Shown here one piece after another: positions 1-64,000 of a stretch of DNA of 64,000 nucleotides (positions are counted from its first letter, which is position 1; the number at the start of each line of letters is the position of its first letter). The stretch comes from Raillietiella orientalis. Lineage: Eukaryota. The position numbers were made by a program, and so were the translations under genes. The DNA is taken from NCBI GenBank assembly GCA_036172245.1, contig JAYWIR010000090.1:124001-188000 (forward strand). Direction: 5' to 3'. The notes under the pieces were generated by a model. The model was given only the letters and a program-made list of their open reading frames with translations. It did not search any database and was not told where the DNA came from.

Positions 1-1527
1 CAGAAGGTCTTCCCGGCCGCCATGGACGACTCATTTGTGGTGGAGATTTTCGACATCGAGTCGGAAATCTCCGATACTGATATTCGGAACGCGTTGGCGA
101 ACTTCGCCACGGTCCATGCGCTGTGGAGGGTGCGTAGCAACCTCAAGGACTTCCCGTCCATACACAGCGGAGTCGCTGGAGTCCGGCTTACAATGCCGGA
201 CCGCCGTCTGCTGCCCACCAAACTACAGGTGAAAGACACGGTCGTTCACCTGTGGTTCGTGGGCAAAGCAAAAACGTGCAAGCAATGCGGGAAGGAGGGG
301 CATTGTTTGGATAAATGCCCCTCTGGAAAATGCCGTTATTGCAAACTATCCGGGCACCAATTGAAAAATTGCCCGGATCTTTTGCGAAAAAAGGCAGCCG
401 CAGAGCTCCATCCTAGAAAACAAAGCGCGGATAAAAAGAAAAAATCTGCGAAAAACCTGGACACCCCACGGCAGAAATTCGGTAAAAACGCGAGGCGGAA
501 TGTCGCCCCAAAGCAGCAGGAAACCTCGCACGCGAAGCCCTGCGCGCCCCCTCTCGCGGCAGGGGAGCCGCAAAAGAAAGGGTGCGGGGAATCCGGGGCA
601 ATGGTAAGTCCCCCTAGGCGCAATAGCTGTCCTTCGCAAGCACGCCCGGCTCTTTCGGAGTTCGTGCAACCGGCGGGGACGTCAATGGACAACGGCGGTA
701 AGGACACTTCCAGTACCGTGAGATCCATTCCTTCACCTCCTGCAGTGGCTGAGAAGCCCAAATCGAGTAAGAAGGGTTGTGCAGTGTCGACTTCGAAAGT
801 CGGCAAAAAAAAATCCGCGTCGCGATCCAACACCGCGAAAGTGGAGAAAAATCTCACGCCGTCGCAATCGGAGAGCAAGCTCTCGACTGGCGCGGATGCC
901 ATGCCTACGAAGGGATTAAAATCCCTTCCGAAGGCAGCGTCCATGACGAGCGTGTCGAAGCCATCCAAAGTGCTCCCGTCCAAAGACGCGGATGGCTTCA
1001 AAGATGGTAATGGAGCACAATCTCCATTTACGGCGCCACGCGAAGTGAGGAACCGTAATGAAGTAAAGAAGACTTCAGCAAAGGTCCCTCGTGCAACTGC
1101 GCGTGAGCACGCTGAAAACGCGCGCGCCGGGAAAGCAGCCGTCACCAAAAGCGATGCTCTGGAGACGGAAAAAGGCAACAGGACAGCTGTCAATCCAGCA
1201 GAACCTGTCACTACTTCGCGGAAGGCCGAAACCCGATCGAACATGCGCCGGTCGGACTCCGAAATGGATGCCGTTCCGATCACCGAGACGAGGACAACTC
1301 GTTCGAAAGCGTGTGCGCGCCGATCAAAAGTAGGCAGCCAGGCAACTCTAGCCGCGAAGCCACGCGAAGTCTCCACGAAACCCGACGGGGATAAGCCTGG
1401 CGTGGAGGTATTACATGCATGCAGCACGACAGAGGACGGTGGCGACCGTCCCCTCCAGCCAGTCGTGCTGCTCGCCGTCTGCTCGCCGGATAAAGCGAGC
1501 AAAAAGCTGCCACCTTCCCACCAGTAA
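1..1527 (+). CDS. Copy A ORF1 (gag-like nucleic-acid-binding protein), 5'-partial
   Basis: Frame open from base 1 (QKVFPAAMDDSF aligns to RKILPVTMDRSV of other copies); CKQCGKEGHCLDKC and CRYCKLSGHQLKNC are CX2CX4HX4C knuckles; long K/S/P/A-rich tail. Confidence 0.85.
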   Translation, partial: QKVFPAAMDDSFVVEIFDIESEISDTDIRNALANFATVHALWRVRSNLKDFPSIHSGVAGVRLTMPDRRLLPTKLQVKDTVVHLWFVGKAKTCKQCGKEGHCLDKCPSGKCRYCKLSGHQLKNCPDLLRKKAAAELHPRKQSADKKKKSAKNLDTPRQKFGKNARRNVAPKQQETSHAKPCAPPLAAGEPQKKGCGESGAMVSPPRRNSCPSQARPALSEFVQPAGTSMDNGGKDTSSTVRSIPSPPAVAEKPKSSKKGCAVSTSKVGKKKSASRSNTAKVEKNLTPSQSESKLSTGADAMPTKGLKSLPKAASMTSVSKPSKVLPSKDADGFKDGNGAQSPFTAPREVRNRNEVKKTSAKVPRATAREHAENARAGKAAVTKSDALETEKGNRTAVNPAEPVTTSRKAETRSNMRRSDSEMDAVPITETRTTRSKACARRSKVGSQATLAAKPREVSTKPDGDKPGVEVLHACSTTEDGGDRPLQPVVLLAVCSPDKASKKLPPSHQ

Positions 1528-4500
1528 TGCGGGGAATCGCGTCTTCTCGTCGTCTGTCCGTAACGTGTTGGAACGTGAACGGACTGCAGAACGACGAGAA
1601 GAGGCGATTAGTAGCCAACGCCCTGCGCCCCTTAGACCTTGCGCTGCTGCAGGAGATTCACGTAATCTCCGACGATCAGGCGGCCGAAATCGAGGAGCGC
1701 GCAGGCGGAACGCTACATTGGCGGTGCGGCGGCGCACACACGTGCGGCGTCGCGTTCCTCGTAAGAGGAAAAATGGCGGAAGCGGTGCGTAGTGTTCGTT
1801 TCGATGACAACGGACGGATAGGCCAGCTTGTCATCAAGTGGTCCGAGTCCATCGATCTCGTCGTTACGAAAGTCTACGCGCCGAGTGGCTCTCGCTACCT
1901 CGAAGAAAGAGTAGCTTTCTTTGGTGAGGTGCAGAGCCAGTGGCTCAACAACTCCGGCTTCCAAGTGGCGCACCTCGTCGCTGGGGACTTCAACGTCCGC
2001 CTGCTCTCCGACGATTGGAGCCGCCCGAGGGAACGCGCGCTGCCCATCGAGATGTGCGCGTCCGTGCACGCCGCCAACTTGATGGTCAGCGAACCTGGAA
2101 TGGAAAGATCGCTCGATCACGTTTTCCTCGATGAAAACCTGCATTCGCGTGTGGGTAGGAGATGAAGATTGTTGACTGAGCTTTCTGACCACCACAGGTT
2201 GGAGTTTGAGATCCTTCCGCCAGGCAGGGGGCCTCCGTTGCAAAGCTGGAGGATGCAGGCGAATTGACTTAGCCAACCGGAGGCTGCGGAGCATCTACGT
2301 GGATACCTCCGGGGCTTTGCCGTTCAAGAACTTGCGGACTGGGACGATCTCAAAAGATCTGTCCGCGAGTTCTGTTGCCAATTCCCCTTGCACCGGCTTC
2401 CACGCGGTTTCGGAGAGGGCGTGGCCAACAGTAGAGACCTTCTGCAGGCCCGCACGTTTTCGAGACGCGCGGATGTCGGGCGTCTCGCAGAGTACAAGGC
2501 GAGGGCCGAGCGCCAGGTCTGGCAGTCCGGAGCAGCATGCCTGTTGGACGACAAGGGCCAGGAATGTTCGGCCCCAGCCGAAGTACGCCGCATTGTGAGA
2601 CGCTACTACTCCTCTCTGTCCGCGGAATCCCCGACGGAGGATATTCTTTCTGAGATACTCCTGTCTCAGGATGCTCGTGTTGTCAGCGAGGAGGAACGCG
2701 AACGTCTCAACGAGCCCTTCACGGCGGATGAATTTTCGTCCGCAATCGCTGGGCTGAAGAGACGAAAGGCGCCAGGCGAGGATGGGCTCCCTGCAGAGTT
2801 TTATCAGTGCTTTGCAGTGGAGCTCATTCCCTTGATGCTGAAACTCGCGACGCTGATGAGTGAATCCGGGAATGTCCTGGATTCCTTCCGCTCAGCGAAG
2901 GTGCGTCTCCTGCCGAAAGGCGGAGCCTTACGTCAACTTAACAACTGGCGTCCGATCACCTTGGTGAACTCGGACGTCAAGTAGTTTTCCAAGCTGTGGG
3001 TCGCGCGGTTAGGAAGTATCGCGGAATCTGTGGTGAGCCCGGAACAAACCTACGCGGTTCCGGGACGATCCATGGAGGCGAACATCCTTTTCGCGCGTAC
3101 ATGGAAGCAGCTGCAGGAAGTTGTGGCGCAGCAAAGCCAGGCTGCTGCGAAAGTCACTGCCGCAGGCAAGAAGAACAGGCGCCGACGGCAGGAGGGAACG
3201 CCAGGTGCCTTGGCGGTCGCGGTCGATCTCCACAAGGCGTTCGACTGCTTAAACCAGAAGCTGCTTTTGGAGCTTATGGAACGCCTTGGGTTCCCGGCGC
3301 AACTCCTGCTGTATTTGCGAGCGTGCTGGAGCCACGCGCTAACCTGCATTACTTTCAGCGGCTGCCGCGTGTATGGCATTCCCGTCCGTAGATGCATCCG
3401 ACAGGGCGACAGCTTAAGCCCGTTGCTCTTCAGCATCTTCTTTGAGTTGGTGCTAAGTGCATACAGGCTGACGCTGTCTCACTTGCCAAGCTCCTGCCCG
3501 GGAACGCCTGCCGTGGCCGCCTACGCTGATGACCTGCTTCTTCTGCTCCCCATGTCCACCCCGGCGTCCAGTGTCGAGGATTTCTTCGACCTGATTCGTC
3601 GGGGAGCGGGAGTGAGCGCGACCAGATAGAAGAGCGTGGTCGTTCCTGTGGGTACGTCGTGGGAGGGGCAGCCCGACTGGATCCGCCTGGGGATCCCCAC
3701 GGGCGGGTACTTTAAGTACCGTGGCGTTCCGTTGGGCGCTTTCGGCGCAGCCGAAGCGAGGGCGGACTGTCTTCAGAAAGCAGAGTTGGCCATCAGCCCG
3801 TTCTTTAACGGCAAGTTTACCTTGCAGGAACGGGCGACTATTTGGAACACCTTTGTGGCCTCCCTCCTCCGTCCCCTGTTTTTTGTTTTGGACCCCCCGT
3901 ATGCGGCTAAACAGCGGGCTAAACGCCTGCTCAGGAACGCTCTCTGGGGTCCGGCGAGATCCAGAATCCGCCTCAAAGATTTGTTTGCTCCGCGTCGGGA
4001 TGCTGGTTTAGGTATCTTAGCAATGGAGCGAATCGGACTGCAGGTGCAGTTCCGACTGCTGGCACTGTGTGCCCAGCTATGGACATCCCCCCTGTGTGTG
4101 CCAGCCCGCATTCTCCTGCGGAGATGAGCCGGCAGCGGAGGATTTCTCTCGCTTTTGCCGGGCACTCAATACAGGAAGCGGGGTTTCGGGTTTCCATTGC
4201 GGCAGTTGACCGCACTTCTGGAAGCTCACTCGTGGATCTCCTGCCGCCCAATAAACTTTGAAGCTTGGCGGCAGGAGTCTGTTGAATCCTGGGCTGCGTT
4301 CCAAGGAATACGCCCTGAAAATCTTCGCCCCCTGCGTCAATTTTTTCCACGATCCTTGGAAGAAGTACTGCAGGACGAGGTGAAGTTTTCTACCCTGGCT
4401 GCCACGCTTCTTGCCGCAGCGCTGTCTGCCCTCAGGGCAAAAAACAACAGTTACCTACCGCCGAAGTGGGAGGTTTCCTGCACGATAGCGGAAAAAACCA

Positions 4501-5120
4501 AAATCCTTGGCGCCTGGAAGACGAGTGAGTTGGCGGACGCCGCCACTCCTCGTGTTACTGCAAAGGGACTCCTCCGGTGGGCAGAAGAACTTGCTGTAAC
4601 CCCCGAAGAAGTTGTAGTCCCTCCACAGTGTATTGACAGTTCGCTGCTCTTCCTTGCTTGGAAACAAGCCGTGCTGCTTTTCGTTCACTGGGGTTTTCAG
4701 TGCAACGAGCGTTGGCATCGTGACTCCGGGGGACTTGCGTCTGCGAACTGCGTTCGGTGCGGATCGACGGAGTCGATTCCGCACCTACTTCTGGACTGCG
4801 GTGTCCTACAAGGACTGTATCATAGGATGGCAACAGCACTAATGCATCCCGTGGACACCGCAAGAGACTTGCTGCGACGATTCTTCACGCCGTGCGGGCT
4901 GTCACTAAGCGCAAGGATTGCAACCATCGGTTGCATACGCGCGATAGTTTCCGTCCGCCAGGCGCTGGTAATCAACGGACAGCACCAAGAGGTAATCAGC
5001 AAAGCATCCTTCAACATAGGAGCATCCGCTAGATGGCCTCATTTGACAGAGGAGACAAAAAGGAATCTCGCCGCAATACACCGCCGGTTTACACACCCTC
5101 AGCAGCGGCCAACGCGGTGA
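1527..5120 (+). pseudogene. Copy A ORF2 (APE endonuclease-reverse transcriptase-CCHC), disrupted
   Basis: CWNVNGL, LLQE, VYAP, GDFN, LDH (EN); KAPGEDG, WRPITL, DLHKAFD, RQGDSLSP, YADD, KYRG (RT); CVRC...HLLLDC. Broken near 2160-2290, at stops 2984 and 3629, and near 4127. Confidence 0.9.
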
Positions 5121-5433
5121 TCATTGCCCTACCCTCCATAAACTAATCTTGTATTTTTATTGTACACCCGCGTCCCCATAGGCTCCGGAACATTTAAGGT
5201 GCTTATCGTTTAAATCCCCGTGAGTACGGAGCCTAACCAAAAACCCTTGGCCCTTCCCTCCAGTTTTTGATTTTTGTTTGTTTCCCCTCATTCCCCCCAC
5301 GCTGCGAGCGGTTTATTTACTAAGCCTGCGTGCCGGTAATTTTTCTATGTTCTCTATCGTTCTGTTGGCTGGGGGAATTGTCCCTGACCAGTTTATTATT
5401 ATTAATAAACGCCCCGGCGTGACCGGGTGATAA

Positions 5434-8400
5434 ATTTCAATCTCCGCGTTTTCTAACAGGTGAGCCAGAAACACAACAGAACGCGATGAACGAGTTGTGC
5501 GCCGCCATGCGTAAGCGCAACTTGTTCGCGGGTGAGAGGGGAATGGTCCGCAGCATCGACCACGTCTACCTCGACGCTGACCTGTGTTCACGGGTCGGCA
5601 AACGGGGGAGGGTTGCGTCGACATTGTCGGAGCATTCCAGGCTAATTTTCGAGGTGCGGCCTCGTGACAAAGGACTGCCATCCAGGGATTGGCGTCTGCC
5701 GGGGGACTGAACGCGTTTCTCAGGTGCGAAGGAACTCCTTCGCGAATACCTGAGATGCGTCACGCTCCGGAATCTCCAGGACTGGGACCTTTTTAAGGAA
5801 TCGGTATGGGAGTTATGCGAGCAGTTCCCCCTGGCTCGCCTGCCCCCCGGATCCGGCAAGGGTACTCGCAACCATCGGGCCTATTTACAGGCTCGTAGGT
5901 ACGAGAGAACCCCTAATGTCTGTCTCCTGGCCGAGTACCGCGCCGGGGCCGAACGCCAAGCCTGGCAATGCGGGTGGGCCAGCTTGCTGGACGACCAGGG
6001 CCGGGAATGTTCGTCCCCGGCGTCGGTACGGCATCTCGTGCGGAGTTTTTATTCCTTTCTTTACGCCAGGGAGCCCCCGGATCGGAACGCCTGTCGGCGC
6101 TTGCTTCCGGATGGCGCCCCGGCAATAGGGGAGGAGGAGATGGAAAGCCTCGAAAGCCCCTTTACCACCGGCGAAATTCTCGCCGGTATCGAAAGTCTCA
6201 AGAGGCGTAAAGCTCCAGGAGAAGACAACTTGCCCGCGGAGTTCTTACAGAGGTTCGCGGAAGAGCTGGCACCCCTGCTGCTTAAGTTGATCAGGCTGAT
6301 CCGAGACGAAGGCGATGTTCCCGCCTCGTTTCGGTCAGCCAGAGTGAGGCTCCTTCCGAAAGGGGGAGACCTCAGGAATTTAAAGAACTGGCGTCCGATC
6401 ACTATCGTGAATACGGACGCCAAGTTCATAGCAGGGATATTTGCTTCGCGTCTAGGGCAGGTGGCAGAATCCGTAATTAGCCCGGAGCAGACTTATGCTG
6501 TTCCCGGGCGAAGTGTGGATGCCAACCTCTTCTTCGCAAGCACATGGGTGCACCTGCAGAGAAGAGAATAGAAAGGGATAGGGAAAGTCGGCAACCCCAC
6601 ATTGGAGCCGCCAGCCGGGCTGGGAAGGGTCCCCCGGGCGGGGAAAGGGGCCTTAGCGCTCGCAGTCGATCCCCACAGGGCGTTCGACTGTGTAGACCAG
6701 GAACTCCTCTTGGAGCTCCTGGGTCGCAAGGGCTTCCCACCCTCCCTGATTTCCAACCTGCGCTCTTGCTGGCGGAATGCGATGATTACCGTCTCTTTCA
6801 GTGGACAGAAGGTGTATGGTGTGCCGGTGCGGCGGGGCATAAGGCAGGGCGATAGCCTCAGCCCCCTTCTCTTCAGCACCTACTTTGAGTTGGTGCTGAG
6901 AGCGTACAGGGTGACTTTGACCCCCTTGCCGAGCTCGTGCCCGGCACGCCCGCCGTAGCAGCGTACGCCGACGATCTTCTGCTCTTGTTGCCAATGTTCA
7001 CCCCGAAAAAGGCGGTCGGATACTTCTTCGATCTGATCAGACGTGGGACCGGACTGCAGGTTAACAGGGCGAAGTCGTCGGTTGTGCCAATAGGTGCGGC
7101 GTGGGCAGGGCAGCAGGACTGGGTCCGTCTGGGGATCCCCACGGCGAGGTGCTTTAAGTACCTTGGTGTGCCGTTTGGGGACTACTCCCCTGCGGAAGGG
7201 TGGTTCAGCTGCCTCCAAAAAGTCGAGACGGCGATCGGCCCGTTCTCCGATGGCAAGTTTCACTTGCCGGAACGGGCCGCGGTTTGGAACGCCTTCGCGG
7301 CTTCCATTCTCCGCCCCTTGCTTTTTGTTTGCCCCCCCACCATGGAATCCAAGAAGAGGACGAAGGACCTCCTTCGTATCGCCCTTTGGGGCAAGGGGAG
7401 GCCCCGAGTCCCACTGAAGGACTTGTGCGCTCCGCGTCGGGACGGCGGTCTTGGCCTACTGACGCTGAAGCGCGTGGAGAAGTAGCTGCGGTGGCAAACC
7501 CTCGCCATCGCAGCGAAGATGTGGAGCACCCCTTGGTGCACTCCGGCCCGCCTCCTGGCCAGCCGTGTGTCCCGTTGCGATGGACTCGCGTCTTTTCTTC
7601 TGAGCCGTGGCCGGAAGATGCGAAGATACGGCCTACTGCTCGGGCGCATGGCAACATTGGCCAAGGAGAACTGCTGGATGGTTTGCTGCCCCGCCAACTC
7701 CCCCGCCTGGCTGGAGGAGAATATTGGAACGTGGGCATTGGTTAACCAGAGAAGCCACGATACGTGGAATCGTCTCCGATGCAGCCCCTAAACCCGCTGC
7801 ACGCTGCGGAATCTCCTGGAGAGTCCAGCAAGATGCACGTGAGCACAGACGACCTGCCTAGCTACGGCACTGCCCTTCCTGAGGAGGGCGCTTAACAGCA
7901 GCCGAACGCCAAGGTGGCAAGTCTCCTGCTGCATCGAGGGACGCGATAAGTTAATCAGCGGCTGGACAACAGGAGAACTGGCCGACGCCACGACCCCGAG
8001 CGTCCAGCCGCGAGGATTATTAAGATGGGGCGAGCTGCTCGCCATCCCCAGGGATGAGCTGAAGTGGCCCCCGGTGATGAAGGAGTCCAGGATCCTGCCC
8101 CTCAGGTGGCAAGAGTCGGCGTTGCTTTTTTTGCACTGGGTTCTACCCTGGAACGCACGCAGCTCTCACTGGACAAGAGGAGTTTTGGATCCTGCGTGTG
8201 TCAGGTGCGGAGAGCGGGAATCGCTCTCCCACCTTATTGTGGACTGTGCTGCCCTTCGTCCGCTTTGGGAACGGTTTGGGACGATCCTCGGTCTCCCTAC
8301 GGGCAGTTCCCCTAGAGACGTTCTCCGGCCCCTCTTCGTGAAGGACGCCCTGCAGCCAGCCGCAGCCCTTGCAGCCTTGTGCTGCGTCCGAGGCATCGTG

Positions 8401-8571
8401 GCGGCATGGAGCGACACCAACAAGGAAGGAGTGGGTCAACACGCGAGGGATGTCATCCCATATGCCCAACGCTTCTTGCGGAGAGCTGCTGGATGGCCCC
8501 AACTGGAAAATATACGGATGGACCTCGAGGCCTTCCTTCAACGGATGGGCCCTCCTCTCAGCGAACAGTGA
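5434..8571 (+). pseudogene. Copy B ORF2 remnant (EN C-terminal half, RT, CCHC)
   Basis: IDHVY, WRPITI, RQGDSLSP, YADD, KYLG, CVRCGERESLSHLIVDC; stops at 5710, 6571, 7485, 7791 and a frameshift near 6940. Confidence 0.9.
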
Positions 8572-8780
8572 TCCCTTCCCTGCCCCCCAACCTCATTTGT
8601 ATGTTTGCCTTTTTGTTTTTATTTTTGTTTTTCCCCATCCCCTTTCGCTGCCGGGGAGTGCCACTCCGGGCTGCGTCCCGGCGTTTCGGTAGGTCCCGTG
8701 CATAAGGCCGTGGGCGGGGCCTGGTTCCGCAATTGTAGAGTTTTTTATAAATAAAAGCCAAGGGCATACCCGGGTGGCAA
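5434..8780 (+). mobile_element. Copy B, 5'-truncated non-LTR element (same subfamily as D/E)
   Basis: Begins inside EN at the GDFN codons (atttcaatctccg, matching D); ends AATAAA (8750-8755)...CCCGGGTGGCAA. Confidence 0.9.
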
Positions 8781-8791
8781 CGCCTAATGCC
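8781..8791 (+). other. Degenerate target/spacer motif between B 3' end and C 5' end
   Basis: cgcctaatgcc, 2 mismatches to cgccgaatccc; same context (GGTGGCAA|motif|TTGGCGAGTGG) as the E-D junction. Confidence 0.7.
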
Positions 8792-8887
8792 TTGGCGAGT
8801 GGACGTGTTTTTCCTACGCTTCCGAGTGAGTCGACAGGGAGCGGTTTTTTCTTTGTGTGTGTTCGTGTGGAACATCGTTGGGTTCCA
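8792..8887 (+). promoter_or_regulatory. ~96-bp 5' UTR, putative internal promoter
   Basis: Near-identical 5' UTRs in D (17197-17291) and E (22859-22953); motif ACGYGTTTTT...GCTYCCG..TGAG.CGA also in divergent F; promoter role inferred from LINE biology. Confidence 0.45.
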
Positions 8888-10760
8888 ATGGCAGCGATGC
8901 CTGAGGACACCACGATGGAGGTAGGTGTGGGGGAGGCTTGCCCACCTCCACAGCCTACAGAATCAGGAGCGTCCGCCCCGGAATCGCTCTCGCCGTCCAA
9001 GGCGAGTAGCTTGAGCGTCATGGTGGCCGCGCCGAGAGCGGAAACCATGGCCGAGATGGCGGCCTACCGGGCAGCTGAGTACAAGCCCAGCTTGGTGTAC
9101 CAGGTAGGCCCCTTATTTGATGGAAAAACGGCACGCGCGTTTTCGGAAGCGCTGCAAAACGCCGGAGTAAAAGAACAAGATCTTGACGGTTTTTCCGTTC
9201 TCAGCGGAGGTCAGCGAGTCGAGGTGGTGTGCAAGGAGATCACCTTGGCTCAGAAACTGATCACCAACCCGTTGAACGTCGACGGCCTCAAGATCTTGCC
9301 GGTGACGATGGACCGCTCCATGGTGGTCCATCTCACTGGAATAACGAGCCGTATGACTCGCTCTGCGGTAGCACAAGAACTTCGGAAGTTCGGCGAGGTG
9401 CACGCGCTGTGGCCTAAGCCAACAATCTTCGAAGGCCTTAATAGCCATTTCGGAGGCCAGGCTTCAGCGCGGGTAACCGTGAGTAAGGACTGTGGGCTTC
9501 CTTACAAGCTGGAGTTCGCGCAAGAGATAGTGGACCTCTGGTACGTGAGAAAGCCCCGGTATTGCGGCTACTGCGATACCGTAGGACACCTTCGCAAGAG
9601 GTGTGCTAACATCCAATGCCACATGTGCGGGGAGAAGGGCCACGTTCGACGTGTGTGCCCAAAACGCCCCACCCCGGATCCTCCTGCCGCGAAAAAGGCG
9701 CAGGGGAAACGCGCACTAAAGGTCACAAGACCTACGGCGGACGCTGGCCGGCAGAAGCTGCCAGATCCTCAACCTCCAAAAGAAAAGACGGAGGGTGAAC
9801 CTTCCCAAGAGGCGGAAGGTGAAGAGGGCTGGCAACTTGTAGCAGCCAGAAAAGAGAAAAAATCTTTTTTAAAGGAGAAGAAAGAGGAGCCGGTCGGTAA
9901 GGCAAAAAAAACCCGGGCCGCGCTCGAAAACTCTGCGCGTGTGCACGGTGGCACTGGAACGAATCGTCGTTCCCGAGGTTGCCACGCGGAGCGACGATCC
10001 TCCCCTTGCCGTTTACGCTGCTCTCGAGGCTCGCGACGACGAACCCTCTGTTTACACAGAGGGTGAGCCGCGCGACATAGCGGCGGTCGAAGCCGCGGAC
10101 GCCGCGTTCGCGCAGGCGGCGGAGGAGCTCGCGGTCACGCTGGCCGAGCGTGAGAACCCCTCGCGCAAGGCCGTGCGAAGGCCGGCTCCGGCGAAGAAGG
10201 CCCCCACAGGTGAGTTAGATCTGGGGGCCGGAAGTACATCCTCCTCCTCGGAGGCACCCCCCAGGAAGTCGGGACGCAATTCCCAGAAGCTAAGGAGGCG
10301 CCTCCCCTCCACCAGCGAGGAGAAGACGGAAGCCGTCGCCAGCGTGGGAAATTCGGAGGAGGAATTCCCACACTCGGAAGCCGTCGATCCGGCCACCCCC
10401 ATGGAAGAGGGTGAACAGGGGGGTGAAGTCTTCCCTGCAGGCGCCGACCCTGAACAGCCTGCCCTCATGGAGGAGGGCGAACAGGTAGGCGCGACCCCAC
10501 CTGTGGGTGAGCCAATCGACGTACAGTTTCTTATGGAGGAGGGTAACCAGGGGTCAGCAATGCCCTCTGAAACCGCCGAACCTGAACCACCCGCACCAAT
10601 GGATGTGGGCCAACAAGTACGAACAACACCCTCTTCGCACGGGCAGCCGGAGACGTCGGCACGTAAGAAGGATGGGGAGTTGGTGGGCAAGACGCCAACC
10701 CCGTCCAGAGACCCACCCCGAAAGGTGGCGGTCGCCGCAGTGCCATCTTCCCAGGAGTAA
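8888..10760 (+). pseudogene. Copy C ORF1 (two CCHC knuckles), one frameshift in the A-run near 9904-9911
   Basis: MAAMPEDTT start; CGYCDTVGHLRKRC and CHMCGEKGHVRRVC; continues in ORF 9939..10760, collinear with D/E ORF1. Confidence 0.87.
10401..10700 (+). repeat. 66-bp (22-aa) coding tandem repeat 'MEEGEQ...' in the ORF1 tail
   Basis: ATGs at 10401, 10467, 10533, 10599, exactly 66 bp apart, plus a degenerate fifth unit; 3 units in D and E. Confidence 0.8.
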
Positions 10761-11642
10761 CACCTGGACTCGCCTGTCGCCGTCGGATCCGCGCGGCCAG
10801 TTGGAATGTTAACGGGCTGCGCGACGACGGAAACAGACTAGATACAGCCGCCACCTTGCGAGATTTCGACCTGGTGCTTTTGCAGGAGATCCACGTGATC
10901 ACCGCAAAAGACGCCCAGGAGATCGAAACGATCGCAGGAGGGCGGTTGTACTGGCGATGCGGCGCCCGCAACACTTGTAGGGTCGCGTTCTTCCTAAAGC
11001 CAGCCATTAACGCGGCCGTGAAGGGCGATCGCTTTGGGGACGACGGACGGATCGGCCAACTGATTCTCAGATGGTCCGATTCGATCGACCTCATCGTCAC
11101 CAATGTGTACGCTCCTAGCGGTAAACAGGGATACCAGCAGCGCAACGCGTTACTGGAAACCTTGAAGCGCGAATGGCTGGTGGACGCGGACGTGCGAAAG
11201 GCGCATCTGATAGCACGGGATCTCAACGTCCGTCTGCTCTCAGATCAGCCCGGAGCACAGGGGAACGCGATCAACGAGTTGTGCGCCGCCATGCGCGCGC
11301 GCAACTTGTTGACAGAAATAAGCGGGTTGGTCAGCAGCGTGGACCACGTCTTCCTCGACGAAGACCTGTGCACACGGGTCGGAAAACGAGGGACACTTGG
11401 ATCGACGCTGTCGGACCATTCCCGGTTAGTATTCGAGATACGTCCGCGCGACAAGGAACCGCCTTCCAGGGATTGGCGTATGCCAGGGGACTGGACGCGC
11501 CTGTCAGGAGCGAAAGAACATCTTCGCGAATTCCTGCGAGGCGTCAGCCTCCAGAGTCTCGCGGATTGGGACCTATTTAAGGACTCGGTCCGGGAGTTCT
11601 GCGAACAGTTCCCTGTGCAACGTCTGCCCCGGGGATTCGGCG
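10760..11642 (+). pseudogene. Copy C ORF2 N-terminal part (APE endonuclease)
   Basis: SWNVNGL, LLQE, NVYAP, RDLN (degenerate GDFN), VDHVF, SDH. Confidence 0.88.
11632..11642 (+). other. Target-site duplication, left copy
   Basis: gggattcggcg; right copy gggattcgacg at 22954-22964. Confidence 0.82.
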
Positions 11643-11847
11643 TTGCCACCCGGGTACGCCCGGGGCGTTTATTGATAAACTTTACATGCGTGGTACAAGG
11701 CCCCACCACGGCCGTAAACACAGGACCTGTCGGGACACCGGGACGCAGCCCGGCGTGGCACTCCCCGACAGCGAAGGGGGATGGGGATGAGACAAAAAGT
11801 AAAATAAAAAGAAACAAACAAAAAGAAGTTGGAGGGCAGTGAAGGGA

Positions 11848-14800
11848 TCACTGGTCGCTGTGGGGAGGGCCCATCCGTCGAACGAAGCCCTCGAGGTCAG
11901 CCTGCATATTCCCCAGTTGGGGCCATCCGGCAGCTCTTCGCAAGAAGCGTTTGGCATACGGGATGACATCCCTCGCCTGTGGACCCACTCCTTCGTTGTT
12001 GGCGTCGCTCCATGCCGCCACGATACCACGGACGCAGCACAAGGCTGCGATGGCTGCGGCTGGCTGCAGTGCGTCCTTCACGAAGAGGGGCCGAAGAAAG
12101 TCTCTGGGGGTGCTGCCCGTAGGGAGCCCGAGGGTCGTCCCGAACCGTTCCCTAAGGGGTCTGAGGAAAGCACAATCCACAATAAGGTGGGGAAGCGACT
12201 CCCGCTCCCCGCACCTGGCACACCCAGGATCCACAGCTCCCCTCGTCCAGTGGAAGCGGCGCGCGTTGCAGGGTCGACCCCAGTGCAACAAAAGCAACGC
12301 CGACTCTTGCCACTTCAGGGGCAGGATCCTGGATTCTTTCATCACCGGGGGCCACTTCAGCTCATCCCTGGGGATGGCAAGCAGCTCGCCCCATCTTAAC
12401 AATCCTCGCGGCTGGACGCTCGGGGTCGAGGCGTCGGCCAGTTCTCCTGTTGTCCAGCCGCTGATCAACTTCTCCCGTCCCTCGATGCAGCAGGAGACTT
12501 GCCACCTTGGCGTCCGGGTGCTGTGAAGTGCCCTCCTTAGGAAGGGTAGCGCCGTAGCTAGGCAGGTCGTCTCTGCCCACGTGCATCTTGCTGGACTCTC
12601 CAGGAGATTCCGCAGCGTGCAGCGGGCGTAGGGGCTGCATCGGAGACGATTCCACGTTTCGTGGCTTCTCTGGTTGACTACTGCCCACGTTCCAATATTC
12701 TCCTCCAGCCAGGCGGGGGAGTTGGCGGGGCAGCAAACCATCCAGCTGTTCTCCTTGGCCAATGTTGCCATGCGACCGAGCAGTAGGCCGCATCTTCGCA
12801 TCTTCCGGCCACGGCTCAGAAGAAAAGACGCGAGTCCATCGCACCGGGACACACGGCTGGCCAGGAGGCGGGCCGGAGTGCACCAAGGGGTGCTCCACAT
12901 CTTCGCTGCGATGGCGAGGGTTCGCAACCGCAGCTGCTTTTCCACGCGCTCCAGCGTCAGGAGGCCAAGACCGCCGTCCCGACGCGGAGCGCACAAGTCC
13001 TTCAGTGGGACTCGGGGCCTCCCCTTGCCCCAAAGGGCGATACGGAGGAGGTCCTTCGTCCTCTTCTTGGATTCCACGGTGGGGGGGCAAACAAAAAGCA
13101 AGGGGCGGAGGATGGGGCCGCGAAGGGGTTCCAAACCGCGGCCCGTTCCGGCAAGTGAAACTTGCCTTCCAGGAACGGGCCGATCGCCGTCTCGACTTTT
13201 TGGAGGCAGCTGGACCACGCTTCCGCAGGGGAGTAGTCCCCCAACGGCACACCAAGGTACTTGAAGCACCTCGCCGTGTGGATCCCCAGACGGACCCAGT
13301 CCTGCTGCCCTGCCCACGCCGCACCTATTGGCACAACCGACGACTTCGCCCTGTTAACCTGCAGTCCGGTCCCGCGGCTGAGCAGATCGAAGAAGTCTCC
13401 GACCGCCATTGCCGGGGTGGACATTGGCAACAAAAGCAGAAGATCGTCGGCGTACGCTGCTACGGCGGGCGTGCCGGGGCACGAGCTCGGCAATGGGGCC
13501 AAAGTCACCCTGTACGCTCTCAGCACCAACTCAAAGTAGGTGCTGAAGAGCAGGGGGCTGAGGCTATCTCCCTGCCTTATGCCCCGTCGCACCGGCACGC
13601 CATGCACCTTGTGACCGCTGAAAGAGACGGTAATTGTCGCATTCCCACAGCAAGAGCGCAGGTAGGAAATCAGGGAGGGTGGAAAGCCTATGCGACCAAG
13701 GAGCTCCAAAAGGAGTTCCTGGTCTACACAGTCGAACGCCCTGTGGAGATCGACTGCGAGCGCTAGGGTTCCCTTCCCCGCCCGGGGTTCCCTTCCCATC
13801 CCGGCTGGCGTCCTTAATGTGGGGTTGCCGACTTTCCCTATCGCTTTCTTTTCTCTTCTTTGCAGGTGCACCCATGTGCTTGCGAAGAAGAGGTTGGCAT
13901 CCATACTTCGCCCGGGAACAGCATAAGTCTGCTCCGGGCTAATTACGGATTCTGCCACCAGCCCCAGACGCGAAGCCCATAGCCCTGCGATCAACTTGGC
14001 GTCCGTATTCACGATCGTGATCGGACGCCAGTTCTTTAAATCCCTGAGGTCTCCCCCTTTCGGCAGGAGCCTCACTCTGGCTGACCGAAACGAGGCGGGA
14101 ACATCGCCTTCGTCTCGGATCAGCCTGATCAACTTAAGCAGCAGGGGTGCGAGCTCCTCCGCGAAGCTCTGAAAGAACTCCGCGGGCAAGCCGTCTTCCC
14201 CTGGAGCTTTACGCCTCTTGAGCCTTTTGATACCGGCGAGAATTTCGCCGGTGGTAAAAGGCTCGTCGAGGCTTTCCATCTCCTCCTCCCCGATTGCCGG
14301 GGCGCCATCCGGAAGCAAGCGCCGAGAGGCGTTTCGATCCGGGGGCTGCCTGGCGTAAAGGGAGGAATAGAAACTCCGCACGAGATGCCGTACCGACGCC
14401 GGGGACGAACATTCCCGGCCCTGGTCGTCCAGCAAGCTGGCCGACCCGGATTGCCAGGCTTGGCGTTCGGCCCCGGCGCGGTACTCGGCCAGGCGACGGA
14501 CATTAGGGGTTCTCTCGTACCTACGAGCCTGTAAATAGGCCCGATGGTTGCGAGCACCCTCGCCGAATCCGGGGGCAGGCGATCCAGGGGGAACTGCTCA
14601 CAGAACTCGCGGACCGATTCCTTAAAAAGGTCCCAGTCCTGGAGATTCCGGAGCGTGACACCTCTCAGGTATTCGCGAAGGTATTCCTTCGCACCTGAGA
14701 GTCGCGTCCAGTCCCCCGGCAGACGACAATCCCTGGATGGCGGTCCCTTGTCACGAGGCCGCATCTCGAAAATTAACCGGGAATGGTCCGACAACGTCGA

Positions 14801-15442
14801 CGCAACCCTCCCCCGTTTGCCGACCCGTGAACACAGGTCAGCGTCGATGAAGACGTGGTCGATGCTGCGGACCATTCCCCTCTCACCCGCGAACAAGTTG
14901 CGCGCACGCATGGCGGCGCACAACTCGTTCATCGCGTTCTCTTGTGTTTCTGGCTCACCTGTTAGCAGACGGAGATTGAAATCTCCCGCTATCAGGTGAG
15001 CCTTCCGCACGTTCGTGTCCGCCAGCCAGTCGCGCTTCAGGGAATCCAGCAGCCTGGTACGGTCGCTGTATCCCTGTTTACCGCTGGGGGCGTACACATT
15101 CGTGACGATCACTTCGATCGAGTCGGACCAGCTGAGAATCAGCTGACCGACCCGACCGTCGTCATCGAAGCGCACGCCCTTCACGGCCGCGTCGATGGCC
15201 GGCTTCACGAAGAACGCGACCCCGCAGGTGTTGCGGAGGCCGCACCGCCAATACAGCCGACCCCTCGCGATCGTCTCGATCTCCTGGGCGTCTGCCGCGG
15301 TGATCACGTGGATCTCCTGCAGCAGGGCCAGGTCGAGCTCACGCAGGGTGTCGGCCGTATCTCGCCTGTTACCGTCGTCGCGCAGCCCGTTGACGTTCCA
15401 ACAGGCGGCGCGAATCCGACGGCGACTGGCGAGCCCAGGTGT
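11848..15442 (-). pseudogene. Copy D ORF2 (APE-RT-CCHC), frameshifts near 14571 and 13115
   Basis: ORF pieces 14129..15307, 13002..14435 and 11848..13317 carry GDFN, IDH, SDH, YADD, KYLG, CARCGERESLPHLIVDC. Confidence 0.92.
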
Positions 15443-17196
15443 TATTCCTGGGAAGATGACGATGCGGCGTCCGCCACCTGTTGGGGCGGGACGCTAGGTG
15501 GAGGAGGAGGGTCAGGCGCTGCGTGCACCTGGTCCCCCTCCTCCATGGGTAACGGCGCGTCAAGGGGGTCACCCTTAAGTGGGGTGGTGCCTACCTGTTG
15601 GCCCTCCTCCATGGGGGCGGGCTGTTCAGGCTCGGCGACTGCAGGGAGGACTTCGCCCCCCTGCTCACCCTCCTCCATGGGGGTGGCCGGCTCGAAGGCT
15701 TCCGCGCGTGGGAGTTCCCCCTCCGGGATTCCCACGCTACCGCTACCTTCCTGCTTCTCCTCCTCGCTGGTGGAGGGGAGGCGCCTCCTGGGTTTCTGGG
15801 ACTTGCGTCCCGACTTCCTGGAAGGTGCCTCCGAGGAGGAGGATGCACTTCCGGCCCCCAGGTCCGACTCACCTGTGGGGGCCTTGTTCGCGGGAGCCGG
15901 CCTTCGCACGGCCTTGCGTGAGGGGTTCTCACGCTCCGCCAGCGTGGCCGCGAGCTCCTCCGCCGCCTTTGCGAACGCGGCGTCCGCAGTGTCGACCGGC
16001 GCGTCGCGCGGCTCACCCTCTGTGTAAACAGAGGGTTCTTCGTCGCGAACCTCGGGCGCGGCGGAAACGGCGAGGTAAGGCTCGTCGCCCCGGGTGGCAA
16101 TCTCGGGAACGGCTATACGCTCCAGTGCTACCGTACATTCCCGCATGGTCTTAGAGCGCGGCCCAGGTTTTTTCGCCTTGCCGGCTGTCTTTTTTACCGC
16201 TTTCGCGGGTTCCGCGGGGTGCACCTTTTTCTCCTACCTGGCCTTGACCATCTGCCAGCCGTCTTGGACTCCCGCGTCTTCGGAGGGTTTTTCTTCCGAC
16301 GCCTGTGTGGGAGGAACAGGGGCTAGCGGCTGCTGCCGGCCAGTATCTCTTTTTGGTCTTTCGACCAGTTTACTGCGTTTTGCCTGTGCTTTTTTTGCAG
16401 CAGGCGGCACCGGAGTGGGGCGTTTAGGGCATACGCGGCGTACGTGGCCCTTCTCCCCGCATAAGTGGCACACAATGTTCGGGCACCGCTTGCGCAAGTG
16501 TCCTACTGCATTGCAGTAACCACAAAAGCGGGGTTTCCCCACGTACCAGAGGTCTACGACTTCGCCATTGACCTCTAGTTTGTGGGGAAGCCCACTCTCG
16601 TTCACCGTCACGCACGCGGCGGCCTGCCCTCCGAAAAGGCTATCGTAGCCATCGAAGATTGTGGCCTTTGGCCAAAGCGCGTGAACATCCCCGTGCTTTC
16701 TTAACTGATCACCAACCGCAGACCGCGTCATGCGGCTGGTGATCCCTGTCAGATGGACCACTACGGAGCGGTCCATCGTGACTGGTAGGATCTTGCGTCC
16801 GTCCACGTTCAGCGGGGTGGTTATCAAGCTTTGCGCTAAGGTGATGTCCTTGCAGACAACCTCAACGCGCTGACCCCCGCTTAGCACGGATAGACCGTCA
16901 AGGTCCTTTTCTAACACGTTGGCGTTCTGCAGTGCTTTCGAAAAAGCGCGTGCAGTTCGCCCGTCAAAGAGATTGCCTACCTGGTAAACCAAGCTGGGCT
17001 TGTACCCAGCTGCCCGGTAGGCCGCCATCTCGGCCATGGTTTCCGCGCTCGGCGCGGCCACCATGGCGCTCCAGCTCCTCGCCTTGAGCGGCGAGGGCGA
17101 TTCCGGGGCGGACGCCCCTGATTCTGTAGGCTGTGGGGGTGGGCAAGCCTCCCCCACACCTATATTCATCGTGGTGTCCTCAGGCATCGCTGCCAT
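15442..17196 (-). pseudogene. Copy D ORF1, single in-frame TAG at 16234-16236
   Basis: 16234..17229 and 15442..16224 share a frame; E has AAG at the stop position; two CCHC knuckles. Confidence 0.9.
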
Positions 17197-17291
17197 CGGA
17201 CACCAACGATGTTCCACACTGAACAACACAACAAAAAACCGCTTCCTGTCGACTCACTCGGGAGCGAAGGAAAAACACGTCCACTCGCCAA

Positions 17292-17302
17292 GGGTTTCGG
17301 CG
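17292..17302 (+). other. Target-motif spacer between tandem copies D and E
   Basis: gggtttcggcg between D's 5' end and E's 3' end. Confidence 0.8.
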
Positions 17303-17508
17303 TTGCCACCCGGGTACGCCCGGGGCGTTTATTGATAAACTTTACATGCGTGGTACAAGGCCCCACCACGGCCGTAAACACAGGACCTGTCGTGACACCG
17401 GGACGCAGCCCGGCGTGGCACTCCCCGACAGCGAAGGGGGATGGGGATGAGACAAAAAGTAAAATAAAAAAGAAACAAACAAAAAGAAGTTGGAGGGCAG
17501 GGAGGGGA

Positions 17509-20500
17509 TCACTGGTCGCTGTGGGGAGGGCCCATCCGTCGAACGAAGCCCTCGAGGTCAGCCTGCATATTCCCCAGTTGGGGCCATCCGGCAGCTCTTC
17601 GCAAGAAGCGTTTGGCATACGGGATGACATCCCTCGCCTGTGGACCCACTCCTTCGTTGTTGGCGTCGCTCCATGCCGCCACGATGCCACGGACGCAGCA
17701 CAAGGCTGCGATGGCTGCGGCTGGCTGCAGTGCGTCCTTCACGAAGAGGGGCCGAAGAACGTCTCTGGGGGTGCTGCCCGTAGGGAGCCCGAGGGTCGTC
17801 CCGAACCGTTCCCAAAGGGGTCGGAGGGCAGCACAATCCCCAATAAGGTGGGGAAGCGACTCCCGCTCCCCGCACCTGGCACACGCAGGATCCACAGCTC
17901 CCCTCGTCCAGTGGAAGCGGCGCGCGTTGCAGGGTAGACCCCAGTGCAACAAAAGCAACGCCGACTCTTGCCACTTCAGGGGCAGGATCCTGGATTCTTT
18001 CATCACCGGGGGCCACTTCAGCTCATCCCTGGGGATGGCGAGCAGCTCGCCCCATCTTAACAATCCTCGCGGCTGGACGCTCGGGGTCGAGGCGTCGGCC
18101 AGTTCTCCTGTTGTCCAGCCGCTCATCAACTTCTCCCGTCCCTCGATGCAGCAGGAGACTTGCCACCTTGGCGTCCGGGTGCTGTGAAGTGCCCTCCTTA
18201 GGAAGGGTAGCGCCGTAGCTAGGCAGGTCGTCTCTGCCCACGTGCATCTTGCTGGACTCTCCAGGAGATTCCGCAGCGTGCAGCGGGCGTAGGGGCTGCA
18301 TCGGAGACGATTCCACGTCTCGTGGCTTCTCTGGTTGACTACTGCCCACGTTCCAATATTCTCCTCCAGCCAGGCGGGGGAGTTGGCGGGGCAACAAACC
18401 ATCCAGCTGTTCTCCTTGGCCAATGTTGCCATGCGCCCGAGCAGTAGGCCGCATCTTCGCATCTTCCGGCCACGGCTCAGAAGAAACGACGCGAGTCCAT
18501 CGCACCGGGACACACGGCTGGCCAGGAGGCGGGCCGGAGTGCACCAAGGGGTGCACCACATCTTCGCTGCGATGGCGAGGGTTCGCCACCGCAGCTGCTT
18601 CTCCACGCGGTCCATCGTCAGGAGGCCAAGACCGCCGTCCCGACGCGGAGCGCACAAGTCCTTCAGAGGAACTCGGGGCCTCCCCTTGCCCCAAAGGGCG
18701 ATACGGAGGAGGTCCTTTTTCCTCTTCTTCGATTCCACGGTGGGGAAGCAAACAAAAAGCAAGGGCGGAGAATGGGGGACGCGAAGGCGTTCTAAACCGC
18801 GGCCCGTTCCGGCAAGTGAAACTTTCCTTCCAGGAACGGGCCGATCGCCGTCTCGACTTTTTGGGGGCAGCTGGCCCACGCTTCCGCAGGGGAGTAGTCC
18901 CCCAACGGCACACCAAGGTACTTGAAGCACCTCGCCGTGGGGATCTTCAGACGGATCCAGTCCTGCTGCCCTGCCCACGCCGCACCTATTGGCACAACCG
19001 AGGACTTCGCCCTGTTAACCTGCAGTCCGGTCCCGGGGCTGAGCAGATCGAAGAAGTCTCCGACCGCCTTTGCCGGGGTGGACATTGGCAACAAGAGCAG
19101 AAGATCGTCGGCGTACGCTGCAACGGCAAGCGTGCCGGGGCACGAGCTCGGCAATGGGGCCAGAGTCACCCTGTACGCTCTCAGCACCAACTCAAAGTAC
19201 GTGCTGAAGAGCAGGGGGCTGAGGCTATCTCCCTGCCTTATGCCCCGCCGCACCGGCACGCCATACACCTTCTGTCCACTGAAAGAGACGGTAATCATCG
19301 CCTTCCGCCAGCAAGAGCGCAGGTAGGAAATCAAGGAGGGTGGGAAGCCCATGCGACCCAGAAGCTCCAAAAGGAGTTCCTGGTCTACACAGTCGAACGC
19401 CTTGTGGAGACGGACTGCGAGCGCTAGGGCCCCCTTCCCCGCCCGGGGGTCTTTTCCCAGCCCGGCTGGCGGCCCCAATGTGGGGTTGCCGACTTTCCCT
19501 ATCCCTTTCTTCTCTCTTCTCTGCAGGTGCACCCATGTGCTTGCGAAGAAGAGGTTGGCATCCATACTTCGCCCGGGAACAGCATAAGTCTGCTCCGGGC
19601 TAATTACGGATTCTGCCACCTTTCCCAGACGCGAAGCCCATAGCCCTGCGATCAACTTGGCGTCCGTATTCACGATCGTGATCGGACGCCAGTTCTTTAA
19701 ATCCCTGAGGTCTCCCCCTTTCGGCAGGAGCCTCACTCTGGCTGACCGAAACGAGGCGGGAACATCGCCTTCGTCTCGGATCAGCCTGATCAACTTAAGC
19801 AGCAGGGGTGCCAGATCTTCCGCGAAGCTCTGAAAGAACTCCGCGGGCAAGCCGTCTTCCCCTGGAGCTTTACGCCTCTTGAGCCTTTTGATACCGGCGA
19901 GAATTTCGCCGGTGGTAAAGGCTCGTCGAGGCTTTCCATCTCCTCCTCCCCTATTGCCGGGGCGCCATCCGGAAGCAAGCGCCGAGAGGCGTTTCGATCC
20001 GGGGGCTGCCTGGCGTAAAGAGAGGAATAGAAACTCCGCACGAGATGCCGTACCGACGCCGGGGACGAACATTCCCGGCCCTGGTCGTCCAGCAAGCTGG
20101 CCGACCCGGATTGCCAGGCTTGGCGTTCGGCCCCGGCGCGGTACTCGGCCAGGAGACGGACATTAGGGGTTCTCTCGTACCTACGAGCCTGTAAATAGGC
20201 CCGATGGTTGCGAGCACCCTCGCCGAATCCGGGGGGCAGGCGATCCAGGGGGAACTGCTCACAGAACTCGCGGACCGATTCCTTAAAAAGGTCCCAGTCC
20301 TTGAGATTCCGGAGCGTGACACCTCTCAGGTATTCTCGAAGGTATTCCTTCGCACCTGAGAGTCGCGTCCAGTCCCCCGGCAGACGCCAATCCCTGGATG
20401 GCGGTCCCTTGTCACGAGGCCGCATCTCGAAAATTAACCGGGAATGGTCCGACAACGTCGACGCAACTCTCCCCCGTTTGCCGACCCGTGAACACAGGTC

Positions 20501-21105
20501 AGCGTCGAGGAAGACGTGGTCGATGCTGCGGACCATTCCCCTCTCACCCGCGAACAAGTTGCGCGCACGCATGGCGGCGCACAACTCGTTCATCGCGTTC
20601 TCTTGTGTTTCTGGCTCACCTGATAGCAGACGGAGATTGGAATCTCCCGCTATCAGGTGAGCCTTCCGCACGTTCGTGTCCGCCAGCCAGTCGCGCTTCA
20701 GGGAATCCGTGCGCCCGGCATTGTCAGCGTATCCCTGTTTACCGCTGGGGGCGGCACAGTTCGGTGATCGATCGGATTGATCGAGTCGGACCAGCTGAGA
20801 ATCAGCTGACCGATCCGACCGTCGTCATCAAACCGCACGCCCTTTACGGCAGCGTCGATGGCCGGCTTCACGAAGAACGCGACCCCGCAGGTGTTGCGGA
20901 GGCCGCACCGCCAATACAGCCGACCCCCCGCGATCGTCTCGATCTCCTGGACGTGCGCCGCGGAGATCACGTGGATCTCCTGTAGCAAGGCCAGGTTGAA
21001 CTCACGCAGTGGGTCGGCTGTGTCTCGCCTGTTGCCGTCGTCGCGCAGCCCGTTGACATTCCAACAGGCGGCGCGAATCCGACGGCGACTGGCGAGCCCA
21101 GGTGT
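17509..21105 (-). pseudogene. Copy E ORF2 (APE-RT-CCHC), frameshifted
   Basis: Pieces 20698..20988, 19790..20671, 18792..20072, 17509..18978; YADD present; GDSN instead of GDFN; indel cluster at ~20705-20780. Confidence 0.92.
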
Positions 21106-22858
21106 TATTCCTGGGAAGATGGCGATGCGGCGTCCGCCACCTGTTGGGGCGGGACGCTAGGTGGAGGAGGAGGGTCAGGCGCTGCGTGCACCTGGTCCCC
21201 CTCCTCCATGGGTAACGGCGCGTCGAGGGGGTCACCCTTAGGTGGGGTCGCGCCTACCTGTTGGCCCTCCTCCATGGGGGCGGGCTGTTCAGGCTCGGCG
21301 ACTGCAGGGAGGACTTCGCCCCCTTGCTCACCCTCCTCCATGGGGGTGGCCGGCTCGACGGCTTCCGCGCGTGGGAGGTCCCCCTCCGGGATTCCCACGC
21401 TACCGCTACCTTCCTGCTTCTCCTCCTCGCTGGTGGAGGGGAGGCGCCTCCTGGGTTTCTGGGACTTGCGTCCCGACTTCCTGGGGGGGGCCTCCGAGGA
21501 GGAGGATGCACTTCCGGCCCCCAGGTCCGACTCACCTGTGGGGGCCTTTTTCGCGGGAGCCGGCCTTCGCACGGCCTTGCGTGAGGGGTTCTCACGCTCC
21601 GCCAGCGTGGCCGCGAGCTCCTCCGCCGCCTTTGCGAACGCGGCGTCCGCAGTGTCGACCGGCGCGTCGCGCGGCTCACCCTCTGTGTAAAGAGAGGGTT
21701 CGTCGTCGCGAACCTCAGGCGCGGCGGAAACGGCGAGGGAAGGCTCGTCGCCCCGGGTGGCAATCTCGGGAACGGCTATACGCTCCAGTGCTACCGTACA
21801 TTCCCGCATGGTCTTAGAGCGCGGCCCAGGTTTTTTCGCCTTGCCGGCTGTCTTTTTTACCGCTTTCGCGGGTTCCGTGGGGTGCACCTTTTTCTCCTTC
21901 CTGGCCTTGACCAGCTGCCAGCCGTGTTGGACTCCCGCGTCTTCGGAGGGTTTTTCTTCCGACGCCTGTGTGGGAGGAACAGGGGCTAGCGGCTGCTGCC
22001 GGCCAGTATCTCTTTTTGGTCTTTCGACCAGTTTACCGCGTTTTGCCTGTGCTTTTTTTGCAGCAGGCGGCACCGGAGTGGGGCGTTTAGGGCATACGCG
22101 GCGTACGTGGCCCTTCTCCCCGCATAAGTGGCACACAATGTTCGGGCACCGCTTGCGCAAGTGTCCTACTGCATTGCAGTAGCCACAAAAGCGGGGTTTC
22201 CCCACGTACCAGAGGTCTACGACTTCGTCATTGACCTCTAGTTTGTGGGGAAGCCCACTCTCCTTCACCGTCACGCGCGCGGCGGCCTGCCCTCCGAAAA
22301 GGCTATCGTAGCCATCGAAGATTGTGGCCTTTGGCCATAGCGCGTGAACATCTCCATATTTTCTTAACTGATCACCAACCGCAGACCGCGTCATACGGCT
22401 GGTGATCCCTGTCAGATTGACCACTACGGAGCGGTCCATCGTGACTGGTAGGATCTTGCGTCCGTCCACGTTCAGCGGGGTGGTTATCAAGCTTTGCGCC
22501 AAGGTGATGTCCTTGCAGACAACCGCGACGTGCTGACCCCCGCTGAGCACGGATAGACCGTCAAGATCCTCTTCCAACACGTTGGCGTTCTGCAGCGCTT
22601 TCGAAAAAGCGCGTGCAGTTCACCCGTCAAAGAGATTGCCTACCTGGTACACCAGGCTGTGCTTGTACCTAGCTGCCCGGTAGGCCGCCATCTCGGCCAC
22701 GGTTTCGCGCTCGGCGCGGCCACCATGGCGCTCCAGTTCCTCGCCTTGGGCGGCGAGGGCGATTCCGGGGCGGACGCTTCTGATTCTGTAGGATGTGGGG
22801 GTGGGCAAGCCTCCCCCACACCTACCTCCATCGTGGTGTCCTCAGGCATCGCTGCCAT
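21105..22858 (-). pseudogene. Copy E ORF1, 1-bp deletion near 22705
   Basis: 22640..22891 plus 21105..22580; CGYCNAVGHLRKRC and CHLCGEKGHVRRVC. Confidence 0.9.
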
Positions 22859-22953
22859 CGGACACCAACGATGTTCCACACTAAACAACACAACAAAAAA
22901 CCGCTTCCTGTCGACTCACTCGGGAGCGAAGGAAACACACGTCCACTCGCCAA

Positions 22954-22964
22954 GGGATTCGACG
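22954..22964 (+). other. Target-site duplication, right copy
   Basis: gggattcgacg followed by aaggggctcgcaac (GFDEGARN), the expected continuation of C ORF2 (cf. E: GFGEGARN). Confidence 0.82.
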
Positions 22965-25671
22965 AAGGGGCTCGCAACGAACGCCCGTATTTGCACGCGC
23001 GTCGTCACGAAAGGAACCCCAATGTCCGTCGCCTAGCCGAATACCGCGCCGGAGCCGAGCGACAAGCCTGGCAATCCGGGTCAGCCAGCATGCTGGATGA
23101 CTTGGGCCGGGAACGTTCGTCGCCGTCTGCGGTACGGAATCTCGTGCGGTGTTTTTATTCCTCCCTTTACGCCAAAAGACCACCCGAACAAGACGCCTCG
23201 CGGCGATTGCTCATGAGTGGTTCCGTGGCGATAGGGGAGGAGGAGAGAGAAAGCCTTGATGAGCCTTTCACGACCGGTGAAATTCTCGCCGGTATCAAAA
23301 GGCTTAAGAGGCGTAAGGCGCCAGGGGAGGACGGCTTGCCCGCGGAGTTCTTTCAGAGTTTCGCGGAAGAGCTGGCCCCCCTGGTGCTCGAGTTGAAGGG
23401 CGAATCCGAGGCGAAGGCGATGTTACCTCCTCGTTTCGGTCAGCCAGGGTGAGGCTCCTCCCGAAGGGAGGAGACCTCAGGAAACTTTGCAACTGGCGTC
23501 CGATCACGATTGTGAACACGGACGCCAAGTTGATTGCCGGGCTGTGGGCGTCGCGATTGGGGCAGGTGTCCAATTCCATAATTAGCCCGGAGCAGACTTA
23601 CGCTGTTCCCGGGCGAAGTATGGAGGACAACCTCTTCTTCGCGAGCACATGGATGCACGCGCAGCGGAGTAATAAAGAAGGGAAAGGGAAAATTTGCAAC
23701 CCTACTTTGGGGCCGCCAGCGGGACAGGGTAGGGACCCTCATGCGAGAAAGTGGGCCTTAGCGATCGCAGTCGACCTCCATAAGGCATTCGACTGTGTTG
23801 ACCAGGAACTCCTCTTGGAGCTCCTGGGTAGCATGGGCTTCCCACCCTCCTTGATTACCTACCTGCGCTCTTGCTGGCGGAACGCGATAATCGCAATTAC
23901 TTTCAGTGGACAAAAGGTGTATGGCGTGCCGGTGCGGCGGGGCATAAGGCAGGGCGACAGCCTCAGCCCCCTGCTTTTTAGCACCTACGCTGAGTTGGTG
24001 CTGAGAGCGTACAGGGTGACTTTGGCGCCCTTGCCGAGCTCGTGCCCCGGCACGCCAGCCGTAGCGGCGTATGCCGACAATCTTCTGCTCCTCTTACCTA
24101 TGTCCACCACGGCGAAGGCGGTCGGAGATTTCTTCGACCTGCTTAGCCGTGAGGCCGGATTACAGGTTACCAGGGCGAAGTCGTCAGTGTTGCCAGTTGG
24201 AGCGACGTGGGCAGGGCAGCAGGACTGGGTCCGTCTGGGGATCCCCACGGTAAGGTTCATCAAGTACCTCGGTGTGCCGTTGGGGGACTTCTCCCCTGCG
24301 GAAGCGTGGTCCAGCTGCCTCCAAAAAGTCGAGACGGCGATCGGCCCGTTCCTGGAAGGCAAGTTTCACTTGCCGGAATGGGCCGCGGTTTGGAACGCCT
24401 TCGCGGCCGTCATCCTCCGCCCCTTGCTTTTTCTTTGCCCCGCCCCCGTGGAATCAAAAAAGCGGACGAAGGACCTCCTCCGCATAGCTCTTTGGGGCAA
24501 GGGGAGGCCCCGAGTCCCTTTGAAGGACTTGTGTGCTCCGCGTCGGGACGGCGGTCTCAGCATCCTGACGCTGGAGCGCGTGGAAATCCAGCTGCGATGG
24601 CGGACCCTTGCCATCGCAGCGAAGATGTGGAGCACCGCTTGGTGCATTCCGGCTCGCCTCCTGGCCAGGCGTGTGTCCCGCTCCGAAGGACTCGCATCGT
24701 TTCTTCTGTGCCCTGGCCGGAAGATTCGAAGATGCGGTCTACTGCTCGGCCGCATGGCAACCCTGGCAAAGGAGAACGACTGGATGGTTTGTGGCCCTGC
24801 CAACTCCTCCGCTTGGCTGGAAGAGACTGCTGGCACCTGGGCCAAGCAGAACCAGAGGTGCGAAGACCGGATGAACTGCCTGCGATTCGGCTTTTACGCC
24901 CGCCGAACTCTCCGTGAAATTCTTCAATTTCCACGGAGTTGCACGTGGGCGGAAGGCACACCCCTTGTTACGGCGATGCCCTTCCTCCAAAGAGCGCTTC
25001 ACGAAAGCCGGAAGCCAACGTGGCAAGTCTGCTGCCGTATCGCAGGCAGAGAGAAGATGATGAGCGGCTGGACCATGGGAGAGTTGACAGATGCAACGAC
25101 CCCTAATCTCCAGCCGCGTGGATTAAGAAGATGGGGCGAGCTGCTCGGCATTCGATTGGATGACCTGAAGTGGCCCCCGTGTCTACTTGGATCCAGGATT
25201 CTTCCCCTGAAGTGGCAAGAATCGGCGCTTCTGTGGCTGCATTGGGGTCTACCCTGCAACGCGCGCCGCTTCCACTGGACGCGGGGAAGAGTAAATCCTG
25301 CGTGTGCCAGGTGTGGGGAGCAGGAGTCGCTCCCCCACCTCTTAGTTGAATGCCCTGCCGTCCAGATTCTTTGGGATCGTCTGAAAACGGCCCTCCGGAT
25401 ACCGGATGGTGGCAATGTTGGATGTGTCTTCAGTCTGGTCTTCGTGCGGGACGCTCTCAGTCCAGCCGCAGCCCTGGCAGCACTTTGCTGCATTCGTGGT
25501 ATTGTGGCGGCCTGGAGTGATGCCGAACATGAAGACTGCATCGTGAGGGACGTCATCGAGTATGCTTCTCGCTTCCTGCAGAGAGCTACCCGATGGCCCC
25601 ATCTAGGAAAGCTGAAAATGGAACTAAAAGGCATCCTGCAAAGGATGGGCGCTCCCAGCAGTTTTCAGTGA
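22955..25671 (+). pseudogene. Copy C ORF2 C-terminal part (RT and CCHC)
   Basis: 740-aa ORF 23449..25671 with WRPITI, DLHKAFD, RQGDSLSP, YADN (catalytic D to N), KYLG, CARCGEQESLPHLLVEC; frameshift near 23395. Confidence 0.9.
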
Positions 25672-25899
25672 TCCCTTCCCGGCCCTCCAAACTTTTTTTT
25701 TTGTGGTTTGTTTTTCTTTTTTATTTTATTTTTGTTTTTTCCCCCATCCCCCTCCACTGCCGAGGAGAGCCACACCGGGCTGCGTCCCGGTGTCCCGGCA
25801 GTTCCGGTATTGCGTGACCGTCAGTGGGGCCTTGTACCACGTTCTGTATTGACCGTTGAAATGTTTTTTAATAAACGTCCCGGCGTATCCGGGTGGCAT

Positions 25900-26785
25900 C
25901 GCCGAAACCTGGAGGAAGTTGATGGAGGGGAAACTGGTCACAGAACTCTGGGACTGAGCGTTTTATTTTGTCCCAGTCAGCGAGAGTCTGCAGTTCGCAA
26001 CTACGCAGGAATGCGCGCAGATGTTCGCGCGGTCCTGCGAGTCGCAACCAGTCCCCCGGCAGGCGCCACGTTTCGGAAGGTGGACCTCTGTCGCGCGGAT
26101 GAATGTTGATCACTAGCCGAGAGTGATCGGACAGTTGCGACGCAATTGCTCCTCGAGTCCCCATCCGCGTACACAAGTGGTTATCGAGGAACACGTGGTC
26201 GATTCTGCTTCTCGCCCCGGCTTCATCGGCCAACAAGTTGCGTGTGTGCATAGCCGCACACAACTCGTTGACCAATTGCGCTCGTATGTCGGGCGCTTCC
26301 GACAGCAGGCGGACGTTGAAGTCTCCCGCTATCAGATGCGCCCGCCGCACGCCTGCTTCGGCCAGCACGTCTCGCCGCAGGGCTTCGAAGAACGCAGTGC
26401 GTTCTGCGCGCCTGTGGCTGGTGCAGGGCGCGTACAGGTTCGTGACTACGAGGTCGATCGATTCGGACCACTTAAGGACAAGTTGTCCGACTCGACCTCC
26501 CTCGTCGAACTGTGCACTGCGCACCGCATTGGCCACGGCCGGCTTCAGCAGGAAGGCCACTCCGCGGGAGTGGTCTCCTCCACCACGCCAAAGTAGCCTG
26601 TCCCCTGTGAGCCTCTCGATTTCCTGGACGTCCTCTGCTCTGAAGGCATGCACCTCTTGAAGAAGTGCCAGATCGAAAGGTCGCAGGGTGTCGGCCACGC
26701 TACGCCTCTTGCTTTCGCTACGCAGCCCGTTGACATTCCAACAGGCTATACGCAGCTGCCGGCAAGAGGCGATTACACGCATCAT
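25900..26785 (-). pseudogene. Copy F ORF2 N-terminal part (APE endonuclease)
   Basis: CWNVNGL, LLQE, NLYAP, GDFN, RIDHVF, SDH in one open frame. Confidence 0.9.
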
Positions 26786-28414
26786 ACTAGTGATGGTGGT
26801 GGCGTGTGTATTGCCGCCTCCTGTTCGGGAGGCGGCTGGTCGTTGTCCATCTGCGGTGGTGGCGTTTCGGCAACGACCGGAACGTCTGCAGCCGGACTGA
26901 GGTCGATAGGAAGGACCGACCGGATGCTGTCGATGGAGGGATCCCGCGACCTCGCGGACATCGCCTCCTCGCTATCCGAGCGCATCTCCTCCTCCTCAGC
27001 CTGAGGGGGAGCGACGCGCATAGGGTTGCGCGACTTCCGGCCCGCCTTCCTCTTCGGAAGAGCGACGGTGGGAGGGTTCCCGGCTTCCGCCTCGGACTCG
27101 GAAGTTTCCGGGCCCTTAACTTCCGCCGGACGTCTGACGGCCTTCTTTGCAGCCTTAGGCGTCTGCATTAAAGTGGCCGCGAGTTCCTCCGCCGCCTTCG
27201 CGAAGTTTTTCTCGTCTCTGCTGCACGCGTGTTTGTCGCAGGATTCCTGCGGCGGTTCGGCGGCGTTCGCGACGGTTGCAGGAGTCGCGTTCGCCGATCG
27301 ACGCTCGATCGACGGAACGCGCTCGATTGAAACACGGCATTCCTTTATGGACTCGCGCGGCGAAATTTTTGGTTTGCCGACCGCGGATTTTTTCGGAACG
27401 CTCGCGTTCTGATTTTTTGAGTTTTTTGTAGGGATTTTTTTTGTTTTGTTTTCAATTTGTTTGGGTTTTTTGCCGGAGACGATTTTCCAGCCTTCCTCGT
27501 CGGCATTTGGATCAGAAGTCTCCTTTTGAGGCTCCTGCTCCTTGTGCACGACTTCTTCTGAAGTCGGCTTTCCATCGCTCTTTGCTTTAAATTCTGCCTT
27601 CTTCCCCTCGTTTGTCGAAGGGGCTGAAGGCGGTTTTCGCGGCGGTTTTCGGGCACACAGCACTAGTGTGGCCCTTCGCGCCGCAAATTGGGCATGTAGC
27701 ATCCGGGCATCTCTTTTTAAGATGCCCGAATGTGTTGCACAGCCCACAGTATTTTTTCTTCCCCACGTACCAGAGGTCGACGAGCTCGTCGTTGACTTCA
27801 AGCTTATGGGGAAGTTCTTTATTTTCGCGGAGAGTTACCCGCGCGGCCACTCGCCCACTGAATGCGCCTCGATAAGTAAAGGCGTTGGGCTTTGACCACA
27901 TCGCTTATATCTCCGCGAATTTGTTGATTTCAGTGCGGATGGCTTCATCGGTCATCCGCACCGTTGTACCCGTGAGGTGGATCACCATAGAGTGATCCAC
28001 CGTGTGTGGGAGGCGATTCCGCCCTTCGAACGGAACGGGCGTGCAGAGCAGTTTGTGTGTGAGCGCTGCATCTTTGCAGATCAGCTCCGCGAACTGCCCG
28101 CCGCTCCGAATCGAGAAGCAAAGAATCTCCTCGTCAGAGATTCCCATCCTACGGATGGCGTTTCCAAATTTCCGCGTTGTAAGCAGTGAATAAAGATTTC
28201 CTACCTTGTAAAGGAGGGCTGGGTTGTAGCCCTCCTTTATGTAGGCCTGCACTTCGGCGGCCAATTCCGGCGGAGCCGCCGCAGCCACCTTTTTCCACGC
28301 CCTCGCCGGGGTGGCAGGGGCTGATTTTCTGGACGGGCATGACCCCACCTCCATAGGTTGGGGAGACGTGGGCCTCACGTCTCCCGTCGCAGGTACTGCA
28401 GCGTCTTCAGGCAT
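26782..28414 (-). pseudogene. Copy F ORF1, disrupted
   Basis: MPEDAAV start homologous to MPEDTT; stop at ~27905; CGLCNTFGHLKKRC and CPICGAKGHTSAVC; frameshift near 27645. Confidence 0.85.
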
Positions 28415-28713
28415 TTCTGCCTTCCAACGGCAGCACTTCCAATCCACACAACACCTAGTTTTGGCTTCGCTCACGGGAGCTGACCAAAAACGCGTGCGGC
28501 ACCGGCGCAGGTTTGCCGCATTCAAGAGGTTTCAAATTGCATAGATGATGCTAATGATAAGTGTACGTTTAGTGGTGTGGAAAGAAAAGCAATTTCTGTT
28601 ATGGATGGAGGGTATCAAACAGAGCATTACAAGAAAAATCGCGACATTGTCTGGGAAACGCACTATAGAAAGGACCACCATTCCATGGTGATCCAACATT
28701 CTGATTCCTGAAT

Positions 28714-31700
28714 CCTCTTCACGAAAGATCCATTTGCAACGTTTCGGGGTTTCCAATCAATTCGAAATTAGCAGATGTCACCATTGCACTTTTGCACCTC
28801 TTCCCAAAGCGTCCATTTGCAGGCAGTTGCCAATTCCCGTGATGGATAACCGCAGAGCCGTCCTTTTTTTTTGTGTGGAAGAACATTGAAATGAGGCCGA
28901 AGTTTCAGAAAAGTGGGGCACTTTGGAATCTGTGTCGCCTACATGGTAACCAGTGTCGGAATTACAAAGGGAATGTTTTCCTTCTCTTTGAATCATTATA
29001 TTGTCCGAATTTGCAACGTGTAGGGGTTAGTAGTCAATTCGAAATTAGCAGATCCCACAATTGCACTTTTGCGGCTCTTCACGAAGCATCCATTTGCAGT
29101 TAGCGATAAATTCCCGTTATGGATAGCCGCACAAACGTCCATTTTTCTGGGTTCTGAAGAACATTGAGAAGAGTCCGACGCTTCATTAGGATGTGTCACT
29201 GTGGAATCTGTGTCGTCTTCATGGTAACCAGTGTCGGAATTACAAAGGGAATGCTTTCCTTGTCTTTGCTTCAGTATATGGTTCGAATTGGCAACGTTTG
29301 GGGGTTTGCAATCAATACGCAAAAAGCATATTACACTACTGCACGTTTGCGCCTTTTCACGAAGCATCCATTTGCAGTTCGCGATAAATTCCCGATACGG
29401 ATAGCCGCACACACGTAAATTTTCCTGGGTTCTGAAGAACATTGAGATGAGTCCGACTTTTTATTAGGATGGAGCACTGTGGACACTGTGTCGTTTTCAG
29501 GGTAACCAGTGTCCGAATTAGAAACGGAATGTTTTCCTTCTGTTTGATTCATTATATTGTCTGAATTTGCAAAGTTCAGTTGTTTGCTAATCAATTGGAA
29601 ATTAGCAGATATCACCATTCTACTTTTGCGTTTCTTCACGAAGGATACATTTGCTGCGAACGCCAAATTCTCTTCATGGATACCCGCAGAAACGTCCATT
29701 TTTCTGGGTCCAGAAGAACATTGAGATGAATCCGACGTTTCAGTAGAGTGAGGCAGTTTGGAATCTGTGTCGTCTACATGGTAACCAGTGTAGGATTTAG
29801 AAAGGGAATGTTTTCCTCCTCTTTGATTCATTATATTGTCCGAATTTGCAAAGTTTAGTTGTTTGTAATCAATTCGAAATTAGCACATTTCTCCATTGCA
29901 CCTTTGCAGCTCTTCACGAAGCAACCATTTGCAGTGAGCGCCAAATTCCAGTCATGGATAGCCGCACAAACGTCCATTTCCGTGGGTTCAGAGGTACATT
30001 GATATAAATCCTACGTTTCATTAGGGTGAGGCACTATGGAATCTGTGTCGTTTTCATGGAAACCTGTGTAGGAATTAGCAAGGGATTATTATCCTTCTCT
30101 TTTTTTCATGATATGTTCCGGATTGGCAAAGTTTGGGGTTTGTAATCAATTCGAAATCAGCATGTTACTCCAATGCACTTTCGCGCCTCTTCACGAAACA
30201 TCCATTTGCAGTGTGCGCTAAATTTCCGTTATGGATAGCCGCAAAAACGTAAATTTTCCGGGGTTCAGAAGAACATTGAGATGAGTCTGACGTTTTATTA
30301 GGGTGGGGGACTGTGGACGCTGTGTCGTTTTCATGGTAACCAGTGTCGGAATTAGAAAGGGAATGTTTTCCTTCTCTTTGATTCATTATAATGTCCGAAT
30401 TTGCAAAGTTTAATTGTTTATAATCAATTCGAAATTAGCAGATATCACCATTGCACTTTTGCGTTTCTTAACGAAGGATCCATTTGCTGTGAACGCCAAA
30501 TTCTCTTCATGGATAGCCTCACAAATGCCCATTTTCCTGCGTTCAGAAGAACACTGAGATGTGTCCGACGTTTCATTAGTGTGTGGCACTTTGAACACTG
30601 TGTCGTTTTCATGGCAACCAGTGTCGTTATAAAAAGCGAATGTTTTCCTTCTCTTTGATTCATCATATTGTCGGAATTTGCAACGTGTAGGGGTTTGTGA
30701 TCATTCGAAATTAGCAGATGCCACCATTGCACTTGAGCGCCTCATCACAAAGCATCCATTTGCACTGATCGCCATAATTCCCGTCATGGATAGCCGCACA
30801 AACGTTCATTTTTCTGGGTTCAGAAGAACATTGAGGTGTGTGCGATGTTTCATTATGGTGGGGCACTGTGGACTCTGTGTCGTTTTCATGGTAACCAGTG
30901 TCGGAATTACAAAGGGAACGTTTTCCTTCTCTTTGATTCATTATATTGTGTGAATTTGCAAAGTTTAGTTGTTTGTAATCAATTCGATATTATCAGATAT
31001 CACCATTGCACTTTTGCGTTTCTTCACCAAGGATCTATTTGCTGTGAACGCCAAATTCTCGTAATCGATACCCGCAGAAACGACCTTTTTTCTGGGTTCT
31101 GAACAACATTGAGATGATTCCGACGTTTCAGTAGAGTGGTTCACTATGGAATCTGTGTCGTATTCATGGTAACCAGTGTCGAAATTAGAAAGGGAATGTT
31201 TTCCTTATATTTTAATCATTATATGGTCCGAATTGGCAACGTTTGGGGGTTTGCAATCAATTCGCAAAAAGCATATTACAATACTGCACGTTTGCGCCTT
31301 TTCACGAAGCATCCATTTGCAGTGCGCGATAAATTGCCGTTACGGATAGTCGCACACACGTAAATTTTCCTTGGTTCTGAAAACCATTGAGATGAGTCTG
31401 ACGTTTTATTAGGATGAAGCACTGTGGACACTGTGTCGTTTTCATGGTAACCAGTGTCGGAATTAGAAACTGAATGTTTTCCTTCTGTTTGATTCATTAT
31501 ATTGTCTGAATTTGCAAAGTTCAGTTGTTTGCTAATCAATTGGAAATTAGCAGATATCACCATTCTACTTTTGCGTTTCTTCACGAAGGATACATTTGCT
31601 GTGAACGCCAAATTCTCGTCATGGACACCCTCAGAGACGTCCATTTTCCTGCTTTCAGAAGTACATTGAGATGAATCCGACGTTTCATTAGTGTAAGGCA

Positions 31701-32280
31701 CTTCGGGCTCTCTGTAGCTTTCATGGTAACCAGGGTCGGAATAAGAAAGGGAATGTTTTCCTGCACTTTGAATCATTATATTGTCCAAATTCGCAAATTC
31801 CAGGGGTTTGTAATCAATTCGAAATTAGCAGATATCACCATTGCACTTTTGCGCCTCTTCACGAAGCATCTATTTGCAGTGCGCGATAAATTCCCGTTAC
31901 GCATATCCGCACAGATGTCCATTTTATTGTATTCAGAAGAACATTGACATGAGTCCCACGTTTGAATAGGGTGAAAAACTACGGAACGTATGTCACCTTA
32001 TTGGTAACGAGTGTCGGAATTATATAAGGGATGTTTTCCCTTCCTTTGATTCACTGTGTGGTCCCAATTTACAGCGTATAGGGGTTTGTAATCAATTCGA
32101 AATCAGCAGATTTCACCATTTCACTTTTGCACTTCTTCTCGAAACATCAATTCGCAGTGAGAGGCAAATTCCCGTGATGGATACCCGCACAAAAGTCCTT
32201 TCTCCGGGTTTCAGAGGAACATTGAGATGAGTGTGACGTTTCATTAGATAGAAACACATTGTACTCTATGTTGTATTCAT
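28714..32280. repeat. 278-bp satellite, divergent edge subfamily (~13 monomers)
   Basis: catggtaaccagtgtcgg recurs every ~278 bp; diagnostic gaacattgagatgagtccgacgtttc and gtcggaattagaaaggg. Confidence 0.9.
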
Positions 32281-35200
32281 GGTAACCAGGTTCGGTCTAT
32301 TAAGAGGAATATATTCCTTTGCTCTCATTCATTATATGGTACAAATTTGCAACTATTGGGGCTTGGTATTCAATTCGAAATAAGGGGATTTCACCATTGC
32401 ACTTTTGCGCCTCTTCAAGATTCATCCATTCAGAGTGAGTGGCAAATTCCCTTCATGAACAGCCTCAAGGCCTTCCAATTTCCCGAATTCAGCGGATGAT
32501 TAAGAATAGTTCGAAATTAGATTAGGGCGTGGCACTTTGGTCTCTGTGTTGTTTTCATGGGAACCAATGTCGTACCTGGAAGAGGAATCCCTTCCTTCGC
32601 TCTAATTCATTATGTGGTAGAAATTTGGAACTTTTGAGGATTTGTAATCAATTCGAAATCAGAGGATTTCACCATTCCAAGTTTGCGCCTCTTCACGAAG
32701 CATCCATTTGCAGTGAGTGGCAAATGCCCGTCATGGAAAGCCTCAAGGCCTTCCAATTTCCTGATATCAGAGGATGAGTAAGAAGAGTTCGAAATTTCAT
32801 TAGGCCGTGGCACTTTGTACTCTGAGTTGTATTCCTGGTAAACAGTGTCGTACCTAGAAGAGGAATCTTTTCCTTCGCTCTAATTTATTATGTGGTACAA
32901 ATTTGCAACTATTCAGGTTGTGTAATCAATTCGAAATCATGGGATTTTACCATTGCAATTTTGCGCCTCTTCACGAAGCATCTATTGCCAGTGAGTGTCA
33001 AATTCCCGTCATGGAGAGGCTCACGGGCTTCCAATTTTCTGATTTCAGACGATGATAAGGAAGAGTTCGAAATTAGATTAGGGCGGGGCACTCTGGTCAT
33101 TGTGTTGTTTTCATGGTAACCAGTGTGGTACCTAGAAGAATAATCTTTTCCTTCGCTCTGATTCATGATGTGGTAGAACTTTGCAACCTTTCAGGCTTGT
33201 TATTCAATTGGAAATCATAGGATTTGGGTATTGCACTTTTACGCCTCTTCGCTAAGCACCCATTTGCAGTGAGTGGAATATTCCCGTCATGAAGAGCTTC
33301 AAGGCCTTCGAATTTCCTGATTTAAGAGGATGATTAAGAAGAGTCCGAAATTTCATCAGGGGGTGGCACTTTGTACTCTGTGTTGTTTCCATGATAACCA
33401 GTGTCGTACCTAGAAGAGGAATCTTTTTCTTCGCTCTGATTCATTACGTGGTAGCAATTTGCAACTTTTCAAGATTTGTATTCAATTCGAAATCAGGGGA
33501 TTTCACCATTGCACTTTTGCGCCTCTTCACGAAGCATCCATTTGCAGTGAGTGTCTAATTGCCACCATGCAGGGCCGCACAGCCTACTAATTTCCTGGTT
33601 TCAGAGCATGATTATGAAGAGTTCGAAATTTCATGAGGCCTTGGAACTTTGTACTCTGTGTTGTTTTCATGGTAACCAGTGTCGTACCTAGAAGAGGAAT
33701 CTGTTTCTTCGCTCTGACTCATTACGTGGAACAAATTTCCAACTTTTCAAGTTTTGTAATCAATTCGAAATTAGGTGATTGCACCATTCCAGGTTTGCGC
33801 CTGTTCGCGAAGCATCTAGTTGCAGTGAGTGGCAAATGCCCGTCTTGGAAAGCCTCAAGTCATTCCAATTTCCTGATTTCAGAGAATGATTATGAAGAGT
33901 TCGAAATTTCATTAGGGCGTGGCACTTTGGATTCTGTGTTGTTTCCATGATAACCAGTGTCGTACCTAGAAGAGGAATATTTTTCTTCGCTCTGATTGAT
34001 GATGTGGTAGAAATTTGCAACCTTTCAGGCTTTGTAATCAATTGGAAATTAGGTTATTTTACTATTGCACTTTAGCGCCTCTTCACTAAGCATCCATTTG
34101 CAGTGAGTGGAAAATGCCCGTTATGGAAAGCCTCAAGGCCTTCCAATTTCCTGATTTCAGAGGATGATTATGAAGAGTTCGAAATTTCATTAGGCCGTGG
34201 CGCTTTGTACTTTGTATTGTTTTCCTAGTAAACAGTGTCGTACCTAGAAGAGGAATCTTTTCCTTCGCTCTAATTCATTATGTGGTACAAATTCGCAAGT
34301 TTTCAGGTTGTGTAATCAATTCGAAATCATGGGATTTAAGCATTGCAATTTTGCGCCTCTTTACGAAGCATCTATTTGCAGTGTGTGGAGAATTCCCGTC
34401 ATGGAGAGGCTCAAGGACTGCCAATTTGCTGATTTCAGAAAATGTTTAAGAAGAGTTAGAATTTTCAGTAGGGCGTGGAACTTTGTACTCTATGTTGTTT
34501 TCATGGTAACCAGTTTCGGTCTAATAAGAGGAATATACTCCATTGCTCTCATTCATTATATGGTACAAATTTGCAACTATTGGGGCTTGGTATTCTATTC
34601 GAAATAAGGGGATTTCAACATTGCAGTTTTGCGCCAATTCACGAAGCATCTATTTGCAGTAAGGGGCAAATTCCCGTTATGGAGACGCTCAAGGCCTTTG
34701 AATTTCCTGATTTCAAATGATGATTATGAAGAGTTCGAAATTTCATTAGGGCGTGGCACTTTGGAGTCTGTGTTGTTTTCATGGTAACCAGTGTCGTACC
34801 TAGAAGAGGAATCTTTTCCACCGCTCTGATTCATATGTCGTAGAAATTTGCAACTTTTCAGGTTTTGTAATCAATTCGAAATCAGGTGATTTCACCATTC
34901 CAGGTTTGCGACTCTTCACGAAGCATCTATTTGCAGTCAGTTGCAAATTCCCGTCAAGGAAAGCCTCGCGACCTTCCAATTTCCTGATTTCAGAAAATGA
35001 TATAGACAAGTTCGAAATTTCATTAGGAAGTGGTACTTTGGATTGTGTTTTGTTTTCATGGTAAACAGTGTCGTACCTAGAAGAGGAACCTTTCCATCGC
35101 TCCGATTCATTATGTCGTAGAAATTTTCAACCTTTAAGTTTTGTAATCAATTCGAAATCAGGTGATTTCACGATTGCAGCTTTGCGCCTGTTCACGAAGC

Positions 35201-35754
35201 ATTTATTTGCAGTAAGTGGCAAATTCCCGTCATGGAGAGGCTCAAGACCTTCCTATTTCTTGAGTTCAGAGAATGATTAAGAAGAGTTCGGAATTTCATT
35301 GTAACGTGGCACTTTGTACTCTGTTTTGTTTTCATGGTATCCAGTGTCGTACCTAGAAGAGGAAACTTTTTCTTCGCTCTGATTCATGATGTGGTAGAAA
35401 TTTGCAGCCTCTCAGGCTTTGTAATCAATTGGAAATCAGGGGATTCTACTATTGCACTTTTGCGCGTCTTCACTAAACTCCCACTTACAGTGAGTGGCAA
35501 ATGGCCGCTATGGAAAACCTCAATGCCTTCCAATTTCCTGATTTCAGCGGATGATCATGAAAGGTTCGAAATTTGATTAAGGCGTGTGACTTTGGATTCT
35601 GTGTTGTTTTCATGGTAACCAGTGTCGTACCTAGAAGAGGAATCTTTTCCTCCGCTCTTATTCATGATGTGTTAGAAATTTGCAACTTTTCAGGTTTTGT
35701 TATCAATTCGAAATCAGGGGATTTCACCATTCCAGGTTTGCGCCTCTTCACGAA

Positions 35755-38700
35755 GCATCTATTTGCAGTCAGTTGAAGATTCCCGTGATGGAGAGGCTCA
35801 AGGCCTTCCAATTTCCCGATTTTAGAGGATGATCATGAAAAGTTCGAAATTTCATTAGGAGGTGGCACTTTGGATTCTGTTTTGTTTTCATGGTAAACAG
35901 TGTCGTACCTAGAAGAGGAACCTTTCCATCGCTCTGATTCATTATGTCGTAGAAATTTGCAACTTTTCAAGTTTTGTAATCAATTCGAAATCAGGTGATT
36001 TCACCATTGCACATTTGCGCTGCTTCACGTGACATCTATTTCCAGTGAGTGGCAAATTACCGTCATGGAGAGCCTCAACGCCTTCCAATTTCCAGATTTC
36101 TGAGAATGGTTTCGAAGATTTGGATATTTCATTAGGCCGCGGCACTTTGTACTCTGTGTTGTTTTCGCGGCAACCAGTGTCGTACCTAGAAGACGAATCT
36201 TTTCCTTCCATCTGATTCATGATGTGGTAGAAAGTTGCAATCTTTCAAGCTTTGCAATCAATTGGAAATCAAAGGATTTTGCTATTGCACTTTTGCGCCT
36301 CTCCACTAAACATACATTTCCAGTGGGTGGCAAGTGCCCTTCATGGAAAGCCTCAAAACCTTTCAATTTCCTGATTGCAGAAAATGATTCAGAAGAGTCC
36401 GAAATTTCATTAGGGCGTGTCACTTTGGATTCTGTTTTTTTTTCATGGTAAACAGTGTCGTACCTAGAAGAGGAACCTTTCCATCGCTCTGATTCATTAT
36501 GTCGTAGAAATTTGCGACTTTTCAAGTTTTGTAATCAATTCGAAATCAGGTGATTTCACCATTGCAGTTTTGCGCCTGTTCACGAAGCATTTATTTGCAG
36601 TAAGTGGCAAATTCCCGTCATGGAGAGGCTAAAGACCTTCCTATTTTTTGATTTCAGATAATGATTAGGAAGAGTTCGAAACTTCATTAGGCCGTGGCAC
36701 TTTGTACTCTGTGTTGTTTTCATGGTAACCAATGTCGTACCTTGAAGAGGAATCTTTTTCTTCGCTCTGATTCATGATGTGATAGAAATTTGCAACCTTT
36801 CAGGCTTTGTAATCAACTCGAAATCAGGGCATTTAAACATTGCACTTTTGCGCTGCTTCACGTGACATCTGTTTGCAGTGAGTGGCAAATTCCCGTCATG
36901 GAGAGCCTCAACGCCTTCCAATTTCCTGATTTCAGAGAATGATTATGAAGATTTGGAAATTTAATTAGGCCGCGGCACTTTGTACTCTGTGGTCTTTTCG
37001 CGGCAACCAGTGTCGTACCTAGAAGGGGAATCCTTTCCGTTGCTCTGATTCATTATGTGGTAGAAATTTGCAACTTTTCTAGTTTTGTAATCAATTCGAA
37101 ATCAGGAGATTTAAGCATCGCTCTTTTGCGCTTCTTCACGAAGCATCTATTTGCAGTAAGTGACAAATTTCCGTCATGGAGAGGCTCAAGACCTTCCTTT
37201 TTCTTGATTTCAGAGGATGATTAAGAAAGGTCCGAAATTTAATTACGGAGTGGCAGTTTGGAATCTGTATTGCTTTCATGGTAACCAGTGTCGTGCCTAG
37301 AAGAGGAATGTTTTCCTTCGCTGTGATACATGATGTGGTAGAAATTTGCAACCTTTCAGGCTTTGTAATCAATTGGAAATCTGGGGATTCTACCATTGCA
37401 CTTTTGCACCTCTTCACTAAACATCCACTTACAGTGAGTGCCAAATGGCCGTTATGGAAAGCCTCAATGCCTTCCAATTTCCAGATTTCAGAGGATGATC
37501 ATGAAAAGTTCGAAATTTCATTAAAAAGTGACACTTTGGATTCAGTTTTGTTTTCATGGTAAACAGTGTCGTACCTAGAAGAGGAACCTTTCCATCGCTC
37601 TGATTCATTATGCCGTAGAAATTTGCAACTTTTCAAGTTTTGTAATCAATTCGAAATCAGGAGATTTAAGCATTGCACTTTTGCGCTTCTTCACGACGCA
37701 CCTATTTGCAGTAAGTGGCAAATTCCCGTCATAGAATGCCTCAAGCCCTTCCAATTTCCTGATTTCAGAGGAGGATCATGAAGAGTTCGAAATTTGATTG
37801 GGTCGTGTCACTTTGGATTCTGTGTTGTTTTCATGGTAACCAGTGTCGTACCTTGAAGAGGAATCTTTTGCTCCGCTCTGATTCATGATGTCGTAGTAAT
37901 TTGCAACTTTTCAGGTTTTGTAATCAATTCGAAATCAGGAGATTTCACCATTCCAGGTTTGCTCCTCTTCACGAAGCATCTGTTTGAAGTGAGTGGCAAA
38001 TTCACGTCATGGATAGGCTCAATGCCTTCCAATTGCCTGATTTCAGAGGATGATTAAGAAGAGTTCGAAATTTCATTAGGAAGTGGCACTTTGGACTCTG
38101 TGGTGTTTTCATGGTAACCAGTGTCGTACCTAGAAGAGGAATCTTTTCCTTTGCTCTGATTCATTATGTAGTAGAAATTTGCAACTTTTCAAGTTTTGTA
38201 ATCAATTCGAAATCAGGGGATTAAAGGATTGCCATTTTGCGCTTCTTCACGAAGCATCTATTTGCAGTGATTGGCAAATTTCCGTCATGGAGAGGCTGAA
38301 GACCTTCCTATTTCTTGATTTTAGAGGATGATTAAGAAGAGTTCGAAATTACATTAGGCCGTGGCACTTTGTACTCTGCGTTGTTTTCATGGTAACCAGT
38401 GTCGTATATACAAGAGGAATCTTTTTCTTCGCTCTAATTCATGATGTTGTAGAAAGTTGCAGCCTTTCAAGCTTTGTAATGAATTCGAAATCAGGGGATT
38501 TAAACATTGAACTTTTGCTCTGCTTCACGTGACATCTATTTGCAGTGAGTGGCAAATTCTCGTCATGGAGAGCCTCAACGCCTTCCAATTTCGTGATTTC
38601 AGACAATGATTATGAAGATTTGGAAATTTCATTAGGCCGCGGCACTTTGTACTCTGTGTTGTTTTCGCGGCAACCAGTGTCGTACCTTGAAGACGAATCT

Positions 38701-41700
38701 TTTCATTCCATCTGATTCATGATGTTCTAGAAATTTGCAACCTTTCAAGCTTTGTAATCAATTGTTAATCAAAGTATTTTACTATTGCACTTTTGCGCCT
38801 CTTCACTAAACATCCACTTACAGTCAGTGGCAAATGGCCGTCATGGAAAGCCTCAAGGCCTTTCAATTTCCTGATTTCAGAGGATGATCATGAAGGGTTC
38901 GAAATTTCATTAGGGCGTGTCACTTTGGATTCTGTGTTGTTTTCATGGTAAACAGTGTCGTATTTAGAAGGGGAACCTTTCCATCACTCTGATTCATTAT
39001 GTCGTAGAAATTTGCAACTTTTCAGGTTTTGTAATCAATTCGAAATCAGGGGATTTCACCATTCCAGGTTTGCGCCTCTTCACGAAGCATCTATTTGCAG
39101 TCAGTTGAAAATTCCCGCAATGGAGAGGCTCAAGGCCTTCCAATTTCCAGATTTCAGAGGATGATCATGAAAAGTTCGAAATTTGATTGGGGCGTGTCAC
39201 TTTGGATTCTGTGTTGTTTTCATGGTAACCAGTGTCGTACCTAGAAGAGGAATCTTTTCCTCTGCTCTGATTCATGATGTCGTAGAAATTTGCAACTTTT
39301 CAGGTTTTGTAATCAATTCGAAATCAGGTGATTTCACGATTGCAGTTTTGCGCCTGTTCACGAAGCATTTATTTTCAGTAAGTGGCAAATTCCCGTCATG
39401 GAGAGGCTCAAGACCTTCCTATTTCTTGAGTTCAGAGGATGATTAAGAAGAGTTCGGAATTTCATTAGAACGTGGCACTTTGTTCTCTGTTTTGTTTTCA
39501 TGGTATCCAGTGTAGTACCTAGAAGACGAATCTTTTCCTTTATCTGATTCATGATGTGGTAGAAATTTGCAACCTTTCAAGCTTTGTAATCAATTGGAAA
39601 TGAAAGGATTTTGCTATTGCACTTTTGCGCCTCTTCACTATACATCCATTTCCAATGAGTGGCAAATGCCCCTCATGGAAAGCCTCAATACCTTCCAGTT
39701 TCCTGATTTCAGAAAATGATTAAGAAAGGTCCGAAATTTAATTACGGAGTGGCAGTTTGGAAACTGTATTGCTTTCATGGTAAGCAGTGTCGTGGCTAGA
39801 AGAGGAATGTTTTCCTTCGATGTGATTCATGAGGTGGTAGAAATTTGGAACCTTTCAGGCTCTGTAATCAATTGGAAATCAGGGGATTCTACTATTGCAC
39901 TTTTGCGCCTCTTCACTAAACTCCCACTTACAGTGAGTGGCATATGGCCGCTATGGAAAGCCTCAATGCCTTCCAATTTCCTAATTTCGGAGGATGATCA
40001 TGAAGGGTTCGAAATTTCATTAGGGCGTGTCACTTTGGATTCTGTTTTGTTTTCATGGTAAACAGTGTCGTATTTAGAAGGGGAACCTTTCCATCACTCT
40101 GATTCATTATGTCGAAGAAATTTGCAACTTTTCAGGTTTTGTAATCAATTCGAAATCAGGGGATTTCACCATTCCAGGTTTGCGCCTCTTCACGAAGCAT
40201 CTATTTGCAGTCAGTTGAAAATTCCCGCAATGGAGAGGCTCAAGGCCTTCCAATTTCCAGATTTCAGAGGATGATCATGAAAAGTTCGAAATTTCATTAG
40301 GAAGTGGCACTTCGGATTCTGTTTTGTTTTCATGGTAAACAGTGTCGTACCTAGAAGAGGAACCTTTCCATCGCTCTGATTCATTTTGTCGTAGAAATTT
40401 GCAACTTTTCAAGTTTTGTAATCAATTCGAAATCAGGTGATTTCACCATTGCCGTTTTGCGCCTGTTCACGAAGCATTTATTTGCAGTAAGTGGAAAATT
40501 CCCGTCATGGAGAGCCTCAACGCCTTCCAATTTCCTGATTTCAGAGAATGATTATGAAGATTTGGAAATTTCATTAGGCCGCGCCACTTTGTACTCTGTG
40601 TTGTTTTCGCGGCAAGCAGTGTCGTACCTAGAAGACGAATCTTTTCCTTCCATCTGATTCATGTTTTGGTAGAAATTTGCAACCTTTCAAGCTTTGTAAT
40701 CAATTGGAAATCAAAGGATTTTGCTATTGCACTTTTGCGCCTCTTCACTAAACATCCATTTCCAGTGAGTGGCAAATGCCCCACATGGATAGCCTCAATT
40801 CCTTCCAATTTCCTGATTTCAGAAAATGATGAAGAAAGGTTTGAAATTTAATTACGCAGTGGCAGTTTGGAATCTGTATTGCTTTCATGGTAACCAGTGT
40901 CGTGCCTAGAAGAGGAATGTTTTCCTTCGCTGTGATTCATGATGTGGTAGAAATTTGAAACCTTTCAGTCTTTGTAATCAATTGGAAATCAGGGGATTCT
41001 ACTATTGCTCTTTTGCGCCTCTTCACTAAACATCCACTTACAGTGAGTGGCAAATGGCCGTTATGGAAAGCCTCAATGCCTTCCAATTTCCTGATTTCAG
41101 AGGATGATCATGAAGAGTTCGAAATTTCATTAGGGCGTGTCACTTTGGATTCTGTGTTGTTTTAATGATAACCAGTGTCGTACCTAGAAGAGGAATCTTT
41201 TCTTCCGCTCTTATTCATGATGTGGTAGAAATTTGCAACTTTTCAGGTATTCTAATCAATTCGAAATCAGAAGATTTCACCATTCCAGGTTTGCTCCTCT
41301 TCACGAAGCATCTGTTTGCAGTGAGTGGCAAATTCGCGTCATGGAGAGGCTCAAGGCCTTCCAATTTCCTGATTTCAGAGGATGATTACGAAAAGTCCGA
41401 AATTTCATTAGGCCGTGGCACTTTGTACTCTGGGTTGTTTTCATGGTAACCAGTGTCGTGCCTAGAAGAGGAATCTTTTTGTTCGCTCTGTTTCATGATG
41501 TGGTAGAAATTTGCAACTTTTTAAGTTTTGTAATCAATTCGAAAACAGGGGATTTAAGCATTGCACTTTTGCGCTTCTTCACGAAGCATCTATTTGTAGT
41601 TAGTGGCAAATTCCCGTCATGGAAAGGCTAAAGACCTTCCAATTTGTTGATTTCAGAGGATGATTAAGAAGTGTTCGAAATTTCATTAGGCCGTGGCACT

Positions 41701-44700
41701 TTGTACTCTGTGTTGTTTTCATTGTAACCAGTGTCGTACCTAGAAGAGGAATCTTGTCCTTCCCTGTGATTCATTATGTGGTAGAAATTTGCAACTTTTA
41801 GAGTTTTGTAATCAATTCGAATTCAGGTGATTTCACCATTGCAGTTTTGCGCCTCTTCACGAAGCATTTATTTGCAGTAAGGGGCAAATTCCCGTCATGG
41901 AGAGGCTAAAGACCTTCCTATTTCTTAATTTCAGAGGATGATTACGAAGAGTTGGAAATTAGATTTAGGCGTGGGACTTTGTACTCTGTTTTGTTTTCAT
42001 GGTAGCCAGTGTCGTACATAGATGTGGAATCTTTTCCTTTCCTCTGATTCATGATGTGGTAGAAATTTGCATCCTTTCAGGCTTTGTAATCAATTCGAAT
42101 TCAGGGGATTTAAACATTGCGCTTTTGCGCTGCTTCACGTGACATCTATTTGCAGAGAGTGGAAAATTCCCGTCATGGAGAGGCTCAAGGCTTTCCAATT
42201 TCCTGAATTCAGAGGATGATTAAGAAGAGTTGGAAATTAGATTAGGGCGTGGCACTTTGGTCTCTCTGTTGTTTTCATGGCAACCAGTGTCATACCTAGA
42301 AGGGGAATCCTTTCCGTTGCTCTGATTCATTATGTGGTAGAAATTTGCAACTTTTCAAGTTGTGTAATCAATTCGAAATCAGGAGATTTAAGCATTGCAC
42401 TTTTGCGCTTCTTCACGAAGCGTCTATTTGCAGTAAGTGGCAAATTCCCGTCATGGAGAGGCTCAAGACCTTCGTATTTCTTGATTTCAGAGGATGATAA
42501 AGAAGAGTTCGAAATTTCATTAGACCGTGGGACTTTGTACTCTGTTTTGTTTTCATGGTAACCAGTGTCGTACCTAGGAGAGGAAACCTTTTCTTTGCTC
42601 TGATTCATGATGTGGTAGAAATTTGCAGCCATTCAGGCTTTGTAATCAATTCGAAATCAGGTGATGTCACTATTGAAGTTTTACGCCTCTTGACGAAGCA
42701 TTTATTTGCAGTAAGTGGCAAATTCCCGTCATGGAGAGGCTAAAGACCTTCCTATTTCTAAATTTCAGAGGATGATTACGAAGAGTTGGAAATTAGATTA
42801 AGGCGTGGGACTTTGTACTCTGTTTTGTTTTCATGGTAGCCAGTGTCGTACATAGAAGTGGAATCTTTTCCTTTCCTCTGATTCATGATGTGCTAGAAAT
42901 TTGCATGCTTTCAGGCTTTGTAATCAATTCGAATTCAGGGGATTTAAACATTGCGCTTTTGCGCAGCTTCACGTGACATCTATTTGCATAGAGTGGCAAA
43001 TTCCCGCCATGCAGTGCCTCAACGCCTTCCAATTTCCTGATTGCTGAGAATGATTTCGAAGATTTGGAAATTCATTAGGGCGTGGTACTTTGGATTCTGT
43101 GTTGTTTTCATGGTAACCAGTGTCGTACCTAGAGGAGGAATCTTGCCCTTCCCTCTGATGCATTATGTGGTAGAAATTTGCAACTTTTCAAGTTTTGTAA
43201 TCAATTCGAAATCAGGTGATTTCACCACTGCTGTTTTGCGCCTGTTCACGAAGCATCTATTTGCAGTCAGTTGAAAATTCCCGTGATGGGGAGGCTCAAG
43301 GCCTTCCAATTTCCCGATTTTAGAGGATGATCATGAAAAGTTCGAAATTTCATTAGGAGGTGGCACTTTGGATTCTGTTTTGTTTTCATGGAAAACAGTG
43401 TCGTACCTAGAAGAGGAACCTTTCCATCGCTCTGATTCATTATGTCGTAGAAATTTGCAACTTTTCAAGTTTTGTAATCAATTCGAAATCAGGTGATTTC
43501 ACCATTGCACATTTGCGCTGCTTCACGTGACATCTATTTCCAGTGAGTGGCAAATTCCCGTCATGGAGAGCCTCAACGCCTTCCAATTTCCTGATTTCTG
43601 AGAATGATTTCGAAGATTTGGAAATTTCATTAGGCCGCGGCACTTTGTACTCTGTGTTGTTTTCGCGGCAACCAGTGTCATACCTAGAAGGGGAATCCTT
43701 TCCGTTGCTCTGATTCATGATGTGGTAGAAAGTTGCAATCTTTCAAGCTTTGCAATCAATTGGAAATCAAAGGATTTTGCTATTGCACTTTTGCGCCTCT
43801 TCACTAAACATACATTTCCAGTGGGTGGCAAGTGCCCTTCATGGAAAGCCTCAAAACCTTCCAATTTCCTGATTGCAGAAAATGATTCAGAAGAGTCCGA
43901 AATTTCATTAGGGCGTGTCACTTTGGATTCTGTTTTTTTTTCATGGTAAACAGTGTCGTATTTAGAAGAGGAACCTTTCCATCGCTCTGATTCATTATGT
44001 CGTAGAAATTTGCAACTATTCAAGTTTTGTAATCAATTCGAAATCAGGTGATTTCACCATTGCAGTTTTGCGCCTGTTCACGAAGCATTTATTTGCAGTA
44101 AGTGGCAAATTCCCGTCATGGAGAGGCTAAAGACCTTCCTATTTTTTGATTTCAGATAATGATTAGGAAGAGTTCGAAACTTCATTAGGCCGTGGCACTT
44201 TGTACTCTGTGTTGTATTCATGGTAACCAATGTCGTACCTTGAAGAGGAATCTTTTTCTTCGCTCTGATTCATGATGTGATAGAAATTTGCAACCTTTCA
44301 GGCTTTGTAATCAACTCGAAATCAGGGCATTTAAACATTGCACTTTTGCGCTGCTTCACGTGGCATCTGTTTGCAGTGAGTGGCAAATTCCCGTCATGGA
44401 GAGCCTCAACGCCTTCCAATTTCCTGATTTCAGAGAATGATTATGAAGATTTGGAAATTTAATTAGGCCGCGGCACTTTGTACTCTGTGGTCTTTTCGCG
44501 GCAACCAGTGTCGTACCTAGAAGGGGAATCCTTTCCGTTGCTCTGATTCATTATGTGGTAGAAATTTGCAACTTTTCTAGTTTTGTAATCAATTCGAAAT
44601 CAGGAGATTTAAGCATCGCTCTTTTGCGCTTCTTCACGAAGCATCTATTTGCAGTAAGTGACAAATTCCCGTCATGGAGAGGCTCAAGACCTTCCTTTTT

Positions 44701-47700
44701 CTTGATTTCAGAGGATGATTAAGAAAGGTCCGAAATTTAATTACGGAGTGGCAGTTTGGAATCTGTATTGCTTTCATGGTAACCAGTGTCGTGCCTAGAA
44801 GAGGAATGTTTTCCTTCGCTGTAATACATGATGTGGTAGAAATTTGCAACCTTTCAGGCTTTGTAATCAATTGGAAATCTGGGGATTCTACCATTGCACT
44901 TTTGCACCTCTTCACTAAACATCCACTTACAGTGAGTGCCAAATGGCCGTTATGGAAATCCTCAATGCCTTCCAATTTCCAGATTTCAGAGGATGATCAT
45001 GAAAAGTTCGAAATTTCATTAAAAAGTGACACTTTGGATTCAGTTTTGTTTTCATGGTAAACAGTGTCGTACCTAGAAGAGGAACCTTTCCATCGCTCCG
45101 ATTCATTATGCCGTAGAAATTTGCAACTTTTCAAGTTTTGTAATCAACTCGAAATCAGGAGATTTAAGCATTGCACTTTTGCGCTTCTTCACGACGCACC
45201 TATTTGCAGTAAGTGGGAAATTCCCGTCATGGAATGCCTCAAGGCCTTCCAATTTCCTGATTTCAGAGGATGATCATGAAGAGTTCGAAATTTGATTGGG
45301 TCGTGTCACTTTGGATTCTGTGTTGTTTTCATGGTAACCAGTGTCGTACCTTGAAGAGGAATCTTTTGCTCCGCTCTGATTCATGATGTCGTTGTAATTT
45401 GCAACTTTTCAGGTTTTGTAATCAATTCGAAATCAGGAGATTTCACCATTCCAGGTTTGCTCCTTTTCACGAAGCATCTGTTTGAAGTGAGTGGCAAATT
45501 CACGTCATGGATAGGCTCAATGGCTTCCAAATGCCTGATTTCAGAGGATGATTAAGAAGAGTTCGAAATTTCATTAGGAAGTGGCACTTTGGACTCTGTG
45601 GTGTTTTCATGGTAACCAGTGTCGTACCTAGAAGAGGAATCTTTTCCTTTGCTCTGATTCATTATGTAGTAGAAAGTTGCAACTTTTCAAGTTTTGTAAT
45701 CAATTCGAAATCAGGGGATTAAAGGATTGCCATTTTGCGCTTCTTCACGAAGCATCTATTTGCAGTGATTGGCAAATTCCCGTCATGGAGAGGCTGAAGA
45801 TGTTCCTATTTCTTGATTTTAGAGGATGATTAAGAAGAGTTCGAAATTTCATTAGGCCGTGGCACTTTGTACTCAGCGTTGTTTTCATGGTAACCAGTGT
45901 CGTATATACAAGAGGAATATTTTTCTTCGCTCTAATTCATGATGTTGTAGAAAGTTGCAGCCTTTCAAGCTTTGTAATGAATTCGAAATCAGGGGATTTA
46001 AACATTGAACTTTTGCGCTGCTTCACGTGACATCTATTTGCAGTGAGTGGCAAATTCTCGTCATGGAGAGCCTCAACGCCTTCCAATTTCGTGATTTCAG
46101 AGAATGATTATGAAGATTTGGAAATTTCATTAGGCCGCGGCACTTTGTACTCTGTGTTGTTTTCGCGGCAACCAGTGTCGTACCTAGAAGACGAATCTTT
46201 TCATTCCATCTGATTCATGATGTTCTAGAAATTTGCAACCTTTCAAGCTTTGTAATCAATTGTTAATCAAAGTATTTTACTATTGCACTTTTGCGCCTCT
46301 TCACTAAACATCCACTTACAGTCAGTGGCAAATGGCCGTCATGGAAAGCCTCAAGGCCTTTCAATTTCCTGATTTCAGAGGATGATCATGAAAAGTTCGA
46401 AATTTCATTAGGAAGTGGCACTTTGGATTCTGTTTTGTTTTCATGGTAAACAGTGTCGTACCTAGAAGAGGAACCTTTCCATCGTTCTGATTCATTATGT
46501 CGTAGAAATTTGCAACTTTTCAAGTTTTGTAATCAATTCGAAATCAGGTGATTTCACCATTGCCGTTTTGCGCCTGTTCACGAAGCATTTATTTGCAGTA
46601 AGTGGAAAATTCCCGTCATGGAGAGCCTCAACGCCTTCCAATTTCCTGATTTCAGAGAATGATTATGAAGATTTGGAAATTTCATTAGGCCGCGCCACTT
46701 TGTACTCTGTGTTGTTTTCGCGGCAAGCAGTGTCGTACCTAGAAGACGAATCTTTTCCTTCCATCTGATTCATGTTTTGGTAGAAATTTGCAACCTTTCA
46801 AGCTTTGTAATCAATTGGAAATCAAAGGATTTTGCTATTGCACTTTTGCGCCTCTTCACTAAACATCCATTTCCAGTGAGTGGCAAATGCCCCACATGGA
46901 TAGCCTCAATTCCTTCCAATTTCCTGATTTCAGAAAATGATGAAGAAAGGTTTGAAATTTAATTACGCAGTGGCAGTTTGGAATCTGTATTGCTTTCATG
47001 GTAACCAGTGTCGTGCCTAGAAGAGGAATGTTTTCCTTCGCTGTGATTCATGATGTGGTAGAAATTTGAAACCTTTCAGTCTTTGTAATCAATTGGAAAT
47101 CAGGGGATTCTACTATTGCTCTTTTGCGCCTCTTCACTAAACATCCACTTACAGTGAGTGGCAAATGGCCGTTATGGAAAGCCTCAATGCCTTCCAATTT
47201 CCTGATTTCAGAGGATGATCATGAAGAGTTCGAAATTTCATTAGGGCGTGTCACTTTGGATTCTGTGTTGTTTTAATAATAACCAGTGTCGTACCTAGAA
47301 GAGGAATCTTTTGTTCCGCTCTTATTCATGATGTGGTAGAAATTTGCAACTTTTCAGGTATTCTAATCAATTCGAAATCAGAAGATTTCACCATTCCAGG
47401 TTTGCTCCTCTTCACGAAGCATCTGTTTGCAGTGAGTGGCAAATTCGCGTCATGGAGAGGCTCAAGGCCTTCCAATTTCCTGATTTCAGAGGATGATTAC
47501 GAAAAGTCCGAAATTTCATTAGGCAGTGGCACTTTGTACTCTGTGTTGTTTTCATGGTAACCAGTGTCGTGCCTAGAAGAGGAATCTTTTTGTTCGCTCT
47601 GATTCATGATGTGGTAGAAATTTGCAACTTTTTAAGTTTTGTAATCAATTCGAAAACAGGGGATTTCAGCATTGCACTTTTGCGCTTCTTCACGAAGCAT

Positions 47701-48480
47701 CTATTTGTAGTTAGTGGCAAATTCCCGTCATGGAAAGGCCAAAGACCTTCCAATTTGTTGATTTCAGAGGATGATTAAGAAGAGTTCGAAATTTCATTAG
47801 GCCGTGGCACTTTGTACTCTGTGTTGTTTTCATTGTAACCAGTGTCGTACCTAGAAGAGGAATCTTGTCCTTCCCTGTGATTCATTATGTGGTAGAAATT
47901 TGCAACTTTTAGAGTTTTGTAATCAATTCGAATTCAGGTGATTTCACCATTGCAGTTTTGCGCCTCTTCACGAAGCATTTATTTGCAGTAAGTGGCAAAT
48001 TCCCGTCATCGAGAGGCTAAAGACCTTCCTATTTCTTAATTTCAGAGGATGATTACGAAGAGTTGGAAATTAGATTAAGGCGTGGGACTTTGTACTCTGT
48101 TTTGTTTTCATGGTAGCCAGTGTCGTACATAGAAGTGGAATCTTTTCCTTTCCTCTGATTCATGATGTGGTAGAAATTTGCATCCTTTCAGGCTTTGTAA
48201 TCAATTCGAATTCAGGGGATTTAAACATTGCGCTTTTGCGCTGCTTCACGTGACATCTATTTGCAGAGAGTGGAAAATTCCCGTCATGGAGAGGCTCAAG
48301 GCTTTCCAATTTCCTGAATACAGAGGATGATTAAGAAGAGTTGGAAATTAGATTAGGGCGTGGCACTTTGGTCTCTCTGTTGTTTTCATGGCAACCAGTG
48401 TCATACCTAGAAGGGGAATCCTTTCCGTTGCTCTGATTCATTATGTGGTAGAAATTTGCAACTTTTCAAGTTGTGTAATC
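35755..48480. repeat. Higher-order duplication, offsets 7498 bp (27 monomers) then 6111 bp (22 monomers)
   Basis: ~35755-38880 recurs at +7498 (ORF pairs 35942/43440, 37136/44634); ~40270-42370 recurs at +6111 (40457/46568, 42277/48388). Confidence 0.85.
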
Positions 48481-51400
48481 AATTGGAAATCAGGGGATTC
48501 TACTATTAAACTTTTGCGCCTCTTCACTAAACATCCACTTACAGTGAGTGGCAAATGCCAGATATGGAAATCCTCAATGCCTTCGAATTCGCTGATTTCA
48601 GAGGATGATTATGAAGAGTTCGAAATTTCATTAGGGCGTGGCACTTTGGATTCTGTGTTGTTTTCATAGTAACCAGTGTCGTACCTAGAAGAGGAATCTT
48701 GTCCTTCCCTCTGATTCATTATGTGGTAGAAAGTTTCAACTTTTCAAGTTTTCTAAACAATTCGAAATCAGGGGATTTAAGCATTGCACTTTGCGCTTCT
48801 TCACGAAGCATCTATTTGCAGTAAGTGGCAAATTCCCGTCATGGAAGGGCTCAAGAGCTTCCTATTTCTTGATTTCAGAGGATGATTAATTAGAGTTCGA
48901 AATTTTATTAGGCCGTGGCACTTTGTGCTTTGTTTTGTTTTCATGGTAACCAGTGTCGTACCTAGAAGAGGAATCTTTTTCTTCGCCCTGATTCATGATG
49001 TGGTAGAAATTTGAAGCCTTTCAGGCTTTGTAATCAATTGGAAAGCGGGAGATTTTACTATTGCTCTTTTGCGCCTCTTCACTAAACATCCACTTACAGT
49101 GAGTGGCAAATGGCCGTTATGGAAAGCCTCAATGCCTTCCAATTTCCTGATTTCAGAGGATGATCATGAAGAGTTCGAAATTTCATTAGGGCGTGTCACT
49201 TTGGATTCTGTGTTGTTTTAATAATAACCAGTGTCGTACCTAGAAGAGGAATCTTTTTCTTCGCTCTGATTCATTATGCCGTAGAAATTTGCAACTTTTC
49301 AAGTTTTGTAATCAATTCGAAATCTGGTGATTTCACCATAGCAGTTTTACGCATGTTCACGAAGCATTTATTTGCAGTAAGTGGCAAATTCCCGTCATGG
49401 AGAGGCTAAAGACCTTTATATTTCTTGATTTCAGAGGATGATTAGGAAGAGTTCGAAATTTCATTAGGCCGTGGCACTTTGTACTCTGTGTTGTTTTCAT
49501 GGTAACCAGTGTCGTACATAGAAGAGGAATCTTTTCCTTTCCTCTGATTCATGATTTGGTAGAAATTTGCAACCTTTCAGGCTTTGTAATCAATTCGAAA
49601 TCAGGGGATTTAAACATTGCACTTTTGCGCTGCTACACGTGACATCTATTTGAGCTGAGTGGCAAATTCCCGTCATGGAGAGGCTCAAGGCTTTCCAAAT
49701 TCCTGAATTCAGAGGATGATTAAGAAGAGTTGGAAATTAGATTAGGGCGTGGCACTTTGGTCTCTCGGTTGTTTTCATGGTAACCAGTGTCGTACCTAGA
49801 AGGGGAATCCTTTCCGTTGCTCTGATTCATTATGTGGTAGAAATTTGGAACCTTTCAAGCTTTCTAATCAATTGGAAATCAGGGGATTTTACTATTGCAC
49901 TTTTGCGCCTCTTCACTAAACATCCATTTGGAGTGAGTGGCAAATGCCCCTCATGGAAAGCCTCAATGAATTCCAATTTCCTGATTTCAGAGGATGATCA
50001 TGAAGAGTTCGAAATTTCATTAGGGCGTGTCACTTTAGATTCTGTGTTGTTTTCATGGTAACCAGTGTCGTACCTAGAAGAGGAATCTTTTCCTCCGCTC
50101 TGATTCATGATGTGGTAGAAATTTGCAACTTTTCAGGTTTTGTAATCAATTCGAAATCAGGGGATTTCACCATTCCAGGTTTGCGCCTCTTCACGAAGCA
50201 TCTATTTGCAGTCAGTTGAAATTTCCCGTCATGGAGAGGCTTAGGGCCTTCCAATTTCCCGATTTCAGAGGATGATCATGTAAAGTTCGAAATTTCATTA
50301 GGAAGTGGCACTTTGGATTCTGTTTTGTTTTCATGGTAACCAGTGTCGTACCTAGAGGTGGAACCATTCCATCGCTCTGATTCATTATGTCGTAGAAATT
50401 TGCAACTTTTCAAGTTTTGTAATCAATTCGAAATCTGGTGATTTCACCATTGCAGTTTTGCGCCTGTTCACGAAGCATTTATTTGCAGTAAGTGGCAAAT
50501 TCCCGTCATGGAGAGGCTAAAGACCTTCCTATTTTTTGATTTCAGATAATGATTAGGAAGAGTTCGAAATTTCATTAGGCCGTGGCACTTTGTACTCTGT
50601 GTTGTTTTCATGGTAACCAGTGTCGTACCTAGAAGAGCAATCTTTTTCTTCGCTCTGATTCATGATGTGATAGAAATTTGCAACCTTTCAGGCTTTGTAA
50701 TCAATTCGAAATCAGGGGATTTAAACATTGCACTTATGCGCTTCTTTACGTGACATCTATTTCCAGTGAGTGGCAAATTCCCGTCATGGAGACGCTCAAG
50801 GCTTTCCAATTTCCTGAATTCAGAGGATGATTAAGAAGAGTTCGAAATTTCATTAGGGGGTGTCACTTTGGATTCTGTGTTGTTTTCATGGTAAGCAGCG
50901 TGTTACCGATAAGAGGAATTTTTTCCTTTGCTCTAATTCATTATGTGGTAGAAATTTGCCACTTTTCAGGTTTTCTAATCAATTCGAAATCAGGGGATTT
51001 TACCATTCCAGGTTTGCTCCACTTCACGAAGCATCTGTTTGCAGTGAGTGGCAAATTCGCGTCATAGAGAGGCTCAAGGCCTTCCAATTTCCTGATTTCA
51101 GAGGATGATTACGAAGAGTCCGAAATTTCATTAGGCCGTGGCACTTTGTACTCTGTGTTGTTTTCATGCTAACCAGTGTCGTACCTAGAAGAGGAATCTT
51201 TTTGTTCGCTCGGATTCATGATGTGGTAGAAATTTGCAGCCTTTCAGGCTTTGTATTCAATTCGAAATCAGGAGATTTAACCATTGCACTTTTGCGCTTC
51301 TTCACGAAGCATCCATTTGCAGTGAGTGGCAAATGCGAGTCATGGAAATCCTCTAGGCCTTCCAATTTCCTGATTTCAGAGGATGATTATGAAGAGTTCG

Positions 51401-53879
51401 AAATCTGATTAGGGCGTGGTACTATCGATTCTGTGTTGTTTTCATGGTAACCAGTGTCGTACCTAGAGGAGGAATCTTGCCCTTCACTCTGATTCATTAT
51501 GTGGTAGAAATTTGCAACTTTTCAAGTTTTGTAATCAACTCGAAATCAGGGGATTTAAGTATTGCACTTTTGCGCTTCTTCACGAAGCATCTATTTGCAG
51601 TAAGTGGCAAATTCTTGTCATGGAAAGGCTCAAGAGCTTCCTATTTCTTGATTTCAGAGGATGATTAAAAAGAGTTCGAAATTTTATTAGGCCGTGGCAC
51701 TTTGTGCTCTGTTTTGTTTTCATGGTAACCAGTGTCGTACCTAGAAGAGGAAACTTTTCCTTTCCTCTGATTCATGATTTGGTAGGAATTTGCAACCTTT
51801 CAGGCTTTGTAATCAATTAGAAATCAGGGGATTGAAACATTGCACTTTTGCGCTGCTACACGTGACATCTATTTGCAGTGAGTGGCAAATTCCCGTCATG
51901 GAGAGGCTCAAGGCTTTCCAAAATCCTGAATTCAGAGGATGATTAAGAAGAGTTGGAAATTAGATTAGGGCGTGGCACTTTGGTCTCTCGGTTGTTTTCA
52001 TGGTAACCAGTGTCGTACCTAGAAGGGGAATCCTTTCCGTTGCTCTGATTCATTATGTGGTAGAAATTTTGAACCTTTCAAGCTTTGTAATCAATTGGAA
52101 ATCAGGGGATTTTACTATTGCATTTTTGCGCCTCTTCACTAAACATCCATTATGAGTGAGTGGCTAATGCCCCTCATGGAAAGCCTCAATGAATTCCAAT
52201 TTCCTGATTTCAGAGGATGATCATGAAGAGTTCGAAATTTCATTAGGGCGTGTCACTTTAGATTCTGTGTTGTTTTCATGGTAACCAGTGTCGTACCTAG
52301 AAGAGGAATCTTTTCCTCCGCTCTGATTCATGATGTGGTAGAAATTTGCAACTTTTCAGGTTTTGTAATCAATTCGAAATCAGGGGATTTAAACATTGCA
52401 CTTTTGCGCTGCTTCACGTGATATCTATTTGCAGTGAGTGGCAAATTCCCGTCATGGAGAGGCTCAAGGCTTTCCAAATTCCTGAATTCAGAGGATGATT
52501 AAGAAGAGTTGGAAATTAGATTAGGGCGTGGCACTTTGGTCTCTCGGTTGTTTTCATGGTAACCAGTGTCGTACCTAGAAGGGGAATCCTTTCCGTTGCT
52601 CTGATTCATTATGTGGTAGAAATTTTGAACCTTTGAAGCTTTGTAATCAATTGGAAATCAGGGGATTTTACTATTGCACTTTTGCGCCTCTTCACTAAAC
52701 ATCCATTATGAGTGAGTGGCAAATGCCCCTCATGGAAAGCCTCAATGAATTCCAATTTCCTGATTTCAGAGGATGATCATGAAGAGTTCGAAATTTCATT
52801 AGGGCGTGTCACTTTAGATTCTGTGTTGTTTTCATGGTAACCAGTGTCGTACCTAGAGGAGGAATCTTGCCCTTACCTCTGATTCATTATGTGGTAGAAA
52901 GTTGCAACTTTTCAAGTTTTGTAATCAACTCGAAATCAGGTGATTTAACCATTGCACTTTTGCGCTTGTTCACGAAGCATCTATCTGCAGTAAGTGGCAA
53001 ATTCCCGTCACGGAGTGGCTCAAGACCTTCCAATTTCCTGATTTCAGAGGATGATTACGAAGAGTCCGAAATTTCATTAGGCCGTGGCACTTTGGATTCT
53101 GTTTTGTTTTCATGGTAACCAGTGTCGTACCTAGAAGAGGAATCTTTTTCTTCGCTCTGATTCATTATGCCGTAGAAATTTGCAACTTTTCAAGTTTTGT
53201 AATCAATTCGAAATCTGGTGATTTCACCATTGCAGTTTTACGCATGTTCACGAAGCATTTATTTGCAGTAAGTGGCAAATTCCCGTCATGGAGAGGCTAA
53301 AGACCTTTATATTTCTTGATTTCAGAGGATGATTATGAAGATTTCGGAATTTCATTAGGGCGTGGTACTTTGGATTCTGTGTTGTTTTCATGGTAACCAG
53401 TGTCGTACCTAGAGCAGGAATCTTGCCCTTCCCTCTGATTCATTATGTGGTAGAAATTTGCAACTTTTCAATTTTTCTAATCAACTCGAAATGAGTGGAT
53501 TTAACCATTGCACTTTTGCGCTTCTTCACGAAGCAGCTATCTGCAGTAAGTGGCAAATTCCCGTCACGGAGTGGCTCAAGACCTTCCAATTTCCTGATTT
53601 CAGAGGATGATTACGAAGAGTCCGAAATTTCATTAGGCCGTGGCACTTTGTACTCTGTGTTGTTTTCATGGTAACCAGTGTCGTACCTAGGAGAGGAAAC
53701 CTTTTCTTCGCTCTGATTCATGATGTGGTAGAAATTTGCAGCCTTTCAGGCTTTGTAATCAATTCGAAATCAGGAGATTTAACCATTGCAATTTTGCGCT
53801 TCTTCACGAAGCATCCATTTGCAGTGAGTGGCAAATGCCATTCATGCAAATCCTCTAGGCCTTCCAATTTCCCGATTTC

Positions 53880-56800
53880 AGAGGATGATTATGAAGATTT
53901 CGGAATTTCATTAGGGCGTGGTACTTTGGATTCTGTGTTGTTTTCATGGTAACCAGTGTCGTGCCTAGAAGAGGAATCTTTTTGTTCGCTCTGATTCATG
54001 ATGTGGTAGAAATTTGCAACTTTTCAAGTTTTGTAATCAATTCGAAATCAGGAGATTTAAGCATTGTACTTTTGCGCTTCTTCACGAAGCATCTATCTGC
54101 AGTAAGTGGCAAATTCCCGTCATGGAGTGGCTCAACACCTTCCAATTTTCTGATTTCAGAGGATGATTACGAAGAGTCGGAAATTTCATTAGGCCCTGGT
54201 ACTTTGTACTCTGTGTTGTTTTCATGCTAACCAGTGTCGTACCTAGAAGAGGAATCTTTTTGTTCGCTCTGATTCATGATGTGGTAGAAACTTGCAGCCT
54301 TTCAGGCTTTGTAGTCAATTCGAAATCAGGATATTTAACCATTGCAATTTTGCGCTTCTTCACGAAGCATCCATTTGCAGTGAGTGGCAAATGCCAGTCA
54401 TGCAAATCCTCTAGGCCTTCCAATTTCCTGATTTCAGAGGATGATTATGAAGATTTCGGAATTTCATTAGGGCGTGGTACTTTGGATTCTGTGCTTTTCA
54501 TGGTAACCAGTGTCGTACCTAGAGCAGGAATCTTGCCCTTCCCTCTGATTCATTATGTGGTAGAAATTTGCAACTTTTCAATTTTTCTAATCAACTCGAA
54601 ATGAGTGGATTTAACCATTGCACTTTTGCGCTTCTTCACGAAGCAACTATTTGCAGTAAGTGGCAAATTCCCGTCACGGAGTGGCTCAAGACCTTCCAAT
54701 TTCCTGATTTCAGAGGATGATTACGAAGAGTCCGAAATTTCATTAGGCCGTGGCACTTTGTACTCTGTGTTGTTTTTATGGTAACCAGTGTCGTACCTAG
54801 AAGAGGAATCTTGTTGTTCGCTCTGATGCATGATGTGGTAGAAATTTGCAGCCTTTCAGGCTTTGTATTCAATTCGAAATCAGGAGATTTAACCATTGCA
54901 ATTTTGCGCTTCTTCACGAAGCATCCATTTGCAGTGAGTGGCAAATGCGAGTCATGGAAATCCTCTAGGCCTTCCAATTTCCTGATTTCAGAGGATGTTT
55001 ATGAAGAGTTCGAAATTTGATTAGGGCGTGGTACTTTCGATTCTGTGTTGTTTTCATGGTAACCAGTGTCGTACCTAGAGGAGGAATCTTGCCCTTCCCT
55101 CTGATTCATTATGTGGTAGAAATTTGCAACTTTTCAAGTTTTGTAATCAACTCGAAATCAGGGGATTTAAGCATTGCACTTTTGCGCTGCTACACGTGAC
55201 ATCTATTTGCAGTGAGTGGCAAATTCCCGTCATGGAGAGGCTCAAGGCTTTCCAAATTCCTGAATTCAGAGGATGATTAAGAAGAGTTGGAAATTAGATT
55301 AGGGCGTGGCACTTTGGTCTCTCGGTTGTTTTCATGGTAACCAGTGTCGTACCTAGAAGGGGAATCCTTTCCGTTGCTCTGATTCATTATGTGGTAGAAA
55401 TTTTGAACCTTTCAAGCTTTGTAATCAATTGGAAATCAGGGGATTTTACTATTGCACTTTTGCGCCTCTTCACTAAACATCCATTATGAGTGAGTGGCTA
55501 ATGCCCCTCATGGAAAGCCTCAATGAATTCCAATTTCCTGATTTCAGAGGATGATCATGAAGAGTTCGAAATTTCATTAGGGCGTGTCACTTTAGATTCT
55601 GTGTTGTTTTCATGGTAACCAGTGTCGTACCTAGAAGAGGAATCTTTTCCTCCGCTCTGATTCATGATGTGGTAGAAATTTGCAACTTTTCAGGTTTTGT
55701 AATCAATTCGAAATCAGGGGATTTAAACATTGCACTTTTGCGCTGCTTCACGTGATATCTATTTGCAGTGAGTGGCAAATTCCCGTCATGGAGAGGCTCA
55801 AGGCTTTCCAAATTCCTGAATTCAGAGGATGATTAAGAAGAGTTGGAAATTAGATTAGGGCGTGGCACTTTGGTCTCTCGGTTGTTTTCATGGTAACCAG
55901 TGTCGTACCTAGAAGGGGAATCCTTTCCGTTGCTCTGATTCATTATGTGGTAGAAATTTTGAACCTTTGAAGCTTTGTAATCAATTGGAAATCAGGGGAT
56001 TTTACTATTGCACTTTTGCGCCTCTTCACTAAACATCCATTATGAGTGAGTGGCAAATGCCCCTCATGGAAAGCCTCAATGAATTCCAATTTCCTGATTT
56101 CAGAGGATGATCATGAAGAGTTCGAAATTTCATTAGGGCGTGTCACTTTAGATTCTGTGTTGTTTTCATGGTAACCAGTGTCGTACCTAGAGGAGGAATC
56201 TTGCCCTTACCTCTGATTCATTATGTGGTAGAAAGTTGCAACTTTTCAAGTTTTGTAATCAACTCGAAATCAGGTGATTTAACCATTGCACTTTTGCGCT
56301 TGTTCACGAAGCATCTATCTGCAGTAAGTGGCAAATTCCCGTCACGGAGTGGCTCAAGACCTTCCAATTTCCTGATTTCAGAGGATGATTACGAAGAGTC
56401 CCAAATTTCATTAGGCCGTGGCACTTTGGATTCTGTTTTGTTTTCATGGTAACCAGTGTCGTACCTAGAAGAGGAATCTTTTTCTTCGCTCTGATTCATT
56501 ATGCCGTAGAAATTTGCAACTTTTCAAGTTTTGTAATCAATTCGAAATCTGGTGATTTCACCATTGCAGTTTTACGCATGTTCACGAAGCATTTATTTGC
56601 AGTAAGTGGCAAATTCCCGTCATGGAGAGGCTAAAGACCTTTATATTTCTTGATTTCAGAGGATGATTATGAAGATTTCGGAATTTCATTAGGGCGTGGT
56701 ACTTTGGATTCTGTGTTGTTTTCATGGTAACCAGTGTCGTACCTAGAGCAGGAATCTTGCCCTTCCCTCTGATTCATTATGTGGTAGAAATTTGCAACTT

Positions 56801-59800
56801 TTCAATTTTTCTAATCAACTCGAAATGAGTGGATTTAACCATTGCACTTTTGCGCTTCTTCACGAAGCAGCTATCTGCAGTAAGTGGCAAATTCCCGTCA
56901 CGGAGTGGCTCAAGACCTTCCAATTTCCTGATTTCAGAGGATGATTACGAAGAGTCCGAAATTTCATTAGGCCGTGGCACTTTGTACTCTGTGTTGTTTT
57001 CATGGTAACCAGTGTCGTACCTAGAAAAGGAATCTATTTCTTCGCTGTGATTCATGATGTGGTAGAAATTTGCAGCCTTTCAGGCTTTGTAATCAATTGG
57101 AAATCAAAGGATTTTGCTATTGCACTTTTGCGCCTCTTCACTAAACATCCATTTCCAGTGAGTGGCAAATGCCCCACATGGATAGCCTCAATTCCTTCCA
57201 ATTTCCTGATTTCAGAAAATGATGAAGAAAGGTCCGAAATTTAATTACGCAGTGGCAGTTTGGAATCTGTATTGCTTTCATGGTAACCAGTGTCGTGCCT
57301 AGAAGAGGAATGTTTTCCTTCTCTGTGATTCATGATGTGGTAGAAATTTGCAACCTTTCAGTCTTTGTAATCAATTGGAAATCAGGGGATTCTACTATTG
57401 CACTTTTGCGCCTCTTTACTAAACATCCACTAACAGTGAGTGGCAAATGCTGTTATGGAAAGCCTCAATGCCTTCCAATTTCCTGATTTCAGAGGATGAT
57501 CATGAAGAGTTCGAAATTTCATTAGGGCGTGTCACTTTGGATTCTGTGTTGTTTTCATGGTAAACAGTGTCGTACCTAGAAGAGGAATCTTTTCTTCCGC
57601 TCTTATTCATGATGTGGTAGAAATTTGCAACTTTTCAGGTTTTCTAATCAATTCGAAATCAGAAGATTTCACCATTCCAGGTTTGCTCCTCTTCACGAAG
57701 CATCTGTTTGCAGTGAGTGGCAAATTCGCGTCATGGAGAGGCTCGAGGCCTTCCAATTTCCTGATTTCAGAGGATGATTACGAAAAGTCCGAAATTTCAT
57801 TAGGCCGTGGCACTTTGTACTCTGTGTGGTTTTCATGGTAACCAGTGTCGTACCTAGAAGAGGAATATTTTCTTCCGCTCTTATTCATGATGTGGTAGAA
57901 ATTTGCAACTTTTCAGGTTTTCTAATCAATTCGAAATCAGAAGATTTCACCATTCCAGGTTTTCTCCTCTTCACGAAGCATCTGTTTGCAGTGAGTGGCA
58001 AATTCGCGTCATGGAGAGGCTCGAGGCCTTCCAATTTCCTGATTTTAGAGGATGATTACGAAAAGTCCGAAATTTCATTAGGGCGTGTCAGTTTGGATTC
58101 TGTGTTGTTTTCATGGTAAACAGTGTCGTACCTAGAAGAGGAATCTTTTCTTCCGCTCTTATTCATGATGTGGTAGAAATTTGCAACTTTTCAGGTTTTC
58201 TAATCAATTCGAAATCAGAAGATTTCACCATTCCAGGTTTTCTCCTCTTCACGAAGCATCTGTTTGCAGTGAGTGGCAAATTCGCGTCATGGAGAGGCTC
58301 GAGGCCTTCCAATTTCCTGATTTCAGAGGATGATTATGAAGATTTCGGAATTTCATTAGGGCGTGGTACTTTGGATTCTGTGTTGTTTTCATGGTAACCA
58401 GTGTCGTGCCTAGAAGAGGAATCTTTTTGTTCGCTCTGATTCATGATGTGGTAGAAATTTGCAACTTTTCAAGTTTTGTAATCAATTCGAAATCAGGAGA
58501 TTTAAGCATTGTACTTTTGCGCTTCTTCACGAAGCATCTATCTGCAGTAAGTGGCAAATTCCCGTCATGGAGTGGCTCAAGACCTTCCAATTTTCTGATT
58601 TCAGAGGATGATTACGAAGAGTCGGAAATTTCATTAGGCCCTGGTACTTTGTACTCTGTGTTGTTTTCATGCTAACCAGTGTCGTACCTAGAAGAGGAAT
58701 CTTTTTGTTCGCTCTGATTCATGATGTGGTAGAAACTTGCAGCCTTTCAGGCTTTGTAGTCAATTCGAAATCAGGATATTTAACCATTGCAATTTTGCGC
58801 TTCTTCACGAAGCATCCATTTGCAGTGAGTGGCAAATGCCAGTCATGCAAATCCTCTAGGCCTTCCAATTTCCTGATTTCAGAGGATGATTATGAAGATT
58901 TCGGAATTTCATTATGGCGTGGTACTTTGGATTCTGTGCTTTTCATGGTAACCAGTGTCGTACCTAGAGCAGGAATCTTGCCCTTCCCTCTGATTCATTA
59001 TGTGGTAGAAATTTGCAACTTTTCAATTTTTCTAATCAACTCGAAATGAGTGGATTTAACCATTGCACTTTTGCGCTTCTTCACGAAGCAACTATTTGCA
59101 GTAAGTGGCAAATTCCCGTCACGGAGTGGCTCAAGACCTTCCAATTTCCTGATTTCAGAGGATGATTACGAAGAGTCCGAAATTTCATTAGGCCGTGGCA
59201 CTTTGTACTCTGTGTTGTTTTTATGGTAACCAGTGTCGTACCTAGAAGAGGAATCTTGTTGTTCGCTCTGATGCATGATGTGGTAGAAATTTGCAGCCTT
59301 TCAGGCTTTGTATTCAATTCGAAATCAGGAGATTTAACCATTGCAATTTTGCGCTTCTTCACGAAGCATCCATTTGCAGTGAGTGGCAAATGCGAGTCAT
59401 GGAAATCCTCTAGGCCTTCCAATTTCCTGATTTCAGAGGATGTTTATGAAGAGTTCGAAATTTGATTAGGGCGTGGTACTTTCGATTCTGTGTTGTTTTC
59501 ATGGTAACCAGTGTCGTACCTAGAGGAGGAATCTTGCCCTTCCCTCTGATTCATTATGTGGTAGAAATTTGCAACTTTTCAAGTTTTGTAATCAACTCGA
59601 AATCAGGGGATTTAAGCATTGCACTTTTGCGCTGCTACACGTGACATCTATTTGCAGTGAGTGGCAAATTCCCGTCATGGAGAGGTTCAAGGCTTTCCAA
59701 ATTCCTGAATTCAGAGGATGATTAAGAAGAGTTGGAAATTAGATTAGGGCGTGGCACTTTGGTCTCTCGGTTGTTTTCATGGTAACCAGTGTCGTACCTA

Positions 59801-62770
59801 GAAGGGGAATCCTTTCCGTTGCTCTGATTCATTATGTGGTAGAAATTTTGAACCTTTGAAGCTTTGTAATCAATTGGAAATCAGGGGATTTTACTATTGC
59901 ACTTTTGCGCCTCTTCACTAAACATCCATTATGAGTGAGTGGCTAATGCCCCTCATGGAAAGCCTCAATGAATTCCAATTTCCTGATTTCAGAGGATGAT
60001 CATGAAGAGTTCGAAATTTCATTAGGGCGTGTCACTTTAGATTCTGTGTTGTTTTCATGGTAACCAGTGTCGTACCTAGAAGAGGAATCTTTTCCTCCGC
60101 TCTGATTCATGATGTGGTAGAAATTTGCAACTTTTCAGGTTTTGTAATCAATTCGAAATCAGGGGATTTAAACATTGCACTTTTGCGCTGCTTCACGTGA
60201 TATCTATTTGCAGTGAGTGGCAAATTCCCGTCATGGAGAGGCTCAAGGCTTTCCAAATTCCTGAATTCAGAGGATGATTAAGAAGAGTTGGAAATTAGAT
60301 TAGGGCGTGGCACTTTGGTCTCTCGGTTGTTTTCATGGTAACCAGTGTCGTACCTAGAAGGGGAATCCTTTCCGTTGCTCTGATTCATTATGTGGTAGAA
60401 ATTTTGAACCTTTGAAGCTTTGTAATCAATTGGAAATCAGGGGATTTTACTATTGCACTTTTGCGCCTCTTCACTAAACATCCATTATGAGTGAGTGGCA
60501 AATGCCCCTCATGGAAAGCCTCAATGAATTCCAATTTCCTGATTTCAGAGGATGATCATGAAGAGTTCGAAATTTCATTAGGGCGTGCCACTTTAGATTC
60601 TGTGTTGTTTTCATGGTAACCAGTGTCGTACCTAGAGGAGGAATCTTGCCCTTACCTCTGATTCATTATGTGGTAGAAAGTTGCAACTTTTCAAGTTTTG
60701 TAATCAACTCGAAATCAGGTGATTTAACCATTGCACTTTTGCGCTTGTTCACGAAGCATCTATCTGCAGTAAGTGGCAAATTCCCGTCACGGAGTGGCTC
60801 AAGACCTTCCAATTTCCTAATTTCAGAGGATGATTACGAAGAGTCCCAAATTTCATTAGGCCGTGGCACTTTGGATTCTGTTTTGTTTTCATGGTAACCA
60901 GTGTCGTACCTAGAAGAGGAATCTTTTTCTTCGCTCTGATTCATTATGCCGTAGAAATTTGCAACTTTTCAAGTTTTGTAATCAATTCGAAATCTGGTGA
61001 TTTCACCATTGCAGTTTTACGCATGTTCACGAAGCATTTATTTGCAGTAAGTGGCAAATTCCCGTCATGGAGAGGCTAAAGACCTTTATATTTCTTGATT
61101 TCAGAGGATGATTATGAAGATTTCGGAATTTCATTAGGGCGTGGTACTTTGGATTCTGTGTTGTTTTCATGGTAACCAGTGTCGTACCTAGAGCAGGAAT
61201 CTTGCCCTTCCCTCTGATTCATTATGTGGTAGAAATTTGCAACTTTTCAATTTTTCTAATCAACTCGAAATGAGTGGATTTAACCATTGCACTTTTGCGC
61301 TTCTTCACGAAGCAGCTATCTGCAGTAAGTGGCAAATTCCCGTCACGGAGTGGCTCAAGACCTTCCAATTTCCTGATTTCAGAGGATGATTACGAAGAGT
61401 CCGAAATTTCATTAGGCCGTGGCACTTTGTACTCTGTGTTGTTTTCATGGTAACCAGTGTCGTACCTAGAAAAGGAATCTATTTCTTCGCTGTGATTCAT
61501 GATGTGGTAGAAATTTGCAGCCTTTCAGGCTTTGTAATCAATTGGAAATCAAAGGATTTTGCTATTGCACTTTTGCGCCTCTTCACTAAACATCCATTTC
61601 CAGTGAGTGGCAAATGCCCCACATGGATAGCCTCAATTCCTTCCAATTTCCTGATTTCAGAAAATGATGAAGAAAGGTCCGAAATTTAATTACGCAGTGG
61701 CAGTTTGGAATCTGTATTGCTTTCATGGTAACCAGTGTCGTGCCTAGAAGAGGAATGTTTTCCTTCTCTGTGATTCATGATGTGGTAGAAATTTGCAACC
61801 TTTCAGTCTTTGTAATCAATTGGAAATCAGGGGATTCTACTATTGCACTTTTGCGCCTCTTTACTAAACATCCACTAACAGTGAGTGGCAAATGGCTGTT
61901 ATGGAAAGCCTCAATGCCTTCCAATTTCCTGATTTCAGAGGATGATCATGAAGAGTTCGAAATTTCATTAGGGCGTGTCACTTTGGATTCTGTGTTGTTT
62001 TCATGGTAAACAGTGTCGTACCTAGAAGAGGAATCTTTTCTTCCGCTCTTATTCATGATGTGGTAGAAATTTGCAACTTTTCAGGTTTTCTAATCAATTC
62101 GAAATCAGAAGATTTCACCATTCCAGGTTTGCTCCTCTTCACGAAGCATCTGTTTGCAGTGAGTGGCAAATTCGCGTCATGGAGAGGCTCGAGGCCTTCC
62201 AATTTCCTGATTTCAGAGAATGATTACGAAAAGTCCGAAATTTCATTAGGCCGTGGCACTTTGTACTCTGTGTGGTTTTCATGGTAACCAGTGTCGTACC
62301 TAGAAGAGGAATATTTTCTTCCTCTCTTATTCATGATGTGGTAGAAATTTGCAACTTTTCAGGTTTTCTAATCAATTCGAAATCAGAAGATTTCACCATT
62401 CCAGGTTTTCTCCTCTTCACGAAGCATCTGTTTGCAGTGAGTGGCAAATTCGCGTCATGGAGAGGCTCGAGGCCTTCCAATTTCCTGATTTTAGAGGATG
62501 ATTACGAAAAGTCCGAAATTTCATTAGGGCGTGTCAGTTTGGATTCTGTGTTGTTTTCATGGTAAACAGTGTCGTACCTAGAAGATGAATATTTTCTTCC
62601 GCTCTTATTCATGATGTGGTAGAAATTTGCAACTTTTCAGGTTTTCTAATCAATTCGAAATCACAAGATTTCACCATTCCAGGTTTGCTCCTCTTCACGA
62701 AGCATCTGTTTGCAGTGAGTGGCAAATTCGCGTCATGGAGAGGCTCGAGGCCTTCCAATTTCCTGATTTC
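53880..62770. repeat. Tandem 16-mer higher-order repeat (4445 bp, 2 copies)
   Basis: Near-identical ORF pairs 53946/58391, 54636/59081, 56168/60613, 57002/61447. Confidence 0.88.
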
Positions 62771-64000
62771 AGAGGATGATTACGAAAAGTCCGGAATTTC
62801 ATTAGGGCGTGTCACTTTGGATTCTGTGTTGTTTTCATGGTAAACAGTGTCGTACCTAGAAGAGGAATCTTTTCTTCCGCTCTTATTCATGATGTGGTAG
62901 AAATTTGCAACTTTTCAGGTTTTCTAATCAATTCGAAATCAGAAGATTTCACCATTCCAGGTTTGCTCCTCTTCACGAAGCATCTGTTTGCAGTGAGTGG
63001 CAAATTCGCGTCATGGAGAGGCTCGAGGCCTTCCAAATTCCTGATTTCAGAGGATGATTACGAAAAGTCCGAAATTTCATTAGGCCGTGGCACTTTGTAC
63101 TCTGTGTTGTTTTCATGGTAACCAGTGTCGTGCCTAGAAGAGGAATCTTTTTGTTCGCTCTGATTCATGATGTGGTAGAAATTTGCAACTTTTCAAGTTT
63201 TGTAATCAATTCGAAATCAGGAGATTTAAGCATTGCACTTTTGCGCTTCTTCACGAAGCATCTATTTGAAGTAAGTTGCAAATTCCCGTCATGGAGAGGC
63301 TCAAGACCTTCGTATTTCTTGATTTCAGAGGATGATAAAGAAGAGTTCGAAATTTCATTAGACCGTGGGACTTTGTACTCTGTTTTGTTTTCATGGTAAC
63401 CAGTGTCGTACCTAGGAGAGGAAACCTTTTCTTCGCTCTGATTCATGATGTGGTAGAAATTTGCAGCCTTTCAGGCTTTGTAATCAATTCGAAATCAGGA
63501 GATTTAACCATTGCAATTTTGCGCTTCTTCACGAAGCATCCATTTGCAGTGAGTGGCAAATGCCATTCATGTAAATCCTCTAGGCCTTCCAATTTCCTGA
63601 TTTCAGAGGATGATTATGAAGATTTCGGAATTTCATTAGGGCGTGGTACTTTGGATTCTGTGTTGTTTTCATGGTAACCAGTGTCGTGCCTAGAAGAGGA
63701 ATCTTTTTGTTCGCTCTGATTCATGATGTGGTAGAAATTTGCAACTTTTCAAGTTTTGTAATCAATTCGAAATCAGGAGATTTAAGCATTGTACTTTTGC
63801 GCTTCTTCACGAAGCATCTATCTGCAGTAAGTGGCAAATTCCCGTCATGGAGTGGCTCAAGGCCTTCCAATTTTCTGATTTCAGAGGATGATTACGAAGA
63901 GTCGGAAATTTCATTAGGCCCTGGTACTTTGTACTCTGTGTTGTTTTCATGCTAACCAGTGTCGTACCTAGAAGAGGAATCTTTTTGTTCGCTCTGATTC

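Follow-up and report, generated by a model that had tools for sequence, protein, structure and literature searches.

Why would two LINE copies in one cluster be broken at the same base of their coding sequence, each against an element lying in antisense orientation? This question is raised by a stretch of 64,000 nucleotides from a contig of Raillietiella orientalis (JAYWIR010000090.1), hereafter the window. Positions 1–28,530 of the window hold six copies (Z, A, C, D, E and F) of one LINE lineage with an apurinic-like endonuclease (APE) and a reverse transcriptase (RT), and these fall into four sub-lineages. Two of the six copies are broken by others, and two pairs stand head-to-tail.

Copies of the cluster and their protein domains

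The leftmost copy, Z (1–5433, plus strand), belongs to a divergent sub-lineage with about 67% nucleotide identity to the other copies wherever they align. The window does not reach its 5′ end; its RVT_1 domain falls in the ORF at 2985–3629, and its 3′ end reads AATAAA…CCGGGTGATAA. The homologue of the break point, which we designate the X site, is uninterrupted in Z and has one mismatch (GGTTTCGGAG, 2406–2415). Copy A (5434–8780, plus strand), which is 92% identical to D and E, is 5′-truncated and starts about 415 bp upstream of its X site, which is empty and has decayed to GGATCCGGCA (5849–5858). It directly abuts the 3′ end of Z, with no 11-mer target sequence between the two, and ends in …CCCGGGTGGCAA. 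The first-pass annotation had suggested looking to the left of A for the missing 3′ half of F; the region there is instead occupied by Z, a different, plus-strand copy. The 3′ end of A is joined head-to-tail to the 5′ end of C by a plus-strand 11-mer, CGCCTAATGCC (8781–8791), which is a degenerate form of the target.

Copy C is present as two halves on the plus strand. The 5′ half (C.H1, 8792–11642) has a full-length 5′ end beginning with TTGGCGAGTGGACGTGT and contains ORF1 (8888–10066), with CCHC knuckles, as well as the APE endonuclease. The 3′ half (C.H2, 22954–25899) begins with the right copy of the target, GGGATTCGACG (22954–22964), holds a 784-residue open frame (23317–25671) with the RT and a C-terminal Cys/His motif, and ends in …AATAAA N17 GGTGGCAT. 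The two halves are equidistant from D and E (80.5% and 80.7% by self-BLAST and MAFFT), as parts of a single element should be. Between them, antisense inside C, lie two full-length minus-strand copies that are 96–97% identical to each other: D (11643–17291; 5,649 bp), with its 3′ end at 11643 and its 5′ end at 17291, and E (17303–22953; 5,651 bp). The 3′ end of E and the 5′ end of D are joined head-to-tail by the minus-strand 11-mer CGCCGAAACCC (17292–17302). The X sites of D (14561–14571) and E (20221–20231) match the target exactly and are empty. Shared frameshifts, which would indicate one defective master or a DNA duplication as the origin of D and E, were considered and rejected because the 1-nt indels of the two copies lie at different homopolymer positions.

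The 5′ half of F (F.H1, 25900–28530, minus strand) contains the APE domain and is broken at its X site, AGGTTTCGGCG (25900–25910; antisense CGCCGAAACCT), with the 3′ end of C adjoining. F shows 55% nucleotide identity to C, D and E. Although (G/C)AAACC precedes both candidate 5′ boundaries of F, the boundary is too uncertain (28506–28530) for its flank to count as a third, non-self target. An AT-rich, non-satellite spacer (28531–28731) lies between F and a satellite array (28732–64000; 278-bp unit, 126.9 copies, 82% matches, about 40% GC), which runs off the window. The satellite itself was rejected as the primary target, given that CGCCGAA and CCGAAWCC are absent from both of its strands and that roughly 200 bp next to F are non-satellite.

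In the ORF2 products, a reverse transcriptase follows an N-terminal apurinic-like endonuclease, as in APE-type LINEs of the L1/Tx1 supergroup. PF03372 is matched by C (E = 1.7e-7) and F (E = 1.3e-14), and PF00078 by C, E and Z; the RVT_1 domain of E lies in ORF2. The best matches among solved structures are the human LINE-1 endonuclease (E = 2.6e-7) and LINE-1 ORF2p (E = 2.6e-18). Both a C-terminal Cys/His motif in ORF2 and zinc knuckles in ORF1 are present. In an alignment of five copies, C385, C388, H396 and C401 of the C-terminal motif are invariant, and the match to zf-RVT is weak and below the cut-off (E = 0.0021). ORF1 of E matches zf-CCHC (E = 3.4e-5), and two CX2CX4HX4C knuckles are visible in ORF1 of C.

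P0001 is the one close relative in a protein search with the RT ORF, at 64% identity, and the next matches have 31% identity or less; an exhaustive protein search gave 17,026 matches at E ≤ 1e-3 and 7 at E ≤ 1e-30. None of the named matches in these searches was a Zepp or ZeppL sequence. In a quick maximum-likelihood RT tree (55 rows, unrooted, with few named references), the window copies and P0001 come together as a clade on a stem of length 1.09 (SH-aLRT 100). Within the limits of this unrooted, sparsely named tree, the clade branches from an unresolved fork whose other members are two L1-like proteins of plants, a group that contains frog sequences and the large group to which Danio Tx1 belongs. 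A comparison with Tx1 references had been proposed for this family, and it did not bring the family into Tx1: the window copies branch in isolation, and the 37-row split (SH-aLRT 98) with the single named Tx1 reference, a Danio protein to which their best identity is 29%, does not include them.

A shared break point and its 11-bp site

The ORF2 frame of C reads …LPRGFG up to 11641/11642, at the end of the left copy of the target, GGGATTCGGCG (11632–11642). From 11643 onwards, the sequence is the reverse complement of an element 3′ end (…CCCGGGTGGCAA, with AATAAA 25 nt before the last base). C is thus split at GGGATTCGGCG by the two full-length antisense copies D and E, and it picks up again at 22954 with GGGATTCGACG (GFDEGARN). 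Because C reads GGGATTCGGCG to 11642 and then GGGATTCGACG from 22954, 11 bp of the form GGGATTCG[G/A]CG flank the D+E insert on both sides; the site occurs only once in the uninterrupted D and E. Position 22962 is A in C and G in at least three contigs of related copies from a public sequencing run.

The break in F has the same geometry, with the 3′ end of the guest set against the 5′ half of the host. The 3′ end of C (…CCGGGTGGCA T, 25892–25899) adjoins CGCCGAAACCT (25900–25910), the antisense of …LPPGFG in F, and these codons are homologous to those at which C is broken. The two hosts break at the homologous base, C at 11642/11643 and F at 25899/25900. For F, the 3′ junction alone is visible, the 3′ half of this copy lying outside the window. 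The coordinates and sequences at 11632–11642, 22954 and 25900–25910 therefore agree with the initial reading of the locus as two nesting events at one position, both antisense. With these two events (n = 2 in the window), the chance that the second would hit the same base in the same orientation of an element of about 5.65 kb is about 1 in 11,000 by our own arithmetic. Copy C is the guest in one event and the host in the other, and the flanks have diverged unequally (55% for C.H1 versus F.H1, 81% for D.H2 versus C.H2). Therefore, we treat the two events as independent and not as copies of one junction.

The X site falls between the two ORF2 domains, some 75 codons beyond Exo_endo_phos and ahead of RVT_1. 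Five copies (Z, C, D, E and F) retain it as GG(A/T)TTCGG(C/A)G, and A has the decayed form given above. The proposal that the target is encoded by conserved codons in the endonuclease–RT (EN–RT) linker is borne out by its retention in all six copies, across four sub-lineages and in hosts that are 55% identical. Four of the six X sites are empty, including the two exact matches in D and E.

A defined target and precise junctions, as in sequence-specific LINE clades, were found within this one window. After four of the five 3′ ends comes a single A or T, and next an 11-mer of the form CGCCGAAWCCY (CGCCGAATCCC, CGCCGAAACCC, CGCCGAAACCT and CGCCTAATGCC). The full-length 5′ ends of C, D and E, the three that are unambiguous, each start with TTGGCGAGTGGACGTGT directly after an 11-mer, and 11 bp are duplicated around the insert in C. 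The 11-mer at A|C departs from CGCCGAAWCCY at two bases. The 3′ end of Z is the one that lacks a following 11-mer, and it adjoins a 5′-truncated copy. The 5′ ends preceded by an 11-mer include two head-to-tail junctions, and their middle 11-mers differ from the host-type copies at 1 of 11 bases (E|D) and 4 of 11 bases (A|C). Simple re-use of the duplicated site predicts host-type middle 11-mers, from which both tandem pairs deviate.

The exact 10-mer CGCCGAAWCC occurs five times in the window, every time at an X site or a junction, and the expectation for a uniform 64-kb sequence is about 0.25 by our own calculation. When one mismatch is allowed, the motif is not enriched in the window (11 found versus 9.24 expected; a count of 11 was reached in 32 of 100 shuffles).

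Each of the five 3′ ends terminates in a hairpin of six predicted pairs and has an AATAAA located 24–25 nt from the end, and no A-run is present at any of them in the window. A terminal hairpin and AATAAA without an A-tail fit specific recognition of the 3′ end. The terminus patterns of the family can be written as AATAAA-N17-18-GGTGRYA for the 3′ end and TTGGCGAGTGG… for the full-length 5′ end.

Proposed self-targeted insertion and alternative explanations

We consider it probable that the cluster arose by target-primed insertion at a specific site, the antisense of the G-F-G-E/D codons conserved in the EN–RT linker, and that re-use of the duplicated site produced the tandem arrays. The makers of the cluster would be APE-endonuclease LINEs, with CCHC knuckles in ORF1 and the APE, RT and C-terminal Cys/His motif in ORF2. 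Such elements, with a 3′ hairpin and no poly(A), would integrate by target-primed reverse transcription into 5′-CGCCGAAWCCC-3′, which corresponds to the antisense strand of the G-F-G-(E/D) codons in the EN–RT linker of the same lineage. From the junctions, we infer the nick positions and the order of insertion. The first nick would fall on the sense strand of the host copy at …TTCGGCG^A, and its 3′-OH would prime cDNA synthesis on the element 3′ end. A second nick 11 bp away would then leave the new copy flanked by the duplicated site. As the target is regenerated in this way, later insertions could be placed beside earlier ones and form head-to-tail arrays (Z–A–C inside F and E–D inside C), leaving further copies undestroyed. 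Insertion into a fresh copy would give the nested, antisense pattern. The specificity could reside in the endonuclease or in RNA–target pairing, and the same rule may apply throughout the genome.

The first-pass annotation had also held that every insertion inactivates an older copy. This part of the picture stands for insertions into a fresh copy (C and F). It does not extend to Z–A–C and E–D, in which the duplicated site was apparently re-used, and this apparent re-use changes the bookkeeping of one older copy killed per insertion.

We lean slightly towards a broader interpretation, namely a self-homing LINE lineage whose machinery recognises 11 bp that its own ORF2 must encode, and which would form nested and tandem arrays beside the satellite, plausibly pericentromeric, needing no target in the host genome. 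A target encoded by the element's own ORF2 would be kept in place by selection on the element's protein. It would be common to sub-lineages that are 55–80% identical and would be renewed by the 11-bp duplication. The antisense landing of new copies at one 11-bp spot of older copies suggests a self-homing element that builds up repeat clusters and spares host genes.

The site might instead be chosen by nucleic-acid pairing and not by a sequence-specific endonuclease, with the 11-mer being partly borne by the element rather than a target-site duplication, although we regard this as improbable. In one version, to which we give similarly little weight, transcripts of nested or tandem copies would bear the 11 nt as 3′ read-through or as a 5′ leader and anneal to a homologous 11-mer; in another, just as doubtful, the reverse transcriptase would jump between RNAs that bear the 11 nt, and the self-targeting outcome would stay the same. 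Read-through sequence that pairs with the target is known to aid the precise insertion of other site-specific LINEs. Here, exactly 11 nt of target-like sequence stand before every full-length 5′ end. The middle 11-mers also differ from those of the host (CGCCGAAACCC versus …GAATCCC at E|D; CGCCTAATGCC versus CGCCGAAACCT at A|C), as expected for an RNA-borne tag from another source locus. However, both outer copies around D+E are of the host type (…GAATCCC), as a true duplication predicts, and the AATAAA located 24–25 nt before the end argues for RNAs that end at the element boundary and not 11 nt beyond it. Pairing alone would also leave a first nick at exactly the X base unexplained.

A preference of the element for its own clusters, mediated by chromatin or by the centromere as has been suggested for Zepp and ZeppL, would require the coincidence of the break points to be due to chance or to a local hotspot without a recognition sequence. 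The clustering of Zepp is described as nested insertion aimed at existing copies (PMC8226300), and such a preference would also accord with the adjoining satellite array and with the four empty X sites. Nevertheless, we consider it very unlikely, since the same base was hit in the same orientation in two hosts, against the odds calculated above, the same 11-mer follows the 3′ ends at both tandem junctions, and the site is kept although the hosts are 55% identical. An assembly error or a DNA rearrangement (inversion, or segmental duplication of one ancestral composite junction) can hardly be credited either. Tandem 5.65-kb copies as similar as D and E beside a satellite are a typical place for a misjoin, and the reads of the available sequencing run come from relatives, with 10 of 504 pieces at least 99% alike. 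On the other hand, the breaks coincide exactly with complete termini of elements, and the 11-bp duplication stands on both sides of D+E, whereas repeat misjoins and inversions arise within homologous stretches and do not connect a 3′ terminus to an internal site. The flank divergence that is unequal across the two junctions (55% versus 81%), the private indels in D and E and their distinct middle 11-mer also speak against such an error.

Comparison with other LINEs and sequences outside the window

Site-specific LINEs survive on multicopy targets of the host, such as rDNA, snRNA genes, telomeric repeats and other transposons. Zepp carries a poly(A) tail, in contrast to the window family, in which none of the five 3′ ends has an A-run. 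Zepp of Chlorella and Coccomyxa and ZeppL of Chlamydomonas are L1-clade LINEs that form nested or tandem self-insertion clusters at putative centromeres, sometimes flanked by satellites (PMC8226300, PMC3446292, 10.1101/2022.06.16.496473). Their self-nesting clusters are thought to form green-algal centromeres, and no sequence rule for the nesting was found in the descriptions covered. The present cluster, with six copies in 28.5 kb, resembles them in its nested self-insertion and its localization, and both are GC-rich compared with their surroundings (PMC3446292). Zepp and ZeppL arrays consist mostly of 5′-truncated 3′ ends (PMC8226300), whereas three of the four guests with a visible 5′ end are full length here (C, D and E; A is truncated), and the insertions in the window are antisense and share a single base position of ORF2.

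The Tx1 and R1 clades comprise APE-type, sequence-specific LINEs whose targets include other transposons (PMC4640811, PMC4494074). As far as these sources describe them, Tx1L, Keno, Kibi, Koshi, R1 and TRAS/SART share with the window family an APE-type endonuclease, precise junctions, a multicopy target and tandem occupancy (PMC4640811, PMC4494074). The difference is that the target in the window lies in the element's own coding sequence, in antisense, rather than in a repeat of the host or in another transposon. Arrays of HeT-A/TART/TAHRE and of GilM and GilT of Giardia attach to chromosome ends or telomeric repeats. These elements are telomeric retrotransposons that form head-to-tail LINE arrays in a dedicated chromosomal niche (PMC10088271), and they differ from the window family in having no internal coding-sequence target and no antisense nesting. 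CNL1 of Cryptococcus neoformans, a MoTeR-like member of the R2 superfamily, has a reported preference for inserting into its own copies in arrays (PMC12810828). It is of restriction-like-endonuclease kin, subtelomeric and mostly 5′-truncated, with target-site duplications of 0–13 bp (PMC12810828), whereas the window element is APE-type and has a defined 11-bp site with a duplication.

Self-nesting LINEs (Zepp and CNL1) and site-specific LINEs (Tx1 and R1) are thus each known, and a LINE with a fixed, codon-encoded antisense target in its own ORF2 was not found in the full-text literature searched. The original Zepp reports (Higashiyama 1997, Yamamoto 2003) are outside that literature, so a site preference of Zepp is possible. 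If self-targeted insertion is correct, a target in the element's own coding sequence would link site-specific LINEs with self-nesting clusters, and would provide a sequence-level mechanism for the growth of LINE-based, centromere-type clusters such as those of Zepp. Cluster growth would be explained by ordinary target-primed reverse transcription, and the number of landing sites would scale with copy number. An evolutionary question follows, in that insertion into a fresh copy kills that copy and re-use of a duplicated site spares copies. The system would also represent a compact, defined 'safe-harbour' targeting module.

Outside the window, the degenerate 3′-end pattern had no matches in metagenome, genome or viral contigs. 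Protein-guided locus searches gave 117 pattern stretches in the metagenome and 23 in genome contigs, with no confirmed relatives in either set, and no relatives in viral contigs. The EN ORF spanning the C|D junction had no matches among near-length proteins, and its C|D junction region had none among shorter proteins. Scans of the cluster itself gave nothing at the gathering score for Rfam (e.g. a 5′ ribozyme) and no tRNAs.

One public DNA sequencing run (X1; share of words 0.22) was mapped at 80% likeness on positions 20000–28700; no RNA run was among those listed. The 504 pieces obtained comprise 10 that are at least 99% alike, 42 at 95–99%, 130 at 90–95% and 322 below 90%, and this spread indicates that the run holds relatives and not the source genome. 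Among the matches listed, one contig joins an element 3′ end, through seven other letters, to a point 72 nt from the X site of an E-like copy, in either orientation. This joint may represent a 3′ flank other than the X site. Three joints between opposite strands, near 20000–20255 and 22956–23227, are as expected for uninterrupted related copies mapped on a chimeric reference.

Copy map and relatedness of the LINE copies

The GC content is ~58–64% at 1–28,731 of the window versus ~40% at 28,732–64,000, and the GC-rich part consists almost entirely of copies of a single LINE lineage. The copies were mapped by self-BLAST, a terminal-motif scan, tblastx against copy E, and MAFFT alignment of element halves (H1, from the 5′ end to the 11-bp target site X in ORF2; H2, from X to the 3′ end), which were mutually consistent. 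On the plus strand, the divergent copy Z (1–5433), whose 5′ end lies outside the window, is followed by the 5′-truncated copy A (5434–8780), an 11-mer (8781–8791), and the 5′ half of copy C (C.H1, 8792–11642). The full-length copies D (11643–17291) and E (17303–22953) are on the minus strand, with another 11-mer between them (17292–17302, minus). The 3′ half of C (C.H2, 22954–25899, plus) and the 5′ half of copy F (F.H1, 25900 to ~28530, minus) complete the cluster. In a Pfam search, an APE endonuclease domain (Exo_endo_phos) was assigned to the two frames that end at 11842 and 25868, and RVT_1 was recognized in three copies; ORF1 contains a zinc knuckle, and the C-terminus matches zf-RVT weakly. 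Among solved structures, human LINE-1 is the best match of both the endonuclease and the reverse transcriptase (RT).

D and E are 96.2% (H1) and 97.0% (H2) identical in the MAFFT alignments, and A is 92.1% identical to either of them. C shares 80.4–80.8% identity with D and E in both halves and 78.6% with A; F shows 55–56% identity to C, D, or E. In the self-BLAST, Z is ~67% identical to the other copies over the aligned parts. These pairwise identities therefore define at least four sub-lineages in the window. C.H1 and C.H2 are equidistant from D and E, as would be expected for the halves of one element. Private 1-nt indels in homopolymer runs break ORF2 in D and E (e.g., H2 alignment columns 1870 and 1881) and may reflect either genuine decay or sequencing errors of long reads at homopolymers.

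F.H1 is separated by an AT-rich, non-satellite spacer of ~200 bp from a satellite with a 278-bp unit (28732–64000), which forms a single array of 126.9 copies with 82% matches and continues past the window edge. The position of this satellite next to a GC-rich LINE cluster is reminiscent of a (peri)centromeric region. The satellite (28732–64000) itself lacks the LINE target core. At the 5′ boundary of F (28500–28560, minus), both candidate positions are preceded by (G/C)AAACC in AT-rich non-LINE DNA. This motif resembles the target core, and a founding insertion into non-LINE DNA may have taken place here.

Two antisense insertions at site X

Site X, GGGATTCGGCG, lies ahead of the RT, ~75 codons beyond the point where the endonuclease domain match stops. 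The ORF2 frame of C reads …LPRGFG as far as 11641/11642, and the base after 11642 starts the reverse complement of a complete element 3′ end (…AATAAACGCCCCGGGCGTACCCGGGTGGCAA). C resumes at 22954 with GGGATTCGACG AAGGGG, read as GFDEGARN. The D and E insert in C amounts to 11.3 kb and has 11 bp of X on either side, whereas X occurs once in each uninterrupted copy (D and E); the 11 bp are thus a target-site duplication with one mismatch. Position 22962 is G in at least three contigs of related copies from one public DNA sequencing run (X1), and the A found there is therefore private to C. In the other event, the 3′ end of C (…CCGGGTGGCA T) abuts CGCCGAAACCT at 25900–25910, the antisense of …LPPGFG in F, whose codons are homologous to those at the break in C. 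In both events the guest 3′ end lies against the host 5′ half, and so both guests are antisense.

The first-pass annotation had claimed a LINE family that inserts antisense into a fixed, coding and conserved 11-bp site of its own ORF2. The two antisense breaks at the same base of X are confirmed, and the site does lie in coding sequence that is conserved among the copies. It reads GGATTCGGCG in C (occupied by D and E), D, and E, GGTTTCGGCG in F (occupied by C), and GGTTTCGGAG in Z; only in A (GGATCCGGCA) has it decayed. X is thus occupied in two of the six copies and empty in four, including exact matches in the youngest-looking D and E. Because a C-type guest sits in an F-type host and D/E-type guests sit in a C-type host, X works across sub-lineages.

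By our own arithmetic, the probability that a second insertion into a 5.65-kb element falls at the same base and in the same orientation is ~1 in 11,000. Across the junctions, C.H1 and F.H1 are 55% identical and D.H2 and C.H2 are 81% identical; moreover, C is the host in one nesting event and the guest in the other. These unequal flank identities and the dual role of C indicate that the two junctions did not arise by copying of a single ancestral one. Five exact CGCCGAAWCC 10-mers are present in the window (11633, 14561, 17293, 20221, and 25900), each of them at X or at a junction. With one mismatch allowed, the motif is not over-represented in the window (11 versus 9.24 expected; 32 of 100 shuffles reach 11), and the argument therefore rests on motif location and not on motif frequency. 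Self-targeting insertion at X is the best reading of the locus, and we regard it as likely on the evidence of two nesting events plus two tandem junctions, all from this one window.

Tandem arrays, 3′ ends and a proposed insertion mechanism

The five visible 3′ ends (5404–5433, 8750–8780, 11643–11673, 17303–17333, and 25870–25899) all carry AATAAA 24–25 nt before the last base and none has an A-run or poly(A). Downstream of AATAAA, all five share a conserved, GC-rich terminal hairpin (CCCCGGG-CGTA-CCCGGG) with six predicted pairs and little covariation. Such a hairpin and AATAAA without an A-run would fit recognition of a specific 3′ end, not of poly(A). Since the guest 3′ end is joined where it is found, the priming 3′-OH must be that of the host sense strand. 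This strand would be cut as …TTCGGCG^A to provide the primer, and the opposite strand would receive the second cut at a distance of 11 bp.

The target 11-mer follows four of the five 3′ ends. It also precedes each of the three full-length 5′ ends that are unambiguous (those of C, D, and E), all starting TTGGCGAGTGGACGTGT. At the head-to-tail junctions, the 3′ end of E is followed by A and CGCCGAAACCC and then by the 5′ end of D, and the 3′ end of A by A and CGCCTAATGCC and then by the 5′ end of C. Most simply, the duplication would restore the target and later copies would land in the restored site, giving one array (Z-A-C) within F and another (E-D) within C. It had been proposed that every insertion inactivates an older copy. 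This holds for the nesting into C and F but not for tandem re-use, which would destroy no further ORF2. The fifth 3′ end, that of Z (…CCGGGTGATAA, ending at 5433), directly joins the 5′-truncated A with neither an 11-mer nor filler, and it departs at two bases from GGCAA, the sequence in the other copies (5405–5440). The Z|A joint fits insertion of A into the site that lay downstream of Z, the upstream duplicate having been lost, in which case the leftmost copy would be the oldest.

The middle 11-mers would not be predicted by simple re-use, as both tandem pairs contain mismatches. Between E and D, CGCCGAAACCC differs at 1 of 11 positions from the …GAATCCC present on both outer sides, and between A and C, CGCCTAATGCC differs at 4 of 11 positions from the host-type CGCCGAAACCT. 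Specificity may alternatively come from pairing of the target with an 11-nt RNA-borne tag and not from the endonuclease; the departure of both middle 11-mers from the host-type copies hints that the RNA may carry some of the 11-mer with it. The same departure within each array hints at dimers moving together, and transposition of dimers as a unit may be the source of the deviant 11-mers.

Relatives and comparison with known elements

By its domain content, the element appears to belong to the L1/Tx1 supergroup of APE LINEs. For the RT region, a quick ML tree (55 rows) was built from 75 candidates, namely 72 protein-search matches plus three copies from the window; P0035 and P0036 were excluded beforehand, and P0075–P0183 were unused. 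Twenty candidates were removed for a match that covered fewer than 200 query residues or extended over more than 700 (P0006, 13, 16, 18, 20–25, 27, 29–32, 34, 38, 41, 54, and 68). P0001 groups with the window copies in an isolated clade (SH-aLRT 100, stem 1.09), which branches with plant L1-like proteins from one unresolved fork in this tree, from which Zepp/ZeppL references are absent. A 37-row split containing the single named Tx1 (SH-aLRT 98) excludes the window clade, and Tx1-clade membership is thus unsupported, as judged from one named Tx1.

According to the cited reports, self-nesting is already known for Zepp (Craig et al.), with a single nested cluster on each chromosome (Blanc et al. 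2012, PMC3446292), and CNL1 of Cryptococcus is said to insert into its own copies with "undefined" specificity (PMC12810828). APE LINEs of the Tx1 and R1 clades, as described in PMC4640811 and PMC4494074, are sequence-specific with targets including transposons; like the window LINE, they each have a defined target. What is new is the combination of a defined 11-bp target and an 11-bp duplication, the target being antisense within conserved coding sequence of the element itself, most copies being full length and poly(A) being absent. Full-text literature searches, which did not extend to the original Zepp and Giardia GilM/GilT papers, found no description of a LINE with such an own-ORF2 antisense target.

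The RT ORF has a single close relative, P0001 (64% identity; next best ~30%), and of 1.84 billion representatives only seven match it at E ≤ 1e-30. The ORF running across the junction had no match in the protein searches. In metagenome, prokaryote-genome, and viral contigs, neither the 3′-end pattern nor protein-guided searches gave a match or a relative. The second-best database match, P0035 (1555 aa, 43% identity over short stretches), was rejected as a member of the family. Its gene model repeats the same partial RT segment four times and may derive from truncated LINE copies arrayed in tandem in a different organism.

Run X1 contains relatives of the element (504 aligned pieces, only 10 at ≥99% alike). 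In at least one X1 contig, an element 3′ end is followed by seven other letters and then by a point 72 nt from X, which may represent a non-X flank. The 3′ UTR of C includes a T-rich 24-bp tandem stretch (25692–25739). In X1, the summed contig depth of the bin containing it far exceeds that of all other bins (345.7 versus 1–75 elsewhere), with loose contig ends on both sides, and the stretch is probably low-complexity sequence common to unrelated DNA.

Follow-up and report, generated by a model that had tools for sequence, protein, structure and literature searches.

SART1 of Bombyx mori is a non-LTR retrotransposon of the R1 clade. Its ORF2 is described as coupled in translation to ORF1 through UAAUG (PMC3894237, PMC5972666). 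Translation of ORF2 in human LINE-1 (L1) is reported to be AUG-independent (PMC11485995, PMC5009743), and in the cited passages this independence rests on engineered mutants (PMC5009743, PMC11485995); the way in which ORF2 of LINEs is initiated is called unresolved in reviews, as far as their cited parts go (PMC3894237, PMC5009743, PMC11485995). The TURBS-dependent sites of caliciviruses and influenza B virus, and the victorivirus sites, are described as tolerating near-cognate and, in vitro, non-cognate codons (PMC11921876, PMC5972666). According to the cited passages, a ribosome that has terminated can restart with Met-tRNAi at a near-cognate codon; restart at non-cognate codons, via eIF2D or the 80S ribosome with a cognate elongator tRNA, is reported in vitro (PMC5972666). 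In the dictyostelid LINEs, the reverse-transcriptase frame of NLTR-B is described as having no start codon, and a -1 frameshift is stated for the TRE elements (PMC5911963).

The LINEs of Raillietiella orientalis that were the focus of this study resemble SART1 in that they are bicistronic and of the APE type, with an ORF1 stop overlapping the ORF2 start in the -1 frame (UAAUG or UGAUG in the AUG lineages), and in a large predicted structure downstream in ORF2. SART1 has an AUG, whereas lineages here fixed ACA, ACC, GCA or ACG; furthermore, the elements here add a predicted upstream hairpin and a junction-spanning stem, and match Tx1/L1 proteins best (about 30%). Human L1 shares with them an L1-type ORF2 from a bicistronic RNA and the unconventional AUG-independent restart that is proposed here (PMC11485995, PMC5009743, PMC5972666), but it has a natural AUG and a 63-nt spacer, and in the cited passages its AUG independence was obtained by mutation, whereas the loss here was natural, repeated, and fixed. 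Structure upstream of a stop/start junction is a likeness to the TURBS and victorivirus systems (PMC11921876, PMC5972666); however, the alignments of TURBS in the cited parts have a fully conserved AUG start, and UGGGA was not found within 120 nt upstream in 39 of 41 rows (the other 2 were both from one old ACG family), and the TURBS motif was rejected. TRE5-A, TRE3-A, and NLTR-B are likewise APE-type LINEs with a downstream frame that has no ordinary start (PMC5911963), but no stop/start overlap with in-register AUG-bearing sisters is described for them in the cited passages, whereas the loss can be placed on a tree here. The literature covered, which left most subscription papers and repeat-database entries outside, yielded no LINE described as having a stop/start overlap with a naturally fixed non-AUG codon. 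LINE stop/start coupling with naturally fixed non-AUG codons is, on the sequence record, a real and well-supported feature, and its mechanism is one that we infer.

The window, i.e., the whole stretch of 64,000 nt that was analyzed, consists of nested LINE copies in bases 1-28.7 kb and of a 278-bp satellite array in the remainder. This array (28732-64000, ~40% GC) directly adjoins the LINE cluster and is possibly centromeric. The elements and junctions in the LINE cluster were as follows:

1525..1529, plus strand: element A junction, TAATG stop/start overlap of an AUG lineage
8786..10760, plus strand: element C 5' region carrying ORF1, the frame of which is disrupted in this copy (open-frame and domain analysis)
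10758..10762, plus strand: element C junction, TAACA; ORF1 stop TAA (10758-10760) overlaps ORF2 codon ACA (10760-10762)
10760..11642, plus strand: element C ORF2 endonuclease region (PF03372), first Met at codon 178, interrupted by D and E
22955..25899, plus strand: element C ORF2 3' part, reverse transcriptase (PF00078), resuming beyond the D and E insertion
11632-17302, minus strand: element D, whole extent
15440..15444, minus strand: element D junction, TAACA; first Met at codon 171, past GDFN (starting at codon 153)
17292-22964, minus strand: element E, whole extent
21103..21107, minus strand: element E junction, TAACA
26780..26785, minus strand: element F junction, ATGATG, with stop TGA overlapping ATG, AUG lineage

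The LINEs are bicistronic, with a zinc knuckle in ORF1 (PF00098 matched in D and E) and endonuclease and reverse-transcriptase domains in ORF2 (PF03372 and PF00078, respectively). Among the 8000 best candidates of 931-2655 aa, the closest database proteins were L1/Tx1 types with ~30% identity; the best named match by sequence similarity was Xenopus Tx1 (30%), and ORF2 also matched human L1 endonuclease structures (E 6e-08). On these matches, C, D, and E are APE-type LINEs, probably of the L1/Tx1 type. All three copies are broken (open for 360, 437, and 135 codons, respectively), and C is split by the insertion of D and E.

Each of the five window elements (A, C, D, E, and F) has its ATG or ACA 14 codons upstream of the WNVNG tryptophan, overlapping the stop of ORF1 in the -1 frame. 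The first-pass annotation had given the junction letters of these elements, the common register of ACA in C, D, and E with the Met in A and F, and a first in-frame ATG of D after GDFN; all were recovered (codon 171 vs 153 for the last), with D and E on the minus strand. When D was aligned to human L1 endonuclease, its residue 8 corresponded to chain residue 6, so that ACA sits where the start of ORF2 belongs. Since the catalytic positions N, E, Y, and D in this alignment are all upstream of codon 171, a protein initiated at the first ATG would lack most of the active site.

Genome-wide counts cover the whole assembly (210 Mb, 491 contigs). TAACA-N39-WNVNG gave 365 exact matches and ATG-N39-WNVNG 758, vs 0 for the reversed-pattern controls of both, and the junction pattern is therefore not due to chance. 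Among the 30 best relatives of C, 28 were anchored: 24 TAACA, 2 TAAAA, 1 GAACA, and 1 TAATA. A pattern anchored on the downstream sequence of the ACA clade gave 350 matches, and the first 100 listed contained, by an eye count, 78 TAACA, 7 TAGCA, 7 TAACC, and 8 singletons or pairs, with no ATG. A direct genome search for ATG in the clade context with one mismatch allowed returned 6 matches, all ATA and none ATG. Whether TAACA is fixed in the family, a point raised by the first-pass annotation, is thus answered by the 365 junctions and by the lack of ATG among these clade-context matches; the intact copies with TAATG that it had named as adverse evidence did not appear either, copies with a whole ORF2 carrying TAACA. 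Its term "younger" for the ACA subfamilies did not hold, because near-identical copies were present in both ACA and ATG lineages (terminal branches of 0.001-0.01 in both, in a rough tree); "derived" fits instead, and the ACA clade is, as far as these branches tell, derived rather than more recent than the ATG lineages. In one copy with an ACA-clade junction, L102 (G000:C40:98708), the upstream flank bears no relation to ORF1 beyond about 20 nt ahead of the stop, presumably owing to a truncation or insertion.

Twenty loci were picked for long open frames out of 81 pattern matches, and 15 could be anchored. TAACA was present in 15/15 of these pre-selected loci, and a whole ORF2 in 5/15: L105, L106, L108, L109, and L110, with 1198-1253 codons from ACA. 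L105 carries a 540-codon ORF1 besides, and the whole 1198-codon frames retain WNVNG, QE, GDFN, SDH, and YADD. Selection was estimated from the majority strings of eight ACA sublineages (3-15 copies each, four resting on 3 copies). In 8/8 strings the first Met was located at codon 64-178, past the positions that correspond to N14 and E43 in the human L1 endonuclease, and P-G-L-A-x-R-R at codons 2-8 was conserved throughout the clade. The dN/dS values were 0-0.40 for codons 2-62 (dS up to 0.87) and 0.09-0.38 for codons 2-169 (dS up to 1.06), each from 28 pairs that share branches and are non-independent; those for codons 251-450 in C, T_b, and CGATT (0.45-0.79) were set aside as inflated by nested insertions. 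Judged from these ratios, codons 2-62, upstream of any Met, are under purifying selection, and the decay of ORF2 (dN/dS near 1) that would have spoken against the earlier reading was not what these codons gave. The frame of a LINE remains under selection via copying in cis; taken with purifying selection before the first Met, this suggested that the N-terminus was translated over a long history without an AUG. The strings and whole frames together show an ACA-clade ORF2 that has kept its N-terminus, length, and purifying selection.

Several observations concern insertion sites. D and E lie antisense within C (window 11632-22964), at about +841 nt from the WNVNG Trp codon, and breaks recur at shared places in ORF2 (counted in nt from this codon: about +141-151, +427, and +841) in C, L133-L141, L033/L046/L047/L052/L054, and L236-L243. 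In several cases, the inserts at these positions are other LINE copies, which suggests site-specific LINE-into-LINE insertion. The 3' ends of L105, L106, L108, and L109 have AATAAA followed by a short GC-rich palindromic stretch, with no poly(A) tail, and adjoin a recurring GCCGAA-type target, often the 5' end of another copy.

A first tree (132 rows) was distorted by copies broken by nested insertions; 46/132 rows were excluded as non-co-linear or too distant, and it was superseded by a 32-row tree of hand-chosen co-linear rows (819 columns downstream of the start codon, midpoint root). In the latter, the ACA clade was monophyletic (100/100) and nested among AUG lineages. The ancestral state shown by this midpoint-rooted tree is an AUG on the ORF1 stop or up to 14 nt after it; one large clade, so rooted, swapped AUG for ACA, and sublineages for ACC and GCA. 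The ORF1 stop of the AUG lineages L152, L145/L162, and L160/L161 has moved 6-15 nt upstream, with the ORF2 AUG unmoved. Copies with TAGCA and with TAACC lie dispersed and belong to two sublineages. All 7 with TAGCA are older and broken; 6/7 with TAACC make up a single lineage that shares about 71-80% identity with L105 (L182 is separate). The ACC lineage was the earliest branch of the ACA clade, and dN/dS between one ACC copy and the eight majority strings was 0.09-0.23. The ACA codon itself is, by its placing among these sisters, not special, ACC and GCA being fixed in sister sublineages.

A second loss was found in a young family reached from two TAACG matches, the best 40 matches of which had 92-100% identity. 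An initial reading of 9 TRACG matches as scattered mutants was rejected; the TRACG pattern misses the CAACG lineage. Twenty copies were fetched and 18 anchored: 16 ACG, 1 ACA, and 1 CCG, with no ATG at the start position in these 18. In this family, 8 nt separate the end of the stop from ACG, codon 78 holds the first Met, and the ORF2 frame closes 7 codons upstream, so that a frameshift would have about 4 codons to occur in. This lineage was nested among AUG lineages (100/99), adjoining L160 and L161, in which an ATG stands in register with its ACG, and a single clade of the ACG lineage with the ACA group was rejected (p-AU 0.002). The tree and this test show that the AUG-to-ACG change was, as placed there, independent of the ACA clade. 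A whole ORF2 was not found in 10 longer copies of the lineage (the longest had 550 codons, and 6/10 were cut at about +841), and branch-specific changes were few: 8 synonymous and 6 nonsynonymous. The old family X (5 ACG, 2 ACA, and 2 AAG among 9 copies) may be sister to the ACA clade by its tree position; since a single clade of the two was not rejected (p-AU 0.08), only two independent losses are claimed. On these topologies, AUG was lost at least twice.

Local folding was compared with shuffles for 25 lineage representatives in 135 windows, with nested folds only. The predicted structures in the window were as follows:

1469-1501, plus strand: element A upstream hairpin, predicted, z -1.97
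10751..10767, plus strand: element C stem CCAGG/CCTGG with stop and ACA in a 7-nt loop, predicted, -7.4 kcal/mol
10865..10927, plus strand: element C long hairpin in ORF2, about 105-170 nt past the stop, predicted, z -5.12, 0/200 shuffles
15275..15337, minus strand: element D downstream long hairpin in ORF2, predicted, z -3.71
15467..15494, minus strand: element D upstream hairpin (ahead of the stop), with its loop about 38 nt from ACA, predicted, z -3.23
21130-21157, minus strand: element E upstream hairpin, predicted
26813-26836, minus strand: element F upstream hairpin, predicted, z -6.17

Upstream of the stop, the lowest mean z values were found at -60 and -48 (-2.06 and -1.88, respectively). 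The loop of the upstream hairpin lies 35-45 nt before the start codon in 40/41 rows, in a varying register; its counts in named-structure comparisons with shuffles were 20/500 and 12/500, with modest covariation, and it has decayed in the window copy C (z -0.53). For most lineages, a junction-spanning stem was predicted. In the AUG lineages, the U and G of the start codon are paired within this stem; the ACA clade has it displaced by one base, a 7-nt loop holding the stop and first codon, an arrangement also found in ACC and GCA copies. The counterpart in D of the CCAGG/CCTGG stem of C had a z of -2.18. Covariation in the junction stem was not above shuffles (71/500). The hairpin at +105..170 was 83.8% paired over 21 rows (0/500 shuffles) and had 12 double-change cells (pairs with double changes were reached in 62/500 shuffles), in a control that ignores the relatedness of rows. 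RNAalifold gave no consensus for the junction alignment and, downstream, only a weak, different 4-pair structure, neither the +105..170 hairpin nor the other structures above being recovered; Rfam over 10500-11100 gave 3 weak matches, all far below gathering scores. The upstream, junction, and downstream hairpins are likely to be real structures on these predictions. Stronger mean-z minima were located inside ORF2 (+120, +288, +516, and +744), and hairpins equally strong deeper in ORF2 mean that structure at the junction need not serve translation. Strong conserved local folds occur in ORF2 of all lineages at about +288, +516, +744, and +804 nt from the ORF1 stop, the first three spaced 228 nt.

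We consider it probable that ORF2 is made by position-dependent, AUG-independent coupled termination-reinitiation. A ribosome would terminate at the ORF1 stop without full recycling, perhaps held by the flanking hairpins, and would restart at that position or within one codon, in the -1 frame, the site being set by position rather than by a codon-anticodon match. In the ACG lineage, ordinary near-cognate restart with Met-tRNAi would do; ACA, ACC, and GCA mismatch AUG at two or three positions, and the ribosome would have to restart there on a non-cognate codon, perhaps as an unrecycled 80S or by an eIF2D-type route, using the cognate elongator tRNA. For LINEs, it is generally assumed that about one ORF2 protein per RNA is enough; if so, a low restart efficiency would suffice. 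The AUG-independent reinitiation suggested by the first-pass annotation gains support from the fixed junction, purifying selection before the first Met, and the lack of a conserved slippery heptamer. Termination-reinitiation also fits the drifting stop with a fixed AUG (the stop is up to 15 nt further upstream in some AUG lineages, with the AUG in place), the ACG lineage, and the finding that no slippery site is shared. As a tentative extension, the post-termination ribosome may resume in the -1 frame with an elongator tRNA and no Met, positioned by the stem loop that holds the stop and first codon, the genome then presenting an allelic series of AUG, ACG, ACA, ACC, and GCA with at least two independent losses; the candidate tRNA in such a codon-blind reading is that for Thr or Ala, or for the Ile/Val/Leu codon before.

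It seems unlikely that ORF2 is reached by a non-canonical -1 (or +2) frameshift, at the ORF1 stop or immediately ahead of it, which would yield an ORF1-ORF2 fusion with codon -14 as an internal Thr or Ala. Such a shift would suit the conservative set of Thr, Thr, and Ala for ACA, ACC, and GCA, as well as the ORF2 frame over the final codons of ORF1, which gives F-P-G-[I/V/L] and in which the changes are synonymous; a -1 frameshift is described as needed for ORF2 of Dictyostelium TRE5-A and TRE3-A (PMC5911963). The stop never moves in the ACA clade, being exactly adjacent in 16/16 representative rows, and a stop-dependent frameshift would require the same placement; the ORF2 frame is open for 12-31 or more codons upstream of the junction, which makes upstream entry possible. 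However, there is no common XXXYYYZ heptamer in the ORF1 frame, and none is conserved within the overlap, as had been noted earlier (2/14 representatives, C-runs at differing places, none shared). The last ORF1 codon varies (Glu, Asp, and Ala), so that no single P-site tRNA re-pairs in all, the AUG lineages share an F-P-A-[V/L/I] pattern that is explained by the junction stem, and the stop of the ACG lineage is detached from the conserved codon. Met-tRNAi reinitiation at another near-cognate codon, either the stop-overlapping AUA at -15 or an AUC/AUU/AUA codon at -5, is quite unlikely: although ATA was found at -15 in 7/14 representatives and ATH at -5 in 12/14, and a product begun at -5 might still contain the first endonuclease strand, codon -15 is GTA, TTA, or CTA in large sublineages, including L110 with its whole ORF2, codon -5 is TTA or TTG in one lineage, and P-G-L-A-x-R-R is kept clade-wide. 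AUA at -15 as a common start was rejected because it is not conserved.

Production of ORF2 from spliced RNA, with an upstream AUG exon joined to an AG 6 nt, or about 36 nt, before ACA, is very improbable. Most lineages have, ahead of the stop, a pyrimidine-rich tract that ends in CAG, with YAG at -8 in 30/41 rows, but the AG is missing in two ACA sublineages (L110, with a whole ORF2, and L186) and in the ACG lineage. Given cis preference, spliced RNA should leave retrocopies, and none was identified in two pattern searches, which catch only part of such copies and gave 4 and 2 matches (5 point mutants and L102). RNA editing of ACA or ACG to AUG was rejected, since cis preference predicts ATG copies and none was found in the ACA context or in the 18 ACG-lineage copies. 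The lack of a universal acceptor AG and of spliced or edited retrocopies fits coupled termination-reinitiation. It is hardly credible that the ACA-clade ORF2 is untranslated and its copies mobilized in trans by AUG lineages, abundant as these are (758 junctions) and broken as most copies are, because dN/dS is far below 1 before the first Met with dS up to about 1 within the clade, and the whole 1198-codon frames keep all motifs; by these ratios and frames, trans mobilization appears already largely refuted.

In these LINEs, evolution did the mutagenesis: related, recently active lineages differ in the start codon (AUG, ACG, ACA, ACC, and GCA) and in the position of the stop. Because they share one sequence context, a short reporter series can separate Met-tRNAi restart, elongator-tRNA restart, and frameshifting. 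ORF calling based on ATG would class such autonomous LINEs as endonuclease-less or dead.

Follow-up and report, generated by a model that had tools for sequence, protein, structure and literature searches.

Tandem arrays of site-specific LINEs are best described for R1 of Drosophila, in which a new element inserts into the target duplication at the 5′ end of a resident copy (Stage & Eickbush, 2009; PMC2718515). In the same report, the transcripts of melanogaster-type R1 are inferred to carry 6–27 bases of upstream target, which anneal for second-strand priming. The R1Bm endonuclease is described as cutting both strands (PMC1919474). The RNAs of R2 are cut upstream in the 28S sequence, a heteroduplex of cDNA and target primes the second strand, and junction variants are propagated; the R2 of an earwig carries at its 5′ end a 22-bp copy of the downstream target with 3 substitutions, and target duplications can be absorbed as 5′ extensions of R2 (Eickbush, Burke & Eickbush, 2013; PMC3774820).

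Other transposable elements form tandems by double insertion, which leaves one target duplication as the spacer (McGurk & Barbash, 10.1101/158386), and SINEU-3 is reported as head-to-tail copies with a single duplication in between (Kojima, 2015; PMC4494074). The latter source also describes LINEs that are specific for other mobile elements, namely Tx1 in Tx1D and Tx1-Mar in Mariner-N4. Zepp and ZeppL are L1-type LINEs that are nested in existing copies and clustered (PMC3446292, PMC8226300). Stacking into arrays is known behaviour, and each of the mechanistic steps considered below has a precedent. HeT-A has a 3′ promoter with upstream tags.

In the window (the whole 64,000-nucleotide stretch of Raillietiella orientalis DNA that was analysed), nested non-LTR retrotransposons fill about 28.5 kb (Table 1). 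Elements D and E, on the minus strand, sit head to tail within element C, and the order in the sense of the elements is C flank, CGTCGAATCCC, E, CGCCGAAACCC, D, CGCCGAATCCC, C flank. At the D/E junction (minus strand, 17333-17281), the E tail, which reads AATAAA...GGGTGGCAA over 17333-17303, is followed by an 11-bp copy of the target and then by the D head. Elements B and C are likewise stacked on the plus strand, with the spacer CGCCTAATGCC between them and the host F sequence CGCCGAAACCT after the C tail. The head of B lies outside the window, upstream at G000:C90:121217, and is preceded by the target copy CGCCGAATCCC; element A is nested within the endonuclease region of B. Identical junction sequences at G000:C90:71619-71799 and C90:121037-121217, approximately 49 kb apart on the contig of the window, probably arose when the beginning of the B-C array was segmentally duplicated. 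A 278-bp satellite, AT-rich and with ~80–85% identity from unit to unit, runs from 28732 to the end of the window (28732-64000) and adjoins the LINE cluster; it is possibly centromeric.

Table 1. Elements, target copies and junction features in the window.
Feature	Position	Strand	Remarks
Element B, 3′ part	5434..8780	+	
B/C spacer, CGCCTAATGCC	8781..8791	+	T8 and C11, element-type; two more changes
Host element C, 5′ part (head to endonuclease-RT linker)	8792..11642	+	
Target copy behind D tail, CGCCGAATCCC	11632..11642	-	Runs into host C; host allele
Element D, full-length L1-group LINE (assigned)	11643..17291	-	ORF1 with CCHC knuckle, endonuclease, RT; frames broken
Empty target site in D's own ORF2 linker, CGCCGAATCCG	14561..14571	+	
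GGACGTG core in heads	17276..17282	-	Candidate DPE-type internal promoter, 20 bases behind motif start
D head, TTGGCGAGTGG	17281..17291	-	
D/E spacer, CGCCGAAACCC (target copy before D head)	17292..17302	-	A at position 8; host C has T
E tail	17303..17333	-	AATAAA + 25 bases, end GGTGGCAA, without poly(A)
Element E, full-length	17303..22953	-	96.4% identity to D
Empty target site in E's own ORF2 linker, CGCCGAATCCG	20221..20231	+	
Target copy before E head, CGTCGAATCCC	22954..22964	-	
Host element C, 3′ part (linker to tail GGTGGCAT)	22954..25899	+	
Target copy behind C tail, CGCCGAAACCT	25900..25910	+	Host F allele; A8, T11
Host element F, 5′ part (ORF1 + endonuclease)	25900..28531	-	B-C array inside, antisense

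An initial annotation of this DNA had read both the E-D and the B-C junctions as tail, 11-bp motif and head, and had stated that the spacer alleles differ from those of the hosts. The sequences bear this out: position 8 of the motif is A in the D/E spacer and T in both C flanks, and the B/C spacer has T8 and C11 against A8 and T11 in host F. A difference between the two host-C copies themselves was missing from it; CGCCGAATCCC and CGTCGAATCCC both have T8 and differ from each other at position 3. The T3 of E and the two odd bases in the B/C spacer are probably mutations, and the D/E spacer is the front copy of D, whichever element came first. The motif is rare by chance, with just 6 of the 57,380 positions in window 1-28700 falling within 1 mismatch of CGCCGAATCCC, and 80 motif-plus-head junctions are found genome-wide against 0 for a reversed control pattern.

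The elements have two ORFs, ORF1 with a CCHC knuckle and ORF2 with an APE-type endonuclease and a reverse transcriptase (RT). The domains detected are zf-CCHC (just above cut-off), Exo_endo_phos and RVT_1, with a weak zf-RVT (E 0.02) below cut-off, and an open ORF2 of ~1215 residues is present in copies elsewhere in the genome. The closest solved structure to the RT is human L1 ORF2p (E 2e-51), with R2 proteins at 7e-16 or weaker, although this placement is a coarse test because the references returned were L1 and R2 only. Protein homologues are distant and L1-like, the best with 23–29% identity, and no named Tx1 proteins occur among the 51 homologues. The tails carry AATAAA 25 bases ahead of an exact end (GGCAA, GATAA or GGCAT) and have no A run. 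A poly(A) tail is typical of L1 proper, though not universal in the L1 group. With this ORF layout and RT affinity, target duplications and 5′ truncation, the elements, which lack the poly(A) tail, are best assigned to the L1-group APE non-LTR retrotransposons.

Tail matches number 1045 genome-wide against 0 for the control and are also dispersed along large contigs. The threshold of Tx1 target specificity, more than 20% of flanks in one repeat (PMC4494074), is exceeded by the heads and is borderline for the tails, 6 of the first 30 of the 1045 lying at the linker site. Nested insertion into existing copies, as in Zepp/ZeppL, is observed. Membership in the R1 clade was rejected, as the flanks are LINE ORF2 sequence and not 28S rDNA, although tandem arrays through the 5′ duplication are an R1-like way of working; the R2 clade, with a restriction-like endonuclease and a single ORF, was rejected on the two ORFs and the APE endonuclease.

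Like R1, these are APE-type site-specific LINEs that form arrays with one duplication between members. They differ from R1 in that the target is the ORF2 linker of a sister LINE, in antisense, instead of 28S rDNA, that the putative RNA-borne piece overlaps the duplicated (downstream) target, and that ORF2 is closest to L1; moreover, the target is polymorphic here, and host and RNA contributions can be separated. R2 is resembled in the cDNA-target annealing proposed here and in junction variants that would be propagated via RNA, but R2 has a restriction-like endonuclease, rRNA co-transcription and an HDV-like ribozyme, whereas the endonuclease of the present elements is of APE type, Rfam gave no ribozyme match for them, and an internal promoter is a candidate. 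In double-insertion tandems and SINEU-3 the spacer is host sequence, while here it is often partly element-borne. The Tx1 clade is resembled in target habit, as L1-related LINEs that target another mobile element, the targets here being sister LINEs of the same group. The nested clusters are Zepp-like, and the cluster here adjoins a satellite array; however, Zepp arrays consist mostly of 3′ ends, with one cluster per chromosome, whereas full-length members are found here at one exact site together with many dispersed truncated copies.

The target lies in the endonuclease-RT linker (codons for PPGFGE) of sister subfamilies and is read on the antisense strand. Host types F, B, C and D were distinguished by their flanks, and host alleles were taken from empty sites. 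The F-site search gave 43 matches (17 empty, 23 filled, 3 unrelated), and the F allele, CGCCGAAACCT, has A8 in 17/17 empty sites and never C11. The B allele, C(A/G)CCGAAGCCC, has G8 in 49 of 52 empty sites and T8 in none of the 52. Among 35 C-site matches, 9 were empty and 22 filled, 2 ambiguous and 2 unrelated ones being left out, and the C allele, CGCCGAATCCC, has T8 in all 9 empty sites; the D allele is CGCCGAATCCG. Filled sites outnumber empty ones at F-type (23/40) and C-type (22/31) sites. The linker sites of D-type elements themselves are mostly empty, and 2 D-type rear junctions were seen. Intact TTGG-type heads number 85 (90 matches, 5 of them set aside by hand as chance). A motif copy directly precedes 84 of the 85, the exception at C20:2928955 retaining only ACCC, and 31 of the 85 are stacked by hand count, with a tail and one 11-mer directly in front.

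Related targets were also observed. A subfamily with the head TTGGCGAGCGG and the motif CCCCAAATCCC inserts into this linker site as well, in hosts of another type, and motif and host co-vary in it (G000:C26:597541, C5:2359212, C33:683748, C35:2244519, C148:18270). The TTGG family has a second target in ORF1, antisense, with the host sequence CACCT-CGCCGAAC (G000:C44:1542588, C44:1651632), an empty look-alike of which lies near window 9389 on the minus strand.

The two ends of an insertion differ in the allele that they carry. At F sites with exact flanks, rear copies (behind a tail) have A8 in 28/28 cases, and once flanks with at most one mismatch are admitted, 2 of 48 have T8; front copies, before TTGG or CGCT heads, have T8 in 14/19 and C11 in 19/19. 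Position 8 separates filled from empty F sites (T8 in 14/19 vs 0/17; p = 3e-6) as well as front from rear copies (p = 3e-8), and at B sites T8 occurs in 12 of 15 front copies vs 0 of 52 empty sites (p = 8e-11), the p values of this allele census resting on hand counts from match listings. The asymmetry is visible within single insertions, with T8 in front and A8 behind at C49:25032, T8 in front and G8 behind at C49:133110 and C62:32385, and flanks that differ at position 8 at C113:94940. Among the 31 spacers before TTGG heads, 25 have T8, 4 G8 and 2 A8, and 30 have C11. The host allele A8 survives in 5/16 TTGG-filled F front copies, and the full B allele, CACCGAAGCCC, is kept in the front copies C96:202836 and C136:41586 and in the C53 spacer; since host alleles persist in some front copies, the staggered cut is real. 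The rear copy is host DNA, and the front copy is a mosaic of host and element. This asymmetry fits target-primed reverse transcription (TPRT), because the primer lies in the rear copy and the cDNA meets the second cut at the front. The last four bases of the front copy are very probably derived from the element.

A comparison of spacer and host alleles over many junctions had been proposed along with the junction readings; in the census, spacers depart from the host recurrently, towards T8 and C11. Re-use of a duplicated target with later mutation, one of two origins that had been considered for the spacer, holds as to re-use, by which the arrays probably form, but not as to mutation, as the same change recurs at filled and never at empty sites. 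Plain re-use of the 11-bp duplication combined with random mutation is an extremely improbable account of the spacers: D and E do carry private changes (33, or 0.58%, and 45, or 0.80%; p = 0.17), and single changes in the 11-mer do occur, yet T8 and C11 replace host bases at most filled sites and at none of the 69 empty F and B sites. The census refutes random mutation for positions 8 and 11. The other origin, a motif that travels on the element RNA, is supported at the 5′ end only, almost certainly for the last four bases and probably for the whole motif with a few upstream bases. Annealing of such RNA at the nick to prime TPRT, which had been offered together with it, may take place but cannot yield the spacer allele, because primer-annealed bases are not copied and the rear copies stay host (28/28). 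The annealing favoured by the data is that of second-strand priming.

It seems rather probable from these comparisons that transcription starts within the target copy that precedes the source element, or upstream of that copy, and that the resulting cDNA pairs with the host overhang and primes the second strand there. A site-specific L1-group LINE would nick the sense strand of the ORF2 linker of a sister LINE, the opposite strand reading CCC(T)|CGCCGAAxCCx. Reverse transcription would be primed at the nick, and the copy behind the tail would then be physically host DNA, in agreement with the allele counts. The other strand would be cut ~9–13 bases downstream, to judge from truncated off-target copies, which show true duplications of 6 to ~14 bases, microhomology included, at 10 distinct loci of the 30 examined; at the other loci of the 30, no duplication was found within the 1.5 kb examined. 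The RNA would start not at TTGGCGAG but earlier, in the source's front target copy and probably ~7 bases further upstream. The end of the cDNA would be complementary to the host overhang because the RNA starts upstream in the source's target copy, and it would anneal there and prime the second strand. Mismatches in the heteroduplex would be resolved either way, which matches the observed mosaic of host and source bases in front copies. The A8 of the D/E spacer would have been brought by D's RNA from a source in an F-type host with allele A.

How far upstream the element-borne part reaches is the point on which another account diverges. If the head were fixed, the RNA would start at motif position 8, the element would begin TCCCTTGG, and nothing upstream of position 8 would travel; a 7–10-base duplication would be joined through CC/CCC microhomology, and D's A8 would be a mutation or a start base inherited from a source junction with host A. 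This accounts for the bulk of the signal, namely T8 and C11 before heads and the host alleles behind tails, and also for the host A2 kept in both copies at C49:133110 and the TGCC change common to the spacer and front copy at C96. This account is nevertheless rather unlikely. The off-target duplications are mostly 9–14 bases and not 7. In the C53 array, the front copy is CGCCGAATCCC, whereas CACCGAAGCCC stands in both the spacer and the rear copy; the front copy is therefore non-host at position 2 (G2 vs host A2) as well as at position 8. Position 2 rests on this one array, with rear flanks unread at the three B-type arrays C72:369319, C54:26087 and C35:2222325, which have G2 in front, 17 further off-target tails likewise unread, and C72:406820 reaching the contig end. 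An excess of G2 at filled B sites (6/11 vs 1/33) can be target choice, because rear copies are G2-rich too (15/21 at B sites vs 12/52 empty; p = 3e-4). Position 7 is C in front and A behind at C33:683748 and C148:18270, which a fixed head does not explain either.

Directly before the motif, a C occurs in 10/16 TTGG-filled F sites vs 1/17 empty ones (p = 8e-4), again at odds with a fixed head. Hosts with TC are scattered over the host tree and form no clade; the filled L037 (TC) is sister to the empty L197 (TT) with support 1.0. TC accompanies the youngest copies and also occurs in one C-type flank with F-like spacing (C103:103437). A TC host allele exists, in one young empty F site, and could be a preferred target; the off-target control for this C gave 2/10 and is borderline (p = 0.05). 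A GT stands just before the motif at filled sites of three host types (G000:C1:8035531, C119:27588, C111:85065, C92:191960, C187:42, C40:76499); this GT may represent a copied cap base or another allele of the leader. Full-length off-target copies preceded by a duplicated leader were not found, 84 of the 85 heads following a motif copy.

A8 is found in C-type flanks in 4 of 22 front copies and in the D/E spacer, while the 9 empty sites all have T8. Under mutation alone, with T>A changes measured at 0.55% per site, this has P = 6e-6; the contingency test (4/22 vs 0/9) is not significant (p = 0.3). At C74:370413 both flanks are of C type, with A in front and T behind. At C129:56342 a C-type front flank is joined by a D-type rear flank, and no rear flank was found for the A8 copies at C107 and C139; flank exchange may explain A8 in C hosts, because a rear flank that matches is missing in three of the four cases. 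C107 and C139 have F-like upstream spacing (GCCCTT) together with A8, on which a fixed head fails. The A8 elements do not cluster on the element tree, in which copies are mosaic and resolution is poor; the tree covers the first 1.5 kb of 32/56 copies (kept at >88% identity to D over 1400 bases) and is star-like.

Exchange at the DNA level would offer another route for such alleles. Gene conversion or crossing-over between ~98% identical copies would move junction alleles among loci, and the D/E junction would have been copied from an array in an F-type host. The copies are indeed mosaic for shared variants, front and rear flanks are unlike at C119:27588 and C129:56342, and a second tandem with the same A8 spacer exists in an F host (C26:2999605). 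Conversion should, however, hit rear junctions too, and the host allele is present in 28/28 rear copies vs 5/19 front ones; the nearest relatives of the C26 pair are not D and E, and this route is very unlikely. A C-type flank in front with a young D-type half element behind was observed at G000:C119:27588-35971 and C129:48010-56342, and these unlike flanks reflect either flank exchange or a chimeric host.

An upstream start of the RNA can be set against the candidate promoter sequence in the heads. The GGACGTG core is common to all eight head types aligned, with a single change in two copies. In insect LINE promoters a DPE is described at +28 to +32 (PMC4748587). A DPE at +28 would set the start 7 bases before the motif, at an A that lies within TCAG in F hosts and within TGAC in B hosts. 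This predicted start, which we take to resemble an initiator, is A for TTGG and GGTG heads in F and B hosts only; it is another base in four further head types, and likewise where the context is tandem or C-type. A tRNA-type internal promoter was judged by eye and rejected, as T runs come at once after. No ribozyme family was matched in Rfam by window 16900-17700 at E values up to 5, a search that divergent ribozymes may escape. Six pairs between motif and head are possible (CGCCGA with UUGGCG); this pairing was dropped as evidence, as the head region folds no better than shuffles (z -0.24) and one pair is broken in the CCCCAAATCCC subfamily. Taken with the junction alleles, a leader that covers the whole motif is likely rather than established.

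Arrays would grow when a front copy with its full upstream context is hit again, leaving one 11-mer between members. In support of this step, the upstream CCC(T) context is present at the front junction and absent at the rear one. In four comparable arrays the upstream member is clearly younger in two and slightly younger in one, the window array giving p = 0.17. Private changes number 28 in the upstream member vs 133 in its neighbour in the C53 array (0.50 vs 2.36%; p = 5e-18), distances from the majority are 1.03 vs 4.54% in the C81 array, and the members of the C26 array are about equal (0.50 vs 0.60%). At C96, the spacer and the front copy share a C>T change in their first base that the rear copy lacks, which would follow from entry of the second element into a front copy that had already mutated.

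A dimeric or read-through transcript as the source of the junction has been considered as well, either with E, spacer and D moving as one RNA or with a 3′ read-through motif copied into the junction, and is highly improbable. For the dimer, which the initial annotation had put forward, no support was found: neighbours within arrays differ in subfamily and age, and no other locus with an E plus D-like pair exists among the 28 D-like copies compared, so dimeric RNA is not needed. Read-through agrees with the exact GGCAA/GATAA/GGCAT ends without poly(A). Off-target duplications begin C-N-C-C, with CCC(T/A) before 6 of 10, and this would fit a read-through CGCC that anneals to the primer; downstream target sequence is reported to be required by R1Bm (PMC7265360). 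But the rear copies are not rewritten, and the endonuclease alone could give the C-N-C-C preference. The exact tails and this preference fit either endonuclease preference or R1Bm-like read-through annealing, between which the allele data cannot decide.

Several families share the habit of inserting into related LINEs. A different family, A, is found in sense orientation at the AGDFN codons of the endonuclease in D-type elements and makes a 9-bp duplication, ATTTCAATC (window 1-5433 and 5434-5442; G000:C53:51685, C74:138262, C103:117442, C111:93290). Its site is the centre of an imperfect inverted repeat of ~55 bases, and it is also stacked head to tail (C33:204335, C72:377525). A sister family (heads L146, L156, L182, L189; empty sites L094, L117, L127) directs its insertions to the RT region, where it leaves a 15-bp duplication that ends in TTGGCGT (CTATCAACTTGGCGT). 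The D head starts TTGGCGA, and these first seven bases match the end of the 15-bp target at 6/7. The head at C108:39327, ATCGAGAGC, resembles the end of the family A target plus head and lies behind the linker-site motif. At least three further tail types, each with its own fixed following sequence, are found inside related LINEs (G000:C35:2219670, C49:114790, C103:123442, C96:20948, C90:121037, C116:14828).

That these LINEs keep, in heritable RNA form, a record of the site where they last inserted, an old leader being frozen into the head after a change of target, is a doubtful proposition. If it were true, transcription would begin in host DNA upstream of the element, and the leader would span the nick site, replace the bases of each new target with the source allele and contribute to the selection or stabilisation of the following one. 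The heads could then be read as fossils of successive former targets, and RNA would have a part in switches of target among the cross-targeting families.

In the literature searched, which included few subscription journals and no Repbase Reports, an allele-marked asymmetry between front and rear copies was not found for an L1-group element, nor was any case in which alleles of the target distinguish the host and RNA contributions. Second-strand priming is named as the greatest uncertainty of the R2 integration model (PMC3774820). In rDNA-specific elements, host and RNA contributions are inseparable because the target is nearly invariant; the target here has at least four alleles, which act as a natural marker of a rear duplication from the host and a mosaic front one. 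A “target-site duplication” can be partly encoded by the element, and each insertion restores a consensus site into which another can follow. As in R2, homology to the target at the 5′ end may be exploited by an L1-group protein, with a bearing on precise RNA-templated insertion.
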